Positions 1 through 64,000 of a stretch of DNA of 64,000 nucleotides are shown here, in pieces. The stretch is from Anaerolineae bacterium. Lineage in GTDB: Bacteria; Chloroflexota; Anaerolineae; B4-G1; DUEL01. Under the pieces are notes generated by a model. It ran no database searches, had not been told where the DNA came from, and saw only the letters and a list, made by a program, of their open reading frames with translations. Location of the stretch: assembly GCA_034434635.1 (NCBI GenBank), contig DAOTYX010000079.1:16212-80211 (forward strand). Reading direction: 5' to 3'. How positions within the stretch are numbered: the stretch's first letter is position 1; each line of letters starts with the position of its first letter. Position numbers and translations under genes: made by a program.

Positions 1-878
1 ATACCAGAGACAACCCAACCAGGGCCAGGCACCACCTTCGCCAGTTCGGAAGCCAGGAAACGCAATCCCACCCCGCCGGCAATGGTCGTGAGCAGTTCGC
101 GGGCGTGACGCACGGAGAGCGACTCGCCATAAATGGCAGCAATGCGCAGCACCATGCGCACCTGTCCGGCCAGCAGCAGCGGGACATCCAAAATCGGCAC
201 CGGTTCGGTGCCGACAAAGCCGTTGAGTACAGCGGCGCTGCGGATGAGCCGCTGCGCCAGTTGACGGCGGTAGGCGGGCAACTCCCGCCCCAACGCCACC
301 ACCATCCACGGGTGCGCCGCCACCACCGCAGGGATCAACCGCTCCGCCACGCCGGCCCCCGTCTTGGCCGAGATGGGGATAGGAGCCACCCCCAACTTGC
401 GCTCGATGTCCTCCAGCACCACCTTCAGGTCGCGGCGGATCAGGTCAATCTTGTTCAGAGCGACCACCAACGGCTTGCCCGTCTCGCGCAGCGACTCCAG
501 GATCTCCACATCCGACTGGCGCAGGCCGGCTCCTGCATCCAACAGGAGAAGGATCACGTCCGCCCGCGCGGCGGCCTGGGCGGCCACCTCCGCCCGGTCC
601 ACCCCGCCGACCTCCCCGAAGCCCGGGGTATCCACCATCACGAATGGCCCCAGCCGCTCCTCGATCGCCCCGCGGGTGGTGCCCGGCACCGCGGTGACGG
701 CAGCGATCTTCTGACCCTTGAGCAGGTTGAACAGGGTGGACTTGCCAGAGTTGACCGGCCCGACGATGGCCAGGTGGGCTGCCGCCTCCCGCTGTACCGC
801 CAGCGACATTTTGTCCCACTCCAACGCCTGCAACAGACCGCGCAGGTCGGTCAGACGTGAGGGAAGGTTGATCGTCAC
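1..878 (-). CDS. GTP-binding protein (HSR1/MMR-type GTPase with DUF697-like C-terminal region). It is partial: the C-terminus runs off the window start.
   Basis: The minus-strand translation contains a P-loop IVGPVNSGKSTLFNLL, DTPGF and NKID motifs. A GTG at 878..876 is preceded by AAGGGGAGA. An alternative ATG (MSLAVQ) lies at about 809. The plus-strand ORF 105..860 is its antisense shadow. Confidence 0.6.
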   Translation of the reverse strand, partial: MTINLPSRLTDLRGLLQALEWDKMSLAVQREAAAHLAIVGPVNSGKSTLFNLLKGQKIAAVTAVPGTTRGAIEERLGPFVMVDTPGFGEVGGVDRAEVAAQAAARADVILLLLDAGAGLRQSDVEILESLRETGKPLVVALNKIDLIRRDLKVVLEDIERKLGVAPIPISAKTGAGVAERLIPAVVAAHPWMVVALGRELPAYRRQLAQRLIRSAAVLNGFVGTEPVPILDVPLLLAGQVRMVLRIAAIYGESLSVRHARELLTTIAGGVGLRFLASELAKVVPGPGWVVSG

Positions 879-933
879 GTGTCTCCCCTTGCTGTACCCG
901 GAATGACGGCGAAGAGTATAGCACGAACTCGGC

Positions 934-1872
934 TTGAGGCAAACTTGCCCCTACCAGCGCTTGGGTTATAATCCCCTTGCCGCAACAACCCACGTCAGGA
1001 GCCACAACGTCACGGTGACCACACACACAAACGGCCCATCACAGACAGGGACCCCCTCAGCAGGACATGCCCCCCATTCTGTCCGCGCCGGGCGCTGGGT
1101 AGCCGCGCTGGCCGGCCTGGTTCTCGGTCTCTACCTGGCCCTGGCCCCCGGAGGGTTGCTTTCCGCGGCGGACATGGTCGGTTACGCGGTCTGCCACCGC
1201 ATTCCCTCCCACTCCTTCCACATCGCCGGGCGGCAACTGCCGCTCTGCGCGCGCTGCAGCGGCACCTTTCTGGGCGCGCTGACCGGTCTGGTCGGTCAGG
1301 CGGTGGTGCTGAAGCGGCGCCGCGAATCCGGTTTTCCTCCTGTCCCCATCATGATCCTGCTGGTGCTGTTCATCATCCTGATGGGCGCGGATGGCCTCAA
1401 CTCCTACCTGACGATGGTGCTGAACCGTCCATTGCTCTACGAGCCACAGCAGTGGTTGCGGCTGGTCACCGGCTCCCTCAACGGCCTGGCTCTCAGCAGC
1501 CTGCTGTGGCCGGTGGTCAATCTCAGCCTGTGGGCAACCCCCTCGCCACAGCCAGCCATCCGCGGCTGGCGCGATTTGGGTGTCCTGCTGGCGCTGGAAG
1601 CCGGGATGACGGGGTTGGTGTTCAGCCGATGGGCACCCCTGCTGTACCCCCTGGCGCTCCTCAGCGCGGCGGGGGTGGTGGCGATGCTGACCCTGGTCCA
1701 CGTCGCGCTGATCCTCATCCTCACCGGCTGGGAGAACCGCTACCACCGCCTGCGAGACGCCGCAGTCCCCCTGATGCTGGGGTTCATCGTAGCCATGATC
1801 GAGATCGGGCTGATTGACCTGTTCCGCTACGCCGTCACCGGCACGGTGGAGGGGATACCGGGGCTATCGTGA
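934..1872 (+). CDS. DUF2085-family membrane protein
   Basis: Multiple TM helices and the motif YAVCHRIPSHSFHIAGRQLPLCARCSG typical of DUF2085. Confidence 0.55.
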   Translation: MRQTCPYQRLGYNPLAATTHVRSHNVTVTTHTNGPSQTGTPSAGHAPHSVRAGRWVAALAGLVLGLYLALAPGGLLSAADMVGYAVCHRIPSHSFHIAGRQLPLCARCSGTFLGALTGLVGQAVVLKRRRESGFPPVPIMILLVLFIILMGADGLNSYLTMVLNRPLLYEPQQWLRLVTGSLNGLALSSLLWPVVNLSLWATPSPQPAIRGWRDLGVLLALEAGMTGLVFSRWAPLLYPLALLSAAGVVAMLTLVHVALILILTGWENRYHRLRDAAVPLMLGFIVAMIEIGLIDLFRYAVTGTVEGIPGLS

Positions 1873-2091
1873 CGGGGGACGCGGAGACGCGTGCACAAGA
1901 GAGAGCCAGCACCTGCTCAATCTGCTGACCGATTCCTGGCTTTTCGGCACTCTAAACCAGGAACAACGCTCAAGGGAAACTACCCAGCCGTCGGAGCGAT
2001 CCCCCTGCGGGTTCGGGAGATGGCTTCGTCGCCCGGAACCTGCCCTTTTGGCGGCAGACCGAACGGTTACGAACGAAAAAGAACGGAAAGG

Positions 2092-2120
2092 TTGACAGGG
2101 TTCGTTATTTGTGGTAAGAT
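2092..2120 (+). promoter_or_regulatory. Sigma70-like promoter TTGACA–17 nt–TAAGAT; its -10 overlaps the first ATG (2119).
   Basis: TTGACA at 2092..2097 and TAAGAT at 2115..2120. The predicted TSS is about 2127, immediately before ATG 2128, implying a leaderless mRNA. Confidence 0.4.
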
Positions 2121-2127
2121 GGATTCA

Positions 2128-2889
2128 ATGGAAACAGAAGAGGGGAGTCAGACCGCGCGGCGGCGGGCAGAGATCGCCCGGCTGATCACGGAGGCCGGGA
2201 TGGTGCAGGTGGCAAGCCTGGTTGCCCGCTTCGGCGTGACCCCGCCCACCATCCGCCGTGACCTGGAATGGCTGGAGGCACAGGGGTTGGCCCGCCGGGT
2301 GCACGGCGGGGCGCTGGCGTTGACCGGCCGCTCCCCCTCCCCCTTCACCCCGGAGGCGATCCCCGCCCGCATCGGGCGGGCAGCGGCGGCCCTGGCGCAG
2401 GACGGCGAGACGCTCTTCATCACCCCTGGACTGCTGGCGCTGGAGACGGCGCGGGCGCTGACCGGTCGCCAGAGGCTCACCATCGTCACCAACAGCCTGG
2501 CCGTCGCCCGCCAGGTGGCCGAGGGGAGCGACCACACCCTCATCCTCACCGGCGGACAACTGGAGCGGCATGATCAGGGGTTGGTCGGCCATCTGGCTCA
2601 CCTGGCCCTGCCCTCGCTGCGTGCCGACCGGCTGTTCCTGGAACTGGACGGGGTCAACGCCGTCGCCGGCCTGACCACCGACAGCCTGCCCCAGGCCGAG
2701 TTGGCCCGCCTGCTGCTCGACCTGAAGGCCGAAGTGGTGGCCCTGGTGCCGCCGGAGCGGGTGGGCCGCGTGGCCGCTGTCCTCATCGCCGCCGCCTCTG
2801 AAGCCGATGTGATCGTCACCGCCCGCGAGGCCGACTCCGCTCCCTTGTGGGATCTGGCGGAACTGGGAGTGCGGGTGGTGCTGGCGTAG
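2128..2889 (+). CDS. DeoR/GlpR-family transcriptional regulator
   Basis: An N-terminal HTH (ARRRAEIARLITEAGMVQVASLVARFGVTPPTIRRDLEWLE) followed by a DeoR C-terminal sugar-binding-like domain. The start was chosen at the second ATG from promoter geometry. The ORF track begins upstream at 1891. Confidence 0.7.
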   Translation: METEEGSQTARRRAEIARLITEAGMVQVASLVARFGVTPPTIRRDLEWLEAQGLARRVHGGALALTGRSPSPFTPEAIPARIGRAAAALAQDGETLFITPGLLALETARALTGRQRLTIVTNSLAVARQVAEGSDHTLILTGGQLERHDQGLVGHLAHLALPSLRADRLFLELDGVNAVAGLTTDSLPQAELARLLLDLKAEVVALVPPERVGRVAAVLIAAASEADVIVTAREADSAPLWDLAELGVRVVLA

Positions 2890-2930
2890 GAGACAGGGAG
2901 AAGAGGAGAAGAAAAGAAAGGAGAGCGAGA

Positions 2931-4031
2931 ATGGCAAGTGTGACATTCGACCATGTGACCAAGCGCTTCGGCGATGTCATCGCTGTCAACGACCTCAGCC
3001 TGGAGATCGCCGACAACGAGTTTCTGGTCTTCGTAGGCCCGTCCGGCTGTGGCAAGACCACGGCCCTGCGCCTGCTGGCCGGCCTGGAAGAGGCCACTAC
3101 AGGCGACATCTACATCGGCGACCGGCGGGTCAACGATGTGCCGCCCAAGGATCGCGACATCGCCATGGTCTTCCAGTCCTATGCTCTCTACCCGCACATG
3201 AGCGTCTACGAGAACATGGCCTTTGGTCTGCGCCTGCGCAAGACCCCCAAGGCGGAGATTGATCGGCGGGTGAAGGAGGCCGCCCAGATTCTGGGCATCG
3301 AGCACCTGCTCGACCGCAAGCCGAAGCAACTATCCGGCGGTCAGCGGCAGCGGGTGGCGGTGGGCCGCGCCATCGTCCGTGAGCCTAAGGTCTTCCTGAT
3401 GGACGAGCCGCTCTCCAACCTGGATGCCAAACTGCGCGTGCAGGCCCGCGCGGAACTCTCCAAACTCCATCAGCGGCTGGGCACGACCTTCATCTACGTG
3501 ACCCACGACCAGGTTGAGGCGATGACGATGGGCACACGCATCGCCGTGATCAACGCCGGCGTGTTGCAGCAGGTGGACACACCGCACAACCTCTACCAGT
3601 CGCCGGCCAACATCTTTGTCGCCGGCTTCATCGGCAGCCCGGCGATGAACTTCTTCGACGCCCGGCTGGTCGAGCAGGACGGCAAGATCGCGGCGGAAAC
3701 TTCCGACTTCGTCGTCAGCATCCCCGAGAGCCGCCAGGAGGTCTATCGGCCGCACCTGGGCCGCGAGGTCGTCCTCGGCATCCGCCCGGAAGACATCCAC
3801 GACCCCGAGTTCGCCCCACCGGCGATCCACGCCGCCCACGTCACGGCCCGGGTCGCCGTGACAGAACTGATGGGCAACGAGGTCGTGGTCTACCTGGATA
3901 CCGCCAGGCATGAGTTCCTCGGCCGCTTCGACCCGCGCACGAAGGCGCGCGTGGGCCAGGAGATGACCGTGGCCTTCAACATGGGCAACATGCACGTCTT
4001 CGACAAGGCGACGGAACAGGCGATTCGGTGA
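2931..4031 (+). CDS. ABC transporter ATP-binding protein, MalK/UgpC-like sugar importer ATPase
   Basis: Walker A GPSGCGKTT, the LSGGQRQRVA signature and a Walker B. The C-terminal regulatory (TOBE-like) domain is present. Confidence 0.8.
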   Translation: MASVTFDHVTKRFGDVIAVNDLSLEIADNEFLVFVGPSGCGKTTALRLLAGLEEATTGDIYIGDRRVNDVPPKDRDIAMVFQSYALYPHMSVYENMAFGLRLRKTPKAEIDRRVKEAAQILGIEHLLDRKPKQLSGGQRQRVAVGRAIVREPKVFLMDEPLSNLDAKLRVQARAELSKLHQRLGTTFIYVTHDQVEAMTMGTRIAVINAGVLQQVDTPHNLYQSPANIFVAGFIGSPAMNFFDARLVEQDGKIAAETSDFVVSIPESRQEVYRPHLGREVVLGIRPEDIHDPEFAPPAIHAAHVTARVAVTELMGNEVVVYLDTARHEFLGRFDPRTKARVGQEMTVAFNMGNMHVFDKATEQAIR

Positions 4032-4125
4032 CGCGGAGCGCGGAGACACGGAGATCGTCGGAGAGCGGATCCTCGAACATCTGAAGTATCAGACCTTCGC
4101 TGCCCTCAGATACCGCAACTATCGG

Positions 4126-5298
4126 TTGTGGTTCTGGGGGCAGATGGTGTCTCTCTTTGGCACCTGGATGCAGTCCACTGCCCAGGGCTATCTGGTTTAC
4201 GAGTTGACCCGCTCGCCTGCCTATCTGGGGTACGTCAGTTTTGCCTCCGGCGTCCCGACCTGGCTGTTCATGCTCTACGCCGGCGTCATCGCCGACCGCA
4301 TCCCCCGGCGCACGCTGCTGCTCATCACCCAAAGCAGCATGATGCTGCTGGCCTTCATCCTGGCCGGGTTGACCTTTGGCGGCGTCGTGCAGCCGTGGCA
4401 CATCGTCATCCTGGCCGCCGGCCTGGGCGTGGCGAACGCCTTCGACGCCCCAGCCCGCCTGGCCTTCGTGCCGGAACTGGTAGAACAGCGGGAAGACCTG
4501 ACCAACGCCATCGCGCTGAACGCGACGATGTTCAACACAGCGACGATGATCGGCCCGGCGGTGGCCGGGATGGCTTACTCCCTCTTCGGGCCAGGATGGT
4601 GCTTCACCATCAACGGCCTCTCCTTCCTCGCCGTTATCGCCGCGCTGCTGCGCATGCGGTTAGCCTCTCCCGCACCCTCCTCCAACCCGCGCCGCGCCAT
4701 CCTCCCAGAATTGCGCGCCGGGTTCCGCTACGTCATCGCCCACCCCACCATCCGCCTGCTGATCGGCCTGATCGCCATCGCCAGCCTTTTCGGCGTCTCC
4801 TTCGTCACGCTGATGCCAGCCTGGGCGGTCAACGTGCTGCGGGGGGATGCCACCACCAACGGACTGCTCCTTTCGGCGCGGGGGACAGGAGCGCTCATCA
4901 GTGCCCTGGGTATCGCCTCACTGGGCCGCTTCCGGTTCAAGGGGCGCCTGCTGACCGTGGGCACGTTCGTCTTCCCCATCGCCCTGCTGGTCTTCGCGCA
5001 GGTGCGCTGGTTGCCGCTCTCTATGGCCATCCTGGTGGTCGTGGGGGCTTCAATGGTGCTGGTCTTGAACCTGGCCAACGCTCTGGTTCAGACCGAGGCA
5101 GCGGACGAACTGCGTGGGCGGGTGATGAGCATCTACAGCCTGCTCTTCTTCGGCCTGATGCCACTGGGCTCGCTGTGGGTCGGTACGTTGGCCGACCACA
5201 CCAGCGAGCCCATCACGTTGACCATCGGGGCGCTGATCACCCTGGGTTGCGCCGCGCTGGTCTGGCTATTCGCTCCGCGGTTGCGCGCGCTGCCCTGA
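4126..5298 (+). CDS. MFS transporter
   Basis: Twelve predicted TM segments. The N-terminus ALRYRNYRLWFWGQ matches the conserved start of the MFS_3/EntS-like families. The ORF track uses a TTG start. No in-frame ATG or GTG lies upstream, so the start is uncertain (4054..4144). Confidence 0.65.
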   Translation: MWFWGQMVSLFGTWMQSTAQGYLVYELTRSPAYLGYVSFASGVPTWLFMLYAGVIADRIPRRTLLLITQSSMMLLAFILAGLTFGGVVQPWHIVILAAGLGVANAFDAPARLAFVPELVEQREDLTNAIALNATMFNTATMIGPAVAGMAYSLFGPGWCFTINGLSFLAVIAALLRMRLASPAPSSNPRRAILPELRAGFRYVIAHPTIRLLIGLIAIASLFGVSFVTLMPAWAVNVLRGDATTNGLLLSARGTGALISALGIASLGRFRFKGRLLTVGTFVFPIALLVFAQVRWLPLSMAILVVVGASMVLVLNLANALVQTEAADELRGRVMSIYSLLFFGLMPLGSLWVGTLADHTSEPITLTIGALITLGCAALVWLFAPRLRALP

Positions 5299-5380
5299 GA
5301 ATCCCCGGTTCGTAACCGCCCAGCCTGTGCCCTCTCGCAGGTCCTGGCGCAAGCGCCAGCACCTGCGGGAGGGTGTACAC

Positions 5381-6676
5381 TCAGGACACCTGCGCCGCCC
5401 GTTCCCGCTCCGCCCGCTCGCGCATCTGCTGGCGCAGCGTGTGGATGTCGGTCGGCAGCAGGTAGGCAGCCACGAAGAAGAAGGCCGCGCACAGCACCCA
5501 GGTGGAGACGCAGATGAGCAGGATGGCGTTGTGCAGCGAGGAGCGCACAGCGATCAGTCCGGCTATCAACGGCGCCAGCGCCGCTCCTGCCGACTCGATG
5601 AAACTCTCGATGGCCAGGGCGGTGCTGCGTACCTCTGGCAGGGTGATGTCGTACACCGTGGAGACGACATTGGGCGCAGCGAAGGGGATGAACAGGGCGG
5701 TCAGGCACAGCAGGCCCATGAACAAGCCGCGATTGTCGAGCGGGACGTTGAGCGTCAGCGTGAGCAGGATCGCCCCCAGGAGCACCGCCGTGGCGGAGAC
5801 CAGCGCCCGGCCGCGCGGCGTGCGCTTGAAGAAGAAGTCCCCTGTCGCCCCGCCGACGAAATAACCCGCCGCCAGCACCAGCACCGCCGGAACCATCGTC
5901 GTGAAGACCGCCTCCGACGGATACCCCCGTTCCGTCTCCAGGTAGCGGAAGAACCAGTAGGTGATGACGTTCCACGGGAAGACGCCGAAGAAGCCCTGCA
6001 CGAAGATCAGCAGCAGGCTGCGCTTGCGGAACAGGTCCCCGGCCAGCCGCCAGTTGAAGCGATAGACGCCGATCCGCTCCAGGTCCTCCAATTCTGGTTC
6101 GCTCTTACCACGAGGGGCCTCGCGCACCCCAAAGAAGATGACCACTGCCAGGAGGATGCCCAGCGAGCCAGTGATGTAGAACACCCCACGCCAGCCGATC
6201 ATGCCGCTAAGCAGCAAGCCCAGGATCATCCCCAGCAGGTAGCCCAGGGGCGCGGTCAACTGGAGGATGCCGTAGATACGGCTGCGCACCTGCGGCGGGA
6301 AGTAGTCGGCGATCAGGCTGTAGAGGCCAGGATAACTGGAGTCGTCAATGCCGGTGGAGGCGCGGGTGGCCAGGAAGGACGGGTAGGTGCGCACGACCGC
6401 GCTGAGCCAGGTGGTGGCTCCCCAGATGAACGAGGCCAGCGCCAGCAGTTTGGAGCGCGCGTACCGGTCATACAGGTACCCCCACAGCGGGTAGAAGATG
6501 ACGCCGACGATCAGCGCGCCGGTGAAGACCGCTCCCATCTGCGCCTCGTTGATGCCGAAGGTCTCCATGATCGGAGTGGTGAGCGGTCCGATGAGCAGTT
6601 TGTCCGCCTGATGCAACAGCATGAAGCAGAAGAATACTACAACGACGAACCAGCGGTGCCGTGATGACGCACTCAT
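5381..6676 (-). CDS. MFS transporter
   Basis: 431 aa with 12 TM segments and MFS motifs (GPLTTPIMETFG, LWGYLYDRYARSK). The long plus-strand ORF 5327..6664 is its antisense shadow. Confidence 0.75.
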   Translation of the reverse strand: MSASSRHRWFVVVVFFCFMLLHQADKLLIGPLTTPIMETFGINEAQMGAVFTGALIVGVIFYPLWGYLYDRYARSKLLALASFIWGATTWLSAVVRTYPSFLATRASTGIDDSSYPGLYSLIADYFPPQVRSRIYGILQLTAPLGYLLGMILGLLLSGMIGWRGVFYITGSLGILLAVVIFFGVREAPRGKSEPELEDLERIGVYRFNWRLAGDLFRKRSLLLIFVQGFFGVFPWNVITYWFFRYLETERGYPSEAVFTTMVPAVLVLAAGYFVGGATGDFFFKRTPRGRALVSATAVLLGAILLTLTLNVPLDNRGLFMGLLCLTALFIPFAAPNVVSTVYDITLPEVRSTALAIESFIESAGAALAPLIAGLIAVRSSLHNAILLICVSTWVLCAAFFFVAAYLLPTDIHTLRQQMRERAERERAAQVS

Positions 6677-6752
6677 CCTTTTCCTCCCTGTCGTGGAATG
6701 GACACGGTGCTCTGACGACTCGCCGTGCCGGGCGTGGTCTCGTCGCCGTGCC

Positions 6753-6776
6753 GGGCGCGGTCTTCCGACCGCGCCC
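6753..6776. terminator. GC-rich hairpin GGGCGCGGTC-ttcc-GACCGCGCCC downstream of the PIG-L gene (repeat family C).
   Basis: A perfect 10-bp stem. The same stem sequence recurs at 8326, 17241 and 49105. It lies 3' of the minus-strand gene ending at 6791. The preceding ~20 nt are tandemly duplicated (cgccgtgccgggcg(t/c)ggtct). Confidence 0.45.
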
Positions 6777-6790
6777 CTACAGATGGGAGA

Positions 6791-7585
6791 TCATGACCCG
6801 GCAAGCAGGGCCTCCACCAGCGGATGAAAACGCTCGTAGCGGAACGGTTCGCCGAACGGCACGCCAATGCGCTGGCCGGCGGCAGCGGCCTGCGCCCGTA
6901 CGGCCAGGCCCACCAGCGCTGCGGGGTCCGCACCCGCCGCCTCCAGCAGCGGGCGCGGGTCCACACCAGCCAGCCGCATCTGCCGCAGCACCCCCTCGAC
7001 CAGAAAAGCCATCTGGCTCTCGTGCGCGGCCAGCGCTGCCAGTTTCGTCTCCAGCGTGGCCGTGATGTCCACCACCTTGTTGACGCCCGCATCGCTTTCA
7101 GCGTAGAAGTACTTCTCGGCAACCTGATGAGGCTCCAACCCCTCATCACGATGCTCCGGGTGCACCAGCGGCAGGCCTGCTGCGTTCACCGCCTCTGTCG
7201 CCGCCCAGGCCACGGCGCGATGGTCGGGATGCCAGTCGCCGGGCGCGAAGGGGTCCTCGGCAATGAGCGCGTCGGGGCGGTACTGGCGGATGGCGCGGAT
7301 GAACTCCTGGCGCAACGCTCCAGGCGGCAACTGCTCCAGTCCCATATCAGGGTGACCGAGCATCACCGGCGGCTCAGCGCCCAGGATACTCGCCGCGCGC
7401 ATCGCCTCCCGCCGGCGTACCTGCACCAACGCCTCGGCGGTGTGCTCAAAAGAGCCCTTACTGCCGTCCGTGGCGACGACGATCACCACCCGCCGCCCTT
7501 CTTTGACCATCCGGGCGATGGTCCCGCCAGCGAAGAACTCAGCATCGTCGGGATGAGGTACTAAAACAAGGGTCGTCTGCGACAT
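6791..7585 (-). CDS. PIG-L family deacetylase (LmbE-like)
   Basis: The N-terminus VLVPHPDDAEFFAGGT and the HPDH motif are typical of PIG-L/LmbE N-acetylglucosaminyl deacetylases. Confidence 0.75.
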   Translation of the reverse strand: MSQTTLVLVPHPDDAEFFAGGTIARMVKEGRRVVIVVATDGSKGSFEHTAEALVQVRRREAMRAASILGAEPPVMLGHPDMGLEQLPPGALRQEFIRAIRQYRPDALIAEDPFAPGDWHPDHRAVAWAATEAVNAAGLPLVHPEHRDEGLEPHQVAEKYFYAESDAGVNKVVDITATLETKLAALAAHESQMAFLVEGVLRQMRLAGVDPRPLLEAAGADPAALVGLAVRAQAAAAGQRIGVPFGEPFRYERFHPLVEALLAGS

Positions 7586-7601
7586 TCCACCTCCTCGTTG
7601 T

Positions 7602-8228
7602 CTAAAGACTCACCCATGGATTGAAGCGCTTTTCGTGGCCCACTGTGGTCTGAGGGCCATGGCCAGGATAGAGCACCGTTTCATCCGGCAGTTCGAAGAG
7701 GACCTGACGGATAGAATGAAGCAGGGTGGCCCAGTCCCCGCCAGGCAGGTCCGTGCGGCCGACCCCCTCGGCGAAGAGGGCATCGCCATCGAAAGCCATC
7801 CCCTCCTGTTCCAGGTAGAAGGTCACCCCGCCGGGGGAGTGTCCTGGGGTATGCAGCACCTGGAGGCGCAGCGTGCCCACCTCCAGCACCTGGCCGGCGA
7901 CGAGTTCCACGTCGGGCAGGGGGCTGGGCTTCACTGTCACGCCGAACCACGCGGCCCCGCCGCGCGCCTGAAGGATGGGGAGTTCGGCAGGATGAAGCGC
8001 CAGTTGCGCGCCGGTGGCGGCGAGGATGTCGGCATTGGCTGCCATATGGTCGAAATGACAGTGGGTATTGAGCACGTAACGAGCGGTCAGGCCGTGCTCC
8101 TTCAGGGCGGCCAGGATCCGTTCAGGGTGGCCGCCGGGGTCAATCACCGCCGCCTCACGGGTCTGCTCGCAGGCGAGAAGGTAGCAATTGGTCTGGGTGA
8201 TGCCGACGACAAGCGTGTGCAGGATCAT
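7602..8228 (-). CDS. MBL-fold metallo-hydrolase (glyoxalase II-like)
   Basis: HTHCHFDH metal-binding motif and the downstream HTPGHSPGG. Confidence 0.75.
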   Translation of the reverse strand: MILHTLVVGITQTNCYLLACEQTREAAVIDPGGHPERILAALKEHGLTARYVLNTHCHFDHMAANADILAATGAQLALHPAELPILQARGGAAWFGVTVKPSPLPDVELVAGQVLEVGTLRLQVLHTPGHSPGGVTFYLEQEGMAFDGDALFAEGVGRTDLPGGDWATLLHSIRQVLFELPDETVLYPGHGPQTTVGHEKRFNPWVSL

Positions 8229-8325
8229 GCGCGTCTCCTGTGTATGCTGTCAGGGCAGCGGCTGGCGGGCCAGGGGACGGCCAGACTATACCATCATCGG
8301 CGTGGTTGCGCAAGTGGAAAAGATT

Positions 8326-8348
8326 GGGCGCGGTCTCCGACCGCGCCC
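8326..8348. terminator. Family C hairpin GGGCGCGGTC-tccg-ACCGCGCCC downstream of the beta-helix gene
   Basis: The same stem as at 6753 and 49105. It lies 3' of the minus-strand gene ending at 8374. Confidence 0.4.
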
Positions 8349-8373
8349 AACGGCGACTCGACGAGACGGAGCG

Positions 8374-10572
8374 CTAGCCGTTGCGCAGCACCAGCGGCAG
8401 GTAGAGATAAGGCAGTTCGTCTGCCCCCACGTCGGGGGCCGCGCCCATCGGGCGCGGGTCTCCATCCATGTCCCACGCCACCCAGACCAGGGGGGTGGCA
8501 TGATTGATAGCGTTGGAGCCAAGGGTCAGGTGGTAATCCGCCGCCAGCCCTGCTGGTCCGGGCACTTCGTTTGTGCTGGTAACCCCCACCCCATAGTTGG
8601 CCCCGTTGCCCTCGAAGAGCGTGTGGTCAGCAGTGACCGTGCTGCCCCCCGGCGAGGCATTGACGATGCCCGTCGTCTGGCTGACGATGATGGTGTTGGT
8701 CAGCCACACCGTGCTCGATGCGCCGACGTAGACCCCCACGCCGTCGCCAAACCGGTTTTCGGCGATAGTGTTGTGCGCCACGCGGCCATTGACACCGCCG
8801 CTGCCAGCGATCGCCACCCCGCTGCCCTGCGCGCTGGTCGCGGCAGTTGTGGTGATCCCATTGCGGGCGACGATGTTGTTGGTCAGGGTGAAGATGTCGC
8901 TTGCCGTCAGATCTACGCCTCCACCCACACCACCGCTCGTGCCGATAGCCCGGTTATCCAGGATGATGTTGCCCTCCAGCCAGGGGTTGCTGCCTCCGAT
9001 TGAGAAACCGCCGCCATATCCCCATTCCGCGCCTCCGTCGCCGGTGGTGTTGCTCAGGACCTGGTTCCCAACGAACCGGGGGGCGCCGGCCCAGACATAA
9101 ACGCCGCCGCCCACTCCGCGCGCGTTGGTCCCGCAGGCGGCTTCATTGCGGGCGATCAGGTTGTCCTGGACAAGGGCGTTGCTGTTGTGGAGCGCCATCC
9201 CGCCGCCGTAAGCCCATTCGCCGGGCGCCCAGACAACCGTATCGTTTTCAGCGATGACATTGTCCCGGAGTACCCCGCTCCCGCCGCTGACGTAGATGCC
9301 GCCACCCTCAGCAGGGGCGCCGGAGGAAGCGGTGTTACGGACTATCTGGTTCTCCACCACCGTAGCGTCGCACTCTTCCAGGTAGAGGCCGCCGCCATAG
9401 CCATTGGCAGCGTAACTGGCGCGGTTGCCGTCGGAAATGACGTTGCCGGCCACCAGCGCGGCAGCGGAGAGATGCGAGAGGTACATCCCCCCGCCCAGAC
9501 CCCGCGGGCCGGTAGTGGCGGTGTTGCCATAGACACGATTGTCGCGGATGAGAGCAAGAGGGCCGCCAAAACAGATGCCCCCGCCCCGGTTGTAGAGGCC
9601 CGCGCTGGCCGTCCCCTGCAGCGCGATGTTCCCGTCGAAGAGGTTGCGCTCGATGGTCACCGGCGAGCCGGAGGAGACATAGATGCCGCCGCCGTTGCCC
9701 ATCACGCCCTGACCGGCGACGTTCTGCAGAAAATCGTTGTCGGCGATGAGCGGGCTGCCGCCGACCACCGCGATCCCTCCGCCGTCACCGGCCGAGTGGC
9801 CGGCGCGGTTGGCGCGGATGGTGTTGGAGAGCACCTGCGGCGAGGCGTTCACCAGATAGATGCCGCCCCCCTGCCCCCAGGTGGCGTCGTCGGCGACATT
9901 GTTGGCGATGAGGTTGTCGCTGATGACGGCAGAGGCAGAGACGGTATCCAGGAAGATGCCGCCGCCGCGCCCATAGCCGGTGCAGGCCATCGTTGTGCAG
10001 CCATAGTTAGCGGTGATGATGTTGCTGAGGATGATGGGGGCCGCGTCCTGCACGGCGATGCCGCCGCCGTGGTTGGGCTGATCGGTGGCCCCTCCGGCGT
10101 TGCCGTTGGTGATGGTAAAGCAAAAGATAGTGGGGCTGGCATGGGTGATGCTGATCACCCGCTGGGTCCCATCCCCGCTCAGGACCACGTTCTCCGGCGC
10201 GCAGGGTACGGAAGTGAAGGTCCACCCTCCCCCAAAGGGGTTCGGGTGAGCCGCCCATGCCCCGTCCAGGGTTACGGACCTGGTGATGATGATCGTGCCG
10301 TAGTAGGTCGAAGCGCCGGCGATGTCATCGCGGTCGGCCACGCAGATCCTCTCGCCAGCCGAGGCCCTGCTCAGGGCATACTGGACACTCTTGCACGGGT
10401 CGTTGGGGTTGTCACAGTGATTGGTCGAACTGTTGTTGCCGCCATTGACCACATAGCGGTCGCAGACGGGCGCGGCCTGGCCGGGCTGGCTGGTCAGCGC
10501 CAGCAGGCTCCAGACGAGGAGAGCCAGCCCCAGGGCCAGGCTCAGGACGATCAGCCAGTGTTTCGCCTGCAT
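8374..10572 (-). CDS. Secreted right-handed parallel beta-helix repeat protein (pectate-lyase/NosD-like fold)
   Basis: An N-terminal signal peptide (MQAKHWLIVLSLALGLALLVWSLLA) and numerous periodic GGGIY/GGGG repeats typical of parallel beta-helix repeats. The 999-aa plus-strand ORF 9187..12186 is antisense to this gene and its neighbour. Confidence 0.6.
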   Translation of the reverse strand: MQAKHWLIVLSLALGLALLVWSLLALTSQPGQAAPVCDRYVVNGGNNSSTNHCDNPNDPCKSVQYALSRASAGERICVADRDDIAGASTYYGTIIITRSVTLDGAWAAHPNPFGGGWTFTSVPCAPENVVLSGDGTQRVISITHASPTIFCFTITNGNAGGATDQPNHGGGIAVQDAAPIILSNIITANYGCTTMACTGYGRGGGIFLDTVSASAVISDNLIANNVADDATWGQGGGIYLVNASPQVLSNTIRANRAGHSAGDGGGIAVVGGSPLIADNDFLQNVAGQGVMGNGGGIYVSSGSPVTIERNLFDGNIALQGTASAGLYNRGGGICFGGPLALIRDNRVYGNTATTGPRGLGGGMYLSHLSAAALVAGNVISDGNRASYAANGYGGGLYLEECDATVVENQIVRNTASSGAPAEGGGIYVSGGSGVLRDNVIAENDTVVWAPGEWAYGGGMALHNSNALVQDNLIARNEAACGTNARGVGGGVYVWAGAPRFVGNQVLSNTTGDGGAEWGYGGGFSIGGSNPWLEGNIILDNRAIGTSGGVGGGVDLTASDIFTLTNNIVARNGITTTAATSAQGSGVAIAGSGGVNGRVAHNTIAENRFGDGVGVYVGASSTVWLTNTIIVSQTTGIVNASPGGSTVTADHTLFEGNGANYGVGVTSTNEVPGPAGLAADYHLTLGSNAINHATPLVWVAWDMDGDPRPMGAAPDVGADELPYLYLPLVLRNG

Positions 10573-10635
10573 CTTGCACCTTCTCTCGTGTCTGTCACCT
10601 CTGAGGTGACCGTCACCTGCCCCTCGCGTGCCCGT

Positions 10636-12117
10636 TCAGGGCGCAACCGCGATGGAAGCCCACCTCTGGGCCATCAGATCCAGGGCGAAGACATAGTCAT
10701 AGCCGTCCGGGTAATCAATGACCCGGATCAGCCAGCCGTTCTGGGTGGGCTGCAGCAACAGGCTCACCGCCCACTCCCGGTCGCGCGGCCAGCCCAACCG
10801 GTCGGAGGCCCACAGACCATTCTCACACCAGACCTTGCCGAAGCCACGCACGGGCAACTGGTAGCCGGTCGGCGCGGTCATCGAGGCGCAGTCGGGGTGC
10901 ACCGACGGCTGGCTCTCGTCCCACAGGTCGTTGTAGGAACTGAGCCATCTCCCGTTCTGCGTCGGGTAACCGGACTCGCTCCCGAATCCCAGGGCGTAGA
11001 TTCTCCGGGTGTCCGACCGCCAGATCATGAAGGCTCCCATCCGGGCGTGCGGGTTGGGATTCTCAGGGTTGGTCTCGAATTTCTGGAAGGCCCCGTAGAC
11101 GGAGATGGAGGAAGCGGTGGGACAGCCCGGGTTGACGCCGAAGCCGCTGGCCACGCTCACGACTGGCTCCAGGAAGGGGTCCATGGTGGTACATTCTCCC
11201 GACTCCACCGAGACTTCCTGTCCTTGCGCGTTGTTGTCCTCGTTCGTCTCGGCGATCACGTCATCGGGGTCTATCTTGATGCAGACGAAGTGATGCCAGA
11301 CTTCGTTGATGGTGACCAGGTAGTCCACCGGCAGGGATTGTCCGGGGTTCAGGCTCACCGTGGTTTGATAGAGGGTGTTGAACGTCGAGGGGTAGTAGCA
11401 GGTGGTGTGAGGGGTGGGCAGGCGGTTCTCGATCCGCACGGTTACGTTGGACAGGGCGGTAGAGCCGCTGTTGTGCAGCACGGCACGGACGTGGAACGGC
11501 GTACCTGCGGTGGGGGTGGTCGGGTCGAAGGTGAGGTCGGTGACCCGCAGATCGGGCAAGCCAGCGGGCGGGACGGTCGGCGTGACGGCGACGACGATCT
11601 GGACGTAGACGACCGCGCCGAAGCGGGTGCCATCAGGCCGCTGCAGTTGCCAGTTGCCCTTGTAGGTGCCGGGGGAAGAAGGGGCCGTCAGGTTGACGCT
11701 GACGTCGGTCGTCGCGCCAGGGGCGACGGCTCCCACAGCCACGCCGGTCGGCCCGCCCAATGCGTCGCCGGAAATGAAGACCAGCATCGTCCCCGCCTCC
11801 CAGGCGCAGGTGCCGCTGTTGCGCAACCGCCAGGTCTTGACGAAAGGGGTTCCCGGCGCGAAGGGGGTGTTATCGGGCACGGTCATATCGGCAACAAAGG
11901 CGGCGTTGAAGGCACAGCCGCCAGGACCGTATACATCGGGAGGGGTGGTGCTGGTCGGTTCGGGGGGGGACACCGTTGGCGTGATCCCTCCCACCTCGGG
12001 CGGCATGGTGATGGTGGGCGCAATGGGCGGCGTTTCCGTGGCTGCCGGGCCGCAGGCCAGCGCGGCGGTAACCATCAGGGCCAATCCCACCAAGACGACC
12101 AGACGGGATTTACGCAT
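10636..12117 (-). CDS. Secreted lipoprotein with CARDB-like domain(s)
   Basis: Signal peptide with a lipobox (LAAALAC). A PT-rich linker. PDLRVTDLTFDPTTPTAGTPFHVRAVLHNSGS resembles a CARDB domain. Confidence 0.45.
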   Translation of the reverse strand: MRKSRLVVLVGLALMVTAALACGPAATETPPIAPTITMPPEVGGITPTVSPPEPTSTTPPDVYGPGGCAFNAAFVADMTVPDNTPFAPGTPFVKTWRLRNSGTCAWEAGTMLVFISGDALGGPTGVAVGAVAPGATTDVSVNLTAPSSPGTYKGNWQLQRPDGTRFGAVVYVQIVVAVTPTVPPAGLPDLRVTDLTFDPTTPTAGTPFHVRAVLHNSGSTALSNVTVRIENRLPTPHTTCYYPSTFNTLYQTTVSLNPGQSLPVDYLVTINEVWHHFVCIKIDPDDVIAETNEDNNAQGQEVSVESGECTTMDPFLEPVVSVASGFGVNPGCPTASSISVYGAFQKFETNPENPNPHARMGAFMIWRSDTRRIYALGFGSESGYPTQNGRWLSSYNDLWDESQPSVHPDCASMTAPTGYQLPVRGFGKVWCENGLWASDRLGWPRDREWAVSLLLQPTQNGWLIRVIDYPDGYDYVFALDLMAQRWASIAVAP

Positions 12118-12216
12118 CTCTCACCTCCTGACATCCAGTCAAGAGGACACGGCAGCGGCCTGTGTTACCGATTCAGGTGCGAGTGATGTCGGAAGCGGAA
12201 GAGAACGAAGTGAGGG

Positions 12217-12996
12217 TCAGCGTCCCAGGTAGCGCAGGCTGCGCTCCAGGTCCTCGGTGTGCTCCATCTCCAGGCTGACCAGAGGGGGAGAAGGCAGTTC
12301 GCTCAACAACGGCAGGACAGCGCTGTAGTCAACAGCGCCGCCCTCCACGTCCAACGGCAGATGCTCGTCGTAATGCCCGCGATGGTTGTTGGCGTGAACA
12401 TGGACGACCCAGTTCCCCAGGCGCTTCAGCCAGTCTGGAAACGGCAGCGAGTTCGAATAGAGGTAAACGTGGCCGATATCCAGACAGGCGCGGAGGTGGG
12501 GGGAGTTGACTTCTTCGAGCACGGCGGCGATGATGTCCGGCTCCGGCTCCCACATGTTCTCCAGGGCGATGATCAACCCCAGGCGGCGGGCCTCCTCGGT
12601 CAGTGCGTCCCAGAAAGCCACCTGTTTGCGCGTCCATTCCGGCAGGTAGGAGGGATGTTGGATGAAGGGGAGATAGTTGGCGTGGAAAACGGTGTGGCGA
12701 GCGCCCAACTCCGCAGCGACTCGCAGGCTTGCCCGATAGCGCTCCACCGTCAGGGCCGTGATCCGCGAGTCCGCGCTGGCGCTGTTCATATCGTAGAAAG
12801 CGCCATGCAGGGCGATCTCTCCGGTAAAGCCGCGCAACGCTTCCCGATGGCTTGCCACAAGGGAGCGCCAGTCGCCATCCAGCAGATCGGGGTTGTAGCC
12901 GTAAACCTGGAGCTCGATGCCCGTCTGATATTGAGAAGCGAGAGCGACATGTCGGGAAATGTCTAACTCTCGCGTGGTGATTGCCAGTCGGTTCAT
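12217..12996 (-). CDS. Sugar phosphate isomerase/epimerase (xylose-isomerase-like TIM barrel)
   Basis: 259 aa. The conserved E/H/D metal-ligand pattern (ALENMWEP, DIGHVYL, HVHANN) matches the AP endonuclease 2 / xylose-isomerase-like family. Confidence 0.65.
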   Translation of the reverse strand: MNRLAITTRELDISRHVALASQYQTGIELQVYGYNPDLLDGDWRSLVASHREALRGFTGEIALHGAFYDMNSASADSRITALTVERYRASLRVAAELGARHTVFHANYLPFIQHPSYLPEWTRKQVAFWDALTEEARRLGLIIALENMWEPEPDIIAAVLEEVNSPHLRACLDIGHVYLYSNSLPFPDWLKRLGNWVVHVHANNHRGHYDEHLPLDVEGGAVDYSAVLPLLSELPSPPLVSLEMEHTEDLERSLRYLGR

Positions 12997-13049
12997 GTTG
13001 GTCTCTGGGAGTCATTGTACACCAACTCTGGTCAATGTGCAACTTTCGG

Positions 13050-13078
13050 TTGACAGGGGCGCTCTCCCGGTGTAGAAT
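13050..13078 (+). promoter_or_regulatory. Sigma70-like promoter TTGACA–17 nt–TAGAAT driving a leaderless sortase mRNA
   Basis: TTGACA at 13050..13055 and TAGAAT at 13073..13078. The ATG at 13077 sits inside the -10. The next in-frame ATG at 13089 is 3–4 nt from the predicted TSS. Confidence 0.45.
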
Positions 13079-13088
13079 GGCCCCCGCG

Positions 13089-14063
13089 ATGAAGGACCGT
13101 CGCACGGTTGATGAACTTTCGATAGAGGAACTGGAGGAGATCCTCCGTATCCGCCGGGCGCAGGCGCGGCTGGAACGGCTGCGCCGCCTGAAGGGGTCAA
13201 TGCCGGCGACGGACCCGCTGGCCCCGGAGCCGACAGAACCGTCGCCGCCGCCGTTGCCCGACGAGCACCTGCGCTTCCAGGAAGAGGGAGCGACAGCGGG
13301 CTTTCGCGCCCGGGCGGTGGACGAGGAGCCCGAGCCTCGGCCGGCCCGTCCGCGGCGGCCGATCCGCTGGGACTGGCTGCGGGACAAGAGCCTGCTGATC
13401 CTGGAGATCGCGGCGACGGTCGGGTTGCTGATCGCCCTGCTGGCCACGCTGAGCACGTTGAACGAACTGAACCGGCAGGCCCGGCTGGGACAACAGGGAC
13501 AGTTACCTCAGCCCATCGCCAGCCCGACGGCCACCCCGCTCATCCAGGTGGCCATCCTGCCTGGCGGTCACGTCCCGCCGCAGCCGAACAGCACCCCCGC
13601 GCCGGCGGAGGTCCCGGCTCACCTGCGCGACCTGGTGGCGGCGATCACGCCGTTGCCGGTGCCCACTCCCGGCCCGCAGCAGGCCGTGCGCATCCGCATC
13701 CCGTCCATCGGAGTGGACGCGCCGGTTGTGGAGGGGGATGACTGGGAGAGCCTGCAGCGGGGGGCAGGCCACCACATTGGCTCGGCCAACCCGGGCGAGC
13801 GCGGCAACTGTGTCATCTCGGCGCATAACGACATCTACGGGGAGATCTTCCGTGACCTGCCGGACGTACAGTTGGGGGACGTGATCGAAGTCTACACCGC
13901 CAGCCAGATGTTCCGTTACATCGTCACTCAGCAGCGGATCATCGTGCCTACTGAGGTGAGCGTGATGTATCCGACCAGCACGCCAGTGCTGACACTGATC
14001 TCCTGCTATCCTTACGGGATTGACTCCCATCGCATCGTCGTTATCGCCGAACTGCAACCTTGA
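13089..14063 (+). CDS. Sortase-family transpeptidase (class E-like), membrane-anchored
   Basis: A C-terminal catalytic domain with the TLxTC motif (VLTLISCYP) and a conserved His region. There is an N-terminal cytoplasmic region, one TM helix (LLILEIAATVGLLIALLATL) and a Pro-rich linker. Confidence 0.7.
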   Translation: MKDRRTVDELSIEELEEILRIRRAQARLERLRRLKGSMPATDPLAPEPTEPSPPPLPDEHLRFQEEGATAGFRARAVDEEPEPRPARPRRPIRWDWLRDKSLLILEIAATVGLLIALLATLSTLNELNRQARLGQQGQLPQPIASPTATPLIQVAILPGGHVPPQPNSTPAPAEVPAHLRDLVAAITPLPVPTPGPQQAVRIRIPSIGVDAPVVEGDDWESLQRGAGHHIGSANPGERGNCVISAHNDIYGEIFRDLPDVQLGDVIEVYTASQMFRYIVTQQRIIVPTEVSVMYPTSTPVLTLISCYPYGIDSHRIVVIAELQP

Positions 14064-14086
14064 TTCCTTGAACGGAGTAAGAGAGA

Positions 14087-14362
14087 ATGAGCAAGAAATC
14101 ACGCCGGAGCCAGCGTCGTTCGCAGGGGCCGCGCCTGACGGCTGCGCAGATGGTGCAGCCGGGCAGCGCCGAGGAGAAAATCAAAAAGGCCGAACCCGCT
14201 CCCGTACGCGCTGCCGCGAGCAGGCCCGACCCGCGAAAGGCTGCCAGTCTACCAGACCTGAGCCAGGAGTACCGCTACGTCGCTGCCGATCTGAAGCGCA
14301 TCGGCATCATCGCCGCCGCTATACTCGTCATCATGATCGTGCTGGCGATTTTCCTGGTCTGA
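14087..14362 (+). CDS. Small membrane protein (hypothetical)
   Basis: 91 aa with a basic N-terminus and a C-terminal TM helix (IGIIAAAILVIMIVLAIFLV). GGAG lies upstream of the ATG. Confidence 0.35.
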   Translation: MSKKSRRSQRRSQGPRLTAAQMVQPGSAEEKIKKAEPAPVRAAASRPDPRKAASLPDLSQEYRYVAADLKRIGIIAAAILVIMIVLAIFLV

Positions 14363-14377
14363 CCGAGAGGAGGACCT

Positions 14378-14611
14378 TCACCATTCGTCTTCGTCGAGGT
14401 CCTCCTCGAACTCCTCCTCCTCAAACTCTTCGTCTTCCCAATCCAGGTCTTCTTCGTCCAGCTCGTCAAAATCCTCTACGTATTCCAGCTCAAGAGGAGT
14501 GAGGCTGACGACCTCCAGAAGCGCACCGCATTCCTCACAATAGATGCGGTCGTAGAGGCCCAGTTCGGGCGGGAGTGAGAGCAACGCATTGCATTCCGGG
14601 CAACGTGACAT
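14378..14611 (-). CDS. LysW-like zinc-ribbon protein with extended acidic C-terminal tail
   Basis: The 77-aa MSRCPECNALLSLPPELGLYDRIYCEECGALLEVVSLTPLELE closely follows the LysW/ArgW zinc ribbon (CPECxAxLxL…CExCGAxLEVVxLxPLxLE). It continues into a ~35-aa Asp/Glu-rich tail ending DEDEW. A GGAGGAG RBS is present. The 449-aa ORF 14378..15727 is an over-extension of this small gene. Confidence 0.6.
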   Translation of the reverse strand: MSRCPECNALLSLPPELGLYDRIYCEECGALLEVVSLTPLELEYVEDFDELDEEDLDWEDEEFEEEEFEEDLDEDEW

Positions 14612-14719
14612 CTCGCTCCTCCATAGGGAGTAGTTTTGGTAAGCCGCTTTGCGCCCTCTAATATAACGCGGTTTTGGCCTGTTGTCAATGGGGAATCCCG
14701 TTCGGGTGTGTCCCAGGCA

Positions 14720-14741
14720 GGACAACAACTCGCAGTTGTCC
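14720..14741. repeat. Palindromic element GGACAAC-aactcgca-GTTGTCC (repeat family B)
   Basis: It shares CAGGACAAC…GCAGTTGTCCT with a second copy at 55829..55850. Confidence 0.4.
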
Positions 14742-14782
14742 TCCTGGAGCCCGCAGGGGAGTGACATGCTCGCAGGGAGCCG

Positions 14783-15553
14783 ATGTTTCTGACCACCCCC
14801 ACCATCCAATTGCCTGCCTTTGAAGGTCCGCTTGACCTGCTGCTGCTGCTCATCGAGCGCGAGGAACTGGACATCACGGCCATCTCGCTGGCTCAAGTGG
14901 CAGACCAGTACCTGGCGGTCATCGAGCAACTGGGGCGCTGGTGCATCGCCGACCTGAGCGGGTTCCTGGTCATCGGGGCCAAACTGGTATGGGTCAAGAG
15001 CCAGGTGCTGTTGCCCCGCCCCCCCTCCGACGGAACAACGCCGGAGGAGGACGTGGCCGCCGATCTGATCCACCAGTTGGAGGAGTATCGCCGTTTCAAG
15101 CGCGTGGCGCAGATGCTGGCCCAACGGGACGAGGAGGGCCAGCGGGCTTACCTGCGGCTGAGCCTGGCCCCGCTCCCCCCGCCGCCGTTCGACCTGAGCG
15201 GGGTGACCCTGGCCGATCTGCTGACCGCAGCGCAGGAGGCGCTCAACGCGAAGCCCCCCGCCCCTGCTGCAGTCCTTCCACCGACCCTCACCGTGGCCAA
15301 ACAGATAGAGTACATCAGGCAGCGCCTGAAACAACAGAGACGCGTCCAATTCCTCGAACTGCTGTCCAACGCTGCCAGCCGGGTGGAGGTCATCGTCACC
15401 CTGCTGGCCGTGCTGGAGTTGCTCAAGCGGGACCGGGTGCGGGTGTGGCAGGAGAAGCTCTTTGGCCCCATCGTCATCGAGGAGCGGGAGGACGCGCCGG
15501 AGGCCAGTAACGCCCCAACAGCAGCACCGACACCGCTCCCAGCGTGTCAATGA
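14783..15553 (+). CDS. scpA: Segregation and condensation protein A
   Basis: The N-terminal signature FEGPLDLLLLLIEREELDITAISLAQVADQYL is diagnostic of ScpA. It has a low-complexity Pro/Ala tail. Confidence 0.8.
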   Translation: MFLTTPTIQLPAFEGPLDLLLLLIEREELDITAISLAQVADQYLAVIEQLGRWCIADLSGFLVIGAKLVWVKSQVLLPRPPSDGTTPEEDVAADLIHQLEEYRRFKRVAQMLAQRDEEGQRAYLRLSLAPLPPPPFDLSGVTLADLLTAAQEALNAKPPAPAAVLPPTLTVAKQIEYIRQRLKQQRRVQFLELLSNAASRVEVIVTLLAVLELLKRDRVRVWQEKLFGPIVIEEREDAPEASNAPTAAPTPLPACQ

Positions 15554-15857
15554 GGACATCCGCCGCGCGCGGCGTGCGCCCCGGCACGAAGGACTGATGG
15601 GCCTCGTCGCTGATGGCGTAGACCACTGCCAGCGCCAGACTGAGCAGCCGCAACCGGTCGGATGGAGCCGCAGGGCCGCGCAGCGCCCGCAGGTAGAGCC
15701 AGGCCAGCACCCCGAAGGCCAACGCATGCGCGCCCTTCTTGAGCAGCAGGTCCAGCCAGGCTTCGGGGGCGCTGGGCAGGTCGGGCTGAGAGGACAGGAA
15801 GAAGATCAGCCCCATCCAGGCCAGCGGCGGACCCCAGCGATTGAGCAGTGACCTCAT
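15474..15857 (-). CDS. VanZ-family membrane protein
   Basis: 127 aa with 3–4 TM segments and the conserved DExxQ-like motif (SDEAHQSFVPGR) of VanZ-like proteins. Its 3' end overlaps the scpA tail convergently. Confidence 0.55.
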   Translation of the reverse strand: MRSLLNRWGPPLAWMGLIFFLSSQPDLPSAPEAWLDLLLKKGAHALAFGVLAWLYLRALRGPAAPSDRLRLLSLALAVVYAISDEAHQSFVPGRTPRAADVLIDTLGAVSVLLLGRYWPPARPPAPR

Positions 15858-17056
15858 ACCCCTTGCCGCATGAAATGGCCTGCCGCCTGATAGGCCTGCT
15901 CGACCGTCTCCACCAGATGGCTCCAGGAACGGCGCAGCCGGATGTCCTGAGCCGCGGCCTGCCCCAGCCTGTCACGCAGTGCGGGGTCTTCGAGCAAGCG
16001 CACCACCGCCGCAGCGAACCCCGCCTCGTCCCCCGGCTCCACCAGCCAGCCGGTCTCGCCGTGGCGGATGGCCTGGCGGATCTCCCCCACCCCCTCGGCG
16101 ACCACCGGCACCCCCGCCGCCAGCAGGTCCAGCAGTTTGACCGGACACTTGGCGCGATTGAGGAGCGTGTCATCGAAGGGATAGAGCGCCACCGCCGCCC
16201 GCGCGAAGGTCTCCGGTAGCCGCTGCGGCTCCACCCACCCCACCAGGTCTATCGCCGCCTCCAGTCCGGCACGACGGGCCTCTTCCAGCAGCACGGCTTC
16301 CTCTCCGAACAGCCCCTGTCCCACCACCCGCAGCCTCACCTGCGGCAGGCGCTCCCGAACCCGGCGCAGGATCTCCACCACACGGCGGGCGGGGAACTCG
16401 AAGAAGCGGGTGTAGAGGAGCAGGTCTTTGGCCTCCCGGTACGGGGTCGGGCCTGTGGCCTTGACCTCTGCGACGCCGTTCGGGACATAGAAGAGGTGAC
16501 TTTCGGGGACACCCAACCCAAGGGTCAGGCCGTAGAGGGTCCGGCTGGCGACGGTGATGGCGTCGGCATGGGTCAGCCCCCACCGCTCCTGCCAGACGAA
16601 GAAGCGACGCTGAGGGGCGGAGTAGAGGCGACGGCCGGTCACAGGATGGACGACGTCGTTCCACCCGCCGGCCCCCTCCCAGTCGTCGCTGTCCACCACC
16701 ACCGGCGGGCGCCGACCACGCGGGAGGCAGGTCAACAACCAGTGCGCCAGCCCGCTGTAGGCCTTAGGTTTGAAGGCATGCACAACGTCCGGCTCCAACG
16801 CCAGGGCGCGTCGGGCCAGCCGCAGGGCAGTCGCCAGGTGGAAGAAGAGCGGCAGAGGCGGAGGAAGAGGAATGTTCTCGACCGTCACGCCTTCCTCGTC
16901 CCAATGCTGTCCGGCGTCTTCGGGGTTCTGCCAGGGGGGGAGCAGCACGGTGACGGTGTACCCCCGTGCCGACAGCGCACGCGCCATCGGCAGCGCACGC
17001 ACGGCCATCGTGCCGCGCGGGCGCAGGCCGAAGGGGCCGATCATCACCACTCGCAT
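15854..17056 (-). CDS. Glycosyltransferase family 4 (GT-B, GT1/RfaG-like)
   Basis: An MRVVMIGPFGLRPRGT N-terminal Rossmann motif and the C-terminal EX7E region (GETGWLVEPGDEAGFAAAV). A GGAGGAG RBS precedes the ATG at 17056. The ORF track's N-extension to 17269 covers non-coding repeat hairpins. Confidence 0.7.
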   Translation of the reverse strand: MRVVMIGPFGLRPRGTMAVRALPMARALSARGYTVTVLLPPWQNPEDAGQHWDEEGVTVENIPLPPPLPLFFHLATALRLARRALALEPDVVHAFKPKAYSGLAHWLLTCLPRGRRPPVVVDSDDWEGAGGWNDVVHPVTGRRLYSAPQRRFFVWQERWGLTHADAITVASRTLYGLTLGLGVPESHLFYVPNGVAEVKATGPTPYREAKDLLLYTRFFEFPARRVVEILRRVRERLPQVRLRVVGQGLFGEEAVLLEEARRAGLEAAIDLVGWVEPQRLPETFARAAVALYPFDDTLLNRAKCPVKLLDLLAAGVPVVAEGVGEIRQAIRHGETGWLVEPGDEAGFAAAVVRLLEDPALRDRLGQAAAQDIRLRRSWSHLVETVEQAYQAAGHFMRQGV

Positions 17057-17120
17057 GCCGCTCCTCCCCAGCCGCACCACCGGGCAACCTCCCTCCTGGA
17101 GCCTGCTCGAACAGCCCCGT

Positions 17121-17264
17121 AGCCAGCGCACCCCCGTGCGCTGGCGCATCTCTGTGCCTCGGCAGGCGGCTTTGGGGTGCCGCCCCACGGCAATCCGGGC
17201 AGGCACATGGGTAAGGGAGACCGTCAAACAACACGATGCTGGGCACGGTCTCTTGACCGCGCCC
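17121..17264. repeat. Intergenic cluster of three hairpins: GCCAGCGCAC-cccc-GTGCGCTGGC, a family A element (17164..17183) and a family C terminator (17241..17264)
   Basis: Three perfect or near-perfect inverted repeats between the rplS stop (17343) and the GT4 start (17056). Confidence 0.5.
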
Positions 17265-17342
17265 AGCACTGGAAGGCAGTGGGCTGCCGGGATTGGGAGG
17301 CAACCGCACAGGGAACCGTGTAGGGACGCAGTAAACCGCCCC

Positions 17343-17693
17343 CTATGGGCGCTGTTCCTTCATGCGGGCGGCCTTGCCGCGTCGCTCGCGCAGGAAATAC
17401 AGCCGGGAACGACGGGCCTTGGCCTGCCGGGTCACTTCCACCTTCTCCAGGCGCGGAGAGTACAGAGGGAACGTCCGCTCGACCCCGATGCCGTGGGAGG
17501 CGACACGCCGAACGGTGAAGTTGGCCGCCGCGCCGCCTTTGCGCACGCGGATGACCGTGCCCTGAAAAACCTGCACCCGCTCCCGATCCCCTTCGACAAT
17601 ACGGGCATGCACACGAACGGTATCCCCCGGCCGTATGTGGGGGATGTTGGGATTGGCTTCCAGTTGTCGCTCCAGAGACTCAACCAGGTTCAT
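17343..17693 (-). CDS. rplS: 50S ribosomal protein L19
   Basis: MNLVESLE…[32 protein letters not shown] is the canonical L19 N-terminus. Confidence 0.9.
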
Positions 17694-17782
17694 CGCACTG
17701 TTACCTCGCAGACGGTTGCCCCATGGGGCGAAGGCGGATTATACCACAAACTGGCGAACGGGCAACCCGTCTTACGAAGGTA

Positions 17783-17821
17783 ACAGGCACCTCGCAGGTG
17801 CCCGTCATCTGAGGTCACCTG
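17783..17821. repeat. Family D element ACAGGCACCT-cgc-AGGTGCC…TGAGGTCACCTG overlapping the stop codon of the M23 gene
   Basis: ~39 nt closely similar to 27143..27181. It supplies the in-frame TGA (AGG TGA) of the minus-strand gene ending at 17815 and a downstream hairpin. Confidence 0.5.
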
Positions 17822-19401
17822 GGGGTGTTGTCGGAAAGGAGACCGTTGATCTCGTCTACAGCGCATTGACAGGCCTCGCGCACCTGCCCCCCGCGCACCA
17901 TCCGCCCGTCATACTCCTGGTCAGCCTGCTCCGCGGTCCAGCCGGACAGCACCAGCGGGAGCGGACCGCTGCCTGCGGGCAGCCACTCCCCATTATAGCG
18001 CCGGGCGAAGTGGAGATGGGTGGCGTCAGCGTAGCCGCCCTCACACGACGGATGGCCAATAGCCTGGCCCTGCTCCAGCCACGTGCTGGCCTCCACCCGG
18101 TCCTGCGCCGCGATGTGCATATACGTGAGCACCCAGCCGCTCTGCTCGTAACCGTCGCCGTCCAGATCCACCACCACCTCGCCGTAGTCGCTGCGCAGGA
18201 CCAGGCCCGGCGCGGCGGCAGTGACCCAGTCGGCGGTGACGGTGCAGCCTAACTCGTCGGCGGGGGCGAAATCGAGCGCCGCCCAGCCACTGCCACGCCC
18301 CCAGCCACCATGGGGACCACCCGTCAGGTACCAGGTCTCCCCCTCCGGCCACGGCAGGCGGAGTTCGGGCTGCGTCAGCCCCGGCGGCAGCAGCGGCTCC
18401 ACCCCATAGGCGAAGGGGTTGCCAAAGAGACGCTGGTAAGTGGCGGCGAAGCCGTCCGGTCCCACCGCCGCCGTCCACTCTGCGCCATAGAATAACTGTC
18501 CCAGAAGGCTCTGCACGGCCACCGTGCCGGCATTCAGGCCCGGTGAGATGCCCATGCGGCTGCCGTCGGCCAGGTGGATGACCGTCCAGTCGCCGTACTT
18601 CCAGCCATAGTAACCGCTGTTCAGTTCCGCTGCCGTCCAACTCAGCTGCTCGAACAGCCCCGCCTGGGTGCCCTGGTTGACCGTCACCGGATGTTCGAGG
18701 GTGTCGGCGGGCGGGTCGGGATCGGTGACCCAGCCGGCGCGCAGTTCCAACAGCGCCAGCAACACGCGCGGACCCACGCTGTACCGCTGCGCCACCAGGC
18801 GCACGATCTCGGCGCCGGTCAGCGTGTGTCCCTCCACTTCCTGAGTATAGCCGGCCAGGTAGCCGGACTGCGCGGCGACGAAGCCCTCCAGGTCGAAATG
18901 GATGTAGGCGGGGCCGTAGACCAGTTCGCTGTCGGGCAGGAGTTTGACCGCCGGGCCGAACTGGCTGGCACCGACGGGGATGGTCAGCCGTTGGCCGGGC
19001 CAGATGGCGTCGCCAGTGAGGCCATTGGCGGCGGCGATCTCGTCCACCGTGCAGTCGAAGGCGTAGGCGATGCCGCTCAGCGTGTCGCCGGTCTGCACTT
19101 CGTAGACCTGGGAGCGGGTGGGGTCGGGCCGGCCCGTCGGGGTTGGGTTGGGTGTGGGAGTGGCATCGTAGACGCCGGGGTAGGCGGGAGTCGGTGTGCC
19201 GCCTGGGGTGAGAGGAGGTTGCGCCCCCCGTTGGCCGACAGTCAGGTGTCCCGCCCCACCTGGCGGGTTCTGCAAGGCGATCTCCTCGCCAGGGGAAGGC
19301 GCTATCGGGCGCAGGCTGAGGAAGATCAAGACCGCGGCCAACATCAGCGCGACGACCGCGGCTCCGCCGATGAGGTGGGAGGAATCTCGTGTTACTTTCA
19401 T
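17815..19401 (-). CDS. Secreted LysM domain-containing M23 family metallopeptidase
   Basis: Signal/TM (HLIGGAAVVALMLAAVLIFLSL), LysM (YEVQTGDTLSGIAYAFDCTVDEIAAANGL) and a C-terminal M23 domain with GHPSCEGGYADATHLHF. The start is taken at MKVTRD. Confidence 0.7.
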   Translation of the reverse strand: MKVTRDSSHLIGGAAVVALMLAAVLIFLSLRPIAPSPGEEIALQNPPGGAGHLTVGQRGAQPPLTPGGTPTPAYPGVYDATPTPNPTPTGRPDPTRSQVYEVQTGDTLSGIAYAFDCTVDEIAAANGLTGDAIWPGQRLTIPVGASQFGPAVKLLPDSELVYGPAYIHFDLEGFVAAQSGYLAGYTQEVEGHTLTGAEIVRLVAQRYSVGPRVLLALLELRAGWVTDPDPPADTLEHPVTVNQGTQAGLFEQLSWTAAELNSGYYGWKYGDWTVIHLADGSRMGISPGLNAGTVAVQSLLGQLFYGAEWTAAVGPDGFAATYQRLFGNPFAYGVEPLLPPGLTQPELRLPWPEGETWYLTGGPHGGWGRGSGWAALDFAPADELGCTVTADWVTAAAPGLVLRSDYGEVVVDLDGDGYEQSGWVLTYMHIAAQDRVEASTWLEQGQAIGHPSCEGGYADATHLHFARRYNGEWLPAGSGPLPLVLSGWTAEQADQEYDGRMVRGGQVREACQCAVDEINGLLSDNTPR

Positions 19402-19486
19402 CTGTTCGGAGTGTAACACAAACCGGGATGCGAGGCAAACCGGATACCAGGGGGGGCCAGGCACCCCCTGGCACCTCCAGACTCAG

Positions 19487-19515
19487 TTGACGACCGGCAC
19501 GGGAGCGGGTACAAT
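19487..19515 (+). promoter_or_regulatory. Sigma70-like promoter TTGACG–17 nt–TACAAT reading into the tandem-repeat region
   Basis: TTGACG at 19487..19492 and TACAAT at 19510..19515, with a spacer of exactly 17 nt. Confidence 0.4.
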
Positions 19516-19760
19516 GACGGTGTCTCCTGCGGAGGCCTGAAGGTCGTAGCCCCTGGAGGCCGCAGCCCTTCAAGGCCATAGCCCTTCAACGCCGTAGCCC
19601 CGGCATCCCAATGCCGGGGCGGCAGGGAGTACAATGGCGGTGTCTCACGCGGAGGCCCGAAGGCCGTAGCCCTTCAACGCCGTAGCCCCGGCATCCCAAT
19701 GCCGGGGCGACCGCGGAGGCCTGAAGTGGCAGGTACCTGGAAGGTGCCTGGCACCTTTGG
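19516..19760. repeat. Tandemly duplicated structured region (two ~85–115-nt units, each ending in the family A hairpin GCCCCGGCATCCCAATGCCGGGGC) with an internal 18-mer duplication
   Basis: Unit 1 spans about 19512..19625 and unit 2 about 19626..19710. Both contain tacaatg(a/g)cggtgtctc…gcggaggcc…gtagccc…cttcaacgccgtagcc. Flanking small palindromes are ccagggggggccaggcaccccctgg and ggtgcctggcacc. Confidence 0.6.
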
Positions 19761-19931
19761 AACGGCACAGGGAGGTGCACCATCGCTGCGCGACGACCCT
19801 TCAATACCACGGCCTACCGTTACCCCAACGAGGGGCTGATCCTGGCGATCACCCTGCTACTGGTTTGTATCGTCATCGCCGTCACCGCTACCGCCACCGT
19901 CTGCCTGAGCGCGGTCTTCGTCGCAGGCGCG

Positions 19932-20618
19932 GTGGTGCTGTCCTACCTGATGACCCGCGCCCAGCACCAGGCACTGGTGGAGCATGGACTGCCGGTCACG
20001 CCGCGGCACGCCCCCGAACTGCACGCCCTGGTGACCGAGGTCGCTGCCCGCCTGCAGACCGGGCCGGTGAAGGTCTTCGTGGTCCGCGATCGCACGCTCA
20101 ACGCCTACACCTTCGGCCTGGTGCCGCCGCAGGTGGTGGTGCTCAACTCGGGCCTGTTGGAGGTGCTGGATCGGGACGAGGTGGCCTTCGTCGTGGGGCA
20201 CGAACTGGGGCATGTCCGCCTGGGCCACACCTGGCTCAACTCGCTGATCGGCGGGATGGCGGGCATTCCGAGCCCCTTCGCCGCCTCGGCGCTCCTGGCG
20301 GCGGCTTTCCTGTGGTGGAACCGCGCCTGCGAGTACTCAGCCGACCGGGCGGGGTTGTTGGCCTGCGGGCGACCTGAGAAGGCGATCTCGGCGCTGGTGC
20401 GCCTGGCGCTGGGGGAGAGAGGGCGTAGTGTGGACCTGGAGCGGGCGCTGCGGTACATCCAGGCCGAGGATGACGACCCCTTGAGCAGCCTGGGCGAGGT
20501 GCTCTCGACCCATCCGATGATGGGCCGGCGCATCGAACAGTTGCGCCGCTACGCCGCCTCCGCGGAGTATCGTCGCCTGCAGCCGTTGCTGGCGGCTAAC
20601 GCGACCAGGGCGCTGTGA
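19932..20618 (+). CDS. M48-family zinc metallopeptidase (HtpX-like)
   Basis: HELGH zinc motif (FVVGHELGHVRLGH) and a downstream E. The in-frame upstream region back to the stop at 19722 encodes a hydrophobic helix but has no ATG/GTG/TTG, so the true start is unresolved. Confidence 0.6.
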   Translation: MVLSYLMTRAQHQALVEHGLPVTPRHAPELHALVTEVAARLQTGPVKVFVVRDRTLNAYTFGLVPPQVVVLNSGLLEVLDRDEVAFVVGHELGHVRLGHTWLNSLIGGMAGIPSPFAASALLAAAFLWWNRACEYSADRAGLLACGRPEKAISALVRLALGERGRSVDLERALRYIQAEDDDPLSSLGEVLSTHPMMGRRIEQLRRYAASAEYRRLQPLLAANATRAL

Positions 20619-20631
20619 GGTGCAGGGCCTT

Positions 20632-20686
20632 TGCCACGAATGGCACGAATTGCACGAATCCTTTGTCCAATTCGTGCCATTCGTGG
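20632..20686. terminator. Perfect 20-bp-stem hairpin between convergent genes, built from three tandem 9-mers (gcacgaat-n) and their inverse
   Basis: GCCACGAATGGCACGAATTG (20632..20651) and CAATTCGTGCCATTCGTGGC (20667..20686) are exact reverse complements. It lies between the M48 gene (+) and the nitroreductase gene (-). Confidence 0.55.
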
Positions 20687-20700
20687 CAGCCGATCACCCC

Positions 20701-21192
20701 CTACCACCTTTCGCGGTGCACCTTGCGCTCGTCGTACTGGGTGCGCGGGGGTTTGGACTCCGCCGGGCGGCCCACCGGCACCAGGCAGAGGATGCTCACC
20801 TCGGGCGGAATGTCCAGCGCCGCCCGCACATGCGCTTCGCGCTGCGGGTCCGGGTAGATCCCGATCCAGACCGCCCCCAGGCCCAGCCCGGCAGCGGCCA
20901 GCAGCAGGTTCTCCGTCGCCGCGCTGGTGTCTTCCACCCAGTGCCGCTGCTCCGTCCGCCCGCAGACGACAAAGACCACCGGCGCCCCAGCGCACATATG
21001 GCTCCAGGTGTGGGTTTCGGCGAGCGTGCGGCGCATGGCGGCATCCTTCACAACGACGAACTCCCATGACTGCTCGTTGTTCGCCGACGGCGCGGCCATG
21101 GCCGCTTCCAGGAGTATGCGGATCTCCTCATCCGACACCGGCTCAGCGGTGTACTTGCGGATGCTGCGCCGTTTCTTGATCAGGTCGAGCAT
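20701..21192 (-). CDS. Nitroreductase family protein
   Basis: The KRRSIRKY N-terminal motif and the FMN-binding fold signature of the NADH nitroreductase family. 163 aa. Confidence 0.75.
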   Translation of the reverse strand: MLDLIKKRRSIRKYTAEPVSDEEIRILLEAAMAAPSANNEQSWEFVVVKDAAMRRTLAETHTWSHMCAGAPVVFVVCGRTEQRHWVEDTSAATENLLLAAAGLGLGAVWIGIYPDPQREAHVRAALDIPPEVSILCLVPVGRPAESKPPRTQYDERKVHRERW

Positions 21193-21201
21193 GCCCCCTC
21201 C

Positions 21202-22419
21202 TTACGCCTGCGTCTCCCGTCGGTAGGCGACCTGCCCATCCACCAGCACCAGTTCGGCGACGGTGCGGTAGTCGAGCGGGTGGCCGCTGAAGACGACGAT
21301 GTCGGCGTCCTTCCCCACCTCCAGGCTGCCCACGCGGCGTTCCACGCCGATGATCTCGGCGGCGTTGATGGTGATGGCCTTCAGCGCCTCCTCCTCCGGC
21401 ATGCCCTCGCGTACCGCCAATGCCGCGTTGATGGTCAGGTACTTCACTGCCGACATCTCGTCGGTCTGGATGGCCACTTTGACCCCCGCGCGGGCCATCA
21501 GGCCGGGGTTCCTGGGGGTCATGTCGCGCAGTTCGTACTTCACGCGGGAGAAGAGGATCGGGCCGGCAGTGACGGGGATGCGCTTGGCGGCCAGGATGTC
21601 GGCGATCTTGTACCCCTCGGTGGCGTGTTCCAGGGTCAGGTCGAGGTTGAACTCCTCGGCGATGCGGATGGCGGTGAGCATGTCGTCGGCGCGATGGGCG
21701 TGGACGCGCGCCTTCATCTCCCGGCGCAGCACCCGACCCAGCGCCTCCAACTTCAGGTCGCGTTCCGGTGGGGTCGGCGGTTTGGCCTTCTCGTCCCCCG
21801 CGGTTGCCTTGTCCTGGTACTCCTCCAGTTCCCGGTGGTAGCGGCTCCACTTGTCCAGGTAGTTCTGCGCCTCCACCAGCGCGGCGCGCAGGGCAGCGGC
21901 ATTGCCCATGCGGGTGGAGGGGGTCTTCTTCTGCTCGCCGTAGACCCGCTTGGGGTTCTCGCCGAGGGCCATCTTCATCCCCGCCGGCTCCAGCAGCACC
22001 ATCTGTTCGACGCTGGGCCGGGGCATGGTCTTCACGCAGACCCACTGCCCGCCGATGAGGTTGCCGCTGCCGGGGCCGGTGAGCACCGTCGTCACGCCGG
22101 CGGCCACCAGTTCGGGGAAGGCGGGGTCTTCCGGATGGAGCGCGTCCAACGCCCGCAGGTGCGGGGTGATGGGGTCGGTCATCTCGTTGCCGTCGGCGTG
22201 CTCCCAACCCACGCCGTCGGCGAAGACTCCCACATGGCAGTGGGCGTCAATCAGGCCGGGCAGCACCACCTTGCCGGTGGCGTCGTAGATCTCGGCGTCC
22301 TCGGGGATTTCCACCCGTTCGCCCACGGCGACGATGCGCCCGCCCTCGACCAATACCGTGCCGCGCTCGAATGTGCCCTGCGTGATGGTCATCACTTTGC
22401 CGTTGGTAATAGCGATCAT
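21202..22419 (-). CDS. Amidohydrolase family protein
   Basis: The metal-binding HxH (LPGLIDAHCHVG) and the overall amidohydrolase (TIM-barrel metallo-dependent hydrolase) pattern. It lies 10 nt upstream of the nitroreductase gene on the same strand. Confidence 0.75.
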   Translation of the reverse strand: MIAITNGKVMTITQGTFERGTVLVEGGRIVAVGERVEIPEDAEIYDATGKVVLPGLIDAHCHVGVFADGVGWEHADGNEMTDPITPHLRALDALHPEDPAFPELVAAGVTTVLTGPGSGNLIGGQWVCVKTMPRPSVEQMVLLEPAGMKMALGENPKRVYGEQKKTPSTRMGNAAALRAALVEAQNYLDKWSRYHRELEEYQDKATAGDEKAKPPTPPERDLKLEALGRVLRREMKARVHAHRADDMLTAIRIAEEFNLDLTLEHATEGYKIADILAAKRIPVTAGPILFSRVKYELRDMTPRNPGLMARAGVKVAIQTDEMSAVKYLTINAALAVREGMPEEEALKAITINAAEIIGVERRVGSLEVGKDADIVVFSGHPLDYRTVAELVLVDGQVAYRRETQA

Positions 22420-22533
22420 ATCTCACTCCTTGTCTGTAGACATCGCGTATGTGTTCAGCCTGTGCATACGGCCACAGATGCTACGAAAGCCTGCAGGGTC
22501 CCCTGGCCAGAGGCGGCCCAAACCAGAGCAGCC

Positions 22534-23583
22534 CTAACCGTGCGAGCGGGCCAGCGGCAGGTAGAGCCTGGCAGAGGGCACCCAGACCTGCGCCGAGTCC
22601 GGGTCCACCATCCACGGCGACACATCTACCGCCTCGAAATCGGCGCCGGTGACCTGGCGCAGTTCGTTGACCAGGGTATCGTTGTCCCATCGCTCGTCCG
22701 GCGCGCCGGAGACGTACCACGGAGCGCCGTTGTCAGCCAGGATCATGCCGTAACGCTGCAGCGCGCGCAGGATCACCTGGACCTCTGGCGAGAAGCCACC
22801 AAGGTCGAAGTCGCGGCGCAGACGGAAGCGCTGGCCCATCGGCGGGTACTGCGCGCCGGTGAGACTGGATGCGTAGTGGCGAGCGGGCCAGACGTAGGCG
22901 CGGCGCGTCTGCGGGGCGGTGAAGCGCAGGGCATGGCGGATCTCGCCGCTGACCACCTCGTCGTAGCGGACCAGTCCCGGCAAGATGGGCAGGCCGGCGG
23001 CATCGGCGGAGGTCCAACCGGCAGGCCGCAGGTTGTTGCTGTTCAGGTCGAACCGCGCCCCGGAGTCGGCCTCCCACGAGCCGTCCGGTTGTGGGTAGGC
23101 GGCGTAAAGTTCATATAGGAGGCAGGTCTCTTCCTGAAGCACCAGCACATGCCGGTCGCCTTCCGCCTGTGGGCCGCCCTCGATGGGCGCGTTGGGTGGG
23201 ATGGGGTAGGGGCCGGGGTCGCTCTCATCGCCGTAGGCGACAAAGGTGACGGTCACCGGTTGTTGGGAGGAGGGGACGATGACGTAAGGGATGCCGATGG
23301 GCGCGCCAGAGCCAGGCGGCCAGTCACCGGAGCCAAAGTCGGGGTGAACGGGCGCGTCGGCCCCGATGGCAGCAATGTAGAGGTCGGATTGGGGGTCCGC
23401 CGGCAGGCCGTCCACACGCATATTCCACACATTGTCGGCGGGGAAGACAGTGCAACCGCCCAGTTCGGGCGGTGACTGGGCATAGGTTGAGGCGGCAGTG
23501 GGAGAAGAGGAAGGCGCGCCGCCGCAGGCCAGGAGGACAAGGAGCGTCACTGCGCTTAGGGCTATGAGCGGGTTGCGTTTCAT
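22534..23583 (-). CDS. Secreted lipoprotein, function unknown
   Basis: The start is taken at MKRNPLIALSAVTLLVLLACGG (lipobox LLAC). No recognised catalytic motifs. The ORF track N-extension is Arg-rich antisense-like sequence. Confidence 0.45.
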   Translation of the reverse strand: MKRNPLIALSAVTLLVLLACGGAPSSSPTAASTYAQSPPELGGCTVFPADNVWNMRVDGLPADPQSDLYIAAIGADAPVHPDFGSGDWPPGSGAPIGIPYVIVPSSQQPVTVTFVAYGDESDPGPYPIPPNAPIEGGPQAEGDRHVLVLQEETCLLYELYAAYPQPDGSWEADSGARFDLNSNNLRPAGWTSADAAGLPILPGLVRYDEVVSGEIRHALRFTAPQTRRAYVWPARHYASSLTGAQYPPMGQRFRLRRDFDLGGFSPEVQVILRALQRYGMILADNGAPWYVSGAPDERWDNDTLVNELRQVTGADFEAVDVSPWMVDPDSAQVWVPSARLYLPLARSHG

Positions 23584-23600
23584 TGCCCCTTCCTGGTCTC

Positions 23601-26243
23601 TCACCCTCCGGCGGCCAGTTGCCCCGGCGTGAAGGTCATCCCGCCGTCGGTGGAATGGGCGATGTAGACATCCCACTCGTCGCCGCGCTGATGCGCCCAG
23701 GCCACGTGGATGCGACCCGCGCCGTCCACAGCGACCGTGGGGGTGTGCAACACGTCTCCATCCGCCTGCGCCACCCCGACCCCGGCGCTGAAGGTGCGCC
23801 CGCCGTCGTCGGAGCGGTAGAACCACACCCAACTCCCATCGCGCGGGCTGTAGGTGGTGAGGGCCACATAGATGGTGGTGCCGTCAGCGGTCAGGCTAAC
23901 CTCGGTCGGGCGGACGGAGACGTACCGATAGCCCTCACCCACCTGCCGCGGGTCGGTGAAGGTCGCCCCGCCGTCGGCGGAGAGGGCGTAGACGGGCAGA
24001 TAGAGGAGCGCGTTGTAGGTGGGGTGGCGAATATAGGCGTTGCTCCAGGCCAGATGGACGTGACCGCGAGGCCCCATCGCCAGGGCAGGGAGTTCGTCGC
24101 TCAGGTCAGCCACCAGGCCGCTGCCCACGACCCGGTCTGCGCCAAAGCCGCCCCCTGCGTCGACGGCGTATCGGATGGCCCAGGCGCCCGAGCGGTCGTC
24201 GGCCCAGGCCACGTGGACGCGGCCCTGCCCATCCACGCCGATGACCGGGTCTACCTGCTGGCCGCCGGCGGGGTCGTTGACGCGCACGTTGACGCCGAAA
24301 GAGGCGCAACCGTCGGATGAACGGGCCGTGTAGATGTCCCAATCCCCGTCGCGACGGTCCTGCCAGGCCAGGACGACCAGGCCGTCCCGCCCGGCGGCCA
24401 GCGCCGGGTGGCCCTGCTCTGCACTGCCGATGTCGACACTGACGAGTACAGCGGGCGCGAAGGTGAGCCCATCGTCGGAACGGGCGCAGAAGATGTCCCC
24501 GCTGCCGTAGCGCCAGTCCTCCCAGGCGATGTAGACGCGGCCGTCGGGAGCCACGGCCAGCGCAGGGTAGCCGCGCCCGGGGGTGGGCGCCTGAGGGTTC
24601 ACCGCCGCCAGCGGGGTGAAGGTAAGGCCGCCGTCAGTCGAGCGGGCGGCGTGGACCTCCCATGAGCCGCTGCTTGTGTCGGCCCAGGCCAGGTAGAGGG
24701 CGGCAGGGCCGGCGGCCAGCACGGGGTGCGGGGCGGTGTGCACCGGGACGGCAGCGGAGGAGGCAGGAGTAGAGGTCGGGATAAGAGGGGTCTCCTCCGT
24801 CAAGAAGCCGACCGCGATGAAGGAGTTGCGCCCACGGTCGTTCAGGCAGACCGTGCCGCCGCTGGGCAGGCTCACTTCGAGGAAGAGGACGTCGCCAGGT
24901 CGGCCGTCCAGGGCAGGACCACGGGCGATGCCGTTGTCCTCCCCCTCGCGGCCCTGCCACTCCGCCAGCAACCTCTCCTGACCGTCACGCAGGCGCAGCA
25001 GCAGGCGCACGTTGTACCGTCCGCGGATACCGGGAAGAGAATAACTGTACGTGTCGCCGTCCAGGGGATGGGTCAGCGTGAACGCCCAGGTCTGGACGCA
25101 CTGCCAGGTGCATTCCATGTAGGAACTGGTGTTTGCTGGCGGCGGCTCCACGGTGAGCACCCCCTCTTCACCCAGATAGAACCGCTGGACGGAGGAGACC
25201 TCTGGGATGACAGCGGGCACGGTGGGGGCGGTGGTGGGGGAGACGACAGGCGTGCCCGAAAGGCGGTTGTAAAGGGAGATCAGCACGCTGCCGCCCAGCA
25301 GCAACGCTGCCAGCAGGCACGCCACGGCCAGAAGGGCCAGCAGCGCGTAGCCCCAGGCCGGGAGACGGCGAGTGGGTGCGCGGCGGGGAACCGGGCGGGT
25401 GGCCGCCTCACCTGCCGTCTCTGCCACCTCCACCGCGGCCAGCGCCTGGGCCAGTTCCCCGGCTGTCTGGTAGCGGTCCTCCGGCCGCTTGGCCAGCGCC
25501 TTGAGGATGATCCTTTCGACGCTCTCCGGCATAGCGGGGTTGAGGATGCGCGGCAGGGGCAGTGGGTCGTGGATGTGCTTGACCAACACGGCCATCGGCG
25601 TCTCAGCCAGGAAGGGGGGGCGGCCGGTCAGCATCTCGTAGAGGATCACGCCCAGCGAGTAGACATCGCTCCGCCCGTCCAGAGGCTGGCCCAGGGCCTG
25701 CTCCGGCGAGGCGTAGGCAGGCGTGCCAAGAAAGTCGCCGGTGGCGGTGATGTGACTGGTCCCCTCCAGCATCTTGGCGATGCCGAAATCGCTCAACAGA
25801 CAGTTGCCCTGCTCGTCCATCAGCACGTTGCTGGGCTTCACGTCGCGGTGGACGACCGAGCGGGAGTGGGCATAATCCAGCGCGGCGGCGAGTTGGGAGA
25901 GGATGCGGCGGGCTTCCGGGAGCGGGAGAGGCCGGCCCTTCAGGCGATCGGCCAGGGTGCCGCCCTCGACGTAGCGCATCACCAGGTAGGTGTAGCCATC
26001 GGCCTCGCCGTAGTCGTACACCGGAAGGATGTGGGGGTGCTCCAGGCTGGCGATGACCCGCGCCTCCTGCGCGAAGCGCCGGGCGAAGCCGGGCTCGGCG
26101 GCGTAGTGGCGCGGCAGGATCTTGAGGGCGACGATGCGGTCCATGCTGGGCTGGAAGGCCTTGTAGACCGCAGCCATCCCGCCCTCGCCAAGCGGAGCGA
26201 TGACCCGATACGGACCCAGTTGCCGACCGCTGAGATCTTCCAT
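23601..26243 (-). CDS. Ser/Thr protein kinase with extracellular BNR/Asp-box repeat (sialidase-like beta-propeller) sensor domain
   Basis: Kinase subdomains (GEGGMAAVYKA, HRDVKPSNVLMD, DFGIAK), one TM helix (LPAWGYALLALLAVACLLAALLLGG), then repeated SxDxGxTF/W Asp-boxes (STDGGLTFT, SDDGLTFA, SADGGATFT, SDDGGRTFS, STDGGMTFT). Confidence 0.8.
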   Translation of the reverse strand: MEDLSGRQLGPYRVIAPLGEGGMAAVYKAFQPSMDRIVALKILPRHYAAEPGFARRFAQEARVIASLEHPHILPVYDYGEADGYTYLVMRYVEGGTLADRLKGRPLPLPEARRILSQLAAALDYAHSRSVVHRDVKPSNVLMDEQGNCLLSDFGIAKMLEGTSHITATGDFLGTPAYASPEQALGQPLDGRSDVYSLGVILYEMLTGRPPFLAETPMAVLVKHIHDPLPLPRILNPAMPESVERIILKALAKRPEDRYQTAGELAQALAAVEVAETAGEAATRPVPRRAPTRRLPAWGYALLALLAVACLLAALLLGGSVLISLYNRLSGTPVVSPTTAPTVPAVIPEVSSVQRFYLGEEGVLTVEPPPANTSSYMECTWQCVQTWAFTLTHPLDGDTYSYSLPGIRGRYNVRLLLRLRDGQERLLAEWQGREGEDNGIARGPALDGRPGDVLFLEVSLPSGGTVCLNDRGRNSFIAVGFLTEETPLIPTSTPASSAAVPVHTAPHPVLAAGPAALYLAWADTSSGSWEVHAARSTDGGLTFTPLAAVNPQAPTPGRGYPALAVAPDGRVYIAWEDWRYGSGDIFCARSDDGLTFAPAVLVSVDIGSAEQGHPALAAGRDGLVVLAWQDRRDGDWDIYTARSSDGCASFGVNVRVNDPAGGQQVDPVIGVDGQGRVHVAWADDRSGAWAIRYAVDAGGGFGADRVVGSGLVADLSDELPALAMGPRGHVHLAWSNAYIRHPTYNALLYLPVYALSADGGATFTDPRQVGEGYRYVSVRPTEVSLTADGTTIYVALTTYSPRDGSWVWFYRSDDGGRTFSAGVGVAQADGDVLHTPTVAVDGAGRIHVAWAHQRGDEWDVYIAHSTDGGMTFTPGQLAAGG

Positions 26244-26278
26244 CGTACGCTCTTTCTGGGATTGGGCCGGTTCCCGGG

Positions 26279-27097
26279 CTAGGCTACCTGCCGGCCGGGG
26301 ATTGGCGGGCCGCCGGCATAGACAGCGGTGACCGCCAGCGCCCCCACAGGCGCACCGAGCCGCCGCTGGCTGCCCAGCCAGCGACCGTGGACCTGGAAGG
26401 AGACCGCGCCGAAGGTGAGCAGCGACGCGGCCACGGGCGTGTCGGCGGCCAGCCCCTGGAGCGCCTCGGCGGCCAGTCCCTGCGCACAGACCATCGCCTG
26501 CGCCCCCGCCGGCTGTAGCGAAAGCAGCGGCACCACGACGGGGTAGCCCTCATCGTCCAGGAAGGCCAGCACCCGCACCGCCGAGAGCGGCGAGAAGTGC
26601 TGACGCACCACCGGCGGCATCGTCACAGCATCTGCCGGCAGCGCGGACGGACGGGCGACCAGCCGCGCCAGCAGGTAGTCCCCCAGCACACGCAGCTTCG
26701 AGAGGCGGAAGTGGCGCTGCACTCCCCGCACCTCGATGATGCCCGCGTTGCGGATGCCGGTGTAGGCGTTGTAGCGCAGCAGGTCGGTGTTCATGATCGC
26801 TTCGACATACGGCCCTGTCCGCTGCCACCCTGCGAAGTTCCCCTGCAGCGTCCACCCCTCCAACGCCGTGGTGATGACCAGGATGCCCACGCGCGGGTCG
26901 GCCTCCAGGTTGCCCACGGACTTGCGCAGCAGGAAGTTGCCGAAGATGAGGCGATCCTCCATATCCCCGGCGGGCATGATAGATGTCACGGGCACGACGT
27001 TGGGGACGCCTTCGGCGGAGCGGGTGGCCAGGAACTTGGGGGTCATCCCGTCGCCCAGCGCCTTCAGCAGGCCAGGGTGAGGCGTCATATGGGACAT
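26279..27097 (-). CDS. Pyridoxamine 5'-phosphate oxidase-like (split-barrel FMN-binding) family protein
   Basis: The start is at MSHMTP with a GGAGGT RBS. The N-terminal segment (TRSAEGVPNVVPVTSI) resembles PPOX-class split-barrel proteins. There are two tandem domains. Confidence 0.45.
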   Translation of the reverse strand: MSHMTPHPGLLKALGDGMTPKFLATRSAEGVPNVVPVTSIMPAGDMEDRLIFGNFLLRKSVGNLEADPRVGILVITTALEGWTLQGNFAGWQRTGPYVEAIMNTDLLRYNAYTGIRNAGIIEVRGVQRHFRLSKLRVLGDYLLARLVARPSALPADAVTMPPVVRQHFSPLSAVRVLAFLDDEGYPVVVPLLSLQPAGAQAMVCAQGLAAEALQGLAADTPVAASLLTFGAVSFQVHGRWLGSQRRLGAPVGALAVTAVYAGGPPIPGRQVA

Positions 27098-27142
27098 CGT
27101 GAACCTCCGTTTGTCGGGCGGTGCCAGGTGAGTTACCAGGTG

Positions 27143-27181
27143 ACAGGCACCTATCAGGTGCCTGCCACCTGACGTCACCTG
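27143..27181. repeat. Family D element ACAGGCACCT-atc-AGGTGCCTG…TGACGTCACCTG overlapping the stop codon of the thioredoxin-like gene
   Basis: Closely similar to 17783..17821. It provides the AGG TGA stop of the gene ending at 27175 and a 9-bp-stem hairpin. Confidence 0.5.
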
Positions 27182-27687
27182 AGCAGGCGTTGAATCTCCT
27201 GGCGCAGGTGCTCTTCCGTACCTGTGCCGTAGCCGATGTCACTCATCAGGATCGTGCCGTCAGCGGCGATCAGGTAGAGGGTGGGCGTGCCGCCGACGCG
27301 GTAGGCACTGGAGGCCCTGCCGTTCTCGTCCAGGACGGTCAGCAGAGAAACCTCGGCATCGTCCAGCGCCCGGTGCGCATCATCGGCGGAACCCATGCAG
27401 ATGGTGATCAGCACCAGATGCTCATCAGCGAACTCCTCTTCCAGGGCTGCCAGGACCGGCAGCTCTTCCAGGCAGGGAGGTCAAGAGGGACTCCAGAAGT
27501 CGAGCAGGACAGGACGCCCGGCGTAGTTGGAGAGGGAGATGTCGGCCCCTTCCAGGCTGGTGAGGGTGAAATCCGGCGCGACGGTGCCGTTCTCCAGCGG
27601 CCCGACCCCAAACAGCGAGAGCAGGCAGCAGGAAGAGAGGGTCGCCAGCGTCAGCAAGATGACAGAGATGTGGCTCTTCACCGGCAT
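27175..27687 (-). CDS. TlpA/ResA-like thiol:disulfide oxidoreductase with an in-frame TGA at the first Cys of the CxxC motif (candidate selenoprotein, UPPC)
   Basis: Signal peptide/TM, then APDFTLTSLEGADISLSNYAGRPVLLDFWSPS-[TGA 27483..27481]-PPCLEELPVLAALEEEFADEHLVL…GGTPTLYLIAADGTIL. This is collinear with TlpA (…VLLNFWASWCPPCR…). An AGGAGA RBS is present. The ATG overlaps the stop of the upstream peptidase gene. A hairpin GCUGCC-GGUCCU-GGCAGC starts 17 nt 3' of the UGA. Confidence 0.5.
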
Positions 27688-29015
27688 TCTCCTGTGGTCA
27701 GGCTCGTCTCGTGCGCCCAACCTCCGCTCCGCGAACAGCGGAGCCGGATGACCAGGCCGAGCGTCATGAGTCCCGCCGCACCGGCGCAGGGCAGGCAGGG
27801 AAGCGCGGGGGCGGGGGATGGCGCAAGTGGTGCGCTGGTGGGCCGTGGAGGGACGGTGGGGCGCTGGTCGGGCGGGCGTGGTGTGGCGCCGGTAGCGTTG
27901 GGGATGGGGGTGGGATAGGTGCCGGCTTTCTGGCCCAGCCATTCCCACCAGGCCTGTTGGAACTCCTCGAAGTTCAGGCCGGTCGCCTCCAGCAGGGCCT
28001 CGTCGGTGTTGCTGCCGGCGCGGAAGGCGGCCAGCAGGCGGCTCATCCCCTCGCTGCCCCAACGCTCGAACAGGAAAGTCACCGCGCTCAGGCTTTCCGC
28101 GTAGAGCAGGGCGACGCGCTCCTCATCGCCGGAGAAACTGCCGGTGGCCAGGCGCAAGGGAATCAACTCGCCGCTTCGGGCAGCCTCCTCCACGCGCCGC
28201 AGGGCGGCATCTGGGGGAAAGAACTCGAAATACTGGGCGAGACCCTCGTTCAACCAGGTGGGTGGGTAAGTGCTGAAGGCGTCACCGTGCACGACCTGGT
28301 AGAAGTAGAGGTGGGCGATCTCGTGCGGAATCACCCCGCGCAGGTACCATGGGTTGAGGGTCGCCTCCTGCGGCGGGATGATCTGCACGGTCAGCCCCAT
28401 CTCCGTGAATGCCTGCCCTCCCACCCATTCCTGCACGTACTGATGCCATGAGGCGAAGTCCTCGGCGTTACCGTACACGACCACCACGATCTGGTTGGGC
28501 AGAGACGTGCCTGTTGTTTCCTCCATCGTCTTGATGGCACGGTCGGCCCAGTTGAAGACTTCCTGGCCGAAGGTCGCGTCCCCGTCGTACCACCAGATCG
28601 CCAGATCCCCGTTCTCCAGAGTCTGCCAGTCGAAGCGGGAGTCCACGACGGTGAACTCCTCCGCCTCGCTGGTGAGCGCATGGCCAGCGTCGTCGCGGAT
28701 GGTCCAGGTATAGTGGACGCGGGCGCCAGGCGGGATGCCCCGCCGGCGCGGCGCCCAGTCCGCCTGGGCGGTCACCTGAGGGCCTGGCGTGAACTCGGCC
28801 ACCAGGACCTCGGTCGAGGAGTCGCCGCGGATACCGATGTTGAGCGTCACGCTGCTGATGTCCCCCTGAGCGGTGCTGGCCTCGACCTGGAAGGTGATAT
28901 TTTCCGGGTAACTGTTGGTCACTGTCGTTGCGCCGATGGTGATCGGGTTCTCGGCCTGCAGCGGGGGGGCCAGGAGGGAAAGGAGAAGCAGCACCGTCGG
29001 CCAGTGCGGGTTCAC
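27678..29015 (-). CDS. Secreted zinc metallopeptidase, Peptidase_MA-like (HExxH…NEGxAxY)
   Basis: A signal peptide follows the GTG start (VNPHWPTVLLLLSLLAPPLQA). The motifs are HEIAHLYFYQ and WLNEGLAQYFE. A PT-rich linker leads to a C-terminal hydrophobic segment plus basic tail. The GTG start overlaps the TGA of the radical SAM gene (GTGA). Confidence 0.55.
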   Translation of the reverse strand: MNPHWPTVLLLLSLLAPPLQAENPITIGATTVTNSYPENITFQVEASTAQGDISSVTLNIGIRGDSSTEVLVAEFTPGPQVTAQADWAPRRRGIPPGARVHYTWTIRDDAGHALTSEAEEFTVVDSRFDWQTLENGDLAIWWYDGDATFGQEVFNWADRAIKTMEETTGTSLPNQIVVVVYGNAEDFASWHQYVQEWVGGQAFTEMGLTVQIIPPQEATLNPWYLRGVIPHEIAHLYFYQVVHGDAFSTYPPTWLNEGLAQYFEFFPPDAALRRVEEAARSGELIPLRLATGSFSGDEERVALLYAESLSAVTFLFERWGSEGMSRLLAAFRAGSNTDEALLEATGLNFEEFQQAWWEWLGQKAGTYPTPIPNATGATPRPPDQRPTVPPRPTSAPLAPSPAPALPCLPCAGAAGLMTLGLVIRLRCSRSGGWAHETSLTTGECR

Positions 29016-29983
29016 CGACACCCCCCCTGCGCCGCTTCGGGCCGCTCCCCGGCGTCGGCCTCGATGCGCGTCGCGCCCGACCACACTGCCACAGGGACGC
29101 GTTGGATGGCGACGCCGTGCAGCGTTTCCATCTCAGCGCGGGTCAGCAATGGTGTGCCCTCCAGGGCGTACTGGCGGTCAAGGCGGTGGTACTTGGGCTG
29201 GCCCAGGTTGGTGTAGGCCAGCAGGTCCCACCGTTGGACAGTGGGGAGGTTGGCGGCGATGAAGTCGCCCAGGGCGGCGATGTTGTCCGCGTCGGCGGTG
29301 TAGCCGGGGATGACGGGGGTGCGGATCCACATCGGCAGCCCGGCGGCGGCGATGCGGCGGGCGTTCTCCAGGATAGCGCGGTTATCCATACCCGTGGCAG
29401 CGCGGTGACGGCCCGCGTCGAACAGTTTGAGGTCATAGAGCACCAGGTCCACCCACGGCAGTACCTGTTCCATCCGCTCCCAGGGGACGGCGCCGCATGT
29501 GTCGAGGGCGACGTGGATGCCGGCGGCGCGGCAGAGGCGGGCCAGCGCCAGGACGAAGTCGGCCTGGGCCAGCGGCTCGCCGCCGGAGAACGTCACCCCG
29601 CCGCCGGAGGTCTCGTAGAAGACCGTGTCTTTCTGGATTTCGGCGCAGAGCGCTTCCGGTGTCCACTCCCGGCCGATGACCTCCAGCGCTCCGGCTGGGC
29701 AGGCGCTGGCGCAGTCGCCGCAGGCGGTGCAGCGGGCGCGGTCGATGCGCATCCCCTGCGGGGTCAGTTCCAGCGCGCCAACCGGGCAGGCGCGCAGGCA
29801 GTCGCGCGCGGCGATGCAGCGCAGGTCATACCAGACCAGTTCCGGGCGCGGGGAGAGCCCTTCGGGGTTGTGACACCAGGCGCAACGGAGGGGGCAGCCC
29901 TTGAAGAAGACGGTGGTGCGGATGCCGGGGCCGTCCTCGGTGCTGAAACGCTGCAGGTTGAAAGTCGTGCCGATCATGCTCAT
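29012..29983 (-). CDS. Radical SAM enzyme, glycyl-radical-enzyme activating protein family (PflA-like with ferredoxin-type insert)
   Basis: GCPLRCAWCHNPE (CxxxCxxC). Two additional Cys clusters (CIAARDCLRACP, CTACGDCASACP) typical of long GRE activases. A C-terminal TIM-barrel portion. A GGGGAGAG RBS precedes ATG 29983. Confidence 0.7.
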   Translation of the reverse strand: MSMIGTTFNLQRFSTEDGPGIRTTVFFKGCPLRCAWCHNPEGLSPRPELVWYDLRCIAARDCLRACPVGALELTPQGMRIDRARCTACGDCASACPAGALEVIGREWTPEALCAEIQKDTVFYETSGGGVTFSGGEPLAQADFVLALARLCRAAGIHVALDTCGAVPWERMEQVLPWVDLVLYDLKLFDAGRHRAATGMDNRAILENARRIAAAGLPMWIRTPVIPGYTADADNIAALGDFIAANLPTVQRWDLLAYTNLGQPKYHRLDRQYALEGTPLLTRAEMETLHGVAIQRVPVAVWSGATRIEADAGERPEAAQGGCR

Positions 29984-30034
29984 CTCTCCCCATTCTACTC
30001 CGTACTGTCGCTCCGCACAAGCGCGGAAGCGCAG

Positions 30035-30122
30035 GGGATTTCGAAGCAAATCCCAATCTGGGGACGGAGTCGAGGCTTTAGCCAGCGCAAACGTGGCTCA
30101 AACCGGCTGAAGCCTCGACTCC
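30035..30122. repeat. Two strong hairpins in a divergent intergenic region: GGGATTT-cgaagc-AAATCCC (30035..30054) and an 18-bp-stem hairpin GGAGTCGAGGCTTTAGCC…GGCTGAAGCCTCGACTCC (30066..30122)
   Basis: Inverted repeats read directly. The second has one G·U pair in 18 bp with a 21-nt loop. Confidence 0.55.
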
Positions 30123-30188
30123 GGACGGGAAAAGCAGCATCGACATAGCCTAAATCGCCTCTGCCTCGAACACCCGCACCATCTGCCA

Positions 30189-30216
30189 TTTGACAAAGCC
30201 GATGGGGTGAGTACAA
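30189..30216 (+). promoter_or_regulatory. Sigma70-like promoter TTGACA–16 nt–TACAAT for the first amino-acid ABC operon, followed by a ~143-nt leader
   Basis: TTGACA at 30189..30194 and TACAAT at 30211..30216. Confidence 0.5.
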
Positions 30217-30366
30217 TAAAACTCATGCTGCCCAAGAGGCTGCGGAACGATCCTCCCTCTGTTGCAAGGACAGGAAAGGAGGTGATTCACCCCTGGCGAA
30301 GAAAGACGTATCCCCCTGAGAAGTGTCTGCCGTTTCTTTGCAAGCATAAAGTGAGGAGATAAGAAG

Positions 30367-31161
30367 ATGCGCAAGAACCTGATTCTGACGGCATTGGCGT
30401 TGCTGGCGCTGTTGGCTGCCAGCTGCACCCCTGCCACCCCCACCGCGCAGCCCACCGAGGCCGCGGGCTATGACCTGGGCGGCCGCGAGATCCGCATCGC
30501 GGTGGAGAACGCCTACCCGCCCTTCAACTTCATTGACGAGGCCACCAGCGAGCCGATGGGCTGGGACTACGATGCCTGCCGCGCCATCTGCGAGATCCTC
30601 AACTGCACGCCGGTCTTCGTCGAGGCAGCGTGGGAGGGCATCTTCGAGGCCACCGCCGCTGGCGAGTACGACATGGTCGCCGACGGCGTCACCATCACCG
30701 CTGAGCGGGACCAGATCGTGGACTTCTCTATCCCGTACATGATTATCCGCCAGGTGATCCTGGTGCGCATAGACGAGACGGAGATCGTGGATCAGGAGAG
30801 CCTGGTGGCCAGCGACGCGATCGTCGGCACGCAGATCGGCACCACCAACGAGGCGGTAGCCATCGAGCTCGTGGGCGAGGATCGCGTGCACAGCTTCGAC
30901 ACCTTCGACCTCCCTGTGCAGGCGCTCATCGCCGGCGATGTGGACGCGGTGGTCATTGACCAGGAGGCGGCGGAGGGGTTCGTCGCCACCAACCCCGACA
31001 AGATCAAGATCGTCGGCGAGCCGCTCACTGGCGAGGAGCAACTCGGTTTCGTCTTCCCGCCGGGCAGCGACCTGATCGAGCCCATCAACTACGCGATCAC
31101 CGTGTTGCAGGAGAACGGCACACTGGACCAGCTCTACCAGAAGTGGTGGGGCGAAGGGTAG
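30367..31161 (+). CDS. Polar amino acid ABC transporter substrate-binding lipoprotein
   Basis: Lipobox LLAASC and SBP_bac_3 family features ([19 protein letters not shown]). Confidence 0.8.
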
Positions 31162-31239
31162 TCCTTGTTCGCCGTGCGTCCGGGGAGGCCGTGACGGCCT
31201 ACGGCCTCCCCCACCCTTTAATCGAAGGGGGCCGTCATC

Positions 31240-32133
31240 ATGCCCGAACCTGGAAGACCAAGCGCCGCCAGCGAGTTGCGCCGGCGGGAACCGGGGTTGA
31301 TCCCGTGGTCCGCCCATCTGAAGCGACTCCCGTGGTGGGCGCTGTTTCTGCTCCTGCTGGGCGTTGCCCTGGTCTACGCCATCCTTTCACGCCCCAACTA
31401 CACCGACGCCTTCCTGTTCATCGTCCCTGGCCTCAGAGTCACGATCCTGGTTACCATCATCGCCTTCCTGATCTCCCTGGTCATCGGCCTGATCGTCGGC
31501 TTGGGGCGCATCTCCACCAACCCCATCGCCTACAACATCGCCACCTTCTACGTCGAGGTGGTGCGCGGCATCCCGATGATCGTCATCATCATCTACGTCG
31601 CCTACGTGCTGGTGCCGCTGTTCGTGGCGATGGTCAACGGCATAGGGGCGTTTATCCTTCGCACTCCTTTCCTTGCCTTCATGGCCAGCGTGGGCCACTC
31701 CCTGGCGGCGATCAACGTGGTCAACATAGACCCCATGGCCCGCGCCATCGCCGGCCTGGCCTTCGGCTACGGGGCCTACGAGGCGGAGATCTTCCGCGCC
31801 GGCATCCAGTCTATTGAGAAGGGACAGATGGAAGCCGCGCGCTCTCTGGGCATGTCCTACGTCCAGGCGATGCGTTTCGTCATCCTGCCGCAGGCCTTCC
31901 GCGTCATCCTCCCACCGCTGGGCAATGACCTCATCGCCATGCTGAAGGACTCCTCGCTCATCTCCGTGCTGGCGGTGCGGGACCTGACACAACTGGGCAA
32001 ACTGAACCGCTCGCGCACCTTCCGCACCTTCGAGACCTGGAACACGGTCACTTACCTCTACCTCTCCATGACCCTTCTGGGCTCGTTGGGGGTGAAGTGG
32101 CTGGAAAGGAAGATGAAGAGTGGTGAACGATAG
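31240..32133 (+). CDS. Polar amino acid ABC transporter permease
   Basis: EAA-loop region [32 protein letters not shown] typical of the HisM/GlnP family. Confidence 0.8.
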
Positions 32134-32872
32134 TGTGAGCGACAACATCATCGAGGTGCGTCACGTCTCCAAGCGCTTCAAACACGTCGAGGCGGTGCGG
32201 GACGTGAGCCTGAACGTGCGCCGGGGAGAGGTGCTGTTCATCTTCGGCCCCAGCGGCGGCGGCAAGTCCACCCTGCTGCGCTGCATCAACCGCCTGGAGA
32301 CGGTGGACTCGGGAGAGATCATCGTGGATGGGGTGCGCGTCACCGACCCGCACGTGGACATTGATGCGATACGGGCGGAGGTGGGAATGGTCTTTCAGCT
32401 GTTCAACCTCTTCCCCCACCTGACCGCCCTGCAGAACATCACCCTGGCCCAGGAGAAGGTGCGCCAGCGTTCGCGGGAGGAGGCAACCGAGATCGCCCAC
32501 CGTCTGCTGCAGCGGGTGGGGCTGCCGGATAAGGCCAACGCCTACCCCGGTCAGCTCTCCGGCGGGCAGAAGCAGCGTGTCGCCATCGCCCGCGCCCTGG
32601 CGATGAACCCCAAGATCATGCTCTTCGACGAGCCGACCTCGGCGCTCGACCCAGAGATGATCAAAGAGGTGCTCGACGTGATGCTGGACCTGGCGCGCGA
32701 GGGGATGACGATGGTGGTCGTCTCGCACGAGATGGGCTTCGCCCGCGCCGCCGCTGACCGCATGATCTTCCTGGAGTCGGGCCGGCTGATCGAAGAAGGC
32801 ACCCCGGAAGAGATCTTCTCTAACCCGAAAGAGGAACGAACAAAGGCTTTTCTGAGCCACGTGCTGTACTGA
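32120..32872 (+). CDS. Polar amino acid ABC transporter ATP-binding protein (GlnQ-like)
   Basis: GPSGGGKST Walker [16 protein letters not shown], Walker [12 protein letters not shown] and an H-loop. Confidence 0.85.
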
Positions 32873-32903
32873 GCCCCCACTTTTCACAGAGGAGAGAAGA
32901 ACG

Positions 32904-33764
32904 ATGAAGACGCTCAGGATCGTTGGACCCTTGCTGGTCGGAGTGATCCTGCTGGGACTGGTTGCCGGCTGCCGGCCGCGACAGGCTGCAGGGGAAGACC
33001 TGCTGGACCAGGTGCTGGCTGCTGGCGTGCTGCGGGTCTCCAGTGACGCCAACTACGCGCCGCAGAGTTACCTCGATGAGAACGGGAATTGGACCGGCTT
33101 CGACGTCGAGGTGGCCCGCGAGGTGGCGCGACGGTTGGGCGTCGAGCTGGAACTGATGGCCATTGACTGGGACCTCATCACCGCGGGCAGTTGGAACGCC
33201 CGGTGGGATGTCTCCATCGGCAGCATGACCGTCACCGAAGAGCGGACAGCGGTGCTATGGTTCACCAGCCCGTACTACTACACCCCCGCCGGCTTCGCCG
33301 TGCATGCCGACAACACCAGGTTCCAGACCCCGGATGACCTGGCCGGGGCCACCATCGGCGTGGGCACGGAGACCACCTACGAGCGCTGGCTGAACCGCGA
33401 CCTGACCATCGCCATCCCCGGCTACGAGGTCGTCTACGCCGACTGGGAGCCGGGCCTGGTGCGTCCCTACCAGACCGATGCCGAGGCCATCCAGGACCTG
33501 GCCCTGGGTGATGGCGTGCGCCTGGACGCGGTGATGTCTGCCATCCCCACCTTGCGCGAGGCGATCAACACCGGCCTGCCGCTGCGGCTGCTGGGCGACC
33601 CCGTCTTCTACGAGCCGCTGTGCTTCGCTCTCGACAAGAGCCGCGGCCCCAGCCAGGCCATGCTCGACCGGCTGAACCAGATCATCGCCGACATGCACGA
33701 GGACGGCACGCTGACGGCCCTCTCCATGCAGTTCTACGGCGAGGACCTCACCGTTCAGCAGTAA
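32904..33764 (+). CDS. Amino acid ABC transporter substrate-binding lipoprotein (second copy)
   Basis: Lipobox LVAGC and SBP_bac_3-like features. Confidence 0.75.
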   Translation: MKTLRIVGPLLVGVILLGLVAGCRPRQAAGEDLLDQVLAAGVLRVSSDANYAPQSYLDENGNWTGFDVEVAREVARRLGVELELMAIDWDLITAGSWNARWDVSIGSMTVTEERTAVLWFTSPYYYTPAGFAVHADNTRFQTPDDLAGATIGVGTETTYERWLNRDLTIAIPGYEVVYADWEPGLVRPYQTDAEAIQDLALGDGVRLDAVMSAIPTLREAINTGLPLRLLGDPVFYEPLCFALDKSRGPSQAMLDRLNQIIADMHEDGTLTALSMQFYGEDLTVQQ

Positions 33765-33787
33765 GTCAAGAAAGGCCAGACCTGAAG

Positions 33788-33872
33788 CCTGTCCAAATAA
33801 CCCTCGCAGCCGACACATCCCTATGCAGCAGCAGGCGGCATTGGGATGCCGCCCTACGGTTATTTGGACAGG
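33788..33872. repeat. Nested palindromic element (family A): 15-bp outer stem CCTGTCCAAATAACC…GGTTATTTGGACAGG enclosing GGCGGCATTGGGATGCCGCC
   Basis: Perfect inverted repeats. The core GCATTGGGATGC is also found at 17164..17183, 19597..19620 and 19685..19708. It sits in a 462-bp gap inside an ABC operon. Confidence 0.55.
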
Positions 33873-34226
33873 CACCTTCTGGAAGACTGGCCCTTTGGAG
33901 GGACGGAGGGGCGCGGCAGACTGTGCCCCTCCCAACCCATGTACCTGTTCTGGCGTAATTACCTACCCGGCTGCCCGCCGCCGTGCGCCGATTGGAAATC
34001 GGCCTTTCTGGGCGCCTGCGGCGCCAGGGTCGGCGCAGGCCGACCGCCGGCCGAAGGCCCCAAACGGGCGACTTCAGCCGGCGTGGGTAAGCAGTAGAGT
34101 AACTGCTGGGGGCAACATAGACAAAGTTTCAGCTGGTCAGGCTGGCGGTTGAAACCGCGCCTGCTCTGTGCCAGGCATGCCTTGAGAGTGACCTCACAAC
34201 CTTCGCGAGGGACAGGAGAGGTCGGA

Positions 34227-35012
34227 ATGAGCAGAGATTACCTCGTCAAAGTGACCCTGGTGTGGGTGGCCATTTTCGTTTTGCTGGGGCTGCTCTTCTG
34301 GCTGCTCCGTTTCGACGTGGCCTTCATGAATCACTGGGTCGGCTTCCTGGCCCAGGGCATCGGCTATACCCTGATCGTCTCCATCATTTCCATCATCCTG
34401 GCCGTGGGTCTGGCGCTGATCGGCGCGCTCGCCCGGCTCTCCAAGAACCCCATCGCCAACGGCATCTCGACCTTCTACGTCTCCTTCATCCGCGGCACGC
34501 CGCTCCTGGTGCAGGTGTACATGATCTACCTGGGCCTGCCTCAGGTGGGACAGAGCCTTCAGGCTTTGGGCGCACCCCAGTGGTTCGCCGACCTGTTCGT
34601 CCTGCCGGCCATCCCCGCTGGCATCCTGGCCCTCTCGATCAACTACGGGGCCTATATGACCGAGACCTTCCGCGCCGGCATCCAGTCCATCCACGGTGGG
34701 CAGCGCGAGGCGGCGCTGGCGTTGGGGATGACCCCCTCTCAATGCATGCGCCGCATCATCCTGCCCCAGGCCATCCGCATCGTCATCCCGCCGGTAGGGA
34801 ATGACTTCATCGCGATGCTCAAAGACTCATCGCTGGTCTCCATTATGGGCGTGATGGAACTGACCTGGCGGGCGAGCAAGGTCGGCCGGCGGTACTTCCG
34901 CTCGCTGGAACTGCTAAGCATCGCTGCTGGCTTCTATTGGGTGATGACGGTCGTCCTGCAGACCATTCAGGGGCGGATCGAGGAACGGTTAGGACGGGGG
35001 AGGCAAAGGTAA
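34227..35012 (+). CDS. Polar amino acid ABC transporter permease
   Basis: EAA loop EAALALGMTPSQCMRRIILPQAIRIVIPPVGN. RBS GGAGAGG. The start is at MSRDYLV. Confidence 0.8.
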   Translation: MSRDYLVKVTLVWVAIFVLLGLLFWLLRFDVAFMNHWVGFLAQGIGYTLIVSIISIILAVGLALIGALARLSKNPIANGISTFYVSFIRGTPLLVQVYMIYLGLPQVGQSLQALGAPQWFADLFVLPAIPAGILALSINYGAYMTETFRAGIQSIHGGQREAALALGMTPSQCMRRIILPQAIRIVIPPVGNDFIAMLKDSSLVSIMGVMELTWRASKVGRRYFRSLELLSIAAGFYWVMTVVLQTIQGRIEERLGRGRQR

Positions 35013-35815
35013 TGGCGCCGATCATCAAGGTCAGAAACCTGCACAAGCGGTTCCGCGACCCGGCCCGACGGGGCCAGTGGCTGGAAGTCATCCGCGGCGT
35101 GAACCTGGATGTCGAACCGGGCGAGGTGGTAGTGATCATCGGCCCCTCCGGGGCAGGCAAGAGCACCTTCCTGCGCTGCCTGAACTTCCTGGAAGAGCCG
35201 GATGGGGGAACGGTGGAGATTGACGGCGTGGAGATACCCGCCGGGGTCCAGAGCCACGAGCGCACCCGCCAGATCATCGAAATCCGCATGAAGGCAGGGA
35301 TGGTTTTCCAGTCCTTCAACCTCTTCCCCCATATGACCGCGCTGGAGAACATCATCGAGGGACCGATCACGGTGCGCAGGTGGCCGCGCGAACGTGCCAT
35401 CGCCAAGGCGGAAGAACTGCTCAGTTGGGTGGGGTTGATGGACAAGCGGGACGAGTACCCCATCCGCCTCTCCGGTGGCCAGCAGCAGCGCATCGCCATC
35501 GCCCGCAGCCTGGCGATGGAGCCGAAGATCATGCTGTTCGATGAACCGACCTCGGCGCTGGACCCCGAACTGATCGGCGAAGTGGTAGAGGTGATGGAGC
35601 GGCTGGCCAAAGAGGGTATGACGATGGTCGTGGTCAGCCACGAGATGCACTTCGCCTCCGACGTGGCCGACCGGATCATCTTTATGGAGGGGGGCAACTG
35701 GGTGGAGGAAGGACCGCCAGAGCAGCTGCTCCGCCGGCCCCAACAGGAACGGACGCGGCAGTTTCTCTCCCACATCCTCCGCGACCGGGATTCCGGCGAA
35801 CCCACCAGACCTTGA
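35012..35815 (+). CDS. Polar amino acid ABC transporter ATP-binding protein
   Basis: [35 protein letters not shown]. Its ATG overlaps the permease stop (TAATG). Confidence 0.85.
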   Translation: MAPIIKVRNLHKRFRDPARRGQWLEVIRGVNLDVEPGEVVVIIGPSGAGKSTFLRCLNFLEEPDGGTVEIDGVEIPAGVQSHERTRQIIEIRMKAGMVFQSFNLFPHMTALENIIEGPITVRRWPRERAIAKAEELLSWVGLMDKRDEYPIRLSGGQQQRIAIARSLAMEPKIMLFDEPTSALDPELIGEVVEVMERLAKEGMTMVVVSHEMHFASDVADRIIFMEGGNWVEEGPPEQLLRRPQQERTRQFLSHILRDRDSGEPTRP

Positions 35816-35839
35816 CATCCCCCGAATCTGCGGTAGAAT
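35812..35839 (+). promoter_or_regulatory. Sigma70-like promoter TTGACA–16 nt–TAGAAT upstream of the tRNA-Ala pair
   Basis: TTGACA at 35812..35817 and TAGAAT at 35834..35839. The tRNA starts 13 nt downstream. Confidence 0.5.
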
Positions 35840-35851
35840 ACTCCCGTGCGT

Positions 35852-35924
<73 letters not shown>

Positions 35925-35964
35925 CTGCCGCAGGGAGCAATCAGCCCAACGCTGATCTTTGCAG

Positions 35965-36038
35965 GGGCCCGTAGCGCAGTCTGGGAGCGCGTCTCAATGG
36001 CATTGAGAAGGCCGAGGGTTCGAATCCCTCCGGGTCCA
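35965..36038 (+). tRNA. tRNA-Ala (anticodon GGC)
   Basis: Acceptor GGGCCCG/CGGGTCC with G3:U70. D arm GCGC-AGTCTGGGA-GCGC. Anticodon arm TCTCA-ATGGCAT-TGAGA. T arm GAGGG-TTCGAAT-CCCTC. Discriminator A. Confidence 0.9.
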
Positions 36039-36120
36039 CCTGAACGGTTGGTGCGTCCATTCGATGACGGAGAGCCCCTTCGTCCGCAAAGGCGAGGGGG
36101 TTCTTGCTAGGAGTCATCCC

Positions 36121-36879
36121 ATGCCCTCCCTCTGGCTCAGCGCCCGACGGACGCTGAACATCGCCCATCGGGGCGCCAGCGCCGTTGCCCCCGCCAATAC
36201 CCTGCCCGCCTTCGAGCAGGCTGCCGCTCTGGGCGCCGATGGGGCGGAACTGGACGCTCACCTCTCCGCCGACGGCGCGGTGGTGGTGATCCACGACTGG
36301 ACGGTGGAGACCACAACCAACGGCGTCGGGCGGGTGGCTGACCTGCCCCTGGCGGCGCTCAAGGAACTGGACGCCGGTTCCTGGTTCGACCCGGCCTTTG
36401 CCGGCACGCCCATCCCCACGCTGGAAGAGGTCTTCGCTGCGGTGGGCCGGCGGCTGCTGCTCAACGTCGAACTCAAAGTTCCCCCCGGCGACGACCGCGG
36501 CCTGGAGGCCGCAGTGGTGGCCCTGGTCGAACGGCACGGCCTGGCCGAGCGGGTTTTCATCTCCTCGTTCAACCCCGATGCGCTGCGTCGCACCCGTCGT
36601 CTGGCCCCCCATCTGCCGCTGGGCTTCCTCTATGACCCCCTGCCGGCTTCCTGGGGAGCGCGGCTGCGCGCGGCAGGGATGCGCGACCTGCGGCCGGAGG
36701 CGCTCAATCCCTACTGGCGGCTCATCCGCCCGGCGCTGGTGCGCCGCGCCCACGCCCGTGGGCAGCGGGTGGTCGCCTGGACGGTGGACGACCCACAGGC
36801 GATGCGTCGCCTGATCGGTTGGGGGGTGGACGCTGTCATCACCAACCGGCCGGATCTCTTCCCGCGGAGTGACGGATGA
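36121..36879 (+). CDS. Glycerophosphodiester phosphodiesterase (GDPD family)
   Basis: LNIAHRGASAVAPANTLPAFEQA… and ELDAHLSADGAVVVIHDWTV match the GDPD catalytic His/Arg and metal-binding pattern. The start is taken at MPSLWL with an AGGAG RBS. The ORF track starts at 36064. Confidence 0.75.
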   Translation: MPSLWLSARRTLNIAHRGASAVAPANTLPAFEQAAALGADGAELDAHLSADGAVVVIHDWTVETTTNGVGRVADLPLAALKELDAGSWFDPAFAGTPIPTLEEVFAAVGRRLLLNVELKVPPGDDRGLEAAVVALVERHGLAERVFISSFNPDALRRTRRLAPHLPLGFLYDPLPASWGARLRAAGMRDLRPEALNPYWRLIRPALVRRAHARGQRVVAWTVDDPQAMRRLIGWGVDAVITNRPDLFPRSDG

Positions 36880-37790
36880 ACGAATCACGGAAGGCGAAGA
36901 TCATCCTCAACCCCTATGCTGGCCGCTGGAAGGCGCAGCGGGCTATCCCCGATGTCGAGCGGGCCTGCCGGGAGGTGGGGCTGGACTATGAACTGGCGCT
37001 CACGACCGGCCCCGACCATGGCATCGAACTGGCGCGTCAGGCGGTGTTGGAGGGCTACAGCCCGATCATCTCCGCCGGCGGCGACGGCTCGATCAGCGAG
37101 GTGGTCAATGGCATGCTCGAGGCCAGCGGCGGTGAGTGCCCGCCGGTACCGCTGGGGATCATCCCCCTCGGTTCCGCCGACGACCTGGCCGATATGCTGG
37201 GGCTGCCCAAGGAGCCGCTCGCGGCCTGTCGGGTCATCGTCGCCGGCCGCGAACGGCGGCTCGACCTGGGACGGGTCAATGGCCGTTACTTCGACAACAA
37301 CTCCGCTGTGGGCCTGGAGCCGATGGTCACCATCACCCAGCAGGAGATGGTGCGGGTGAAGGGCACCCCCCGCTACATCCTGGCGGCGGTCAAGACCATT
37401 CTCGCCCACCGCCCCTGGCGGATGCGCCTGGAGTGGGACGGCGGGGAGCACGAGGGGCCAACGGCGCTGGTCTCGGTGGGCAATACCCGCCGCACCGGCG
37501 GCGCGTTCTTCATGACCCCCCGCGCGGAGCCGGACGACGGCCTGCTGGACTTCGTCTTCGCCAGGGGGATGGGCCGGCTGAGGCTGCTGCGCCTGCTGCC
37601 CACCACCTTCGACGGCAGCCACGTCGAGCAGCCGGAGGTGCGCTATGAGCGCACCACCCGCCTGACCATCACCTGCGACCCGCCCACGCCCATCCAGGCG
37701 GATGGGGAACTCTTCGAGCGGGCCGCCACACGCGTTACCTATGAGGTGCTGCCCGCCCGGCTGCGCGTCCTCGTGCCGGCGGCAGGCTAG
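36876..37790 (+). CDS. Diacylglycerol kinase-family lipid kinase (YegS/DagK-like)
   Basis: DAGK_cat features: KIILNPYAGRW…, SAGGDGSISEVVNG and GSADDLA. Its ATGA overlaps the upstream gene. Confidence 0.75.
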   Translation: MNESRKAKIILNPYAGRWKAQRAIPDVERACREVGLDYELALTTGPDHGIELARQAVLEGYSPIISAGGDGSISEVVNGMLEASGGECPPVPLGIIPLGSADDLADMLGLPKEPLAACRVIVAGRERRLDLGRVNGRYFDNNSAVGLEPMVTITQQEMVRVKGTPRYILAAVKTILAHRPWRMRLEWDGGEHEGPTALVSVGNTRRTGGAFFMTPRAEPDDGLLDFVFARGMGRLRLLRLLPTTFDGSHVEQPEVRYERTTRLTITCDPPTPIQADGELFERAATRVTYEVLPARLRVLVPAAG

Positions 37791-37832
37791 CCAAAGGACA
37801 ATCCCTATCCCATCTGGAGCAACCCTCGGACT

Positions 37833-40253
37833 ATGCGTATAGAACGTCGTCAACTCCTGGGCATCTTTCTGGTCAGCCTGAGCGCGCTCACCCTGGAAGT
37901 CGTGCTCACGCGCATCTTCTCCGTGACGATGTGGTACCACTTCGCCTTTCTCGCCGTCTCCCTGGCGTTGATGGGCAGCGCCGTGGCCGGAGTGGTGCTC
38001 TACTTTCTCCCCGCCGTCGCTCGACCGGAGAACGCCCGCCGATGGATCGGGCTGGCGGCCCTGGGGCTGGCCCTGGCGGTGCCACTGGCGTTCCTCATCT
38101 ATCTGCGCATCCCGTTTCAGGTGACCCTCAACCGCACCGGCCTCTCGTGGCTGCAGGCGTTCTGGCTGGCGCTGATCTACCTCGACCTGATGGTGCCCTT
38201 CTTCCTCTCCGGCTTTACGCTCTCGCTGGCCCTCTCCGCCTGGGCGGAGCAGGCCGGACGGGTCTACTGGGCCGATTTGAGCGGGGCAGCGCTGGGTTGC
38301 CTCTTCAGCATCGTCGCGCTGGAGAGGTTGGGCGGCGCGGGGGCCGTGCTGGCAGTGGGCGCCGTGGCCGCGCTGGCCGGTCTGGTGTTGGCGAGCGAAC
38401 GGCGGCGCCGCCTCATCGCTGCGCTCACGCTGCTCACCTTGGCAGTGCTGGTGTGGGGCACCGTCCAGCAGGGCTGGGTGGACATCTCGGTCAACAAGGC
38501 GGGTGGAGAGGAACCGCCGCGTGTTTACGAACACTGGAACTCCTACTCGCGGGTCACGGTCTACCCCGCGGTGGGCTGGCCGCACTTCTGGGGGTTGAGT
38601 TCCCGCTACGAGGGCCCGTCGCTGGGCCACATGCTGATGCTGATTGACGCCATCGCCGGCACGCCGATCCAGGAGTTCCACGGCGACTTCAGTCAGGTGG
38701 CCTTCCTGGAGTACGACCTGCCCTCGTTCGTGTATCGGCTGACCGATCAGCCGGATGTGCTGGTCATCGGCCCCGGCGGGGGCCGAGATGTGCTGGCGGC
38801 GCTGGCGGCAGGGGCCACCCACGTCACGGCGGTGGAGGTCAATCCGGCGGTCATCGCTGCCGTGCGCGGCCCCTTCGCCGAGTACGCCGGTTACCTCTAC
38901 GAGCGGCCGGACGTGACGGTGATCATCAACGACGCCCGCGGCACCATCGCCCGCAGCCCGCAGCGGTACGACGTCATCCAGGCCTCGCTGATTGATACCT
39001 GGGCGGCGGGCGGGTCGGGTGCGTTCGCCCTGTCGGAAAACAGCCTCTACACCGTCGAGGCTTTCGAGGACTACTTCCGCCACCTCAGCGACGACGGCAT
39101 CCTGACCATCTCCCGCTGGTACCTGCCGCAACGCCCGGCGGAGACGCTGCGGCTGCTCTCCACCGGCCTGGCGGCGCTGGAGCGGATGGGGGTGAACGAC
39201 CCCGCAAGGTGCGTGGCGGTGATCAGCCTGCCCGCGCCGCAGATCTCCACCGAGGGGCTGGCGACGGCGCTCTTCCGGCGCACGCCGTTTTCCGACGAGG
39301 AACTGGCCGGCATCCGCCAGGAGGCGGAGGCGTTGGACTTCGCCATCCTCTGGCTGCCGGGGCAGCCGCCGGTTGATGAGGTGGGCGCGCTGATGACCGC
39401 TCCCGACCGCGCCGCCTTCATCGCCGCTTACCCGCTGGACATCTCCCCGGCGACCGACGACCGGCCGTTCTTCTTCAACCTGGTGCGCTTTGGCGATCTG
39501 CTCGACCCGGCGCTCAGCGCCAGCGGGGTCTACCGCACCAGCATGGAGGCCATCCTCATTCTGGCTGTGGTGTTGGGGATCACCACGCTGATCGGGGCGC
39601 TGTTCGTCCTCCTGCCGCTGGCACTGGGGGCGAAACGGCGCGGGTTGGCGCGGCCTCCAGCGCGGCTGCTGGCTTACTTCGGCCTGCTGGGGGTGGGCTT
39701 CATGCTCGTGGAGATGCCCACTATCCAGCGGCTCACCATCTACCTGGGCCGGCCGGTCTACAGCCTGGCGATGGTGCTCTTCTCACTGTTGCTGTTCAGC
39801 GGGCTGGGCAGCCTGTGGAGCGGACGGCGCACCGAAGAGGGCCTGCCCCGTCGGCTGGCCTGGCTCTTCGGGTTGCTGGCGGCGCTGACGGCGTTGCAGG
39901 CACTGGGCGGACCGTGGCTGCTCCAACAGACAGAGGGCTGGCCCCTCGCCGCCCGCCTGGGGATGACGGTGGGGCTGCTGGCCCCGTTGGGCTTCCTGAT
40001 GGGGATGCCTTTCCCCTCCGGGATACGCTGGGCGGGCGTCCATCGGCCCGGGGTGGTGCCGTGGCTGTGGGGCATCAACGGCGTCACCTCGGTGCTCGGC
40101 TCGGCGCTGGGCATCGCCCTGGCCATCCACGTCGGCTTCCGCGCCGTGCTGATCATCGCTGCCCTGTTGTACGGGCTGGCAGGGGCGCTGATCGTGCAGG
40201 AAGTGCGTTGCGGGACCACCGACGACAGACCGCTGACCACGCCGTGCAGATGA
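37833..40253 (+). CDS. Polytopic membrane protein with spermidine-synthase-like (aminopropyltransferase/methyltransferase fold) domain
   Basis: ~7 N-terminal TM helices. A central LVIGPGGGRDVLAALAAGATHVTAVEVNPAVIA…DVIQASLIDTW matches the spermidine synthase fold. More TM helices follow at the C-terminus. Confidence 0.6.
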   Translation: MRIERRQLLGIFLVSLSALTLEVVLTRIFSVTMWYHFAFLAVSLALMGSAVAGVVLYFLPAVARPENARRWIGLAALGLALAVPLAFLIYLRIPFQVTLNRTGLSWLQAFWLALIYLDLMVPFFLSGFTLSLALSAWAEQAGRVYWADLSGAALGCLFSIVALERLGGAGAVLAVGAVAALAGLVLASERRRRLIAALTLLTLAVLVWGTVQQGWVDISVNKAGGEEPPRVYEHWNSYSRVTVYPAVGWPHFWGLSSRYEGPSLGHMLMLIDAIAGTPIQEFHGDFSQVAFLEYDLPSFVYRLTDQPDVLVIGPGGGRDVLAALAAGATHVTAVEVNPAVIAAVRGPFAEYAGYLYERPDVTVIINDARGTIARSPQRYDVIQASLIDTWAAGGSGAFALSENSLYTVEAFEDYFRHLSDDGILTISRWYLPQRPAETLRLLSTGLAALERMGVNDPARCVAVISLPAPQISTEGLATALFRRTPFSDEELAGIRQEAEALDFAILWLPGQPPVDEVGALMTAPDRAAFIAAYPLDISPATDDRPFFFNLVRFGDLLDPALSASGVYRTSMEAILILAVVLGITTLIGALFVLLPLALGAKRRGLARPPARLLAYFGLLGVGFMLVEMPTIQRLTIYLGRPVYSLAMVLFSLLLFSGLGSLWSGRRTEEGLPRRLAWLFGLLAALTALQALGGPWLLQQTEGWPLAARLGMTVGLLAPLGFLMGMPFPSGIRWAGVHRPGVVPWLWGINGVTSVLGSALGIALAIHVGFRAVLIIAALLYGLAGALIVQEVRCGTTDDRPLTTPCR

Positions 40254-41299
40254 GTGAGAGGCAACAACCCTTGCGCGTCGTCGCTTACCATGACCCCGCC
40301 GCCTTCGACTACCTGGCGGAGGAGTGGAGCAGTCTGTTGCATCGCTCCGCCGCCGACAGCCCCTTCCTCTCCCCCGCCTATCTGCACGCCTGGTGGCGCC
40401 ATCTGGGCGAAGGAGAACTGCTCCTGCTGACCGCCCGTGCGGACACCGCACTGGTCGGCGTGGCCCCGCTCTTCGCGGTCGAGCGGGCCGGCGCTGGCTC
40501 GCTCTTGCGCGTCGTCGGCTGCGAGGAGGTATCCGACTACCTGGACTGGATCGCCGCGCCAGGACAGGAGGAAGCGGTGCTGGAGGCATTGCTGGCATTC
40601 CTGGCCAGCCCCATGGCGCCGCCGTGGACGACGCTGGTGCTGTGCAACGTCCACCACGACTCCCCCACCCTGCGCCTGTTGCCCGCGCAGGCCGCCGCGC
40701 GCGGCTGGCCGGTGGCGACGGAGGTACAGGAGGTCTGCCCGGTGGTGACCCTGCCGGCCACCTGGGAGGAGTACCTGGCCGCGCTGGACAGCAAGGACCG
40801 TCACGAACTGCGCCGCAAACTGCGCCGGGCGGAGGCCGCCGAAGGGCTGCACTGGTACCTGGTGGGGCCGGAAGATGACCTGGACACAGCGGCGGAGGAC
40901 TTCCTGACGTTGATGGCACGCAGTTCACCCGCCAAGGCAGCCTTCCTCACCCCGCCGATGCGCGCCTTCTTCCACGAACTGACCCGCGTCGCCGCGGCCA
41001 ACGGCTGGCTGCAACTGGCTTTCCTGGAACTGGACGGGCGTCCGCTGGCCGCTTACTTCAACTTCGTCTACAACAACCGCGTGCTGGTCTACAACTCCGG
41101 GCTCGACTGGCAGGCGGACCCCGGCCTGGGCGCGGGCATCGTCCTCACCGCCTTCCTTATCCGCCATGCTATCGAGGAGGGGCGCCAGGCCTACGACTTC
41201 CTGCGCGGCAGGGAGGCATACAAGTACCGCTTCGGCGGCCAGGACGTGCCGGTACACCGCATCACGATCACGGCTCAACCGGGCGGCACCCATACGTGA
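40250..41299 (+). CDS. GNAT-fold FemAB/BioF2-like acyl/aminoacyl-transferase family protein
   Basis: The ATG overlaps the upstream stop (ATGA). 349 aa with C-terminal AYFNFVYNNRVLVYNSGLDW…AYDFLRGREAYKYRFG typical of the Acetyltransf_6 (FemAB-like) family. Confidence 0.55.
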   Translation: MSERQQPLRVVAYHDPAAFDYLAEEWSSLLHRSAADSPFLSPAYLHAWWRHLGEGELLLLTARADTALVGVAPLFAVERAGAGSLLRVVGCEEVSDYLDWIAAPGQEEAVLEALLAFLASPMAPPWTTLVLCNVHHDSPTLRLLPAQAAARGWPVATEVQEVCPVVTLPATWEEYLAALDSKDRHELRRKLRRAEAAEGLHWYLVGPEDDLDTAAEDFLTLMARSSPAKAAFLTPPMRAFFHELTRVAAANGWLQLAFLELDGRPLAAYFNFVYNNRVLVYNSGLDWQADPGLGAGIVLTAFLIRHAIEEGRQAYDFLRGREAYKYRFGGQDVPVHRITITAQPGGTHT

Positions 41300-41436
41300 C
41301 GACAGACCACAGACCACAGACCACGGACCACGGATCACAGACCACAGACCATCAAGTACAGTTCGTCATCGTGGTCCGTCGTCCGTCGTCCGTGGTCCGT
41401 CGTCCGCGGCCCGTCGTCCGTCGTCCGTGGTCCATC
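41300..41436. repeat. Heptad-repeat palindrome: (CAGACCA/CGGACCA)x8 on the left arm, a 15-nt centre, and (TGGTCCG/TCGTCCG)x9 on the right arm
   Basis: Tandem 7-mers read directly. The arms are largely reverse-complementary, giving a potential ~55-bp imperfect stem. It is intergenic between the FemAB-like and PHP genes. ORFs 41296..41505 and 41166..41450 are artefacts of it. Confidence 0.7.
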
Positions 41437-41446
41437 ACAAAGGGGG

Positions 41447-42886
41447 ATGATGAGCGAGATCATACTGAGCGGCCATTTCGACCCCGCCGACCGGGCGAGG
41501 GATGAGTTTCCCCTCTGGCCCTTCACTGTGCCGTCGGGCGTGAGACGGCTGCACGTCGCCTACGAGTTCAGCGACCCGTTGAGCGCCGATAAGGCCGGCT
41601 ACGAGGAAGGAAACATCGTGGACATTGGGCTGTTCGACCCCCGCGGGGCGGAGTTCCTGCGCGGGCGCGGCTTCCGCGGCTGGAGCGGCACCGCCCGCCA
41701 CCAGGTGACCATCGGTCCGACGGAAGCCACCCCTGGCTACCTGCCCGGCCCTATCCAGCCTGGCACCTGGCATGTGCTGCTGGGCCTGTATCAACTGGCC
41801 CCGCAGGGGTGCGATGTCCGCGTGACGATCCGCTTTGAGCCGGCTGAGCCTGGCGATACCGCCCCTCTGGCGGTGCCACTGCCCTGCCCGTTCGATCATG
41901 CGCCGCTGGCCACCGGACCGCGCTGGTTCCGCGGCGACCTGCACGCCCACAGCCATCACTCCGACGGCACCGCGCCGTTGGAGGACCTGGTCGCAGCGGC
42001 GCAGGCGCAGGGGCTGGACTTCGTGGCTATCACGGAGCATAACACCGTCAGTCACCTGCCGCTTCTCCGGGGGTTGGCCGGGGGAACCCGCCCCCTGCTG
42101 ATCCCCGGTGTGGAGGTCTCCACCTACCACGGCCACGCCAACGTCTGGCCGATCAGCGACTGGCTGGATTTCCGGTGCAGCAACGACGAGGGGATGGCCG
42201 CCGTGCGTGAGCGGGCGCGAGAGCACGGAGCGCTCTTTTCGGTCAATCATCCGAAGGAGGGCGGCCCAGATTGGGAGTTCGGTTCCTGCTTCGACCCCGA
42301 TTGTATCGAGGTGTGGGGCGCGCCGTGGTTCATCTCCAACTACCAGTCGCTGGCAGTGTGGGACCGACTGCTGCGACAGGGGCGGCGAATCACGGCAGTG
42401 GGCGGTTCGGACAAGCACCAGGCGCCGTTCACCGGCGCGCTGGGCTGGTACGAACTGGGCACCCCTACCACATGGGTCTGGGCCGATGAACTCTCCATCC
42501 CGGCACTCGTCGCCGGACTGCGCTCGGGCCGGGCATTCATCTCCGCCGGACCGGGCGGTCCGCGGGTGGAACTGACCGCCGAAGCGAACGGGCGACAGGC
42601 AGAGATGGGCGACTGCCTGGCTGTCACGCCGGGCACGTCCGTCCGCCTGACCTGCCGCGTGGCCGGGGCCAACGGCTGCCTGCTGCGCCTGGTCTCCGCC
42701 CGGCGGGCGCTGGAAGCGTCAGTGAACAGCAACGACTTCGTGCAGGAGTGGACGGTTGAGCCGGCAGGCGACCTCTACTTCCGCGTCGAGGTCATTGACC
42801 CGCCCGAGGCGCCGTTGGACGAGGAGCCCTCGGCGCTGATGGCCCAGGCGCTCAGCAACCCGATCTATCTGGACGACGGAAGATGA
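41447..42886 (+). CDS. PHP-domain metallo-phosphoesterase (CehA/McbA family)
   Basis: GDLHAHSHHSDGT and AITEHN match PHP domain metal-binding His clusters. RBS AAGGGGGA. Confidence 0.7.
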   Translation: MMSEIILSGHFDPADRARDEFPLWPFTVPSGVRRLHVAYEFSDPLSADKAGYEEGNIVDIGLFDPRGAEFLRGRGFRGWSGTARHQVTIGPTEATPGYLPGPIQPGTWHVLLGLYQLAPQGCDVRVTIRFEPAEPGDTAPLAVPLPCPFDHAPLATGPRWFRGDLHAHSHHSDGTAPLEDLVAAAQAQGLDFVAITEHNTVSHLPLLRGLAGGTRPLLIPGVEVSTYHGHANVWPISDWLDFRCSNDEGMAAVRERAREHGALFSVNHPKEGGPDWEFGSCFDPDCIEVWGAPWFISNYQSLAVWDRLLRQGRRITAVGGSDKHQAPFTGALGWYELGTPTTWVWADELSIPALVAGLRSGRAFISAGPGGPRVELTAEANGRQAEMGDCLAVTPGTSVRLTCRVAGANGCLLRLVSARRALEASVNSNDFVQEWTVEPAGDLYFRVEVIDPPEAPLDEEPSALMAQALSNPIYLDDGR

Positions 42887-43170
42887 TGGTTGTGGGCGTC
42901 TGTCAGGTTGAACTGCACCTGCCAGGCAACCGCTCGCTCAAGGAGAAGCGCGGCCTGCTGAAGCCACTCCTCAACCGCCTGCGCCGCCAGTTCAACCTGG
43001 CCGTTGCCGAGGTGGAACTCAACGATGCCTGGCAGTCGGCCATGATCGGCATGGCAGCGATCTCCAATGATGCCGACCACACCCGCAACATCCTTGAGCA
43101 GGCAGTGCGCTGGATCGAGTCCCAGTGCCCCGAGGTGCAGGTGGTGGACTGGGAGGTTGAACTTTACTAG
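42883..43170 (+). CDS. DUF503 family protein
   Basis: The 95-aa MMVVGVCQVELHLPGNRSLKEKRGLLKPLLNRLRRQFNLAVAEV matches the DUF503 pattern. Its ATGA overlaps the PHP gene. Confidence 0.6.
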   Translation: MMVVGVCQVELHLPGNRSLKEKRGLLKPLLNRLRRQFNLAVAEVELNDAWQSAMIGMAAISNDADHTRNILEQAVRWIESQCPEVQVVDWEVELY

Positions 43171-43967
43171 GGCGCAAGCCGCTGCCAGAACCGCTCGGCG
43201 TGTGAGGCGGCTGTGCCGACGGCCACACTGGCGGTGTACTCTTCCATCACCCGCCTCATGTTCGCCTCGTCGCCAAAAAGGGAGACGATCTGCGAGCGGT
43301 AGAGGAGCGTGGTCTCTATCTTTGCCGTCAGGTCAATGGCCACGGTCTCGGCAAGCCACTCTCCACCGAGGCGAGCCTGCGCCGCCGTCACCGAGTCGGG
43401 ATCGTGCTGAGGGGCCAGACCCGCGGCGTACGGGAAGTCTTCGTAGAAACACAGCCGGGGCGTTCCCTCCAGAGAAAGGCGAAGCGCGGCGGCATTGACC
43501 AGTTGATGGTCCACGTGATGCCCCACGGCCAGCGGGGCGTAGAGGATTGTCAGCCCCAGGCCGTACAGCAGGGGCTTCAGGAAGGCGACCATCTGCTCGA
43601 CCAGCGGTTCGTCCAGTGGGCTGGGCGGGCCAAAGAGGGCGTAGAGGTCGCCATAGGGCGGCGCGGCAGGGTCGCCCCGGTAGATGGCGTCCAGAAAGCC
43701 GAGGTGGACATAGGAGACCCCCAGCCGGCGCATCACCGCGCGGTCCTCCGCCCGACGCACGGCGACAGGGGCAGGCGGGTCCCCCCACAGTTGATGCAGG
43801 ATGCGGGCGAAGGGAGAGAGGCGCTCCAGATCCGGGTCCCCGGCGAACACGGTGACGACCAGCACCTCATCTCCCGCAGCGGCCTGTTGGGCAACGTTTC
43901 CCGCGCACGACAGCACCACGTCGTCGAGATGGGGCGAGAGATAGATGTGACGGGTATCCATAGGCAC
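43167..43967 (-). CDS. PIG-L family deacetylase (second copy)
   Basis: N-terminus IYLSPHLDDVVLSCAGNV plus VGHHVDHQ motifs. Confidence 0.7.
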   Translation of the reverse strand: MPMDTRHIYLSPHLDDVVLSCAGNVAQQAAAGDEVLVVTVFAGDPDLERLSPFARILHQLWGDPPAPVAVRRAEDRAVMRRLGVSYVHLGFLDAIYRGDPAAPPYGDLYALFGPPSPLDEPLVEQMVAFLKPLLYGLGLTILYAPLAVGHHVDHQLVNAAALRLSLEGTPRLCFYEDFPYAAGLAPQHDPDSVTAAQARLGGEWLAETVAIDLTAKIETTLLYRSQIVSLFGDEANMRRVMEEYTASVAVGTAASHAERFWQRLAP

Positions 43968-44105
43968 CTCCTGAGGATATTATCACCCGGAAGCGGAAAC
44001 AGCGCAACAGGAGACGCGGGGATAGGTTGACTTAAGGAGAAGGCGGGCTATAATCTGTCCGCCTGAACCGACCTTGCGAGAACGGTTCTGCAGGGAGCAA
44101 AAGCA

Positions 44106-45137
44106 ATGAAGGTGATTGACCTGCGCAGTGACACGGTAACGCACCCCACCCCGGCGATGCGCGAGGCGATGTATCGGGCAGAGGTGGGGGACGACGTCTT
44201 CGGCGAAGATCCCACGGTCAATCGGCTGGAGCGCATGGCCGCGGAGCGCCTGGGGAAGGAGGCGGCGCTGTTCGTCGCCAGCGGCACGATGGGCAACCTG
44301 ACAGCGATCCTCACCCACTGCGGCCGGGGAGATGAAGCGATCATCGGCGACCGCAGCCACACCTTCCTCTTCGAGCAGGGGGGGATGGCCTCGCTGGGCG
44401 GCGTGGTCCCGCATACGATACCGAACCAACCCGATGGCACGCTGCGCCTCGACGACATCCTCAGAGCCATCCGTGAGGACAACGTCCACCTGCCCCGCTC
44501 GCGGCTGGTCTGCCTGGAGAACACCCATAACATCTGCAACGGCACGCCGTTGACCGCTGACTACACCGCTGAGGTGGCCCGTCTGGCGCACGCCCACGGC
44601 CTGTCCCTGCACATAGACGGGGCGCGCATCTTCAACGCCGCGACAGCGCTGGGAGTGGACGTGCGGGACCTGGTGCGGGAGGCCGACTCGGTGATGTTCT
44701 GCCTTTCCAAGGGGCTGTGCGCGCCGGTGGGTTCGCTCCTCTGCGGCAGCGCTGACTTCATCGCCGAGGCGCGGCGGACGCGCAAGGTGCTCGGCGGTGG
44801 GATGCGTCAGGCGGGCGTGCTGGCGGCGGCGGGCATCGTCGCCCTGGAACAGATGACCGGGCGCCTGGCGGAGGACCATGCCCGCGCCCGTCGCCTGGCC
44901 GAAGGGCTGGCGCAGATCCCCGGCGTCAAGGTTGCCCCCGTACATACCAACATCCTCTACTTCTGGCTGGACGAGGCGCTCGGGCGCGAACCAGAGGAGG
45001 TGGTGGATGGGCTGGCACAGCGGGGCGTCCTGCTCTTGGGCCGGGAAGAGGGCCGCTTCCGCGCTGTCACTCACTACTGGATCAGCGATGCGGACATCGA
45101 GCAGGTCATCGCCGCGATGCGCCAGGTCGTGGCCTAG
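44106..45137 (+). CDS. ltaE: Low-specificity L-threonine aldolase
   Basis: DLRSDTVTHPTPAMREAM…GDDVFGEDPTVNRLE…ASGTMGNL matches the PLP-dependent threonine aldolase family. Confidence 0.8.
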   Translation: MKVIDLRSDTVTHPTPAMREAMYRAEVGDDVFGEDPTVNRLERMAAERLGKEAALFVASGTMGNLTAILTHCGRGDEAIIGDRSHTFLFEQGGMASLGGVVPHTIPNQPDGTLRLDDILRAIREDNVHLPRSRLVCLENTHNICNGTPLTADYTAEVARLAHAHGLSLHIDGARIFNAATALGVDVRDLVREADSVMFCLSKGLCAPVGSLLCGSADFIAEARRTRKVLGGGMRQAGVLAAAGIVALEQMTGRLAEDHARARRLAEGLAQIPGVKVAPVHTNILYFWLDEALGREPEEVVDGLAQRGVLLLGREEGRFRAVTHYWISDADIEQVIAAMRQVVA

Positions 45138-45235
45138 CGTCGGACTGACCTTCACGAACCGGGCAGAGAGTTCGAGCAATTCGTGTAATCCGTGGCCAAA
45201 GGAGCCGTTCTGGGCCGCCACCAGCGGATGCGCGG

Positions 45236-45274
45236 TTGCGCGAAACGGGCGACTGTTGTAAAATGCGCCCGTTT
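45236..45274 (+). promoter_or_regulatory. Candidate promoter TTGCGC–17 nt–TAAAAT for nuoB, overlapped by the palindrome AAACGGGCG-N14-CGCCCGTTT (45243..45274)
   Basis: Hexamers at 45236..45241 and 45259..45264. A 9-bp perfect inverted repeat spans the spacer and -10. Alternatively it is a terminator hairpin for ltaE followed by TTTCTG. Confidence 0.35.
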
Positions 45275-45326
45275 CTGAGCAGTGACGTTTTTCCGGTAAC
45301 ACCTTGCATAAGGAGGAAGCGACGAC

Positions 45327-45947
45327 ATGCCCGTCCGCAAGCGACAACTCCCGGAGATTCCCCCCGAACTGGTCGGCACGGTGCACCTGACCCCGCTGGA
45401 CCAGATCTACAACTGGGCGCGCAAGCGCTCGCTGTGGCCCATCTTTTTCGGGCTGGCCTGCTGCGCCATTGAGATGATCGCTGCCGCCGCTGGTCGCTTC
45501 GACCTGTCCCGCTTCGGCATGGAGATCATGCGCGCCAGTCCCCGCCAGGGCGACCTGATGATGGTCACCGGCACGGTGACGAAGAAGATGGCCCCTCAGG
45601 TGGTGCGCCTGTATAACCAGATGGCGGAGCCGAAGTACGTCCTGGCGATGGGCGCCTGCGCTATCTCCGGTGGCCCATTCAAGGAAGGGTACAACGTCGT
45701 CTCTGGGGTGGATAAACTGATCCCGGTGGACATCTACGTCCCCGGTTGCCCGCCCCGCCCCGAGGCGCTGCTCAACGGCCTCCTCAGCCTCCATGCGCGC
45801 ATGGAACGGGAATCCATCCGCGACCTGCGCTGGTACCGCAAAGGCGAGGTGGAGGAGGGTATCCCGGTGCCGGACTTGGGGCCTGACCTGATTGACTGGC
45901 GGCTGGCCGAACGGCTGGAGCCGACCGTGCGGCAGGCGGAGGAGTGA
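45327..45947 (+). CDS. nuoB: NADH-quinone oxidoreductase subunit B
   Basis: CCAIEM, GxCA…GGPF, the DIYVPGCPP Cys ligands of cluster N2. RBS AAGGAGG. Confidence 0.9.
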
Positions 45948-45952
45948 TCGCT

Positions 45953-47713
45953 ATGTCCGAGACGACCCATCCAGAAGCCGACGCACTGATCGCCCACCTG
46001 CAGGAGCGTTTCCCCGGCGCCGTGCAACCCTCCCCGGCTCCCTTCACCGGCCTGATCGTCGCCCGTGAGCATCTGGTCGACGTCGCCACCCACCTGCGCG
46101 ACGAGTTGGGTTACCGCTACCTGGCCAGCGTCACCGGGGTGGACTACCCACAGGGGATGGACGGCCTGGCCCCACGCTTTGAGGTGGTCTACCACCTCTG
46201 CCAGGCCAGTGGCGCGCCGCTCACCCTCCACGTTCACGCCAGCCGCGAGGATCCCGCTGTCCCCTCGCTGGCGCCGCTCTTCCCCTCCGCCGTTGTCCAG
46301 GAGCGGGAGGCGTGGGACCTGCTGGGCATCCGTTTCGAAGGTCATCCCGACCTGCGGCGCATCCTCCTGTGGGAGGGCTTCGATGGCCACCCCCTGCGCA
46401 AGGACTGGCACGAGGTCTATTACGAAGAAGATCACAAGCCCTTCGAGAGCCGCTACCCTGCCGGGGAGCCGGTTCAGGCGGAAAGCCGCACCCCGCTGGG
46501 GAACAACCTGCGCTACCCGGAGGGCTGGTCCTTCGAAGACTGGCGGCCAATGGTGGATGTCTGGGGCTACCAGGCCCACGACGCAGTGGCCCAGGAGGAC
46601 AACCCAGATTTCCCGCTCGAGCGGGTCGTGCTGAATATGGGGCCGCATCATCCCAGCACCCACGGCGTGTTGCGCCTGCTGGTCACGCTGGAAGGAGAGA
46701 CCATCCGTCGGCTGGAGCCGGTGGTCGGTTTCCTCCACCGCTGCCACGACAAGATCGGCGAGCGCAACACCTGGCTGGGCAACATGCCCTACACCGATCG
46801 GCTGGACTATGTCTGTTCGATGTCGAACAACCTGGGCTACGCCATCGCCGTGGAGAAGTTGCTGGGGGTGGAGGTACCGCCGCGGGCGGAGTATATCCGC
46901 GTCATCATGGCCGAGTTCACCCGCTTCATGAACCACATCATTGACATCGGCTTCACCGGCAACGACCTGGGCATCTACTTCACGGCCATGCTGATGGGGA
47001 TGGAGGAGCGCGAACTGATCCTCGACCTGTTCGAGCGGGTCTCTGGCTCGCGCATGATGTGCAACTACATGCGCTTTGGCGGGGTGGCCCACGATATGGA
47101 CGAGGAAGCGGTGGCCCTGGCGCGGGAACTGGCCTTCGAACGGTTGCCGCGGGCGGTGGACAAGGTGGATGCCTACTTCACCGACAACGAGATTTTCCGC
47201 GCCCGCAGCGTCGGCGTGGGGGTGTTGCCGCCAGAGATGGCGGTGGCCTACGGCTGCACCGGCCCGCTGCTGCGCGGTTCGGGCGTCCCCTACGACCTGC
47301 GCCGCGCCGACCCCTACTCGGTCTACGACCAATTCGACTTCGACGTGGTGGTGGGGCAGAACGGCGATGTGTATGACCGGTACCTGGTGCGACTGGGGGA
47401 GATGCGGCAGAGCCTGCGCATCCTCCAGCAGGCGCTCGACCGGTTACCCGATGGGCCGGTGATGGCAGGCAAGAAGCAAGCCCTGGTCAAGGTGCCAGCG
47501 GGCGAATCCTACGGCCGGATCGAAGCGCCTAAGGGAGAGCTGGCCTACTACGTCGTGTCCGACGGCGGGACCAACCCCTACCGTTATCACGTGCGCGCCC
47601 CTTCATTCGTCAACCTCGGGGTGTTGGGGGAGATCTGCAAAGGACATCTGATCGGTGACGTGGTCATCATCCTGGCCAGCGTGGACATCACTCTGGGTGA
47701 GGTGGATCGCTAA
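45953..47713 (+). CDS. nuoCD: NADH-quinone oxidoreductase subunit C/D fusion
   Basis: The N-terminal ~190 aa is NuoC-like (30-kDa subunit). The remainder is NuoD (NMGPHHPSTHGVLRL, RxxxGxxH, C-terminal GELAYYVVSDG). The GGAG RBS sits 8 nt before the ATG. Confidence 0.9.
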   Translation: MSETTHPEADALIAHLQERFPGAVQPSPAPFTGLIVAREHLVDVATHLRDELGYRYLASVTGVDYPQGMDGLAPRFEVVYHLCQASGAPLTLHVHASREDPAVPSLAPLFPSAVVQEREAWDLLGIRFEGHPDLRRILLWEGFDGHPLRKDWHEVYYEEDHKPFESRYPAGEPVQAESRTPLGNNLRYPEGWSFEDWRPMVDVWGYQAHDAVAQEDNPDFPLERVVLNMGPHHPSTHGVLRLLVTLEGETIRRLEPVVGFLHRCHDKIGERNTWLGNMPYTDRLDYVCSMSNNLGYAIAVEKLLGVEVPPRAEYIRVIMAEFTRFMNHIIDIGFTGNDLGIYFTAMLMGMEERELILDLFERVSGSRMMCNYMRFGGVAHDMDEEAVALARELAFERLPRAVDKVDAYFTDNEIFRARSVGVGVLPPEMAVAYGCTGPLLRGSGVPYDLRRADPYSVYDQFDFDVVVGQNGDVYDRYLVRLGEMRQSLRILQQALDRLPDGPVMAGKKQALVKVPAGESYGRIEAPKGELAYYVVSDGGTNPYRYHVRAPSFVNLGVLGEICKGHLIGDVVIILASVDITLGEVDR

Positions 47714-48300
47714 TGTACATCGGATGGGGCTTCCTCAAATCGTTCGGCGTAACCGCGCGTCGCTTCATCGAGAGTTATGTAGACGATCTGAAGTGGTTCC
47801 TCAAGGGCGGCTTCGGCAAGCGATACACGCCCGAAGCGCTGGCAGTGCGTCAGCGCCCATCCACGGCACGGGGCATCTTCGTCGTGCAGTATCCGGCGGA
47901 GCGCCTCCCGCTGCCGGAACGGTATCGCGGTTTCCCGTTCCTGGTCTACGACGAGGATCCGGCCAGGCCGCGCTGCACCGCCTGCGGCATGTGCGCCCGC
48001 GTCTGCCCGCCGCAGTGCATCTGGATCGTCCGCGCCAGCGACCCGGCCACCGGCAAGCCGCTGCGCGAGCCAGCGCAGTTCCACATTGACATCAGCATCT
48101 GCATGTCCTGCGGCCTCTGCGCCGAGTTCTGCCCATTCGGCGCGATCAAGATGGGGCACGATTACGAGATCGCCGTCTTCGAGCGCCAGACGTCATTGCT
48201 GTGGAATCGAGAACGGCTGCTGCGGCCGGTCTCCTACCACGCCCAGATTCATCCCACGGCCTACGCGGAGGAAGCGGCGAAAGCACAGAAGGATGAGTGA
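47713..48300 (+). CDS. nuoI: NADH-quinone oxidoreductase subunit I
   Basis: Two 4Fe-4S ferredoxin motifs, CTACGMCARVCP and CMSCGLCAEFCP. Its ATG overlaps the nuoCD stop (TAATG). Confidence 0.85.
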   Translation: MYIGWGFLKSFGVTARRFIESYVDDLKWFLKGGFGKRYTPEALAVRQRPSTARGIFVVQYPAERLPLPERYRGFPFLVYDEDPARPRCTACGMCARVCPPQCIWIVRASDPATGKPLREPAQFHIDISICMSCGLCAEFCPFGAIKMGHDYEIAVFERQTSLLWNRERLLRPVSYHAQIHPTAYAEEAAKAQKDE

Positions 48301-49102
48301 GTCATCCGAGCAAAGGATGATCGTCGGTGTGCGCTTCCACACCGGCGGTAAGGTATACCACTTCGACCCCGGCGGCTGCGACGATCTGGCCGCCGGGGAC
48401 TTCGTCGTTGTGGACACGGCGCGCGGCCGGCAGATCGGCCAGGTGGTCTATCGCCAGCCGGCGGGGAAGGACACCCCGGCCGACCTCAAGCCCATCCTCT
48501 GGGTGGCTTCGGGGAAGGAACTGGCTTTGCGGCAGCGCTGGGAGGCGCGGGCACGCCAGGCGCTGGAACTGGCGCGGCAAAAGGCGCGGGAGCAGAACCT
48601 GGAGATCAAACTGGCCGCTGCCGAGTACACCCTCGACGGGAAACAGTTGACCCTGCTCTACGTCACCGGGACGAAGGAGGAGGTACAGACGCTGCAGCGG
48701 CTGATGGGCCGCGCGCTGCACAAGCGGGTAGAGATGCGCCAGATCGGCCCGCGCGACTACGCCCGGATGCTGGGGGGGTACGGCGCGTGCGGAGAACCGC
48801 GCTGCTGCACCCGCTTCCTGGCTGACTTCGCTCCTATCTCCATCCGCATGGGCAAGGAACAGGGCATCTCCCTCACGCCGAGCGAGATCACCGGCATGTG
48901 CGGGCGGCTACGCTGCTGTCTGGCCCACGAGTACGAGATGTACGTCGAAGAGAGCAAGAACCTCCCCCGGCGCAAGGCCCGCGTGCGCACACCCCATGGG
49001 GAGGGTCGGGTGGTGGACCTGCTGCCGCTGAAGGGGGCGGTGGTTGTCGAGATAGAGGAACGCCGGATCGAGGTGCCGGTGGAGGAGGTTGAACTTCTCT
49101 GA
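48293..49102 (+). CDS. PSP1 domain protein (YaaT/RicT-like)
   Basis: VYHFDPGGCDDLAAGDFVVVDTARG and the conserved Cys cluster CGEPRCCTRF…CGRLRCCL of PSP1 C-terminal domain proteins. It overlaps the nuoI stop. Confidence 0.7.
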   Translation: MSESSEQRMIVGVRFHTGGKVYHFDPGGCDDLAAGDFVVVDTARGRQIGQVVYRQPAGKDTPADLKPILWVASGKELALRQRWEARARQALELARQKAREQNLEIKLAAAEYTLDGKQLTLLYVTGTKEEVQTLQRLMGRALHKRVEMRQIGPRDYARMLGGYGACGEPRCCTRFLADFAPISIRMGKEQGISLTPSEITGMCGRLRCCLAHEYEMYVEESKNLPRRKARVRTPHGEGRVVDLLPLKGAVVVEIEERRIEVPVEEVELL

Positions 49103-49104
49103 GG

Positions 49105-49128
49105 GGGCGCGGTCGGGAGACCGCGCCC
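49105..49128. terminator. Family C hairpin GGGCGCGGTC-ggga-GACCGCGCCC between convergent genes
   Basis: A perfect 10-bp stem between the PSP1 gene (+) and the GH1 gene (-). Confidence 0.45.
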
Positions 49129-49137
49129 ATTCGCTTC

Positions 49138-50469
49138 TCACTCCGGCAACAGCAGCGGCCGCAATTCCGGCGTGTACTCGTCGATGATCTCGGGGGTGAT
49201 ACCGTTGGCGCGGCAGATGTCCCGGTAGAGCAGCGCCGAACGGCGTACGGTGCGTTTCTGGGTTTGTGGGTCCACCTCGATCAGCCCGAAGCGCAGGTTC
49301 CACCCCTCCGCCCACTCGAAGTTGTCCACCAGCGTCCAGTGATAGTACCCCATCACCAACCGACAGCCCTGGATGGCGCGCCAGACCTGGTGCAGGTGGG
49401 TGACGATGTGGCGTGGGCGCTGGTCATCGTCAGCGTCGGGGATGCCGTTCTCGGTGATGTAGATGGGCAGCCGCAGGCGGGAGAGCCGGTTGAGGAAACG
49501 GCTCATCCCTGCCGGGTAGAACTCGCCGTATCCCCCGTCCAGCAGTTCGGCGTCCGGCAGGTGGAAGCGACGGCTGAACAGCGCCTCCGGCGCCCGGCGG
49601 TCGAAGGCCACCACGTCCCGCGTGTAGTAGTTCAGCCCCACCCAGTCCAGGGTATGACGCAACTTCCAGACCAGGCCGAAGCCCAGCGGCCAGAGCCAGC
49701 GGCCACGGGTGACGGCGGCCAGGAAGGACTCGTTGAACATGCGATCCTGGAGCGCAGCCGCCCAGCGGTCGAGGAGGGAGCGAGGCCTGGCGGGGTCGAA
49801 GATGCGCATGTTGTGAGCGAAGCCCACGCGCGCCTGGGGTTGGAGGGCGTGGATGCGACGGTAGGCGGCAGCGTGACCGCGCATCAGGTTGCGTCCCACG
49901 CGCATCCCGGCGGCCGAGTCCTGCCGGCCTGGGGGGAAGATACCAACAATGTAGCCGAGGGTAGCGACGACATTCGGCTCGTTGACCGTGCACCACAGGT
50001 CACAGAACTCCCCCAACGCCTCCACCACACGGGCCACGTACCGCTCGAAGAGCGGAATGGCGCGGGGGTTCTCCCAGCCGCCCATCTCAACCAACCACAT
50101 CGGGTTGGTGAAATGGTGCAGAGTGACCATCGGCTCGATGCCCCGTTCACGCAGGCCGCGCAGCATCGTGCGATAGCGCTCCAGTGCTGCGTCGTCAAAG
50201 TAGCCCTCACGCGGCTCGATGCGCGACCACTCGACGGAGAGGCGGTGGGCGTTCTGCCCCAACTCGGCAGCCCGGTCGAAGTCCTCCTCCGCCCGCTCCC
50301 ACCAGTTGCAGGCCAGAGCGGAACGCTGGCCGCCCTTGATGTGCCCCTCCCCCTGCTCCCAGGCCCACCAATCGTTGTTGGTGTTGTTTCCCTCGACCTG
50401 ATGAGCAGCCGTCGCCGTGCCCCACTTGAAGTCCGGAGGAAAATGAAAAGTTGCCCGCGTCATCGCCAT
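49138..50469 (-). CDS. Glycoside hydrolase family 1 beta-glucosidase
   Basis: FKWGTATAAHQVEGN, TLHHFTNPMWL (catalytic acid NP) and ITENG (nucleophile) motifs. Confidence 0.85.
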   Translation of the reverse strand: MAMTRATFHFPPDFKWGTATAAHQVEGNNTNNDWWAWEQGEGHIKGGQRSALACNWWERAEEDFDRAAELGQNAHRLSVEWSRIEPREGYFDDAALERYRTMLRGLRERGIEPMVTLHHFTNPMWLVEMGGWENPRAIPLFERYVARVVEALGEFCDLWCTVNEPNVVATLGYIVGIFPPGRQDSAAGMRVGRNLMRGHAAAYRRIHALQPQARVGFAHNMRIFDPARPRSLLDRWAAALQDRMFNESFLAAVTRGRWLWPLGFGLVWKLRHTLDWVGLNYYTRDVVAFDRRAPEALFSRRFHLPDAELLDGGYGEFYPAGMSRFLNRLSRLRLPIYITENGIPDADDDQRPRHIVTHLHQVWRAIQGCRLVMGYYHWTLVDNFEWAEGWNLRFGLIEVDPQTQKRTVRRSALLYRDICRANGITPEIIDEYTPELRPLLLPE

Positions 50470-50569
50470 CTCCCTATCACGGATTCAGCGGAATCAGCAG
50501 ATTAAGCAGATGAGGCGGATTTCGCGCTCGCCAGGGGTCTTTGACCTCCGGGCTAAGCGCTAAATCTGC

Positions 50570-52102
50570 TCAATCCGCCGATGGATTCCCCTGCATGCGA
50601 CGCTCTGCGCCGCGAACAGCACGCAACGGGACAGCCACCTCATGCGCCAGCGCCCGAAAATGGCCCCAGGCCGCCCATTCCGACGGCAGGGCGCGCAGGT
50701 CAGCGGCTACCTGTCCCAGCGCCTCCGGCTCCACCCAGCGGAAACCGGAGATGCGCTCGTCGCTATCGTTGACCGCTGGCTCGCCCGCCACGTCGCCCCG
50801 CACCAGCCAGGAATGGAAGAAGAAGCGAGAGCGACCGTAGCACAGGGTATAGGTCAGCAGGCCCAGCGGCTCTGGCCGACCGACCACAAGTCCCGTCTCC
50901 TCTTCGGCCTCCCGCGCGGCAGCGGCCAGCACGTCCTCGCCCTGGCGGATGCCGCCGCTGGGCAGGCGATAGACGCCGGGCGGGTAGAAGCGTTTGGTGT
51001 GCAGCAGCAGTTGACCATCCGGGCGGCGCAGGAAGAGCACCACCTCGCCCATGCGCCCCGACTGCGCCGCGCGGGCGGTGGCGTCAAGCAGGCGCGGGTC
51101 AGCCGCCAGGCGATGGTGGCGGTGAGGAAGCGGACCATAGCGCGCCTCCAACGCCGCGCGTTGGTTCTCGACAGCCACTGCCGCCGTTGCCGGGCGGCGG
51201 GTGGGGAGCCACAGGGCGAACAGGCTCAGGGCGAGCGCCGCTGTCGCCAGCAGGCCCCCCTCCGGGCCGAACGCGCCGCCGGTCAGCAGCGGAGGGCCGC
51301 TCGTGCCCAGAGCCAGCAAACCGGCCCAGTCCGTGCCACTCACCGGGAAGCCCAGCAGCGGCCCCTGCGCCAGGTTCCAGGCGAAATGGTAACCCACCGC
51401 CATCCATAGCGTGCCGGTCCGCTCAACCACTACAGCGAAGAGGACGCCGGCCAGGAAGATGTTGAACATCGCCAGGAGGTTGAAGTTGGGGTTCAGCGTA
51501 TGTACCAGGGCAAAGAGGAACGAGGAAGAGAGGACCGCTGCCCAGGGGCCGCGCCAACCGCCCACCGCGCGCAGCACGTAGCCGCGGAAAGTCACCTCCT
51601 CCGCTGCTGCCAGCGGAAGCATGGCCAGGGCGTACAGGAGGAAAGTTGCCGCGCCACCCGTCCCTCGTTCCCAGGCGCTCCACCCGCAGACCAGCGTCAC
51701 GCCGGCGATGAGCAGCATAGCCCCCAGGCCGAGGGCGAAGCCCAGCGCCCCATCCCGTCCGGCGCGCTGACCGGCCAGGCCCATCGTCGCCGCCGGCTCA
51801 CGGTCGAGCAGGCGACCGAACAGCAAGGCAAACCCCAACGCGACGGTCAGGCGGGACAGTCCCGTCGCCAGCATGAGCAGCGGCGGCATCTGGCCACTCA
51901 GGCGGGTGACCACGGCCTCAAGGGGGAGACGGGCCACCAGCAGCAGCACAGCGGCGTAGGCCAGGCTCAGCAGGAGGTCGAGCAGCAGGCTCGTCCCCAG
52001 CACGACAACGAGGTAGGCCGCTGTGCGCCAGGCGGGATGGAGGCGGTCGCCGCGCAGGAAAAACCGTGCTACCGCGGCACGTCCAGTGACTCGATGCCCC
52101 AC
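50570..52102 (-). CDS. CPBP-family intramembrane metalloprotease (CAAX protease-like) fused to a C-terminal NUDIX hydrolase domain
   Basis: The N-terminal half has multiple TM helices with CPBP motifs EExxxR (AAEEVTFRGY), FxxxH (FALVHTLN) and HxxxN (YHFAWNLAQ). The C-terminal half has a Nudix box GGIRQGEDVLAAAAREAEEETGL. Confidence 0.6.
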   Translation of the reverse strand: MGHRVTGRAAVARFFLRGDRLHPAWRTAAYLVVVLGTSLLLDLLLSLAYAAVLLLVARLPLEAVVTRLSGQMPPLLMLATGLSRLTVALGFALLFGRLLDREPAATMGLAGQRAGRDGALGFALGLGAMLLIAGVTLVCGWSAWERGTGGAATFLLYALAMLPLAAAEEVTFRGYVLRAVGGWRGPWAAVLSSSFLFALVHTLNPNFNLLAMFNIFLAGVLFAVVVERTGTLWMAVGYHFAWNLAQGPLLGFPVSGTDWAGLLALGTSGPPLLTGGAFGPEGGLLATAALALSLFALWLPTRRPATAAVAVENQRAALEARYGPLPHRHHRLAADPRLLDATARAAQSGRMGEVVLFLRRPDGQLLLHTKRFYPPGVYRLPSGGIRQGEDVLAAAAREAEEETGLVVGRPEPLGLLTYTLCYGRSRFFFHSWLVRGDVAGEPAVNDSDERISGFRWVEPEALGQVAADLRALPSEWAAWGHFRALAHEVAVPLRAVRGAERRMQGNPSAD

Positions 52103-54045
52103 AGTTCACTCTCCTCGGACGGGTCCAGAGTGAAGTTTGCCATACCGGGACGGGTCATCGCCACGCGCACCCACCAGAACAGTGGCAGGTCAGGCAACTG
52201 CTGGGAGAAGATCTCCTGTGCTGCGAGGTGGTTCTGCGTGTACTCCTGACTGCCCGGCAGCGCGGCCAGGGCGGCGCGGCAGGTGCCATCATAGGTGTCG
52301 AGCGAGAACCCGGCGATGTTGAAATTGCGCTGCGTCCAGTTGTCCGGCCCCGGAATCTCCTCGGTCAGGTAGAGCGCGCAGGGCGGTTCCACACCGTTGA
52401 GCCAGTGGGAGAGCACCAGGTCGAACTGGCGGCCCATCACCGGCCCCTCCGGCCCATCGCGCCAGAACTCGTCCCAGGGCAGGAACTCCAGGTCCACGTC
52501 AATGCCGCAGTCCAACAGGTTGGCGCGGATAATGCGGGCGATCGCCTCGCGCTGTCGCTCCTCAGCGGCCAGGGTGAGCCGCACCTGGAAAGGCGTGCCA
52601 CGGCGGACCCCAGTCACGTTCTGTGCTTCCAGCACCCCGTCACCATTCTCGTCAACCCAGCCGACCTCCGCCAGCAAGGCTCGTCCGGCCTGGGGGTCAT
52701 AGGGCCAGCGGGTCAGCCGGTCCCCAGCAAAGAGGGGGTGGTCAGGCAGGACGTAAGAGTCGGCGATGCGGCCCAGGCCCATGGTCGCCTCGTCCACCAG
52801 CGCCTGGCGGTCCACGCACTGGGCGATTGCCTGACGCACCCGCACATCGCCGAAGAAGTCCGGCCGGTTGTAAGTGGAGACCGGGACGACACCGAACTCC
52901 AGGTGCTCCCAGGCCTCGCTGGGGGCGACGGCCAGCGTCAGCAGACCCTGCTCCTGCGCGGCGATGAGGAAAGGCATCACCTCGCTGAGCCGCTCATAGG
53001 AGGGGCCCGAACCGCCCATCTGCCCGTCACGCAGCAGACCCACATCGCACTGCCCGTCCACGAGCATGCTGGTCAGCTGGTAGATGTCGCGGGCGAAGCG
53101 GACGGTCACGCGGTCGAGGTGGGGCAACCCCTCCCCAGCGCGGAAATAGTGAGGGTTGCGTTCCAGTGTGATGTGGTCTCCCTCCTCCCACTCGGTGATG
53201 ACGAACGGTCCCCACCCCAGCGGCTGACGGGTGCTCTCGACGCGGGTGAGCAGGTCAGCAGGGGTTGCGTGTAATGTCCGTTGCCAGAGATGACGTGGTA
53301 GAGGACTGAAGAAGTTGAGGAAGTAGAGGTCGTCCACATATCCCGGCAGGCCGGTCCAGACGACGGTGGCAGTGCCAGCAGCAGCGTAGGAGGCGGTACG
53401 CTCACAGAGGTCTTTGACGAAAGCCGTGGCGGCGCTGGTCGGCGTGTCGGGGTCGCACGCGACCTCGTAACTGTAGACCGAGTCGTCCGCTGTGACCGGC
53501 TCCCCATCCGACCAGGTCACGCCGTCCAGCAGTTGCCAGGAGACGACCATGCGCTCCATCTCGATGGGCGTGCCGTCGAAGGTGGCGACGCAGTCGGGAT
53601 TGGCCAGGTCCACACAGGTATGCCGGGGGAGGACCTGCACTCCCGCGGTCAGTTCCACGACCCGCCCGTTGACGTCCACCACCCGATCTCCCTCCTGGAC
53701 GACGATGGGATCGAAGTAGGCATCCCCTTCCTCCAGGCTGGGCAGCCCGTCCAGAATGACTGGCTGGAAGGCGTAGTTCCGGTGGTCAATGGGGCCGTCG
53801 TAGATGGCTTCCAGTACGTGGCGGGCGGCCGCGGAACTGGCGTAAAGGTAGAGCGTCTCCGGCTCGCCCTCCTGGCAGATGACCAGTTCGGCGGTGGTGG
53901 GGGCCGGCGTCGGCGTGGCGGTGACCACTTCCGGAGGGCTGGTCACCACAACCGTCTCCACAGGTGGCGACCCAGGAGCCACACAGGCCGTCAGCAACCC
54001 TCCCATCAGTGCCAGCAGCAAGGCAATCTTTGACCCGTTCGCCAT
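52069..54045 (-). CDS. ABC transporter substrate-binding lipoprotein, family 5 (oligopeptide/nickel-type)
   Basis: Signal peptide with a lipobox (LLTAC), ~650 aa and SBP_bac_5-like conserved blocks. Confidence 0.7.
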   Translation of the reverse strand: MANGSKIALLLALMGGLLTACVAPGSPPVETVVVTSPPEVVTATPTPAPTTAELVICQEGEPETLYLYASSAAARHVLEAIYDGPIDHRNYAFQPVILDGLPSLEEGDAYFDPIVVQEGDRVVDVNGRVVELTAGVQVLPRHTCVDLANPDCVATFDGTPIEMERMVVSWQLLDGVTWSDGEPVTADDSVYSYEVACDPDTPTSAATAFVKDLCERTASYAAAGTATVVWTGLPGYVDDLYFLNFFSPLPRHLWQRTLHATPADLLTRVESTRQPLGWGPFVITEWEEGDHITLERNPHYFRAGEGLPHLDRVTVRFARDIYQLTSMLVDGQCDVGLLRDGQMGGSGPSYERLSEVMPFLIAAQEQGLLTLAVAPSEAWEHLEFGVVPVSTYNRPDFFGDVRVRQAIAQCVDRQALVDEATMGLGRIADSYVLPDHPLFAGDRLTRWPYDPQAGRALLAEVGWVDENGDGVLEAQNVTGVRRGTPFQVRLTLAAEERQREAIARIIRANLLDCGIDVDLEFLPWDEFWRDGPEGPVMGRQFDLVLSHWLNGVEPPCALYLTEEIPGPDNWTQRNFNIAGFSLDTYDGTCRAALAALPGSQEYTQNHLAAQEIFSQQLPDLPLFWWVRVAMTRPGMANFTLDPSEESELWGIESLDVPR

Positions 54046-54356
54046 AGAGGGTCCTCCTTACGTTTGTCGGGTATCGTCGGCAGTGAAGTGGTTGGGGCAT
54101 TATACCCGTAATGGGAGGGGAAGTCAACGAGGCGACGGGATTGCAGTCGTGTTGCGGTGTAACTGCTCAGCCGTCTGGCGCCTGGCGACTGAAGTCGCGG
54201 CTACTGATGGCAAAGCCCGCCTGCGCGGTCTGGCCCAATCGCTGCAGGGCGACTCGGCGCAGGCAGGCGCGGCTTCAGCCACAGCCTGAGCCGTTGTGTT
54301 GCGGTTGGATGAAGAGAGTTGTCAAGAGGGAAAAACTCTGCTATGCTGAATGCAGG

Positions 54357-55790
54357 ATGAAGGGGCACCAGAAGTGGGCAGGGATAGTCATCGCGACCCT
54401 CCTGCTTTTGAACGGCGGAGGGTTGCCATCCCCCGCGCGCGCCTTACCGGAGCCACACCTGTGGTACGGCATCAACCTGCGCAACCCCACGCCAACCCAG
54501 CTGAACCTGGTAGCCGGGCTGGGCTTCGGCTGGGTCAGGATGTGGGATGAGTACACCCCCGTGCCAGCGACGAGACTCCCCTACAACGTGCTCTACGTTC
54601 TCTCCTGCGAAGGCTATGTCACCAACCTGCAGGCCTGGGGGGAGCATGTCACAGCGATCGCCCAGGCCGGACAGGGACGAGTCGAGGCCTACGAGATCTG
54701 CAACGAACCCAACGTCACCGGCTTCTGGGAGGGGCGCCCACCCGACCCGGCGCGCTACAGCCAGATGCTGTGCGTCGCCTACCAGCGCATCAAAGCGGCG
54801 GACCCGGCGGCAGCAGTGGTGAGCGCCGGGCTGGCGCCTGTGGGCCGTATCCAGGGCACCTGCAATGGCTGGCCGGGCAACAACTGCGGCGCGATGGACG
54901 AGCGTACCTACGCCCAGGCGATGCTGAACCAGGGAGCCGGTGTGTGCATGGACGCCTTCGCCTACCACCCCTACGGCTTCGCCTATCCACCCGAGCAGGA
55001 CCCTGCCAGCGTCGAGAACGGCTTCGTCTTTCGCGGTCTTGAGGTCATGCACCAGATTCTCGCCGCTGGCGGCCTGGAGGAGACCCCCATCTGGGCCACC
55101 GAGTTCAACTGGCTGCGCGACCCCGCTGAGGATGGCCCGCTGCCGGGCTGGTGTCATCGTATCCCCGATTTCGAGAACTTCTTCGGCTGGATGGACGTCA
55201 GTGCGCAAACGCAGGCAGACTATCTGGTGCGGGCCTTCCAGTACGCCGACGAACACTTTCCATGGCTGCACGGCATGTTCGTGTGGAATCTGGACTGGCA
55301 CAACTACAACTGGCTCTGCGAGGCGAGCCGCTACTTTTCGATACGGCGGTATGACGGGAGCGAGGGCGGGGAAACGACCCCGGCCTACACAGCCCTGGCC
55401 GGCATGGAGCAGCGCCCCGGCCCCTTCGCGCCCCGCCTGAGTGTTGTGCCGGCAACGCTGATGCTGCTGGCCGACATAGACGAGCCCGGCACAGTCCGGG
55501 GAGGGGCAGTGGTGCGGAATGCTGGTTACCGCACGCTGGCCTGGACCGCCGTCGCGGACCCCGACGGCGAGGTGGTGCCCACCCTGCCGGTGACAGGCGG
55601 CGTGCAAGGGGCTGCACTGCCGGTGTGGGTGGACACGACAGGGTTGGCGCTGGGTATCCACAGCGGAGCGATCACCGTCACGGCCACGTCCAGCGATGTG
55701 CTGGGTTCACCGACCCGCCTGACGGTAGAGGTTTCCGTCGTCCCGCAGGTGTGGCGGTGCTACCTGCCGGCCGTCGCCGTGGTGTGGTAG
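54357..55790 (+). CDS. Secreted GH5-like glycoside hydrolase (cellulase superfamily)
   Basis: Signal peptide (WAGIVIATLLLLNGG), catalytic-acid motif ICNEPN, WATEFN nucleophile region and a C-terminal beta-rich domain. An in-frame alternative ATG lies at 54309. Confidence 0.5.
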   Translation: MKGHQKWAGIVIATLLLLNGGGLPSPARALPEPHLWYGINLRNPTPTQLNLVAGLGFGWVRMWDEYTPVPATRLPYNVLYVLSCEGYVTNLQAWGEHVTAIAQAGQGRVEAYEICNEPNVTGFWEGRPPDPARYSQMLCVAYQRIKAADPAAAVVSAGLAPVGRIQGTCNGWPGNNCGAMDERTYAQAMLNQGAGVCMDAFAYHPYGFAYPPEQDPASVENGFVFRGLEVMHQILAAGGLEETPIWATEFNWLRDPAEDGPLPGWCHRIPDFENFFGWMDVSAQTQADYLVRAFQYADEHFPWLHGMFVWNLDWHNYNWLCEASRYFSIRRYDGSEGGETTPAYTALAGMEQRPGPFAPRLSVVPATLMLLADIDEPGTVRGGAVVRNAGYRTLAWTAVADPDGEVVPTLPVTGGVQGAALPVWVDTTGLALGIHSGAITVTATSSDVLGSPTRLTVEVSVVPQVWRCYLPAVAVVW

Positions 55791-55828
55791 GCGGTCATAC
55801 CCCGTGCGGCGGGTGTGCCCCAATTGCA

Positions 55829-55850
55829 GGACAACTGCAAGCAGTTGTCC
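55829..55850. repeat. Family B palindrome GGACAACTGC-aa-GCAGTTGTCC between convergent genes
   Basis: A perfect 10-bp stem. It shares CAGGACAAC…GCAGTTGTCCT with 14720..14741. Confidence 0.45.
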
Positions 55851-56005
55851 TACTTGTCTATGCAGGCGGTCCGCAGGGCGGCTATGTCCGACAAAGGCGA
55901 TGTTGCCCGTGCCTGGGAACTTGTTTTGATCGCAAAAGGTCAAGACCGTGAGGTGAAGCAGGGGAACCTGCCACCCGAGAACGCCCCTTCACCCGCCTCC
56001 GCGCT

Positions 56006-58678
56006 CTACGCCTGGGCGCTCTCCTCAGCGATCGCCTGGAGGATGGCTGGCTTGTTCTCCAGACCAAACGGCGCCTGGTCGCCCGCCAGTTCGTAGCGAT
56101 AGAAGATCACGCCGGTGACCGGTCGCTCCTCGCGGAAGTAGCGCAGGGCTTCATGCACCCAGGCGGCATTGTCAGCGCGCCAACCGGTGGCACCGCCGAT
56201 GGTCGTGAGACACTGCGGGTTCAGTTCAGTCACGAAGGTCGGCAGGGAGCGGAAACGTTCCGGCACGGCCGCCAGGAGCGGCTCGATCGCACGCAGGTGA
56301 AGGTACTGCCAGGTGAGCGGCGGGTCGCTGAACCGCTGCCGGGACCAGACCTCCGCCGGGTCGTTCGTCTGCGTCTTGGCGTGGAAGAAGAGCGCATCGG
56401 CGCCGCTGATGCCCTCTAGCATCGCCACCCACCACTGCCGACAGTCCGAATTCGGGCCAAAATAGGGATCCACCGGCGGGGGCCCCATCCTGGCCCGCCC
56501 GGCCACCCGGCGCCAGATCTCGTTATAGATGGCGACAACGTCATCCGGGGTGAGCGGCGTCTCCTGATGGGTGCCGAAACCGGGCCACTCCTGGCGGTTG
56601 TTGGGCTCATTGCCAATGTGGAAATAGTCCACACCGCGCGCCGAAAGCATGGTGCTGACCACCGCTGCAATGAAGGAGTTCCGTTCCTCACGGCGGGGCA
56701 GGGTCCCTCCCGCTCCCGCGTACCCCCAGTTGAGGCGGCAGATGACTGTGAGGCCGGCCTCCTGCAGGGAGCGGCAATCTATCTGGATCGCCTGACGCTG
56801 CACGGGATAATGGACCAGGCAGCAGCCGGTCACACCGTGGGCCACCATCCACTCCGCACCGCGCCAGTCGTGCAGGCCGACCATCACCTGAGCCGGCGCG
56901 GGATGGGATTTCAGGTGTGCAGCACGGATACCGGCGAAGTCGGCGGGGGACTTCGTCTTGCGCACGCCATCCCACGTGTCAATGATGCGCAACTTGTCCC
57001 CTTCCACGGCCTCCAGGTAGACGAAGTGGCCGCCGTCCGCCCGCCGCAGGATGACCTCCCACCCGTCCTGCAGCAAGCGTCGCAATTCGCGGGCTGAGCG
57101 GCTCCGGTTATCCTTGATGGCGTCGTCAAAGACCGGGAATAGCGGGACCGCCCCCTCCCACGCCATGATGTTGTCATCCACGTAGGCAGCGCGGGCCGCC
57201 ACCAGGAGTTTGTCCAGCAGCGGCGGGGTGATGTCCCGCCCGTAGACCTTGCGCAGGATGATGGCGAAGCCGGTCATGAAACAGCCGTAGCGGCCGATCG
57301 TCTCGTCCCCCGCATCGGGGTCCTCACCGAAGTCGTAGTGTGCCCAGCGGCGGTCGCTCTGCGCCATGGCGATGTCGCCGTTCAATTCGGGAGCCAGGAG
57401 GACCGCCATCTCCCAGGGGCTCTCCGTCTCGACCACCCGACACGGAGCAGCCGGGGCGTGACGCTGCAACCAGGACTCCAACCCCTCCTCCCACTTCGCC
57501 GGGTTGACCGCGACGACCCGGCACCCCTGCAGCCGGAAACGGCTGCTGTCAGAGGGATGGGCCACAACGGCCTGCAGGTCCACGCTGCCGATCGCCGCTG
57601 CGGTGCGCCACTCCATCCGCTCGACCAGGTCCTCGAAGCAGGGCAACAACACCACTGTTGGACCGTCCACATTCTCCTCCACTCCATCGGTTGGGGAGAC
57701 TGAAGGGGTTTCCTCCTCCGCCACGTCGGTTGAGGGGACAGCGGGGGCAGCAGCCCCCGTCGCGCCCAGGACGGCATCGTTGAGCAACACGACTTTATCC
57801 GGCGCGTCGGCTCGACCCGACCGCGCGGGCAACACCGCCACCTCACGCGGCCACTGCAACAGCAACGCCGGATCGGCGAAACTGTCGCCGACCTTGACAT
57901 CCAGGTGCAGGTGGTCCGTCTCCCGCAGGCCGGTGTCGCCTGGACGCCCCAGCTTCTGGCCGACCGTCACCCTCTGCCCGACCGTCACGTAGATGCCGGC
58001 CGGTCCGCTGAGGTGGCCATAGCGAATCAGGACCTGACGCCCGTCGCTCACCGTCGTCTGCACGCGCACGCGATAGCCCAAGCCTCCCTGGCTGCTGCCC
58101 GCGCCCGCCTCGACGACAACCCCTTCGGTGACCGACAGCACTTCATCCCCCCACACCGCCCACGAAGCGAGCAGGTCGAGACCGCAATGATGGGTCGCGC
58201 TCTGGGGCCGCCAGTTCCCGAAGGGCTCGACCATCTGTTGCGTCGGATGGGTGGTGGGGCAGGGAAGCGTCAGGCCAGTTTCCTTCAGGCTGTAGGCCAG
58301 CAACCGACCGGCGAGCTGATAGTCATTCTCCCAGTCGAGCGGCCAGTACTGGACGCCGGGATAGAACTGGGCGAAGAACCCAGCCAGGTCTTCCGGCTGC
58401 CCGGCCGGCGACCAGTCTTGAGGACGCAGGGCGATCACGCGGCGGACATCGAGCCGGCCGATGCCGGCATCGTCCGCGCTGCCGCCGATCGTCCACCGTT
58501 CCCCCACCGGCAACAGGCGCAGGAGACGGCGCATGAAGGCGGTATCCGCCGTAGGAGGTACCAGGACATAGGTACGCTCATACTGCTCGCGCGGCTCCCC
58601 TTCACTGACCAGGAACCTGAGCGGCCGGCTCGCTGGCGCGGTCAGTAGCCGTTTGTCTGTATCTGCGAGGGAGGACAT
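56006..58678 (-). CDS. Large multidomain protein: M23 peptidase domain plus C-terminal GH5-like (IGNEPN) glycoside-hydrolase-like domain
   Basis: M23 motifs HHCGLDLLAS…GDTGLRETDHLHLDV sit in the N-terminal third. The C-terminal ~350 aa has HIGNEPN and TELNPQ reminiscent of GH5 catalytic residues. No obvious signal peptide. Confidence 0.5.
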   Translation of the reverse strand: MSSLADTDKRLLTAPASRPLRFLVSEGEPREQYERTYVLVPPTADTAFMRRLLRLLPVGERWTIGGSADDAGIGRLDVRRVIALRPQDWSPAGQPEDLAGFFAQFYPGVQYWPLDWENDYQLAGRLLAYSLKETGLTLPCPTTHPTQQMVEPFGNWRPQSATHHCGLDLLASWAVWGDEVLSVTEGVVVEAGAGSSQGGLGYRVRVQTTVSDGRQVLIRYGHLSGPAGIYVTVGQRVTVGQKLGRPGDTGLRETDHLHLDVKVGDSFADPALLLQWPREVAVLPARSGRADAPDKVVLLNDAVLGATGAAAPAVPSTDVAEEETPSVSPTDGVEENVDGPTVVLLPCFEDLVERMEWRTAAAIGSVDLQAVVAHPSDSSRFRLQGCRVVAVNPAKWEEGLESWLQRHAPAAPCRVVETESPWEMAVLLAPELNGDIAMAQSDRRWAHYDFGEDPDAGDETIGRYGCFMTGFAIILRKVYGRDITPPLLDKLLVAARAAYVDDNIMAWEGAVPLFPVFDDAIKDNRSRSARELRRLLQDGWEVILRRADGGHFVYLEAVEGDKLRIIDTWDGVRKTKSPADFAGIRAAHLKSHPAPAQVMVGLHDWRGAEWMVAHGVTGCCLVHYPVQRQAIQIDCRSLQEAGLTVICRLNWGYAGAGGTLPRREERNSFIAAVVSTMLSARGVDYFHIGNEPNNRQEWPGFGTHQETPLTPDDVVAIYNEIWRRVAGRARMGPPPVDPYFGPNSDCRQWWVAMLEGISGADALFFHAKTQTNDPAEVWSRQRFSDPPLTWQYLHLRAIEPLLAAVPERFRSLPTFVTELNPQCLTTIGGATGWRADNAAWVHEALRYFREERPVTGVIFYRYELAGDQAPFGLENKPAILQAIAEESAQA

Positions 58679-58716
58679 GGGCTGTTTCGCTTCCGCAACG
58701 CCTCTCAGGCTATGGC

Positions 58717-58971
58717 CTAGCGGGAAGAGGTGATCTTCACGACCTCACCCTCCGGACTGATCGTCACTCGCACCACCCGCCGCATGCTCCCGCCGTCCGG
58801 CAGAGGCATTTCTTTCTGGAAGGTCACCACCGCAGGCCCCTGTCCGTGAGCGCCCGTCCCTTCGGGCAGAGAGAAAGAGGACAGGCACGGCTCAGCGTCG
58901 GCCATCTCCGGGAAACTCTCCCGCACCGCCTGGCGGGCTACGGCCAGCCAGTTCGCCTCCTGGTCACTCAA
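58717..58971 (-). CDS. Hypothetical small protein downstream of ftsZ
   Basis: An 84-aa ORF with a TTG start overlapping the ftsZ stop and non-repetitive composition. The call is weak. Confidence 0.3.
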   Translation of the reverse strand: MSDQEANWLAVARQAVRESFPEMADAEPCLSSFSLPEGTGAHGQGPAVVTFQKEMPLPDGGSMRRVVRVTISPEGEVVKITSSR

Positions 58972-60040
58972 CTTTCACCTCCTCGAGATGGATCACCCGT
59001 CTGGGTCGGCGCATGAAGGCCGGCACGGAGAGATCATCCGGAGCCACCTCCACTGCCAGCGGCGACGGCTCCGGCTTGGGGATGACGGGCCGCGCCTCTC
59101 TCCCCAACCCGCTGGCGATCAGGGTGATCTCCACCCGCCCGGACATCCGGGGGTCCACTACCGCACCGAAGAAGACTTCGGACTCCTGCACAGCGGCCTG
59201 GCGGATCATCTCCATCGCCTGGTTGACATCCGTCAGGGTGAGGTCATCGCCGCCGGTGATGTTGACCAGAACCCGCTCCATGCCAGAGATCATTTCGGCG
59301 TTGAGCAGGGGGTTCTGCAAGGCCATGTGGGCTGCCTCGACGGCCTTGTGTTCACCCTCGCCGTAGCCGATGGAGACGTAGACCTGGCCGGCGTCCTGCA
59401 TGATCGCGCGGATGTCGGCGAAATCGAGGTTGATCAGGCCGGGCCGGGTAGCCAGATCGGCGATCCCCTGCACCGCCTGGCGCAACACCTCATCCGCGAT
59501 GCGGAAGGCCACCTCGAGGGAGACGCGCTGGTTGACCAGGTCAATCAAGCGGTCGTTAGGCACGACGAGCAGGGCGTCCACCTCCTCCCTGAGCCGGACG
59601 ATGCCCTCCTCGGCGACCGCCTGGCGTCGCCGCCCCTCGAAGGAGAAGGGGCGCGTGACGATGGCGATGGTCAACGCGTGCTCCGCCCGGGCGACCTGGG
59701 CCACGATCGGCGCTGCGCCCGTGCCCGTGCCGCCACCCATCCCCGCCGTGATGAACACCATGTCCGCCCCATGCAGGGCCCGGGCAATGGCCGTCCGGCT
59801 TTCCTGTGCCGCCTCCGCGCCGACGTCGGGGTTCCCTCCGGCCCCCAACGCGCGGGTACGTCCCTCCAGGTAGATCTTGACCGGCGCCTCGCTGCGCGCC
59901 AACGCCTGCAGGTCGGTGTTGGCGACGACAAAATCCACACCAGGGATGCCGATCTGGATCATGCGGTCCACCGCGTTGCTGCCGGCTCCGCCGACACCGA
60001 TGACCACGATCTTCGCGCCTCTCCATTCGTTGGCAGTCAT
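58964..60040 (-). CDS. ftsZ: Cell division protein FtsZ
   Basis: [24 protein letters not shown] tubulin signature and NTDLQAL. 358 aa. Confidence 0.92.
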
Positions 60041-60057
60041 GTTGACGTTCTCCTTCT

Positions 60058-60495
60058 CTAGACCCCGACAGTCTGGCTTAGCCGCTCCGCGATCCCCTCC
60101 ACTTCCGCGACGATCTGGGCCGTGACCTGCTCCCAGCGTTCAGGGTTCCACAGTTCGAGATGATCGGACAGGCCGACGATCACCACCTCATTCTCGATGC
60201 CGGCGTACTGCCGCAGTTCAGCCGGCAGGGGAATGCGGCCGCGCGCATCGGGGAGACACGAGACAGCCGCGGAGAAGATCAGGCGGGCGAAGGCGCGCCC
60301 ATCACGGTTGGTGAGGGGCAGATGCGCCTGTACCTTCTCCGCCAGCCGGCGAAACTCCCCGGCAGGCAGAACCCAGAGGCAGGGCTCGATACCCCGCGTC
60401 AGGACCACGCCGCCGGACAACTCGGGGCGGAACGCGGGGGGCAGGCTTAGCCAACCACTGCGGTCGGTCTTCTGACGAACCTCGCCCAGCAGCAT
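60058..60495 (-). CDS. mraZ: Transcriptional regulator MraZ
   Basis: 145 aa with two DxxxR-type SpoVT/AbrB-like half-domains (…DRSGWLSLP…, …DARGRIPLPAELRQYAGI…VVIVGLSDHLELWNPERW). Confidence 0.8.
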   Translation of the reverse strand: MLLGEVRQKTDRSGWLSLPPAFRPELSGGVVLTRGIEPCLWVLPAGEFRRLAEKVQAHLPLTNRDGRAFARLIFSAAVSCLPDARGRIPLPAELRQYAGIENEVVIVGLSDHLELWNPERWEQVTAQIVAEVEGIAERLSQTVGV

Positions 60496-60503
60496 ACGTT
60501 CCC

Positions 60504-62177
60504 CTATTTGGACACCGCCATCTTCAGGATGCGGCCTCGCTCATCCACGGTGACCTTGACCGATTGGCGGTGTGCGCCGTCCCCCTGCACCGGGATCTCC
60601 TTCTCCAGTGTGACGATCCACTTGCCGTTGCGCGACCCGTTCCCCTTGGCCGCTGGATGGGCCAGGGCGCAGCGGTGGCCGCAGTCTCCGTTGCACAGCC
60701 TGGCCGGCAGGGTGTGCACCTGGGCCTGGGCCATATGCGGCAGGCTGTCTTCGATACGCTCCCTGACAGCAGCGACCAACCCCTCCGGGGCAGGGTGACA
60801 CTCCCTCCCGGCCCCTCTTTGGCAGATGACAGGAGCGCTGACGGCCTTGCCCACGCCCAGGCCCGCGCCGTTGCCTGACGGCGCGGCGCCTCCCAGGGAG
60901 GGGTCGCCGTAGAGCACAAAACTGAGCAGCGTCTTCTGGTCCTCGCCGTCCAGATACCCCTGTCGCTCCTGCATCTCCTGCGCCATCCTGGCCCTGGCAT
61001 AGACCAGCGCGTCCCCCACCGGCATCTGCTGCTGGAGGGCCTCCCAGAAGTGACGCGCGACCAGGTCGGCGCCGACCAGCGGTGGGGTGATCGCCCCATA
61101 GGCAATGCGGGTGGACCCAACCACGGCCAGCGCCCGGGAGGCCAGGAGGCGAAGGGCGATAGAGGTGGCGCTGTCCTTACCCAACACGTTGGCCCCGTAG
61201 CAGGCCTCGCTGAAGACGATGGTGTTGGCCTGGTCCACAGCGACTATGTCCTCCGGACGCAGGGCTACCGGGAAGAGCGGATAATCCGCCGGGAAGAGGG
61301 AGTCCCGCTGACCATACCAGTTAGGGCCATCCTCCACCCCGTGGAGGTTGAAGTAACTGAGGTGAGGCAGTTCCGTGCGCCCGAACTGCTCATAGGTGAC
61401 GGGCGGCGAGATGCGCAGAGGCCCTTTCTGACCGATCGCCTGGAACACAGCGCGGGAGGCCTTTCGCCAGATGCTGGCGGAGTAGCCCAGGCCGTCATCG
61501 TCAGGTGTGGATGGCCTGCTGGTGCGGAAACAGGCGAAGAGCGCACTCAGCGCCCCCTTCCCGCTGGTCGGCCGGCGGTGTCCCTCGACGGCGGTATCAA
61601 TCAGGGCACAGAGGAAGCCTACCCCATCCCTTTCACTGTCAGGAAGCCGCCCCACGGCCCGGTCAGGGAGCAAGACATCGGCCTGCCGGGCACCATACGG
61701 ATTGTCGGAGAGCACCTGGGTATCGGGGTCGTCAATGGGGTTGGGCAGACGATGGAAGGGGACAATCCCGTCTCCGCCCACAATCAGCAGGTACCGAATG
61801 CGCCGCCCTTCCCCTTCCATCTGTGCATCCAGATCGTCCACCAGCCCTTTGACGAGGCCGGGGTCAGCAGCGACGACGGGCCGCAGCCCATAGGGAGCCA
61901 GGGGATCGGGATCGTCGGCATAGAGGAGGAGCGTCTCCAACCTCAGGTGACCCTCGATCGCCCGCTTGAGCGTGGTCAGGGCCTGGTGAACCTGCGCGAA
62001 GCCCTCCTGGCCGTATCGGCGGATCAGGCCGCTACGGTTCGAGAGGATCAGATAGACCGGTCGGGCGACGTTCCCCTTGGGATGGTACAACTGCGAGCCG
62101 GTCGCCACGGCAAGCAGTTCCGCCTCCCAATCGTCGCTTCCCCGCGGGAGCCTGGCAGACTGAACGGGTTCGGCCAT
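60504..62177 (-). CDS. Hypothetical protein with possible clan CD (caspase/gingipain-like) cysteine peptidase core
   Basis: A candidate His-Gly…Ala-Cys dyad (FNLHGVEDGPNWYG … TIVFSEACYGANVLG). The start is chosen at MAEPVQ (AAGGAGG RBS) to avoid a 55-nt overlap with the upstream TPR gene. The fold assignment is tentative. Confidence 0.4.
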   Translation of the reverse strand: MAEPVQSARLPRGSDDWEAELLAVATGSQLYHPKGNVARPVYLILSNRSGLIRRYGQEGFAQVHQALTTLKRAIEGHLRLETLLLYADDPDPLAPYGLRPVVAADPGLVKGLVDDLDAQMEGEGRRIRYLLIVGGDGIVPFHRLPNPIDDPDTQVLSDNPYGARQADVLLPDRAVGRLPDSERDGVGFLCALIDTAVEGHRRPTSGKGALSALFACFRTSRPSTPDDDGLGYSASIWRKASRAVFQAIGQKGPLRISPPVTYEQFGRTELPHLSYFNLHGVEDGPNWYGQRDSLFPADYPLFPVALRPEDIVAVDQANTIVFSEACYGANVLGKDSATSIALRLLASRALAVVGSTRIAYGAITPPLVGADLVARHFWEALQQQMPVGDALVYARARMAQEMQERQGYLDGEDQKTLLSFVLYGDPSLGGAAPSGNGAGLGVGKAVSAPVICQRGAGRECHPAPEGLVAAVRERIEDSLPHMAQAQVHTLPARLCNGDCGHRCALAHPAAKGNGSRNGKWIVTLEKEIPVQGDGAHRQSVKVTVDERGRILKMAVSK

Positions 62178-62197
62178 CGGGCTGCTCGACCTCCTTG

Positions 62198-64000
62198 TCA
62201 GTTGTTGCGGCGCGGCTGGCGCAGGAAGGAGACCGCGCTCAAAGCGGCCCATTGCTTGTAGGCGCTGGCGTAGTCGGGTTGGAGCTGAACCGCTTTGCGG
62301 AACATTGCCGCTCCCTCGGCGTATCGCTTGAGTTCTTTGTAGGCCGTCCCGGCGTTGTAGCAGTATTCCGCCGTCTCCGGCTCTCTTCTGACTGCCTCCA
62401 GGTAAGCCCGGAGGGCCTCCTCGTGTCGTCCCTGCGCGGTGAAGCAGCGGCCCAGTTCGTCATAGGCCGCCGCGCTATCGGGGCACATCTGCACCATCCT
62501 CTCGAAGTGCGCGATGGCCTCGTCCACATGCCCTATCTGCCGACAGAGCCGACCGATGCGGCCGTGGTGGGCGGGGTCGTCTGGCGCGATGAGGCTGGCC
62601 TGCTCATAGACCTGCAGAGCCTCGTCGTACCGCTCATGCTCCTCGTAGATGTTGCCCAGTTGGACATAGGCCTCCACCATCCCCGGCTGGAGTTCGATGG
62701 CCCGCTCCAGGTGTTCGATGGCCTCGTCTGGAGCGGCCATGGCATGACAAACCAGCCCCATCTTGAGGTGGAAGACAGCGTTTCCCGGCTCCAGCGTCGC
62801 CGCGCGACGGTACGCCTCCAGGGCCTCTGCCCAGTGATGACCCTGCTCGTACAGGCTGCCGAGGTGTTCGTAGAGAGAAGCGTCCTCGCCTCGGAGGGCG
62901 ACGGCTTCGGCGAAGCGCGCCGATGCCTCTTTGAGGTTTCCCAGCGCAAGTAACGCGTGGCCGAGGTCGAGGAGATAGGCAGGCTCGCCAGGGCAGAGGT
63001 CAGCAGCACGTCGGTAGTTGTCCAGCGCCCGCTGATAATCGGCCTGGCGGGCATAGGCGTGACCCAACTCGGCCAGCCAGCGGTCGTTATCGGGCTGTAG
63101 TTCCACCGCCTTCTCCAGGAAGAGCGCCGCCTGACCGTCCACGCCCATCCTGGCATAGACAGAGGCCACGTTGTAGAGGTACTCGGCCTCGGTGGGGGAG
63201 AGTTCCGCAGCGCGCAGGAAGTGCTCCAGGGCAACGTGATCCCGCCCCTGCGCCACGTAGACCTCCCCCAGGCGGTTGTGCCAGGAAGGCACACCCGGTT
63301 GCAGCCGCACCGCCCGGTCCAGGGCGGCCACCGCTTCGTGGAGTTGCCCCTGTTGGCTGCGCGCCACACCGAGCGCGTAGTGGTACAGCGGCTCGGCAGG
63401 GTTCAGCCGCACGGCCTGTTCCCAGGCCGCGATGGCCTCTTCCATCGCACCGCTCTGCTCGAGACTGAGGGCCAGTTCGTGATAGGTCTCCGCGCAACCC
63501 GGCGCCAGGGCCGCTGCGGCCTTTAGAGCCTCGACGCTGGCGACAATCTCCCCGGCCAGACGGCAGGCTGTCCCCAGCGCGTGGTGGTACACCGCCTGAT
63601 CGGCCATAGCGGCAGCGCCGCGAATCTGGGCGACCCCCTCGACAGGGTGTCCGCTGAGGGCGAGGAGACGACCGAGTTCCACCTGCGCCTCGGGCGAATC
63701 CCCGCCCACCGCCATCGCCTGACGTACGGCGGCGATGGCCGCCTCGTAGTCCTGACGGGAGGGGAGCGGGGCGGGGATGTCCGCCAGCCTCAGGGCCAGC
63801 GCCCGCGCGCCGATCTCACGCCAGAGAGCGGCCAGGCCCAGGTGGTAGCGGGATTCGTGAGGGCGCAGGCGGATGGCCTGCTCGATCTCCTGACGGGCCT
63901 CACCATAGCGATGGGCGGCCTGCAGGGTCTGGCCCAACTCCCAGTGTGTCTCTGCTTCCTCAGGAGCCAGCGCGACGGCATGGGCCAGAGACTCCAGGGC
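62198..64000 (-). CDS. TPR-repeat protein; partial: the N-terminus extends beyond the window end.
   Basis: Continuous 34-aa TPR units (…AEAYVQLGNIYEEHERYDEALQVYEQA…). The reading frame stays open to position 64000. Confidence 0.7.
   Translation of the reverse strand, partial: ALESLAHAVALAPEEAETHWELGQTLQAAHRYGEARQEIEQAIRLRPHESRYHLGLAALWREIGARALALRLADIPAPLPSRQDYEAAIAAVRQAMAVGGDSPEAQVELGRLLALSGHPVEGVAQIRGAAAMADQAVYHHALGTACRLAGEIVASVEALKAAAALAPGCAETYHELALSLEQSGAMEEAIAAWEQAVRLNPAEPLYHYALGVARSQQGQLHEAVAALDRAVRLQPGVPSWHNRLGEVYVAQGRDHVALEHFLRAAELSPTEAEYLYNVASVYARMGVDGQAALFLEKAVELQPDNDRWLAELGHAYARQADYQRALDNYRRAADLCPGEPAYLLDLGHALLALGNLKEASARFAEAVALRGEDASLYEHLGSLYEQGHHWAEALEAYRRAATLEPGNAVFHLKMGLVCHAMAAPDEAIEHLERAIELQPGMVEAYVQLGNIYEEHERYDEALQVYEQASLIAPDDPAHHGRIGRLCRQIGHVDEAIAHFERMVQMCPDSAAAYDELGRCFTAQGRHEEALRAYLEAVRREPETAEYCYNAGTAYKELKRYAEGAAMFRKAVQLQPDYASAYKQWAALSAVSFLRQPRRNN

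Follow-up and report, generated by a model that had tools for sequence, protein, structure and literature searches.

GTAG-tagged REPs have been defined as a super-family of palindromes and reported in Proteobacteria, Cyanobacteria, Chloroflexi and the PVC superphylum (Di Nocera, De Gregorio & Rocco 2013, PMC3733652). In that report, the super-family comprises 24 consensus families of short, G+C-rich perfect palindromes, which carry GTAG at one end and are extragenic. Clusters of these elements recur as tandem repeats that include adjoining DNA of varying length, and in one member of the Chloroflexi, Thermomicrobium roseum, GTAG-23 elements are clustered (PMC3733652). REP-associated Y1 transposases make use of GTAG as well, and they cut at CT beside the hairpin (Corneloup 2021, PMC8266576).

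Here we describe an array of such palindromes in a 64-kb stretch of Anaerolineae DNA (the window; G+C content, 66%). The array occupies a 379-nt intergenic region between two divergent genes, one for a LysM/M23 peptidase and the other for an M48 (HtpX-like) membrane metalloprotease. Among named homologues of the M48 protein, the best were from Anaerolineales, Anaerolineae and Chloroflexi MAGs. A first-pass annotation had read the array as a candidate ncRNA or structured leader, and almost all of the features that it listed were found where it had placed them. Our analysis suggested that the array is probably a strain-variable cluster of a GTAG-tagged REP-type palindrome, amplified together with a piece of the native promoter in the M48 leader, and not a conserved regulatory RNA.

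Results

Architecture of the array

Two tandem units, each closing with a hairpin, had been described upstream of the M48 gene. Both were present, arranged head to tail, and each closed with the same perfect hairpin, GCCCCGGCATCCCAATGCCGGGGC, which is 24 nt long with a 10-bp stem and a 4-nt loop (Table 1). The copies are 88 nt apart. In 100 shuffled sequences this hairpin did not occur at all, even when three mismatches were allowed. GTAG tags were found at 19594-19597 and 19682-19685, overlapping the first G of the stem. REPs are palindromic stem-loops of 20-40 bp with GTAG at one end, and the 24-nt palindrome of this locus has both properties. Both copies are extragenic, lying between the ATG of the LysM/M23 peptidase gene and the ATC of the M48 gene.

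The units open with heads of the form GTACAATG(A/G)CGGTGTCTC, which start at 19509 (GTACAATGACGGTGTCTC) and at 19629 (GTACAATGGCGGTGTCTC), 120 nt apart. From the difference between 120 and 88 (32 nt), the first unit is longer by two 16-nt iterations. An extra internal duplication of an 18-mer had been noted in the first unit. The extra material was indeed there, while the 18-mer was in reality a 16-nt period, repeated 4.1 times.

The unit lengths of 120 and 88 nt include the locus-specific DNA of the heads. About 45 nt of such flanking DNA, consisting of the -10 box and the promoter-proximal leader, was reiterated head to tail with the palindrome, giving a tandem cluster with flanking DNA. No TIR/TSD pair, as is expected of a MITE, was found around the units at this locus. 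A CRISPR was also considered, and was dropped because the 'spacers' were themselves repeated and there were only two copies.

Table 1. Features of the M48 leader and its surroundings (window coordinates)
Feature	Position	Strand	Description
LysM/M23 peptidase gene	ATG 19401	-	Upstream divergent neighbour of the array
Palindrome CCAGGGGGGGCC-A-GGCACCCCCTGG	19447..19471	.	Upstream of the -35; contains the 13-mer GG(G/T)GCCAGGCACC
Promoter P1 (very likely the M48 gene's own)	19487..19515	+	Sigma-70-type; -35 TTGACG 19487-19492, 17-nt spacer, -10 TACAAT 19510-19515
Head 1	19509..19545	+	-10 box and promoter-proximal leader GTACAATGACGGTGTCTCCTGCGGAGGCCTGAAGG; locus-specific DNA co-amplified with the palindrome
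16-nt micro-repeat, 4.1 copies	19536..19601	+	Iterated GTAG-tagged 5' half-arm, CGTAGCCC plus about 8 nt
GTAG-tagged REP-type palindrome, copy 1	19594..19620	+	GTAGCCCCGGCATCCCAATGCCGGGGC; hairpin proper 19597-19620
Linker and head 2	19621..19664	+	Duplicate of the -10 and leader segment, GGCAGGGAGTACAATGGCGGTGTCTCACGCGGAGGCCCGAAGG
Single 16-nt half-arm iteration, unit 2	19665..19681	+	Repeat family D3
GTAG-tagged REP-type palindrome, copy 2	19682..19708	+	Identical to copy 1; hairpin proper 19685-19708
Head 3 remnant	19711..19726	+	CCGCGGAGGCCTGAAG; also delimited as GCGGAGGCCTGAAG at 19713-19726; lacks in the window 24 nt that are kept in contig L001
Palindromes CAGGTACCTG and AGGTGCCTGGCACCT	19728..19756	.	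Second copy of the 13-mer, GGTGCCWGGCACC
Shine-Dalgarno sequence GGGAGG	19770..19775	+	6 nt before the ATC start codon
M48 (HtpX-like) membrane metalloprotease gene	19782..20618	+	Inferred start ATC (Ile codon); 278 codons and stop

The small palindromes that had been reported on both sides of the array were confirmed. The upstream one has a counterpart in L001, a second contig (see below), that is perfect, with 12-bp arms. The downstream ones would form a 9-bp hairpin in the RNA, just upstream of the Shine-Dalgarno sequence. A 13-bp palindrome, GGTGCC(A/T)GGCACC, is found within both (19453-19465 and 19743-19755), on either side of the M48 promoter and leader. L001 has exact matches to the two copies, which are not conserved upstream of the M48 genes of the relatives. 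Related palindromes, ACAGGCACCT...AGGTGCCTG, were seen in three other intergenic regions of the window (at 17783, 27138-27172 and 33866). The 13-bp sequence may represent an operator, or else a further family of small repeats.

The promoter and the start codon of the M48 gene

The near-consensus promoter TTGACG-17-TACAAT proposed in the first-pass annotation, here called P1, matched the consensus at 10 of 12 positions. It was the only promoter-like site in 19300-20000, where shuffled sequences gave an average of 0.1. The element TTGNCN-17-TACAAT was found, with the same spacing, in four relatives (L139, L140, L141 and L146), in the form TTG(G/C)C(A/G)-17-TACAAT. P1 is very likely a real promoter and the driver of the M48 gene. 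Its occurrence at equal spacing in the relatives places the array repeats in the 5' leader, where they would be transcribed.

The distance from the promoter to the ATC is 18 nt in L139, 39 nt in L140, 34 nt in L141 and 59 nt in L146. By contrast, the corresponding distance is 266 nt for the window and 274 nt for L001. The leaders of these four relatives contained neither heads, nor 16-mers, nor the hairpin. By this comparison, the palindrome cluster has lengthened the M48 leader, originally some tens of nucleotides, to about 266 nt.

The M48 gene had been said to lack a canonical start codon. The first in-frame ATG, GTG or TTG was GTG 19932, which lies downstream of the first hydrophobic helix, and the remark was therefore correct. 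Homologues aligned from 'MAAQRPYNTTAYRYP', the M of which corresponds to ATC 19782, 6 nt after GGGAGG. ATC occupies this position in six of seven DNA loci (the window, L001, L139, L140, L141 and L146), and ATG in the seventh (L144). In L001, L139, L140, L141 and L146, the ATC is likewise preceded by GGAGG.

Among the best 120 homologue clusters, 25 have M at the aligned start. In 26 others an internal Ile stands there, behind a spurious upstream extension. In-frame extensions of this kind were rejected as true N-termini, since 'KCYN', a motif in some of them, results from translation of the -10 box TGTTACAAT. From the homologue alignment, the ATC codons behind GGAGG at further loci and the origin of 'KCYN', we infer ATC 19782, with the strong Shine-Dalgarno sequence upstream of it, to be the start of translation.

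Gene callers either shorten the M48 gene or extend it upstream through the promoter ('KCYN'). The shortened database model (P0001) has 228 aa, runs from GTG 19932 and begins with V. For an M-initial version of this truncated protein, no exact-match record was found.

Two of the relatives showed further features at their M48 genes. In L140, HSP20 and Lon genes lie in divergent orientation to the M48 gene, which is consistent with a stress-protease role of M48, and the intergenic region (1420-1500) has an inverted pair of its own, GCTCGTAGTCCCCGTCCC...GGGGACGGGGGCTGCGAGC. In L146, the M48 leader (1211-1262) contains an unrelated tandem repeat, five copies of ATTCGCN, between the -10 box and the Shine-Dalgarno sequence, and CACGCAA heptamers lie upstream of the promoter. 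The leaders of M48 genes seem prone to repeat expansion in several lineages.

Variation of the array in a second contig

L001 is a second contig from the same population (JGI sample 3300059600) and encodes an identical M48 protein. Its flanks are ~99% identical to those of the window, and its array differs by unit-sized indels. One 16-nt iteration is missing relative to the window. On the other hand, L001 keeps 24 nt more of the third head, which is thus a full head with a third TACAAT. Its array amounts to 2 2/3 units, the third head being without a palindrome. The unit-shaped differences between the two contigs fit slippage or unequal recombination, and not a constrained RNA. Part of the difference in copy number could be an artefact that arose when short reads were assembled over a 90-120-nt repeat.

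The repeated -10 box might indicate tandem promoters, in which case a duplicated -10/TSS module would raise or diversify transcription of the protease at a contingency locus of variable copy number. The TACAAT of P1 recurs at 19630 in the second unit, L001 has three of them, and the copy structure differs between the strains, all as expected of such a locus. However, only the first copy has a -35. At the second, the -35 position reads CCCAAT and falls in the loop of the hairpin, so this copy was not scored as a promoter, and P1 alone would be a complete promoter, in line with the single site returned by the scan. Moreover, the TGn extension of the -10 that is present in the relatives is missing from the -10 boxes of the window. 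We consider tandem promoters unlikely.

The palindrome in other genomes

The pattern GTAGCCCCGGCATCCCNATGCCGGGGC, a 27-mer with the loop CCCN and a 5' GTAG tag, was scanned across 185,579 species reference genomes. Exact matches were found in only two, both of Chloroflexi/Anaerolineae, with CCCC or CCCT as the loop. In Chloroflexi bacterium J111 there were 14 copies, distributed over 12 contigs; many of them lie at contig ends and so break the assembly. Anaerolineae bacterium W92_265 has eight copies in five fetched stretches on four contigs, arranged in tandem with repeat lengths of about 89 and 136 nt.

In J111, the palindrome forms the core of MITEs about 115 nt long, with the ends AGGTGTATTTCAATTTTATGG... 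and ...CCACAAAACTGAAATGCGCCT (L122, L125, L128, L130 and L136). These have terminal inverted repeats and 9-bp target-site duplications, such as CCGTCTGGC, CAGACATTT and CATCCGGAG. RAYT-type single-strand transposition differs in this respect, as it makes no 9-bp target duplications, whereas these MITEs with the same hairpin have them. A second type of MITE, with CAGGACTTACGCAG ends, was also seen in J111.

A metagenome scan was performed with the untagged stem of the hairpin and a free loop. With this bare stem, 78 of 127 matches had T-runs and were ordinary terminators. The GTAG-tagged copies with a CCCN loop formed a distinct subset, in tandem arrays at unrelated loci, on the contigs L022 (five copies), L079, L081, L002 and L094. 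Half-arm iterations resembling the 16-mers of the window were found in L002, L094 and L138. Variants of the family kept the GCAT-CCCN-ATGC core, while their outer stems co-varied (GGCGGCAT, GCCGACGCAT and GGCGGGGCAT). These results showed the palindrome to be a member of a repeat family whose copies are scattered through the genomes of other Anaerolineae/Chloroflexi.

When compared with all fetched loci by blastn-short, neither the head nor the 16-mers had a match beyond L001, and the same was true of the upstream palindrome and of the downstream leader. This suggested that the palindrome alone is the family element and that the head is co-amplified local DNA. A mobile element carrying the head, with its TACAAT, as an outward promoter was rejected for the same reason, the head being without a match outside L001 among the fetched loci.

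Other repeats in the window

The 64-kb window contains seven GTAG-tagged perfect hairpins, versus about 1.2 in shuffled sequences; one of the seven is part of the inverted doublet described below. The palindrome of the array (family A) is represented by its two copies and one related doublet (33807-33860), and a degenerate search of the window with up to 7 mismatches revealed no more.

The doublet lies in a REPIN/MITE-like element (33790-33873) just after a stop codon. The element has 13-bp TIRs at its ends (TGTCCAAATAACC/GGTTATTTGGACA) and no evident TSD. It is an inverted doublet of GCAG-CCGACACATCCCTATGCAGCAGC and GGCGGCATTGGGATGCCGCC-CTAC, both of which share the CATCCCNATG core with family A. 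It is REPIN-like in being an inverted REP doublet.

A second hairpin, family B (GGGCGCGGTC-loop-GACCGCGCCC), has three perfect copies and one imperfect copy in intergenic regions (6753-6776, 8324-8350, 17235-17265 and 49105-49128). The one at 6753 carries a CTAC tag (GTAG when read on the minus strand) and is preceded by a tandem repeat of 23 nt (6720-6763). A near-identical family-B hairpin was seen in the metagenome contig L079 (about 1780-1806), beside family-A arrays. A RAYT was sought between the hairpins at 6753 and 8324, where neither of the two ORFs encodes a transposase, one product being a PIG-L deacetylase and the other a metallo-beta-lactamase-fold protein. No RAYT gene was found among six window proteins scanned.

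Further GTAG-tagged perfect hairpins have different stems: GTAGCCAGCGCACCCCCGTGCGCTGGC at 17119-17145, and GTAGGACAACTGCTTGCAGTTGTCC on the minus strand at 55828-55856. Two adjacent arrays of heptanucleotides, one of (GACCACA)n (41298-41361) and one of (CGTCGTC/CGTGGTC)n (41370-41433), are partly reverse-complementary in appearance. Together they make up a long and imperfect inverted repeat built of 7-mers, a short distance 5' of an ATG (41450).

RNA structure

As RNA, the hairpin had a folding energy of -25.2 kcal/mol (z = -4.2). The 269-nt leader folded better than shuffled sequences (z = -3.6), and this score was carried by the two perfect palindromes. The parts of the units outside the hairpin folded weakly (z about -2.3 to -2.7), with unstable centroids. 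A strong G+C-rich hairpin in a transcribed leader is reminiscent of Rho-independent terminators and attenuators. Unlike these, neither hairpin of the array is followed by a U-tract (the sequences just 3' are GGCAGGG and GACCGCG), and no terminator-like site was detected in 19300-20000.

An Rfam scan, which had been proposed as a check in the first-pass annotation, gave no RNA family at gathering or permissive thresholds. In the whole window, only two tRNAs passed the gathering threshold. In 19300-20000, with E <= 10, the best scores were below 20 bits, compared with gathering scores of 35-181.

We also weighed the possibility that the array is a functional structured leader or sRNA, each unit being an RNA module (attenuator or sensor) that acts on the M48 gene or in trans. 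The position of the units downstream of a real promoter, the better-than-shuffled fold of the leader and the stable hairpin that closes each unit all speak for it. Against it, the folding score is owed to the palindromes, terminator features and Rfam matches are lacking, and the short leaders (18-59 nt) of all four relatives are without the units. In addition, near-identical strains are separated by whole-unit indels, and the same hairpin is also found within MITEs and at loci unrelated to this one. A structured RNA of this kind is therefore improbable. The first-pass annotation, which had suggested a discrete ncRNA or a conserved structured leader, had itself named as contrary evidence repeats that occur only as duplications without conserved structure in relatives. 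This is what was found.

Discussion

The array is a real feature. It is not a novel ncRNA, and GTAG-tagged REPs are already known. To that super-family (PMC3733652), the likeness is in the short G+C-rich perfect palindrome with GTAG at one end, in the extragenic position, and in variants with co-varying stems around a GCAT-CCCN-ATGC core. It extends to the arrangement as singletons, inverted dimers and head-tail clusters reiterated with flanking DNA. The array matches these structural properties. It differs in that a promoter -10 box makes up the co-amplified flank, and in the placement of the cluster within a 5' leader, not between or after genes.

The palindrome also resembles the REPs of the E. 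coli REP/BIME and REPIN-RAYT systems, in that a GTAG guide tetranucleotide precedes the hairpin on its 5' side, the form in which TnpA-REP recognises its substrate (Nunvar 2010, PMC2817692; Bertels & Rainey 2011, PMC3116915; PMC8266576). In BIMEs, on the other hand, the orientation of the REPs alternates, whereas the array at the M48 gene is strictly direct (head-tail).

The array may have arisen, and may still be changing, by slipped-strand events or by unequal recombination, with the hairpin and stretches of short homology as the sites. Alternatively, it may have originated by nicking beside GTAG by a REP-associated HUH/Y1 transposase. The half-arm iterations depart from the full stem exactly after GTAGCCC, at C|T.

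P1, which retains its -35, would be the sole full promoter of the cluster. The transcripts would bear two very stable hairpins in the 5' UTR, without U-tracts. These would at most modulate the stability of the mRNA or elongation, like REPs elsewhere, and would not constitute a dedicated riboregulator.

It is very improbable that the tandem structure or its variation is a product of short-read mis-assembly: the 88-120-nt repeats are on the scale of reads or k-mers and the two contigs disagree exactly within the repeat, but both contigs are independent and have at least two units with the same junctions, the SNPs within the units are consistent with divergence, and analogous arrays are present in many independent assemblies.

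With the array read as a REP-type cluster, a more far-reaching view would make it a population-variable expression dial for a stress protease, in which head-to-tail amplification driven by the REP would alter, from strain to strain, how many -10/TSS modules and stable 5' hairpins there are and, with the conserved weak AUC start, would tune the output of the HtpX-like protein, a contingency locus having been made from a selfish repeat. We regard this view as speculative and hardly probable.

For annotation, the M48 gene should be corrected to the ATC start inferred above, as the database model lacks the first transmembrane helix. The conserved AUC start is a by-product of this analysis, and a more unusual one than the array. 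The locus also carries a caution: tandem, promoter-proximal units that end in hairpins mimic a riboregulator, yet here they are most probably a REP-type repeat cluster.

These results document a family of GTAG-tagged palindromes in uncultured Anaerolineae, in the form of MITEs, inverted doublets and head-tail arrays, and suggest that it can co-amplify promoter DNA. If REP clusters in 5' leaders change expression, the M48 locus, which exists in two natural variants, would be well suited to testing such an effect.

Follow-up and report, generated by a model that had tools for sequence, protein, structure and literature searches.

What does the in-frame TGA in a minus-strand gene of this Anaerolineae DNA encode, if it encodes anything at all? 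The gene lies at 27175..27681 of the 64-kb window, which is the whole stretch of DNA analysed here, and it is an AhpC-TSA/Redoxin (TlpA/ResA-like) gene with a TGA at 27481-27483. Public gene callers split it into products of 66 and 79 aa, and the split recurs in all public calls examined, namely those of Logan, JGI, and ENA as well as the stretch in a GenBank MAG. The frame reads ...GRPVLLDFWSPS-TGA-PPCLEELPVL..., with the TGA at 27483..27481 inside the redox motif FWSPS-U-PPC, and then stays open to a TGA terminator at 27177..27175. A frameshift is ruled out because the frame is unchanged across the TGA. The features of the locus are the following.

27175..27681, minus strand: predicted full selenoprotein coding sequence, 168 aa with Sec as residue 67 and a TlpA/ResA-like thioredoxin fold (from translation, Pfam and PDB)
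27481..27483, minus strand: in-frame TGA, predicted to be read as Sec, the first residue of U-P-P-C (TGA in 10/10 Sec-form orthologues; aligned with the first Cys of ResA CEPC)
27472..27474, minus strand: TGC, the predicted resolving Cys of UxxC (Cys invariant in 13/13 family members)
27446..27463, minus strand: candidate core bacterial SECIS hairpin GCUGCC(G)-GGUCCU-(U)GGCAGC (from folding, covariation, synonymous constraint and published criteria)
27607..27681, minus strand: putative N-terminal signal/membrane-anchor segment (short basic start, hydrophobic stretch, conserved Cys in a lipobox-like L-S-S-C)
27689..27692, minus strand: Shine-Dalgarno GGAG, 7 nt upstream of GTG 27681 (from the sequence)

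Translation probably starts at GTG 27681 rather than at ATG 27687, the start given in the first-pass annotation, which would add two residues to the protein. Upstream of the GTG, the GGAG motif stands at a distance of 7 nt, whereas only 1 nt separates it from the ATG. Moreover, the closest orthologue (L002) lacks the ATG yet retains the AGGAG-7 nt-GTG layout. In the sequence GTGA, this start codon overlaps the TGA stop (27678-27680) of the Peptidase_MA gene upstream, whose product matches Peptidase_MA_2 (1e-28).

With U replaced by C, the product matches Pfam AhpC-TSA (PF00578; E=2.3e-20, 73.2 bits against a cut-off of 26) and Redoxin (PF08534; E=5.3e-17, 62.4 bits against 26.6), and these domain matches cover residues 34-155. 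Searched against the PDB, the family profile retrieves ResA (1st9; E=3e-27), a DsbE-like protein (3gl3; 1.6e-27), and TlpA (2.5e-14). In the profile alignments, the TGA column coincides with the first Cys of CxxC in the solved ResA and DsbE structures, and likewise in TlpA. Thus, the original placement of the TGA exactly at the first catalytic Cys was reproduced in both frame and alignment. The U/C-x-x-C motif is present in the family alignment, in which the second Cys and a T-P pair are invariant. This conserved T-P corresponds to the cis-Pro loop of thioredoxin folds, where its role is structural. A hydrophobic N-terminus and a conserved Cys occur in all family members, the lipobox being canonical in some only, and the Cys at column -50 is invariant in 9/9 Sec forms whose N-terminus is available. 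This N-terminal pattern suggests that the protein is exported and lipidated. By profile scores, the protein is ResA-like rather than a ResA equivalog, because it reaches 77.2 bits against the cut-off of 170 for the NCBIfam ResA subfamily NF002854.

The TGA occupies the same codon in ten distinct orthologues, none of which carries another stop or a frameshift. These Sec forms are the window, L001, L002, L003, L004/L005, L006, L017, L021, L022, and L023. The most distant of them share about 40-50% amino-acid identity with the window protein, and one of the ten comes from a GenBank Anaerolineae MAG. The aligned codon is TGT in two Cys orthologues (L020 and L024) and GGC in one Gly orthologue (L015). 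The alignment to Cys-containing orthologues proposed at the outset therefore yields a Sec/Cys pair at this position, formed by the two TGT codons and by the Cys in the redox-active site of ResA, DsbE, and TlpA. A protein-profile search of genome contigs recovered two orthologues from Anaerolineae MAGs, one a Sec form and the other a Cys form, and no closer relative. A codon-level DNA pattern gave 0 matches in the same contigs.

Downstream of the UGA, the mRNA can form the hairpin GCUGCC-GGUCCU-GGCAGC. It starts 17 nt after the UGA (27463..27446), exactly where it was first described, and it is part of the minimum-free-energy (MFE) fold. The stem has 6-7 bp, the apical loop begins GGUC and comprises 6 nt (GGUCCU) or, if closed by a G-U pair, 4 nt (GUCC), the UGA-to-loop distance is 23-24 nt, and the energy is -11.6 kcal/mol. 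Published criteria for bacterial SECIS (bSECIS) elements specify an apical loop of 3-9 nt, an upper stem of 4-16 bp, a G in the first two loop positions, a UGA-loop spacing of 16-37 nt, and an MFE of -7.5 kcal/mol or lower (PMC13188914). The window hairpin lies within all of these bounds, as do all ten Sec forms in energy, which bears out the bacterial SECIS geometry attributed to it earlier. Rfam scans assigned it to no SECIS family, either at gathering thresholds over the window or in a permissive scan over 27380-27530, where only chance matches with E above 3 appeared.

As a single-sequence fold, the hairpin is unexceptional for such G+C-rich DNA (z = -1.36), and its significance comes from comparison with relatives. 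It is found in the same register in 10/10 Sec forms, at -8.6 to -12.1 kcal/mol. In the consensus structure of a six-sequence alignment, 100% of cells are paired, and the stem shows one compensatory change (C-G to U-A) and one wobble change (U-A to U-G). Because the hairpin hardly varies, the support from covariation is modest; 42/500 shuffles reached the observed covariation score, and this control alone is only suggestive of selection on the hairpin. At invariant residues, codon entropy is 0.38 bits in the hairpin vs 0.96 bits elsewhere (Mann-Whitney p=0.008). The hairpin is weakest in the three non-Sec orthologues, two with Cys and one with Gly (-4.9 to -7.7 kcal/mol), where the stem is broken or the loop changed. 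The hairpin is thus maintained by selection beyond what the protein sequence needs.

As an ordinary stop codon, TGA ends 28/50 genes in the window including this one, more than any other stop does, and genome-wide reassignment is therefore ruled out. When the window was scanned for further ORFs that are split by a TGA and have coding-like GC3 before and after it, nothing convincing emerged besides this gene. The selA, selB, selD, and tRNA-Sec genes were not found in the window, in the approximately 6 kb beyond its end, or in the orthologue loci. Twenty window ORFs, among them all those of SelA, SelB, or SelD size, were scanned with Pfam and NCBIfam and yielded none of these proteins, and the approximately 6 kb past the window end, read via FtsZ, contains no Sec genes. 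ARAGORN reported no tRNA-Sec in the window and 13 orthologue loci, although the 8/4-type tRNA-Sec reported for Chloroflexi may escape this program. SelB and Sec-type formate dehydrogenases are reported in Anaerolineales (PMC4959059), and tRNA-Sec in Chloroflexi (PMC5389517). The Sec trait is therefore plausible for the lineage from the literature, which is not proof for this genome.

A hairpin-dependent recoding of UGA in this Anaerolineae clade could also deliver a residue other than selenocysteine. Cys could be brought by a SelB paralogue together with a tRNA(Cys) that resembles tRNA-Sec and has a UCA anticodon, or near-cognate read-through could insert Trp or Cys. The comparative data speak to translation of the codon and the importance of the hairpin, not to which amino acid is inserted, no Sec machinery was found in the regions scanned, and some anaerobes possess SelC* tRNA(Cys)/SelB* systems (PMC5389517). 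However, the reports of SelC* tRNA(Cys) concern Firmicutes, Thermodesulfobacteria, Nitrospirae, and Proteobacteria rather than Chloroflexi (PMC5389517), and the hairpin matches the SelB-type consensus. Furthermore, if Cys were the inserted residue, a TGY codon would suffice without a hairpin, and the two orthologues that have changed in this way carry a decayed one. A non-Sec residue is thus improbable. If Cys via tRNA(Cys)-UCA were nevertheless true, this alternative recoding would be shown to operate in Chloroflexota too, and to serve an exported thiol reductase.

Could the gene instead be a pseudogene, with a chance nonsense mutation at its catalytic Cys codon? All public gene callers end the ORF at the TGA and call fragments, and TGA is a normal stop codon in this genome. 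Nevertheless, selection on the codons beyond the TGA argues otherwise. Over all computable pairs of six orthologues, dN/dS is 0.14-0.46 upstream of the TGA (the N-terminal part being saturated in one pair) and 0.17-0.46 downstream of it. The codons after the TGA are therefore under purifying selection, which indicates that the TGA is translated through. Synonymous divergence among the six reaches 0.5-0.8, a depth at which a dead gene would not be expected to remain intact, whereas here the same TGA persists in ten diverged orthologues without secondary stops or frameshifts, dN/dS downstream of it is about 0.2-0.45, and the hairpin is conserved. Relatives with fragmented or frameshifted copies, which the first-pass annotation had named as the mark of a pseudogene, were not seen; the ten orthologues are intact, with both halves under purifying selection. 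An independent assembly (L007, 99.93% identical) keeps the TGA and differs within the gene at a single synonymous site, which also rules out a sequencing error, and pairwise identities of 40-87% exclude the orthologue loci being assembly chimaeras of one sequence. The pseudogene reading is effectively refuted.

Two small proteins, a 66-aa N-terminal peptide and a C-terminal peptide of approximately 80-100 aa that together make a split thioredoxin fold, are scarcely credible: gene callers do find starts shortly after the TGA in several orthologues (P0001-P0003), but the downstream start varies among CTG, GTG, and ATG at different codons (23 codons later in the window) and has no ribosome-binding site before it, the invariant resolving Cys and x-P between the TGA and those starts would go untranslated yet are conserved, and the frame is kept in every case.

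The TGA almost certainly encodes selenocysteine, a reading drawn from the DNA comparisons, because diverged relatives keep both the TGA and the downstream RNA hairpin. The UxxC selenoprotein proposed when the locus was first read is thus supported by the conserved TGA, by purifying selection, and by a hairpin kept in TGA forms only. The preferred reading, with a probability of roughly 0.88, is that the product is a TlpA/ResA-type thiol-disulfide oxidoreductase, anchored in the membrane and probably extracytoplasmic, with Sec as the attacking residue (U-P-P-C). We infer that the residue inserted at the UGA is selenocysteine. According to the selenocysteine reading, the UGA at 27481-27483 would not be read as a stop during translation, and the mRNA hairpin 17 nt downstream would act as a bacterial SECIS element. 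This element is expected to bind SelB carrying Sec-tRNA(Sec), and SelB would then bring selenocysteine to the UGA positioned in the A site of the ribosome. In the finished enzyme, the selenolate is predicted to attack substrate disulfides, and the selenenylsulfide would then be resolved by the Cys three residues later.

Such an enzyme would have several known counterparts. ResA, TlpA, and DsbE/CcmG are membrane-anchored extracytoplasmic thiol-disulfide reductases. B. subtilis ResA (1st9/1su9), Bradyrhizobium TlpA (1jfu), and DsbE/CcmG have the same fold and length as the gene product, and they share with it a hydrophobic N-terminus (a putative anchor in the protein here), the position of the redox motif, and the T-P (cis-Pro). 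However, these proteins use Cys where the gene has UGA. No cytochrome c maturation genes flank the gene in the window. A faint ResB-like neighbour was noticed in L017 only.

The archetypal SelB-binding hairpin is the SECIS of E. coli fdhF, whose sequence was checked and folded for comparison. Like the hairpin described here, it lies directly downstream of the UGA, inside the coding sequence, and its loop begins GGUC. The two differ in spacing, because the fdhF loop begins 18 nt from the UGA, compared with 23-24 nt here. The fdhF stem contains a bulged U, whereas the stem here is G+C-rich and paired throughout, and the loop here has 6 nt, or 4 nt with a G-U closing pair.

Predictions of UxxC thiol-disulfide oxidoreductase-like selenoproteins date back to 2004-2005, and these proteins are an established predicted class (PMC13188914 Table 1). 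The gene product combines a PF00578 domain with UxxC, the features of the 'Prx-like thiol:disulfide oxidoreductase' family (PF00578, UxxC/UxxU, WP_010940744.1). Prx-like UxxC selenoproteins share with it AhpC-TSA as the best Pfam domain, Sec in place of the first Cys of CxxC, a SECIS within the coding region just after the UGA, and Cys homologues that are far commoner than Sec forms. A point of difference is that this clade lacks the Trp usually found before CxxC, with FWS[PT][ST]-U in place of W[AG][ST]W-C. The clade may belong to the listed Prx-like families, to which it is likened by domain and motif only, or may be an independent Cys-to-Sec conversion in Anaerolineae. None of the NCBIfam selenoprotein models captures the gene product. 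One of these models, NF041054, describes ResA-like WAxxUGC selenoproteins, which likewise have a TlpA/ResA-like fold with selenocysteine. These are about 354 aa long and carry WAxxUGC, whereas the protein here has U-P-P-C and 168 aa. Membership is ruled out by the score (44.2 bits against a cut-off of 300) and by the motif FWSPSUPPC instead of WAxxUGC.

The gene is a real but unsurprising addition to a known class of bacterial selenoproteins that are regularly split in two by gene callers, and it leaves the knowledge of selenocysteine decoding and of thiol-disulfide oxidoreductases unchanged. Because the gene is split in public calls and escapes the NCBIfam selenoprotein models, the clade adds a well-supported TlpA/ResA-like UxxC selenoprotein to the selenoproteome of Anaerolineae (Chloroflexota). 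The clade might also represent a specific subfamily of exported lipoprotein selenoproteins that evolved independently and has repeatedly turned over from Sec to Cys and from Sec to Gly. A single orthologue offers a natural series of Sec, Cys, and Gly forms in which the hairpin is respectively intact, decaying, and broken, an illustration of how a Sec codon and its SECIS element come and go as a pair.

The Sec-TlpA gene, which encodes a TlpA/ResA-like candidate selenoprotein on the minus strand, runs from ATG 27687 or GTG 27681 to a terminator TGA at 27177-27175. The sole interruption of its frame is a TGA at 27483-27481 (-), within the sequence ...GRPVLLDFWSPS-TGA-PPCLEELPVLAAL....

27175-27681, minus strand, Sec-TlpA gene, 168 aa from GTG with the putative selenocysteine (Sec) as residue 67
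27463-27446, minus strand, hairpin GCUGCC-GGUCCU-GGCAGC, exactly 17 nt 3' of the UGA

Translation with Cys at the TGA gives a 170-residue product, which has Pfam matches to AhpC-TSA (E=2.3e-20, 73 bits, cut-off 26) and Redoxin that span the whole thioredoxin-like fold. Among solved structures, the family profile matches DsbE-like 3gl3 (1.6e-27), B. subtilis ResA 1st9 (3.1e-27), and TlpA 1jfu (2.5e-14), and in these alignments the TGA column is the first Cys of CxxC (fWsstCkpC vs. FWGTWCEPC). The first-pass annotation had located the TGA at the first catalytic Cys of a frame that continues through a thioredoxin fold to a stop at 27175, and both points stand. Its start codon, ATG 27687, is poorly placed, with GGAG (27692-27689) just 1 nt ahead of it; the same GGAG lies 7 nt ahead of GTG 27681. 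L002, the nearest orthologue at 79% amino-acid identity, is missing the ATG and retains AGGAG-7 nt-GTG, and the orthologue L001 has GGAGG 6 nt ahead of the equivalent GTG. GTG 27681 also overlaps, as GTGA, the stop codon (TGA) that ends the upstream Peptidase_MA gene (27678-27687 region). Because of this spacing, conservation, and overlap, GTG 27681 is the more likely start, and the ribosome binding site and translational coupling claimed earlier hold for this GTG.

Among 5.8 billion proteins searched, the three closest matches (59-67% identity) were 98-100-aa fragments, each starting directly after PPC. Their contigs (L001-L003) each carry an upstream fragment whose end is 9 nt earlier; read straight through, their frame is interrupted just once, by a TGA at the same codon, and has no other defect. 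A codon-level DNA pattern retrieved L004 (= L005) and L006, loci of lower G+C from JGI metagenomes with FWSPT-U-KPC. Among 1.84 billion representatives, a profile search combined with contig look-ups added L017 (FWTST-U-RAC), L021 (FWTPT-U-GPC), and L022 (FWSTT-U-RPC). Scanning GTDB species genomes with a profile then yielded L023 (FWSTT-U-KPC) from the GenBank MAG 'Anaerolineae bacterium isolate H23_313'. TGA occupies the aligned codon in ten distinct sequences, the window included. The lowest pairwise identity is 49% among the first six orthologues, and the lowest identity to the window protein is 40% across the wider orthologue set. The same searches turned up non-Sec orthologues of the same architecture, including Cys-containing ones of the kind against which the first-pass annotation had proposed to align the gene:

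L020 181-696, Cys form, TGT at the TGA position
L024 ('Anaerolineae bacterium H23_299') about 10001-10492, Cys form, TGT at the TGA position
L015 10001-10513 and L016 1437-1949, full-length Gly form, GGC, FWNST-G-PPC

With Gly where Sec or Cys stands, the Gly form is without the attacking nucleophile; it may be inactive in redox chemistry or a variant with a single Cys. Separately, the C-terminal TlpA-like profile matched P0042 (1562 aa) 13 times and P0064 (2925 aa) 14 times, each time in a separate stretch; both giant proteins look like long thioredoxin-like repeat arrays.

The hairpin proposed earlier as a bacterial SECIS element lies at the claimed distance from the UGA, and folding of the downstream RNA recovers it in the minimum-free-energy structure of the window sequence. 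This single fold is unremarkable for 66% G+C DNA (z = -1.36), so its meaning was decided by comparing relatives. The hairpin occurs in identical register in 10/10 Sec forms (-8.6 to -12.1 kcal/mol), with a consensus stem YUGCC(G)/(U)GGCAR and a GGUCCU or GGUCUU loop. RNAalifold on six sequences gives a 7-bp stem and a 3-bp lower helix with all cells paired. Stem changes keep pairing (C-G to U-A in L001, with the same U-A pair in L017, and U-A to U-G in L006), and the remaining change, CTG to TTG, is located in the loop. Covariation support is only suggestive (42/500 shuffles match the observed score), the statistics being weak because the hairpin is nearly invariant.

Two further tests distinguish constraint on the RNA from constraint on the protein. 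Where residues are invariant among Sec forms, codons vary less within the hairpin (L-P-V-L-A; entropy 0.38 bits) than at 28 other such positions (0.96 bits; Mann-Whitney one-sided p = 0.008). In the three non-TGA orthologues, the ELPVL peptide is unchanged but the hairpins are the weakest of all (-7.7, -5.2, and -4.9 kcal/mol); the chance probability of their taking the three lowest ranks among 13 is 1/286. The stem is broken in the Gly form. In both Cys forms, the hairpin contains two G-U wobbles and a GGUA loop and looks like a decaying relic, and the retention of this weakened element suggests that conversion proceeded from Sec to Cys in the L020/L024 lineage(s).

The published bacterial SECIS model requires a loop of 3-9 nt, a stem of 4-16 bp, a G in the first two loop positions, a distance of 16-37 nt from the UGA, and an energy of -7.5 kcal/mol or lower (PMC13188914), and the hairpin falls within every one of these limits. 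It also agrees with a second description, in which the stem has 6-8 bp and a conserved G sits in the loop about 20 nt past the UGA (PMC4605307). Its loop start, GGUC, is common to the E. coli fdhF SECIS, whose sequence was confirmed by comparison with 5,419 E. coli genomes before it was folded. No Rfam family matches the hairpin.

Decoding of the UGA as Sec is the probable reading, with a probability of roughly 0.88. The hairpin would recruit SelB carrying GTP and Sec-tRNA(Sec), and this complex would decode the UGA to yield the active site U-P-P-C, where the selenolate would attack as nucleophile and the selenenylsulfide would be resolved by the invariant Cys. Recoding with another residue, whether Cys carried by a SelC*-type tRNA or one inserted by near-cognate read-through, is improbable: two orthologues appear to have switched to TGT with subsequent decay of their hairpin, and SelC* systems are unreported in Chloroflexi (PMC5389517).

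Selection acts similarly on both sides of the TGA. Across every computable pair of six orthologues, dN/dS (Nei-Gojobori) is 0.14-0.46 before the TGA and 0.17-0.46 after it, with synonymous differences of up to 0.5-0.8 per site. Truncation at codon 67 is untenable because, despite such divergence, 100 downstream codons remain under purifying selection without stops or frameshifts. Fragmented or frameshifted relatives, which the first-pass annotation had named as the sign of a pseudogene, were not what the orthologues showed; their frame is intact, with the TGA as its one interruption. This conservation pattern contradicts both a pseudogene inactivated at the TGA and two separate peptides on either side of it, each very improbable; for the latter, the putative internal starts also vary between orthologues, and the invariant x-P-C between TGA and internal starts would be left untranslated. 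Sequencing error is excluded because L007, an independent assembly of a near-identical strain (Logan SRR5248374), keeps the TGA, with 5 differences in 7,050 nt and a single, synonymous one in the gene. TGA is also the commonest ordinary stop in the window (28/50 putative genes, Sec-TlpA among them), and therefore the code as a whole is not reassigned.

Neither tRNA-Sec (ARAGORN, Rfam) in the window nor SelA, SelB, or SelD among the window ORFs scanned was found, and no Sec genes occur in the orthologue loci or roughly 6 kb past the window end. This absence is uninformative because such genes need no linkage to their targets. Judging by how the MAGs of the two nearest genome matches are named, the source organism probably falls in or near Anaerolineae. 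At the lineage level, the Sec trait has support in the literature. Single-cell genomes of Anaerolineales contain formate dehydrogenases of the Sec type together with elongation factors specific for Sec, and SelB is encoded by Anaerolinea thermophila (PMC4959059). tRNA-Sec is known in Chloroflexi (PMC5389517), and Dehalococcoidia are among the richest selenoproteomes (PMC13326102). Two other features were recorded:

35852-36040, plus strand, tandem tRNA-Ala pair, anticodons CGC and GGC, 40 nt between
about 62198-64000, minus strand, window part of a 1942-aa ORF without Pfam match (L068 2015-7843) that runs past the window end at 64000, directly upstream of Peptidase_C25, MraZ, and FtsZ genes, and present in all assemblies of the source organism

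The protein starts with basic residues and a hydrophobic stretch. Its N-terminal region also carries a Cys that is invariant in 9/9 Sec forms with an available N-terminus and that in the window protein lies within a lipobox-like L-S-S-C. These features suggest a lipoprotein or signal-anchored protein, outward-facing like ResA, TlpA, and DsbE. The gene's window neighbors encode the translationally coupled Peptidase_MA, a PNPOx-like protein, and a Ser/Thr kinase.

29012-30049, minus strand, glycyl-radical-enzyme activase gene (TIGR02494, 337 bits), two genes upstream of Sec-TlpA
23601-26243, minus strand, 880-aa Ser/Thr protein kinase with C-terminal BNR/sialidase-like repeats, two genes downstream of Sec-TlpA

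No glycyl-radical enzyme gene adjoins the activase gene. A radical-SAM/ferredoxin gene of the same kind is directly upstream of Sec-TlpA in L022 (1902-2864) and L023 (7382-8305), which could be a functional link or merely shared ancestry. In the L017 lineage only, two genes (7209-9117) lie 0.7-1.4 kb upstream of Sec-TlpA: one with a faint Pfam match to ResB (cytochrome c biogenesis), 1.4 kb upstream, and a 238-aa gene without Pfam match. This neighborhood is a hint that the protein may act in cytochrome c maturation, as ResA does. None of these arrangements is kept throughout the clade.

Sec-TlpA joins an already-known class of predicted selenoproteins. The 'Prx-like thiol:disulfide oxidoreductase' (PF00578, UxxC/UxxU) is a family listed in recent reviews, with such predictions from 2004-2005 onward (PMC13188914). 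It and one other listed family share domain, motif, and SECIS arrangement with Sec-TlpA, as compared by description rather than reference sequences. Sec-TlpA may belong to one of the listed families or may have arisen by a separate Cys-to-Sec conversion within Anaerolineae. None of the NCBIfam selenoprotein models catches Sec-TlpA, which fails the WAxxUGC selenoprotein model (44 bits, cut-off 300) as well as the ResA subfamily model (77 bits, cut-off 170), and all public gene calls examined split the gene. The clade provides Sec, Cys, and Gly forms in which the SECIS is intact, decaying, and broken, respectively.

Follow-up and report, generated by a model that had tools for sequence, protein, structure and literature searches.

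A probable mosaic operon joins a glycyl radical enzyme activase with a predicted exported peptidase and a putative selenocysteine thioredoxin in an Anaerolineae bacterium

Three neighboring genes of an Anaerolineae bacterium encode a glycyl radical enzyme (GRE) activase, a predicted exported zinc peptidase, and a putative selenocysteine thioredoxin. The most probable reading is a mosaic operon specific to this lineage rather than a dedicated system of three parts. Relatives carry a conserved trio of GRE, activase, and PNPOx-like genes. We propose that the GRE gene no longer resides at this locus in the lineage studied here, and that a two-gene cassette of peptidase and thioredoxin was placed between the activase and the PNPOx-like gene; the order of these rearrangements is our inference. 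Local gene rearrangement would account for an activase that is apparently an orphan. The reading builds on gene identities, synteny patterns, conservation of a UGA codon and the hairpin behind it, and the peptidase fold, all of which the analysis showed. The finding is an ordinary one, with little in it for new biology. We refer to the whole 64-kb stretch of DNA that was analysed as the window.

Results and discussion

Organization of the operon

The three minus-strand genes (29983-27175) are chained by GTGA start/stop overlaps, read on the minus strand (Table 1). Within the GTGA at 29015..29012, the radical SAM gene ends with TGA and the peptidase gene begins with GTG, as the original prediction had it. 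The prediction also described a 10-nt overlap at the next junction, ATGCCGGTGA (27687..27678), within which the peptidase TGA stop occupies 27680..27678. In an orthologous locus (L043), ACG replaces the ATG of ATGCCGGTGA and the thioredoxin gene is called from GTG; public calls on the window's own sequence also begin at GTG (66-aa fragment). Thus the thioredoxin gene most likely begins at GTG 27681, and the junction is most likely a second 4-nt GTGA overlap instead of a 10-nt one. The radical SAM gene may start at ATG 29977, not at 29983. Public calls hold both of its lengths, 321 and 323 residues, and an exact public look-up matched the 321-aa form and returned nothing for the 323-aa form.

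The overlaps bear out the predicted operon-like coupling of the genes and may couple their translation, like in many operons. A 4-nt overlap indicates an operon, yet such overlaps are common here and not unusual, as public calls over a 21-kb stretch include three 4-nt overlaps, one of 1 nt, and one of 14 nt. A scan for promoters and terminators detected neither a minus-strand promoter that would serve the operon nor an intrinsic terminator within it. The sole promoter-like site, at 30190-30217 on the plus strand, faces a divergent ABC-transporter gene. The palindromic hairpin behind the thioredoxin gene was missed by the scan because it has no T-run. It belongs to a repeated intergenic family (12 matches in the window vs 1.7 expected), is also kept in L043, and is a probable transcript 3' end or stabiliser.

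Table 1 Features of the operon and its flank, in window coordinates
Feature	Position	Strand	Basis or details
GRE activase, radical SAM, 323 aa (321 aa from ATG 29977)	29012..29983	minus	TIGR02494, Pfam
Peptidase_MA_2 zinc peptidase, predicted exported, 445 aa, GTG start	27678..29015	minus	PF13485
Peptidase signal peptide (MNPHWPTVLLLLSLLAPPLQA / ENP)	28953..29015	minus	read from sequence
Zinc site H231-E232-x-x-H235 ... E257 (HEIAH ... NEGLAQY)	28245..28325	minus	family alignment
Pro/Thr linker (~residues 371-403) and tripartite tail	27681..27905	minus	family consensus
TlpA/ResA-like thiol-disulfide oxidoreductase, ~168-170 aa, putative selenocysteine	27175..27687	minus	PF00578, PF08534
In-frame UGA read as selenocysteine	27483..27481	minus	FWSPS-TGA-PPC, first Cys of CxxC
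Putative bacterial SECIS	27435..27479	minus	core hairpin 27463..27446, GCUGCCG-GUCC-UGGCAGC
Palindromic hairpin	27137..27171	minus	directly after thioredoxin stop; -51.6 kcal/mol, z = -6.7
PNPOx-like protein, 272 aa	26279..27097	minus	PF01243, 36.6 bits

The activase and its absent partner

GRE activases reductively cleave SAM at a CX3CX2C cluster and abstract a hydrogen from the conserved glycine of their GRE. The ferredoxin-like insert of these enzymes carries auxiliary clusters. Judged by its sequence, the radical SAM gene encodes a GRE activase of the ordinary kind, with presumed enzyme activity. It scores 337.4 bits against TIGR02494 (cut-off 174.35) and matches the Pfam families Radical_SAM and, at residues 55-101, Fer4, in agreement with the original prediction of an activase with a ferredoxin-like insert. 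The CX3CX2C motif is formed by C30, C34, and C37 and accompanied by a GGE SAM motif, while the insert contains seven cysteines (C56, C62, C66, C85, C88, C91, C95). These cluster cysteines are invariant across 121 aligned sequences, and the closest solved structure is that of PflA. The protein stays under every function-specific equivalog cut-off (HypD, CutC, sulfopropanediol dehydratase, PflA, and others): its best score is 316 vs 425 for NF043069 (HypD activase), and it reaches 212.8 on the PFLA model TIGR02493, where the cut-off is 231.75.

No GRE is encoded in the 64-kb window, as had been noted before; a motif scan and tblastn with two GREs (E<=0.01) were both negative. Relaxed tblastn for remnants of GRE, adenosine-deaminase, or C69 genes around the operon returned noise only. 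In relatives, a GRE gene immediately adjoins close orthologues of the activase (64-84% identity), which is essentially the outcome that the original prediction had named as its refutation and speaks against the module proposed earlier. This is the arrangement at 16 of the 26 metagenome loci whose activase has an identity of 60% or more, and at 61 of 80 overall. The usual order at such loci is GRE, activase, PNPOx-like gene. The PNPOx-like gene, beside the activase in 28/80 metagenome loci, is its conserved immediate downstream partner in relatives. The window PNPOx-like protein is 68% identical to the one encoded directly after the activase at locus L037; the window has the peptidase and thioredoxin genes between its activase and its PNPOx-like gene.

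Individual loci illustrate the different arrangements. L037, with an activase 79% identical to that of the window, has the order GRE, adenosine-deaminase-like, C69, activase, PNPOx-like. L001 reads C69, activase, peptidase (4-nt overlap), GRE, DUF6206, PNPOx-like. At L039, which has no GRE, just ~75 aa of the activase N-terminus are left, fused to the peptidase on its upstream side, and in the P0008 context the peptidase stands without an activase. At 27 further genome loci, the peptidase has neither partner adjacent. A locus with the GRE trio from the same JGI sample as a window-type contig (L070 and L034, respectively) belongs to another organism (GC 0.50, tetranucleotide correlation 0.22) and is therefore uninformative about a GRE in the source genome.

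The window activase would serve a GRE encoded at another site of the genome, or it may be a recent orphan. We also considered that it is a non-functional relic heading for loss, with the GRE lost genome-wide and not merely moved, which we regard as possible but doubtful. The lack of a GRE in 64 kb fits this idea, as do the deletion of the activase in the related GRE-less context L039 and its complete loss in P0008. However, the gene is full length and its cluster cysteines and SAM motif are intact. Its divergence is not accelerated either, as the identities to L037 and L001 (79% each) equal that between these two GRE-linked orthologues themselves (78%). Pairs of activase and PNPOx-like genes without an adjacent GRE occur at four more loci (L047, L050, L054, L072), which suggests that unlinked GREs are tolerated.

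The more interesting lead lies outside this finding, in the trio of GRE, activase, and PNPOx-like genes, which is conserved in numerous metagenome lineages, from Chloroflexota and from other groups. The GRE of the trio scores above no function-specific model, and a literature search combining GRE and PNPOx returned no papers.

Co-occurrence of the three genes

The original prediction regarded the three genes as a possible redox/maturation module, and gene neighborhoods do not bear this out. All three genes occur together only on near-identical contigs (L032, L033, L035, L036). Neither peptidase nor thioredoxin was found at any of the 80 activase metagenome loci, and among the 29 genome loci that encode a peptidase relative, 28 lack the activase; the remaining one, L001, has a GRE right after the peptidase.

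We therefore consider it very unlikely that the activase, perhaps in concert with the PNPOx-like protein, introduces a modification into the peptidase or the thioredoxin ahead of export, or that the proteins share one redox/maturation pathway. Besides these counts, the activase has decayed beside an intact peptidase in L039, a motif scan detected a glycyl-radical motif in neither exported protein, and both of these proteins have Sec-type N-terminal signals. The GRE directly after the peptidase in L001 also means that the normal activase substrate is present there. A module would nevertheless be consistent with the tight GTGA coupling, with the activase-peptidase overlap found again in L001, and with an activase that is intact despite the lack of a GRE within 64 kb. 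The two lineages that retain this 4-nt overlap have peptidases of just ~46-51% identity, and its retention could point to something beyond chance adjacency.

Structure of the peptidase and its C-terminal tail

The peptidase is composed of a signal peptide, a β-sandwich domain, a thermolysin-like catalytic domain, a Pro/Thr stalk, and a C-terminal anchor-like tail. It matches PF13485 with 101.1 bits (cut-off 32.4), which agrees with the earlier description as a secreted Peptidase_MA-like metalloprotease, its export being presumed. N-terminal hydrophobic segments are present throughout the family alignment. The peptidase has 93 homologues, and those with a named source come mostly from Chloroflexota/Anaerolineae. 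Residues H231, E232, H235, W254, E257, and G258 are invariant among 29 aligned family members.

The AlphaFold model of the peptidase (pLDDT 83) was matched by Foldseek to M1 aminopeptidases with a probability of 1.0; the M1 family PF01433 itself scores 19.2 vs a threshold of 27.7. Going by the model, the protein is a small M1-like gluzincin with presumed activity. A GGQAF motif lies ~31 residues before the HExxH, where M1 enzymes have GAMEN (GxMEN), and the peptidase is therefore more likely to act as an endopeptidase. We hypothesize that it is exported by the Sec pathway and held at the cell surface by the Pro/Thr stalk and the tail with its Cys motif, transmembrane segment, and Arg cluster.

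The tail consists of ALPCLPCAG, a hydrophobic segment, RLRCSR, and a 17-aa extension. The family consensus is C-x-G, ~12-15 hydrophobic residues, and then R/K. All cysteines of the peptidase are located in the tail: two belong to C-L-P-C, the Arg-rich stretch contains a third, and a fourth lies at the very C-terminus. Invariant-Cys sorting signals have such a tripartite shape (Haft, bioRxiv 10.1101/2023.06.07.544157). An NCBIfam scan of the window peptidase tail gave no significant sorting domain, and the tail of the relative P0069 reaches 19.5 bits on MYXO-CTERM (TIGR03901), where the cut-off is 20. A regular expression for the tail, run over the other proteins of the window and ~120 loci, retrieved only peptidase homologues. 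No sorting enzyme adjoins the peptidase gene; a sortase gene (12981-14063) is 14 kb away and a CPBP/Rce1-like gene (50570-52105) 22 kb away. The tail had been said to look like a C-terminal sorting signal. The linker and the tripartite tail are indeed present and conserved in the family, but they match no known sorting domain.

The putative selenocysteine thioredoxin

The thioredoxin is TlpA/ResA-like, with matches to PF00578 (73.2 bits, cut-off 26) and PF08534 (62.4 bits, cut-off 26.6). Its ResA-subfamily match extends over residues 31-166 and stays under the NF002854 cut-off (77.2 vs 170); the WAxxUGC model scores 44 against a cut-off of 300. The closest solved structures are those of ResA and DsbE, the top PDB matches. 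The N-terminus resembles a membrane anchor or a lipoprotein-like signal, and the redox motif is U-P-P-C. The protein would be membrane-anchored and extracytoplasmic, with the selenocysteine of U-P-P-C as the predicted attacking residue.

The in-frame TGA most likely encodes selenocysteine, as the original prediction proposed. It is present at the identical codon in L042, L043, and L044, and all four orthologues found, which are 56-78% identical, keep it. The reading frame and the thioredoxin-fold homology continue past the TGA. Two full-length homologues (P0217, P0219) have WCPPC at this position, and we take FW(S)(P)(S)UPPC to align with FWGSWCEPC of ResA. The UGA may be recoded via the putative SECIS hairpin, which begins 17 nt downstream and is built of a 7-bp stem and a GUCC loop (folding z-score -1.0). 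The hairpin core is invariant at synonymous sites in the four orthologues, apart from one C-G pair that is U-A in L042, a compensatory change, and the hairpin forms a local maximum of nucleotide identity.

It is most improbable that the TGA is a sequencing error or a true stop, whether in a pseudogene or between two small genes. All public annotations call two fragments, of 66/68 and 73/79 aa. Rfam SECIS models gave no hit in a gathering search of the window and only noise in a permissive search around the UGA, and no selA, selB, selC, selD, or tRNA-Sec is located within the 64-kb window. A true stop is however at odds with a TGA shared by four diverged orthologues, aligned with the catalytic cysteine, and followed by further homology and a conserved hairpin. 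The sequence of the locus is also identical in independent assemblies. The public records found carry no selenoprotein annotation, and our reading would correct them, since they split the putative selenoprotein into two "hypothetical" fragments.

The peptidase, thioredoxin, and PNPOx-like genes adjoin one another in L043 with a GTGA overlap, as in the window. It is conceivable, if unlikely, that the peptidase and the thioredoxin act as a pair, in which the selenocysteine TlpA keeps the tail cysteines reduced for processing or lipidation as an invariant-Cys signal. The confinement of all peptidase cysteines to the tripartite tail, the near-threshold MYXO-CTERM score of P0069, and the CPBP/Rce1-like gene in the window are in line with such a role. 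On the other hand, no thioredoxin gene follows that of the nearest other peptidase homologues (54-58% identity), and the selenocysteine thioredoxin orthologue of L042 resides in an unrelated ABC-transporter/B12-radical-SAM context. The lack of unrelated proteins with the tail, and of a sorting-domain match in the window tail, also argues against it. There is a slim chance that the tail is a new Chloroflexota invariant-Cys sorting signal served by a selenocysteine TlpA reductase, or that the activase and the PNPOx-like protein have a GRE-independent role. In the former case, the co-translated TlpA would be a dedicated extracytoplasmic reductase that keeps the tail CxxC reduced for lipidation or cleavage.

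Comparison with known systems

The tail of the window peptidase resembles MYXO-CTERM-type invariant-Cys signals and LPXTG signals in having a Cys/Gly motif, a hydrophobic segment, and an Arg cluster after a Pro/Thr linker. It differs from them in that it matches no model, occurs on one peptidase family only, and has no adjacent sorting enzyme.

The activase shares the CX3CX2C cluster, the Cys-rich insert, and the GGE motif with other TIGR02494 activases, such as those of HypD, CutC, and HPD. Its orthologues adjoin a GRE, whereas the window gene has none within 64 kb, and its insert has seven conserved cysteines in place of the usual eight (PMC13450708).

The peptidase has the β-sandwich and thermolysin-like domains, and the HExxH motif with a Glu 22 residues on, in common with M1 aminopeptidases (aminopeptidase N, LTA4 hydrolase, and tricorn factor F3; clan MA gluzincins). 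Unlike these enzymes, it is about half the size, lacks the C-terminal helical domain, has GGQAF for GxMEN, and carries an anchor tail at its C-terminus in addition to a signal peptide.

UxxC Prx-like, TlpA-like, and Redoxin selenoprotein families have already been listed (PMC13188914, PMC9312934, PMC1794560). The window thioredoxin shares with them the AhpC-TSA/Redoxin fold, the putative selenocysteine in place of the first cysteine of CxxC, a predicted extracytoplasmic anchor, and a putative hairpin after the UGA. It is distinguished from the known UxxC selenoproteins by its S-U-P-P-C motif and by its Chloroflexota (Anaerolineae-like) lineage with ~66% G+C.

Layout of the operon

The three open reading frames are consecutive on the minus strand and overlap start on stop, as originally predicted, and family and domain matches of all three proteins bear out the identities given to them. 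The junction of genes 1 and 2 is a GTGA shared by the stop codon of the former and the start codon of the latter. At the second junction, ATGCCGGTGA holds the stop codon of gene 2. In the orthologous locus L043, ACG replaces the ATG of ATGCCGGTGA and gene 3 is called from GTG, as it is in the public calls for the window's own sequence. Therefore, the second junction is most likely also a four-nucleotide GTGA overlap. The GTGA overlaps point to an operon and are not unusual for the region, in which 21 kb of called genes contain three four-nucleotide overlaps and two others. A promoter and terminator scan of the minus strand found neither a sigma-70-type promoter nor a T-run terminator. The palindromic hairpin directly 3' of the thioredoxin stop codon (-51.6 kcal/mol, z = -6.7) is one copy of a repeated intergenic family, CAGGTG-N-CAGGCACCT ... 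AGGTGCCTG-N-CACCTG, with 12 matches in the window against 1.7 expected. This copy is kept in L043. The palindrome resembles a REP-like element or a terminator lacking a T-run.

Features of the window and of related loci
Feature	Position	Strand
Gene 1, radical SAM activase, 323 aa	29983-29012	-
GTGA, gene 1 stop and gene 2 start	29015-29012	-
Gene 2, peptidase, 445 aa, GTG start	29015-27678	-
ATGCCGGTGA	27687-27678	-
Gene 3, thioredoxin, ~170 codons, single TGA interruption	27687-27175	-
In-frame TGA of gene 3	27483-27481	-
Hairpin after gene 3	27171-27137	
Intergenic palindrome copies	27137-27171, 17777-17811, 19723-19757, 10603-10619	
PNPOx-like gene, 272 aa	27097-26279	-
Ser/Thr kinase with BNR/sialidase-like repeat ectodomain	23601-26243	-
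349-aa gene, no Pfam match (stop-to-stop ORF 449 codons)	22534-23832	-
Sortase-domain gene	12981-14063	+
Two large genes beside the sortase gene	8374-12120	-
CPBP (Rce1-like)-NUDIX fusion	50570-52105	-
GRE/activase/PNPOx-like trio	L037:5058-11881; L045, L046, L062, L083 and others	
Activase remnant read into peptidase	L039:7705-9285	
Thioredoxin in different context	L042:867-5972	

Gene 3 as a putative selenoprotein

The gene 3 protein has a TlpA/ResA-like thioredoxin fold (PF00578, 73 bits; PF08534, 62 bits) and a hydrophobic anchor at its N-terminus; its closest solved structures are ResA and DsbE. The in-frame TGA stands at the first cysteine of the CxxC motif, reading FWSPS-U-PPC (U, selenocysteine) against WCPPC in the nearest full-length homologs. 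The same codon is TGA in three orthologs from unrelated samples (L042, L043 and L044; 56-78% identical), in which the frame and the homology run on beyond it. Seventeen nucleotides downstream of the TGA lies a hairpin, GCUGCCG-GUCC-UGGCAGC, which is identical in the window and the three orthologs, synonymous positions included, save for a single covarying pair among the four sequences, where a compensatory change in L042 has put U-A in place of C-G. It forms a local peak of nucleotide identity, whereas the rest of the 3' half of the gene is more variable. The folding energy of the hairpin is unexceptional for its G+C content (z = -1.0), and no Rfam family matched it. No Sec machinery was found within the 64-kb window. 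A variant genetic code is ruled out as the source of the TGA, because TGA is the ordinary stop codon of all three operon genes, and the recoding is thus local. Judged from the sequences, the in-frame TGA is best read as selenocysteine, which agrees with the prediction of a Sec-thioredoxin. Every public gene call splits gene 3 in two.

The activase and its genomic neighborhood

[quoted passage not shown] It scores 337.4 bits against TIGR02494 (cut-off 174.35) and matches the Radical_SAM and 4Fe-4S Pfam domains; C30, C34, C37 and the seven cysteines in the ferredoxin-like insert are shared by all 121 aligned sequences. The protein falls below all function-specific models, of which the best is hydroxyproline dehydratase activase (316 versus 425). 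The activase is highly conserved, with thousands of matches, the best 120 of which are 74-100% identical, and three pairwise comparisons (79, 78 and 79%) reveal no excess divergence.

As predicted, the activase has no GRE nearby: neither GRE, deaminase nor C69 peptidase genes occur in the 64-kb window, even at relaxed thresholds. In L037 (activase identity 79%), the genes run GRE, adenosine-deaminase-like protein, C69 peptidase, activase and PNPOx-like protein. Among 80 metagenome activase loci, a GRE adjoins the activase in 61 (16 of the 26 at ≥60% identity), and a PNPOx-like gene follows it in 28. The loci lacking a GRE are mostly short contigs, and L047, L050, L054 and L072 retain some flank. 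In the window, the PNPOx-like gene, 68% identical to that of L037, follows the thioredoxin gene, so the peptidase and thioredoxin genes lie exactly between two normally adjacent genes. A kinase gene comes after the PNPOx-like gene in the window and, with one gene between, also in L037; this part of the neighborhood is thus conserved. In the window, the 349-aa gene follows the kinase gene.

The proposal that the three genes form a redox/maturation module is unsupported. Neither peptidase nor thioredoxin occurs in any of the 80 activase loci, the activase is present in one of 29 genome loci with peptidase relatives (L001), and all three genes occur together only in the near-identical contigs L032, L033, L035 and L036. 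The order in L001 is C69 peptidase, activase, peptidase (four-nucleotide overlap), GRE, DUF6206 and PNPOx-like protein, so a normal GRE substrate is present there. In L039, what is left of the activase is an N-terminal remnant of ~75 aa (86% identity with the window protein), which runs in frame into the peptidase ORF, P0004; the locus has no GRE. The activase is absent around the homolog P0008, and distant peptidase relatives have unrelated contexts. The thioredoxin follows the peptidase tail and GTGA, and precedes the PNPOx-like gene, in L043 as in the window; in L044, it is followed by the PNPOx-like gene. The L042 ortholog, with TGA and hairpin kept, has a context unlike that of the window, between ABC-transporter genes and with two B12-binding radical SAM genes coming next.

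The GRE/activase/PNPOx-like trio is conserved across numerous metagenome loci, with activase identities as low as 44%. For its GRE, the highest level attained is the subfamily model TIGR01774, whose cut-off is passed in L001 and missed in L037, and every function-specific cut-off is missed. Our literature search found no paper linking GREs with a PNPOx-like partner. The trio may be an uncharacterized GRE system that includes a flavin-type accessory protein, and is a better lead for follow-up than the operon itself.

The peptidase and its C-terminal tail

The gene 2 product is a Peptidase_MA_2 protein (Pfam, 101 bits) in which H231-E232-x-x-H235 and E257 are invariant across the family alignment. 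Its AlphaFold model (pLDDT 83) consists of an N-terminal β-sandwich and a thermolysin-like domain. The model resembles M1 aminopeptidases (Foldseek probability 1.0), which however possess a C-terminal domain missing from gene 2 and have GxMEN in place of its GGQAF.

Besides its signal peptide and Pro/Thr stalk, the protein has a tail composed of ALPCLPCAG, a hydrophobic segment and RLRCSR. The suggestion of a C-terminal sorting signal holds for the tripartite shape, as C-x-G, hydrophobic stretch and basic cluster are conserved throughout the family. No sorting-domain model matches the window tail, and among the proteins of the window and about 120 loci, the tail occurs solely on homologs of this peptidase. 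The window encodes a CPBP intramembrane protease domain fused to a NUDIX domain. Invariant-Cys sorting signals in other phyla are processed by CPBP proteases. Beside a sortase-domain gene lie two large genes; one encodes N_BRCA1_IG and CARDB domains, no Pfam family matches the other, and neither has an obvious LPXTG-type tail at its end.

In close relatives, the peptidase lies among C69 and M28 peptidases, a deaminase-like amidohydrolase, FAA hydrolase and aminotransferases, and two amino-acid ABC transporters are immediately upstream in the window. These surroundings would fit a peptide/amino-acid scavenging neighborhood.

Discussion

Most simply, gene 1 is read as an ordinary GRE activase at a locus that underwent remodeling in the lineage of the window. 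A surface-peptidase gene would have entered the GRE cluster, a step common to L001, and the GRE would afterwards have been lost from the locus, where the Sec-thioredoxin gene now stands instead. Either the activase acts on a GRE encoded elsewhere in the genome, or it became an orphan recently; L039 gives a picture of later activase decay. Both exported proteins probably function beyond the cell membrane, without involvement of the activase. It is also possible that the Sec-TlpA protein keeps the C-x-x-C of the tail reduced for sorting of the invariant-Cys type described for MYXO-CTERM and relatives (bioRxiv 10.1101/2023.06.07.544157; PMC11980579); the one observation in support of this link is gene adjacency in close relatives.

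The overall significance is modest: gene 3 most likely encodes an unannotated selenoprotein, and the operon neatly illustrates how an "orphan" activase comes about. Each operon part belongs to a kind already known. UxxC forms of Prx-like thiol:disulfide oxidoreductases, of TlpA-like isomerases and of Redoxin proteins are well established as predicted selenoprotein families (PMC13188914, PMC9312934), and selenoproteins are known from Chloroflexi (PMC1794560).

Follow-up and report, generated by a model that had tools for sequence, protein, structure and literature searches.

A probable REP family of Anaerolineae overlapping the stop codons of two unrelated genes

Two homologous elements found at the 3′ ends of two unrelated genes of an Anaerolineae bacterium are very probably single REPs, members of a palindromic family of the RAYT-mobilised type (here called family D) that is widespread in Anaerolineae/Chloroflexota. 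The DNA analysed was a 64-kb stretch with 66% G+C, hereafter the window, and the two elements, copies A and B, lie at the ends of a TlpA-like Sec thioredoxin-fold gene (Sec-TlpA) and of a LysM/M23 peptidase gene (17815..19464), respectively, both of which are encoded on the minus strand. The existence of RAYT-like ORFs flanked by the hairpins of this family in related genomes led to the conclusion that family D consists of REPs and has a cognate RAYT clade, and its members are probably a mobile, dispersed palindromic element. A literature search based on the arm sequence and on palindromic repeats of Anaerolineae retrieved no earlier description of the family, which is apparently a new REP family of a known type, undescribed so far.

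A repeat search of the window paired positions 17778-17821 with 27138-27181 (44 nt, 84% identity), and a 39-nt degenerate consensus matched only these two sites in the window and none in 100 shuffles, which corroborated the homology that a preliminary description had claimed for the elements at 27143 and 17783. When GGCACCT-N3-AGGTGCC was sought with up to two mismatches, six matches were found in the window versus 0.5 expected, and four copies of family D were recognised there. Copy A (27125..27181, minus strand), which in gene sense reads CAGGTGAC-GT-CAGGTGGCAGGCACCT-GAT-AGGTGCCTGTCACCTG, separates the Sec-TlpA gene from a PNPOx-like gene, and its orthologous copies are perfect in locus L122 and decayed in L123, where a different hairpin is found beside it. 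Copy B (17778..17821, minus strand), with the gene-sense sequence CAGGTGAC-CT-CAGATGACGGGCACCT-GCG-AGGTGCCTGTTACC, is situated between the stop of the M23 peptidase gene and a promoter-like site, TTGCCC-16-TG-TATAAT (17738..17765, minus strand), upstream of rplS (17343..17693). The preliminary description had also noticed a partial third copy at about 19733..19757; a copy is indeed present there, but it is a full hairpin (copy C, 19726..19754, plus strand, GTGGCAGGTACCT-GGA-AGGTGCCTGGCAC) and lies not at a gene end but between the starts of the M23 and M48 peptidase genes, which are transcribed divergently. The same intergenic region contains, at 19556-19709, direct repeats of about 50 nt (the copies at 19572 and 19660 being 98% identical), each with a perfect hairpin GCCCCGGCAT-CCCA-ATGCCGGGGC. 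The fourth copy (~10585..10620, minus strand) is a degenerate GTCACCT/AGGTGAC variant, CAGGTGACGGTCACCT-CAG-AGGTGACAGACAC, that begins 17 nt past the stop of the gene at 10636..12117 and ends ahead of the start of the gene at 8374..10572, these two genes being in tandem. In the window, the 9-mer CAGGCACCT/AGGTGCCTG occurs almost only within hairpins, and the count of the 7-mer is unremarkable in comparison with its permutations. DNA uptake sequence pairs, as in the DUS-type terminators of Neisseria, were rejected as an identity for the elements, given this confinement of the 9-mer to hairpins and the lack of a single-copy excess. An Rfam scan of the whole window at the gathering threshold retrieved only two tRNAs (35852-35924 and 35965-36038) and no match to family D.

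The stems are longer than the 9-bp hairpin that had been described at first. The inner stem of copy A comprises 17 bp (27172-27156 paired with 27152-27136, loop GAU), and its outer part has UCACCUG (27131-27125) as 3′ partner, so that the compound hairpin at 27125-27181 reaches –50.7 kcal/mol (z = –6.4). In copy B, 12 bp are formed (17807-17796 with 17792-17781, loop GCG), including two G.U pairs in the mRNA sense. The stem starts 2 nt past the stop codon in copy A and 7 nt past it in copy B. Over 56 nt, copy A folds at –32.9 kcal/mol (z = –4.9) as gene-sense RNA versus –27.5 kcal/mol for the other strand, a difference made by G.U pairs, which in copy B permit the canonical hairpin in the sense strand only; copy C folds better as the plus strand. 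On these folding predictions, the G.U pairs that favour the gene-sense fold of A and B hint at a use at the RNA level.

Outside the window, the family was traced through its core, (C)AGGTGnCAGGCACCT-N3-AGGTGCCTGnCACCT(G), each copy being a GC-rich palindrome of about 33-35 nt. A scan of GTDB genomes with the 9-bp-stem core CRGGCACCT-N3-AGGTGCCTG gave at least 116 loci, which, among the matches listed, belong mostly to multi-copy MAGs of Anaerolineae/Chloroflexota (at least 16 copies in H71_738, at least eight in the LacPavin MAG and at least four in an Ardenticatenaceae MAG), while lone core matches in unrelated phyla, also among those listed, resemble chance terminator stems. In the multi-copy MAGs, the palindrome reaches …GTGCCAGGCACCT-N3-AGGTGCCTGGCAC…, and the stems of the family are conserved with loops that vary freely, the modal perfect stem having 15 bp. 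The copies are dispersed and mainly extragenic, with a preference for sites shortly after coding sequences: 62.5% of 48 family hairpins have, within 45 nt on their upstream side, the end of an ORF of 150 codons or more, versus 12% of random positions in the same loci. Several loci of KSB1 MAGs (L012, L021, L024, L047, L060, L067, L081 and L114, among others) carry a multi-copy sister variant with the same 10-nt core, in which AAACAC/GTGTTT flanks and A/T tracts resemble bidirectional terminators. In related MAGs, some family hairpins are apparently located inside long ORFs or encode C-terminal tails (L110, 2797-3662; L052, 5400; L054, 2334); an ArnT-like ORF of 787 codons contains two of them, and tails such as …KVPGTCEVPGT* are found elsewhere. 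It is possible that such hairpins inside ORFs represent in-frame REP insertions.

The association with RAYT genes was established by tblastn, using as query an E. coli RAYT sequence, which matched ORFs of L030, L042 and L086 that directly adjoin family hairpins. Each of these ORFs exceeds the Pfam cut-off for Y1_Tnp, and in the NCBIfam scan, which covered L042 and L086, the best match was the ‘REP-associated tyrosine transposase’ (REP_Tyr_transpos, E = 3e-20 to 4e-21), with scores of 72-75 bits, just under the 80-bit equivalog cut-off. Hairpin clusters are present on both sides of the ORF in L030 and L086, and a single hairpin on each side in L042. This RAYT clade comprises 2588 homologues at E <= 1e-20, many of which bear the JGI name ‘REP element-mobilizing transposase RayT’. 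In three further RAYT homologues (L127-L129), AGGTGACAGTCACCT-N3-AGGTGACTGTCACCT is found about 15-20 nt before the start codon; it corresponds to the window stem with one compensatory G/T + C/A exchange, the same variant as in copy 4. In total, the family directly flanks RAYT genes in six related loci. No RAYT gene was found within the 64-kb window, and no conserved GTAG/CGTC tag in the flanks of the window copies or of those adjacent to RAYT genes; CTAC-GTGCC is read only by a minority of the H71/LacPavin copies. Genes located between paired hairpins in L031, L110, L009 and L089 were considered as RAYT candidates and proved to be ordinary genes.

As had been stated at the outset, in both genes the TGA and the sense codon before it are contained in the element: the Sec-TlpA stop (27175..27177, minus strand, …RLLR*) falls inside the 5′ CAGGTGAC, and the peptidase stop (17815..17817, minus strand, …NTPR*) inside the same shared 8-mer. 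What had been taken for a distal palindrome around these stops really repeats the opening 8 nt of the hairpin’s own 5′ arm. The preliminary description went on to propose, in its strong form, that the inserted element had cut or replaced two native C-termini and now supplies both stops and terminators, a proposal that we regard as improbable. It can draw on the location of both stops in the shared 8-mer, at which the similarity between A and B begins exactly, on REP-free orthologues that are one residue longer (RLLRD*, TPPR*/TPPD*) and on relatives where the reading frame of a real gene continues through the hairpin, as in the case of the L052 methyltransferase. However, when the C-termini were compared, the element-free orthologues were found to end within one residue of the window proteins, in tails that are themselves variable. 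All 120 M23 orthologues from Anaerolineae MAGs end in NGL(V/L)SDN followed by 2-5 variable residues, e.g. AP, TPPD, TPPR or TPPQ, and those that are element-free end in SDNTPPR*, SDNTPPD* or SDNAP* versus SDNTPR* in the window. Three M23 loci with 69-71% identity are without any such element; two of them have the codon endings ACC CCG CCC CGA TGA and ACC CCA CCG GAC TGA, where the window has ACC CCC AGG TGA, and the third, L120, has an unrelated ending, GTA GAC GGT AGA CAG TAG. Regarding Sec-TlpA, the closest orthologues, L122 and L123, end in CTG CTC AGG TGA and CTG CTC AGG TAG (…RLLR* in both), with the PNPOx-like gene downstream, whereas L121, without the element, ends in …RLLRD*. The terminal Arg is also found at the REP-free loci L121 (AGA) and L119 (CGA). 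Since the C-termini match those of REP-free orthologues within one residue, no meaningful C-terminal alteration is recognised: the proteins have changed by no more than about one residue, in a tail that is variable, and the claim of a C-terminal truncation is refuted.

Nor is the overlap unusual, as it had been called. ORFs adjoining a REP often owe their stop codon to its terminus (Di Nocera et al. 2013, PMC3733652), and the overlap recurs in relatives within the family (L052, L059, L094, L102, L127 and L128). The stop adjoins the stem in L094, L102 and L105, the GatB stop is in the hairpin loop in L059, the methyltransferase of L052 runs through the hairpin to a distal TGA and acquires the tail KVPGTCEVPGT*, and the RAYT genes of L127 and L128 have their own stops in the REP arm.

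The claim that the hairpins act as terminators was not borne out either, which also weighs against the strong form. Because a U-tract is absent 3′ of the hairpin in both A and B, these are not canonical Rho-independent terminators, and a terminator scan of the window calls neither site. Among high-GC family members, the 8 nt past the stem contain a mean of 1.8 T, with no strand asymmetry. Copy A occupies a 77-nt spacer, and it is probably intercistronic, as suggested by the conservation in two other organisms of the Trx/PNPOx pairing and of the downstream RBS and start (ACAAACGGAGGTTCACGATG); copy C, placed between divergent genes, cannot terminate either neighbour. Past copy B, there is a good promoter-like site for rplS. 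Another explanation would regard the hairpins as independently evolved U-less (‘I-shaped’) terminators, or as sites for dimeric DNA- or RNA-binding proteins, rather than as mobile repeats. Hairpins just past stop codons, arms that are conserved around a variable 3-nt spacer, and low-GC relatives that embed the core between A- and T-tracts in the manner of bidirectional terminators would all suit this explanation, which is nevertheless very improbable, considering that each genome contains dozens of occurrences of the same 13-15-nt arm, which is also present on either side of RAYT genes, that no asymmetry between downstream T and upstream A is seen, that copies occupy divergent intergenic regions and possibly the inside of ORFs, and that, in the window, the 9-mer shows no excess outside hairpins.

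As REPs located on mRNA, the hairpins would act like those of E. coli, as barriers to 3′ exonucleases or intercistronic stabilisers, and by this analogy mRNA 3′ protection or differential stability are their likeliest roles. A role in damped translation termination may possibly be added: because the stems begin 2 and 7 nt past the stop, they could stall terminating ribosomes and damp the expression of the upstream gene. In the summary given in PMC12306157, E. coli REPs less than 16 nt from a stop codon are described as stalling ribosomes and lowering upstream gene expression (Liang et al. 2015). Selection on copy B looks weak. The strain variant L126 is 99.67% identical over 12.9 kb, yet it carries two substitutions in the 44 nt of this copy, a synonymous AGG to CGG change in CAGGTGAC and a stem-breaking G to A change, and two SNPs in 44 nt between 99.7%-identical strains argue against strong selection.

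The stops themselves can be traced to the structure of the REP. The REP 5′ arm normally begins with CAGGTGAC, in the form (C)AGGTGACAG[G/T]CACCT, and copies A and B possess an extra 10-nt 5′ unit, CAGGTGACNN, that repeats the start of the REP’s own 5′ arm; from a comparison of these sequences, the stop-bearing CAGGTGAC appears to have arisen by duplication of the beginning of that arm. In L122, a perfect 10-nt tandem duplication follows CT (CAGGTGACAG|CAGGTGACAG|GCACCT), and A and B show the same 10-nt periodicity with few substitutions. At the Trx locus, the duplication arose before the lineages of the window, L122 and L123 diverged. A MITE was rejected, as terminal inverted repeats bounded by a target-site duplication were not found: neither element is flanked by direct repeats, and CAGGTGAC is repeated on one side only. 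The simplest history for the stops would have two steps: a REP would once have adjoined the gene, with AGG-TGA within its 5′ arm, and its first 10 nt would then have been duplicated, leaving the stop just outside the stem. In A and B, the AGG-TGA of the 5′ unit is now the last codon and stop.

For copy B, a different origin can be considered, in which a 44-nt block (last codon, stop, duplicated arm and REP) was brought from an A-like locus onto the M23 end by transposition or ectopic conversion. Its similarity to A starts precisely at CAGG, the duplication at the Trx locus predates the split mentioned above, M23 orthologues at 69-71% identity are without the element, and the duplicated architecture was not found elsewhere in JGI metagenomes, where a scan with the 26-nt form CAGGTGACNNCAGNTGNCNGGCACCT gave two unrelated matches only, in a collection that does not hold the source population’s own contig. 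However, that same gap in the collection leaves room for further copies, as does the fact that 64 kb of the genome were covered, so that other copies with the 5′ unit may exist, and the polarity between donor and recipient is not provable; such a secondary origin is possible but rather unlikely. Alternatively, A and B may both descend from a master copy; the 5′ unit may belong to the mobile element, or it may have arisen as a local duplication and been transferred afterwards from one locus to the other. A bolder generalisation is decidedly unlikely, namely a portable ‘gene-end cassette’ consisting of a REP and a duplicated arm piece with in-frame AGG-TGA, which would be copied from gene to gene, overwriting the last codon(s) and the stop of the recipient and placing a 12-17-bp stem 2-7 nt past the stop to tune termination, together with the spread of one REP core and its RAYT clade across Chloroflexota and into KSB1.

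Read as REPs, the elements of family D resemble the REP/BIME and REPIN systems with RAYT of E. coli and Pseudomonas (PMC3733652) in being short GC-rich palindromes whose stem is conserved while the loop varies, present in multiple copies mostly just downstream of ORFs, often overlapping stop codons, and clustered on both sides of a Y1 (RAYT) gene, with G.U pairs that suggest an RNA-level use. They differ from them in that the unpaired GTAG/CGTC tag typical of most described REPs (the super-families of Di Nocera) is missing, the perfect stems are very long (15-18 bp) with a 3-nt loop, one core is shared across many Chloroflexota genera and also by KSB1 MAGs, and the window itself has no RAYT. 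With the E. coli REPs lying within 15 nt of a stop (Liang, Rudd & Deutscher 2015, in the summarised form), A and B share a stable stem at 2 and 7 nt past the stop, here in an uncultured organism and with a predicted effect on ribosomes. Like Rho-independent terminators, A and B are GC-rich hairpins directly past a gene, and B stands ahead of a separate promoter; unlike them, A and B lack a U-tract and belong to a repeated sequence, of which one copy is probably inside an operon and another has divergent genes on its two sides. A further resemblance is to the palindromic elements of Rickettsia (RPEs) and to intragenic REPs, which are also palindromic repeats with coding potential, as seen where genes read into the hairpin in L052, L054 and L059; in the window copies, however, the overlap is limited to the last codon and the stop, with no in-frame internal insertion.

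No new mechanism is revealed by these observations, since family D behaves as REPs are known to. Nevertheless, the REP reading explains a class of intergenic hairpins met by gene callers and terminator predictors across Anaerolineae MAGs, and it warns that protein tails such as …PGTxEVPGT*, as well as short contigs breaking at these repeats, may be REP artefacts or REP-encoded. For studies of REP mobility or of REP-mediated translation control, it also provides a concrete example of a REP and its RAYT from an uncultured phylum.

Several neighbouring features were also recorded. The TlpA/AhpC-TSA-like gene (~27175-27690, minus strand) has an in-frame TGA (27481-27483) at the first Cys of its CxxC motif, in the context FWSPS-U-PPC versus FWASWCPPC in homologues, and a hairpin, GCUGCCG-GUCC-UGGCAGC, about 20 nt downstream of it; because this TGA is conserved at the Cys position in L121-L123 and the hairpin lies so close, the gene is likely to encode a selenoprotein with a SECIS. 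The combination of the terminal UGA and the hairpin of copy A as a second SECIS was judged unlikely by inspection, as the hairpin has a GAU triloop and read-through would add only six codons before UGA-UAG. A second palindromic family, GGGCGCGGTC-N3/4-GACCGCGCCC, is present at intergenic or gene-end positions (6753-6783, 8324-8350, 17237-17268 and 49105-49128). Just past the M48 peptidase gene, a 59-nt hairpin (20631-20689) has a 27-bp stem of CACGAAT-like units, with an inverted relative 24 kb away (45153-45199), and exactly the space between two convergent genes (5326-5377) is occupied by a hairpin whose stem has 23 bp. Tandem heptamer arrays at 41298-41436 (GACCACA… and the partial complement CGTCGTC/GTCCGTC) make up a long imperfect inverted repeat, and similar GTCCGTC runs adjoin REPs in the Anaerolineae MAG L076. 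Finally, L126 differs from the window at 10401-10506, within the gene of a large secreted repeat-rich protein (8374..10572), where eight substitutions are clustered in 48 nt and an indel of 12 nt is found; elsewhere, the 12.9 kb are about 99.8% identical.
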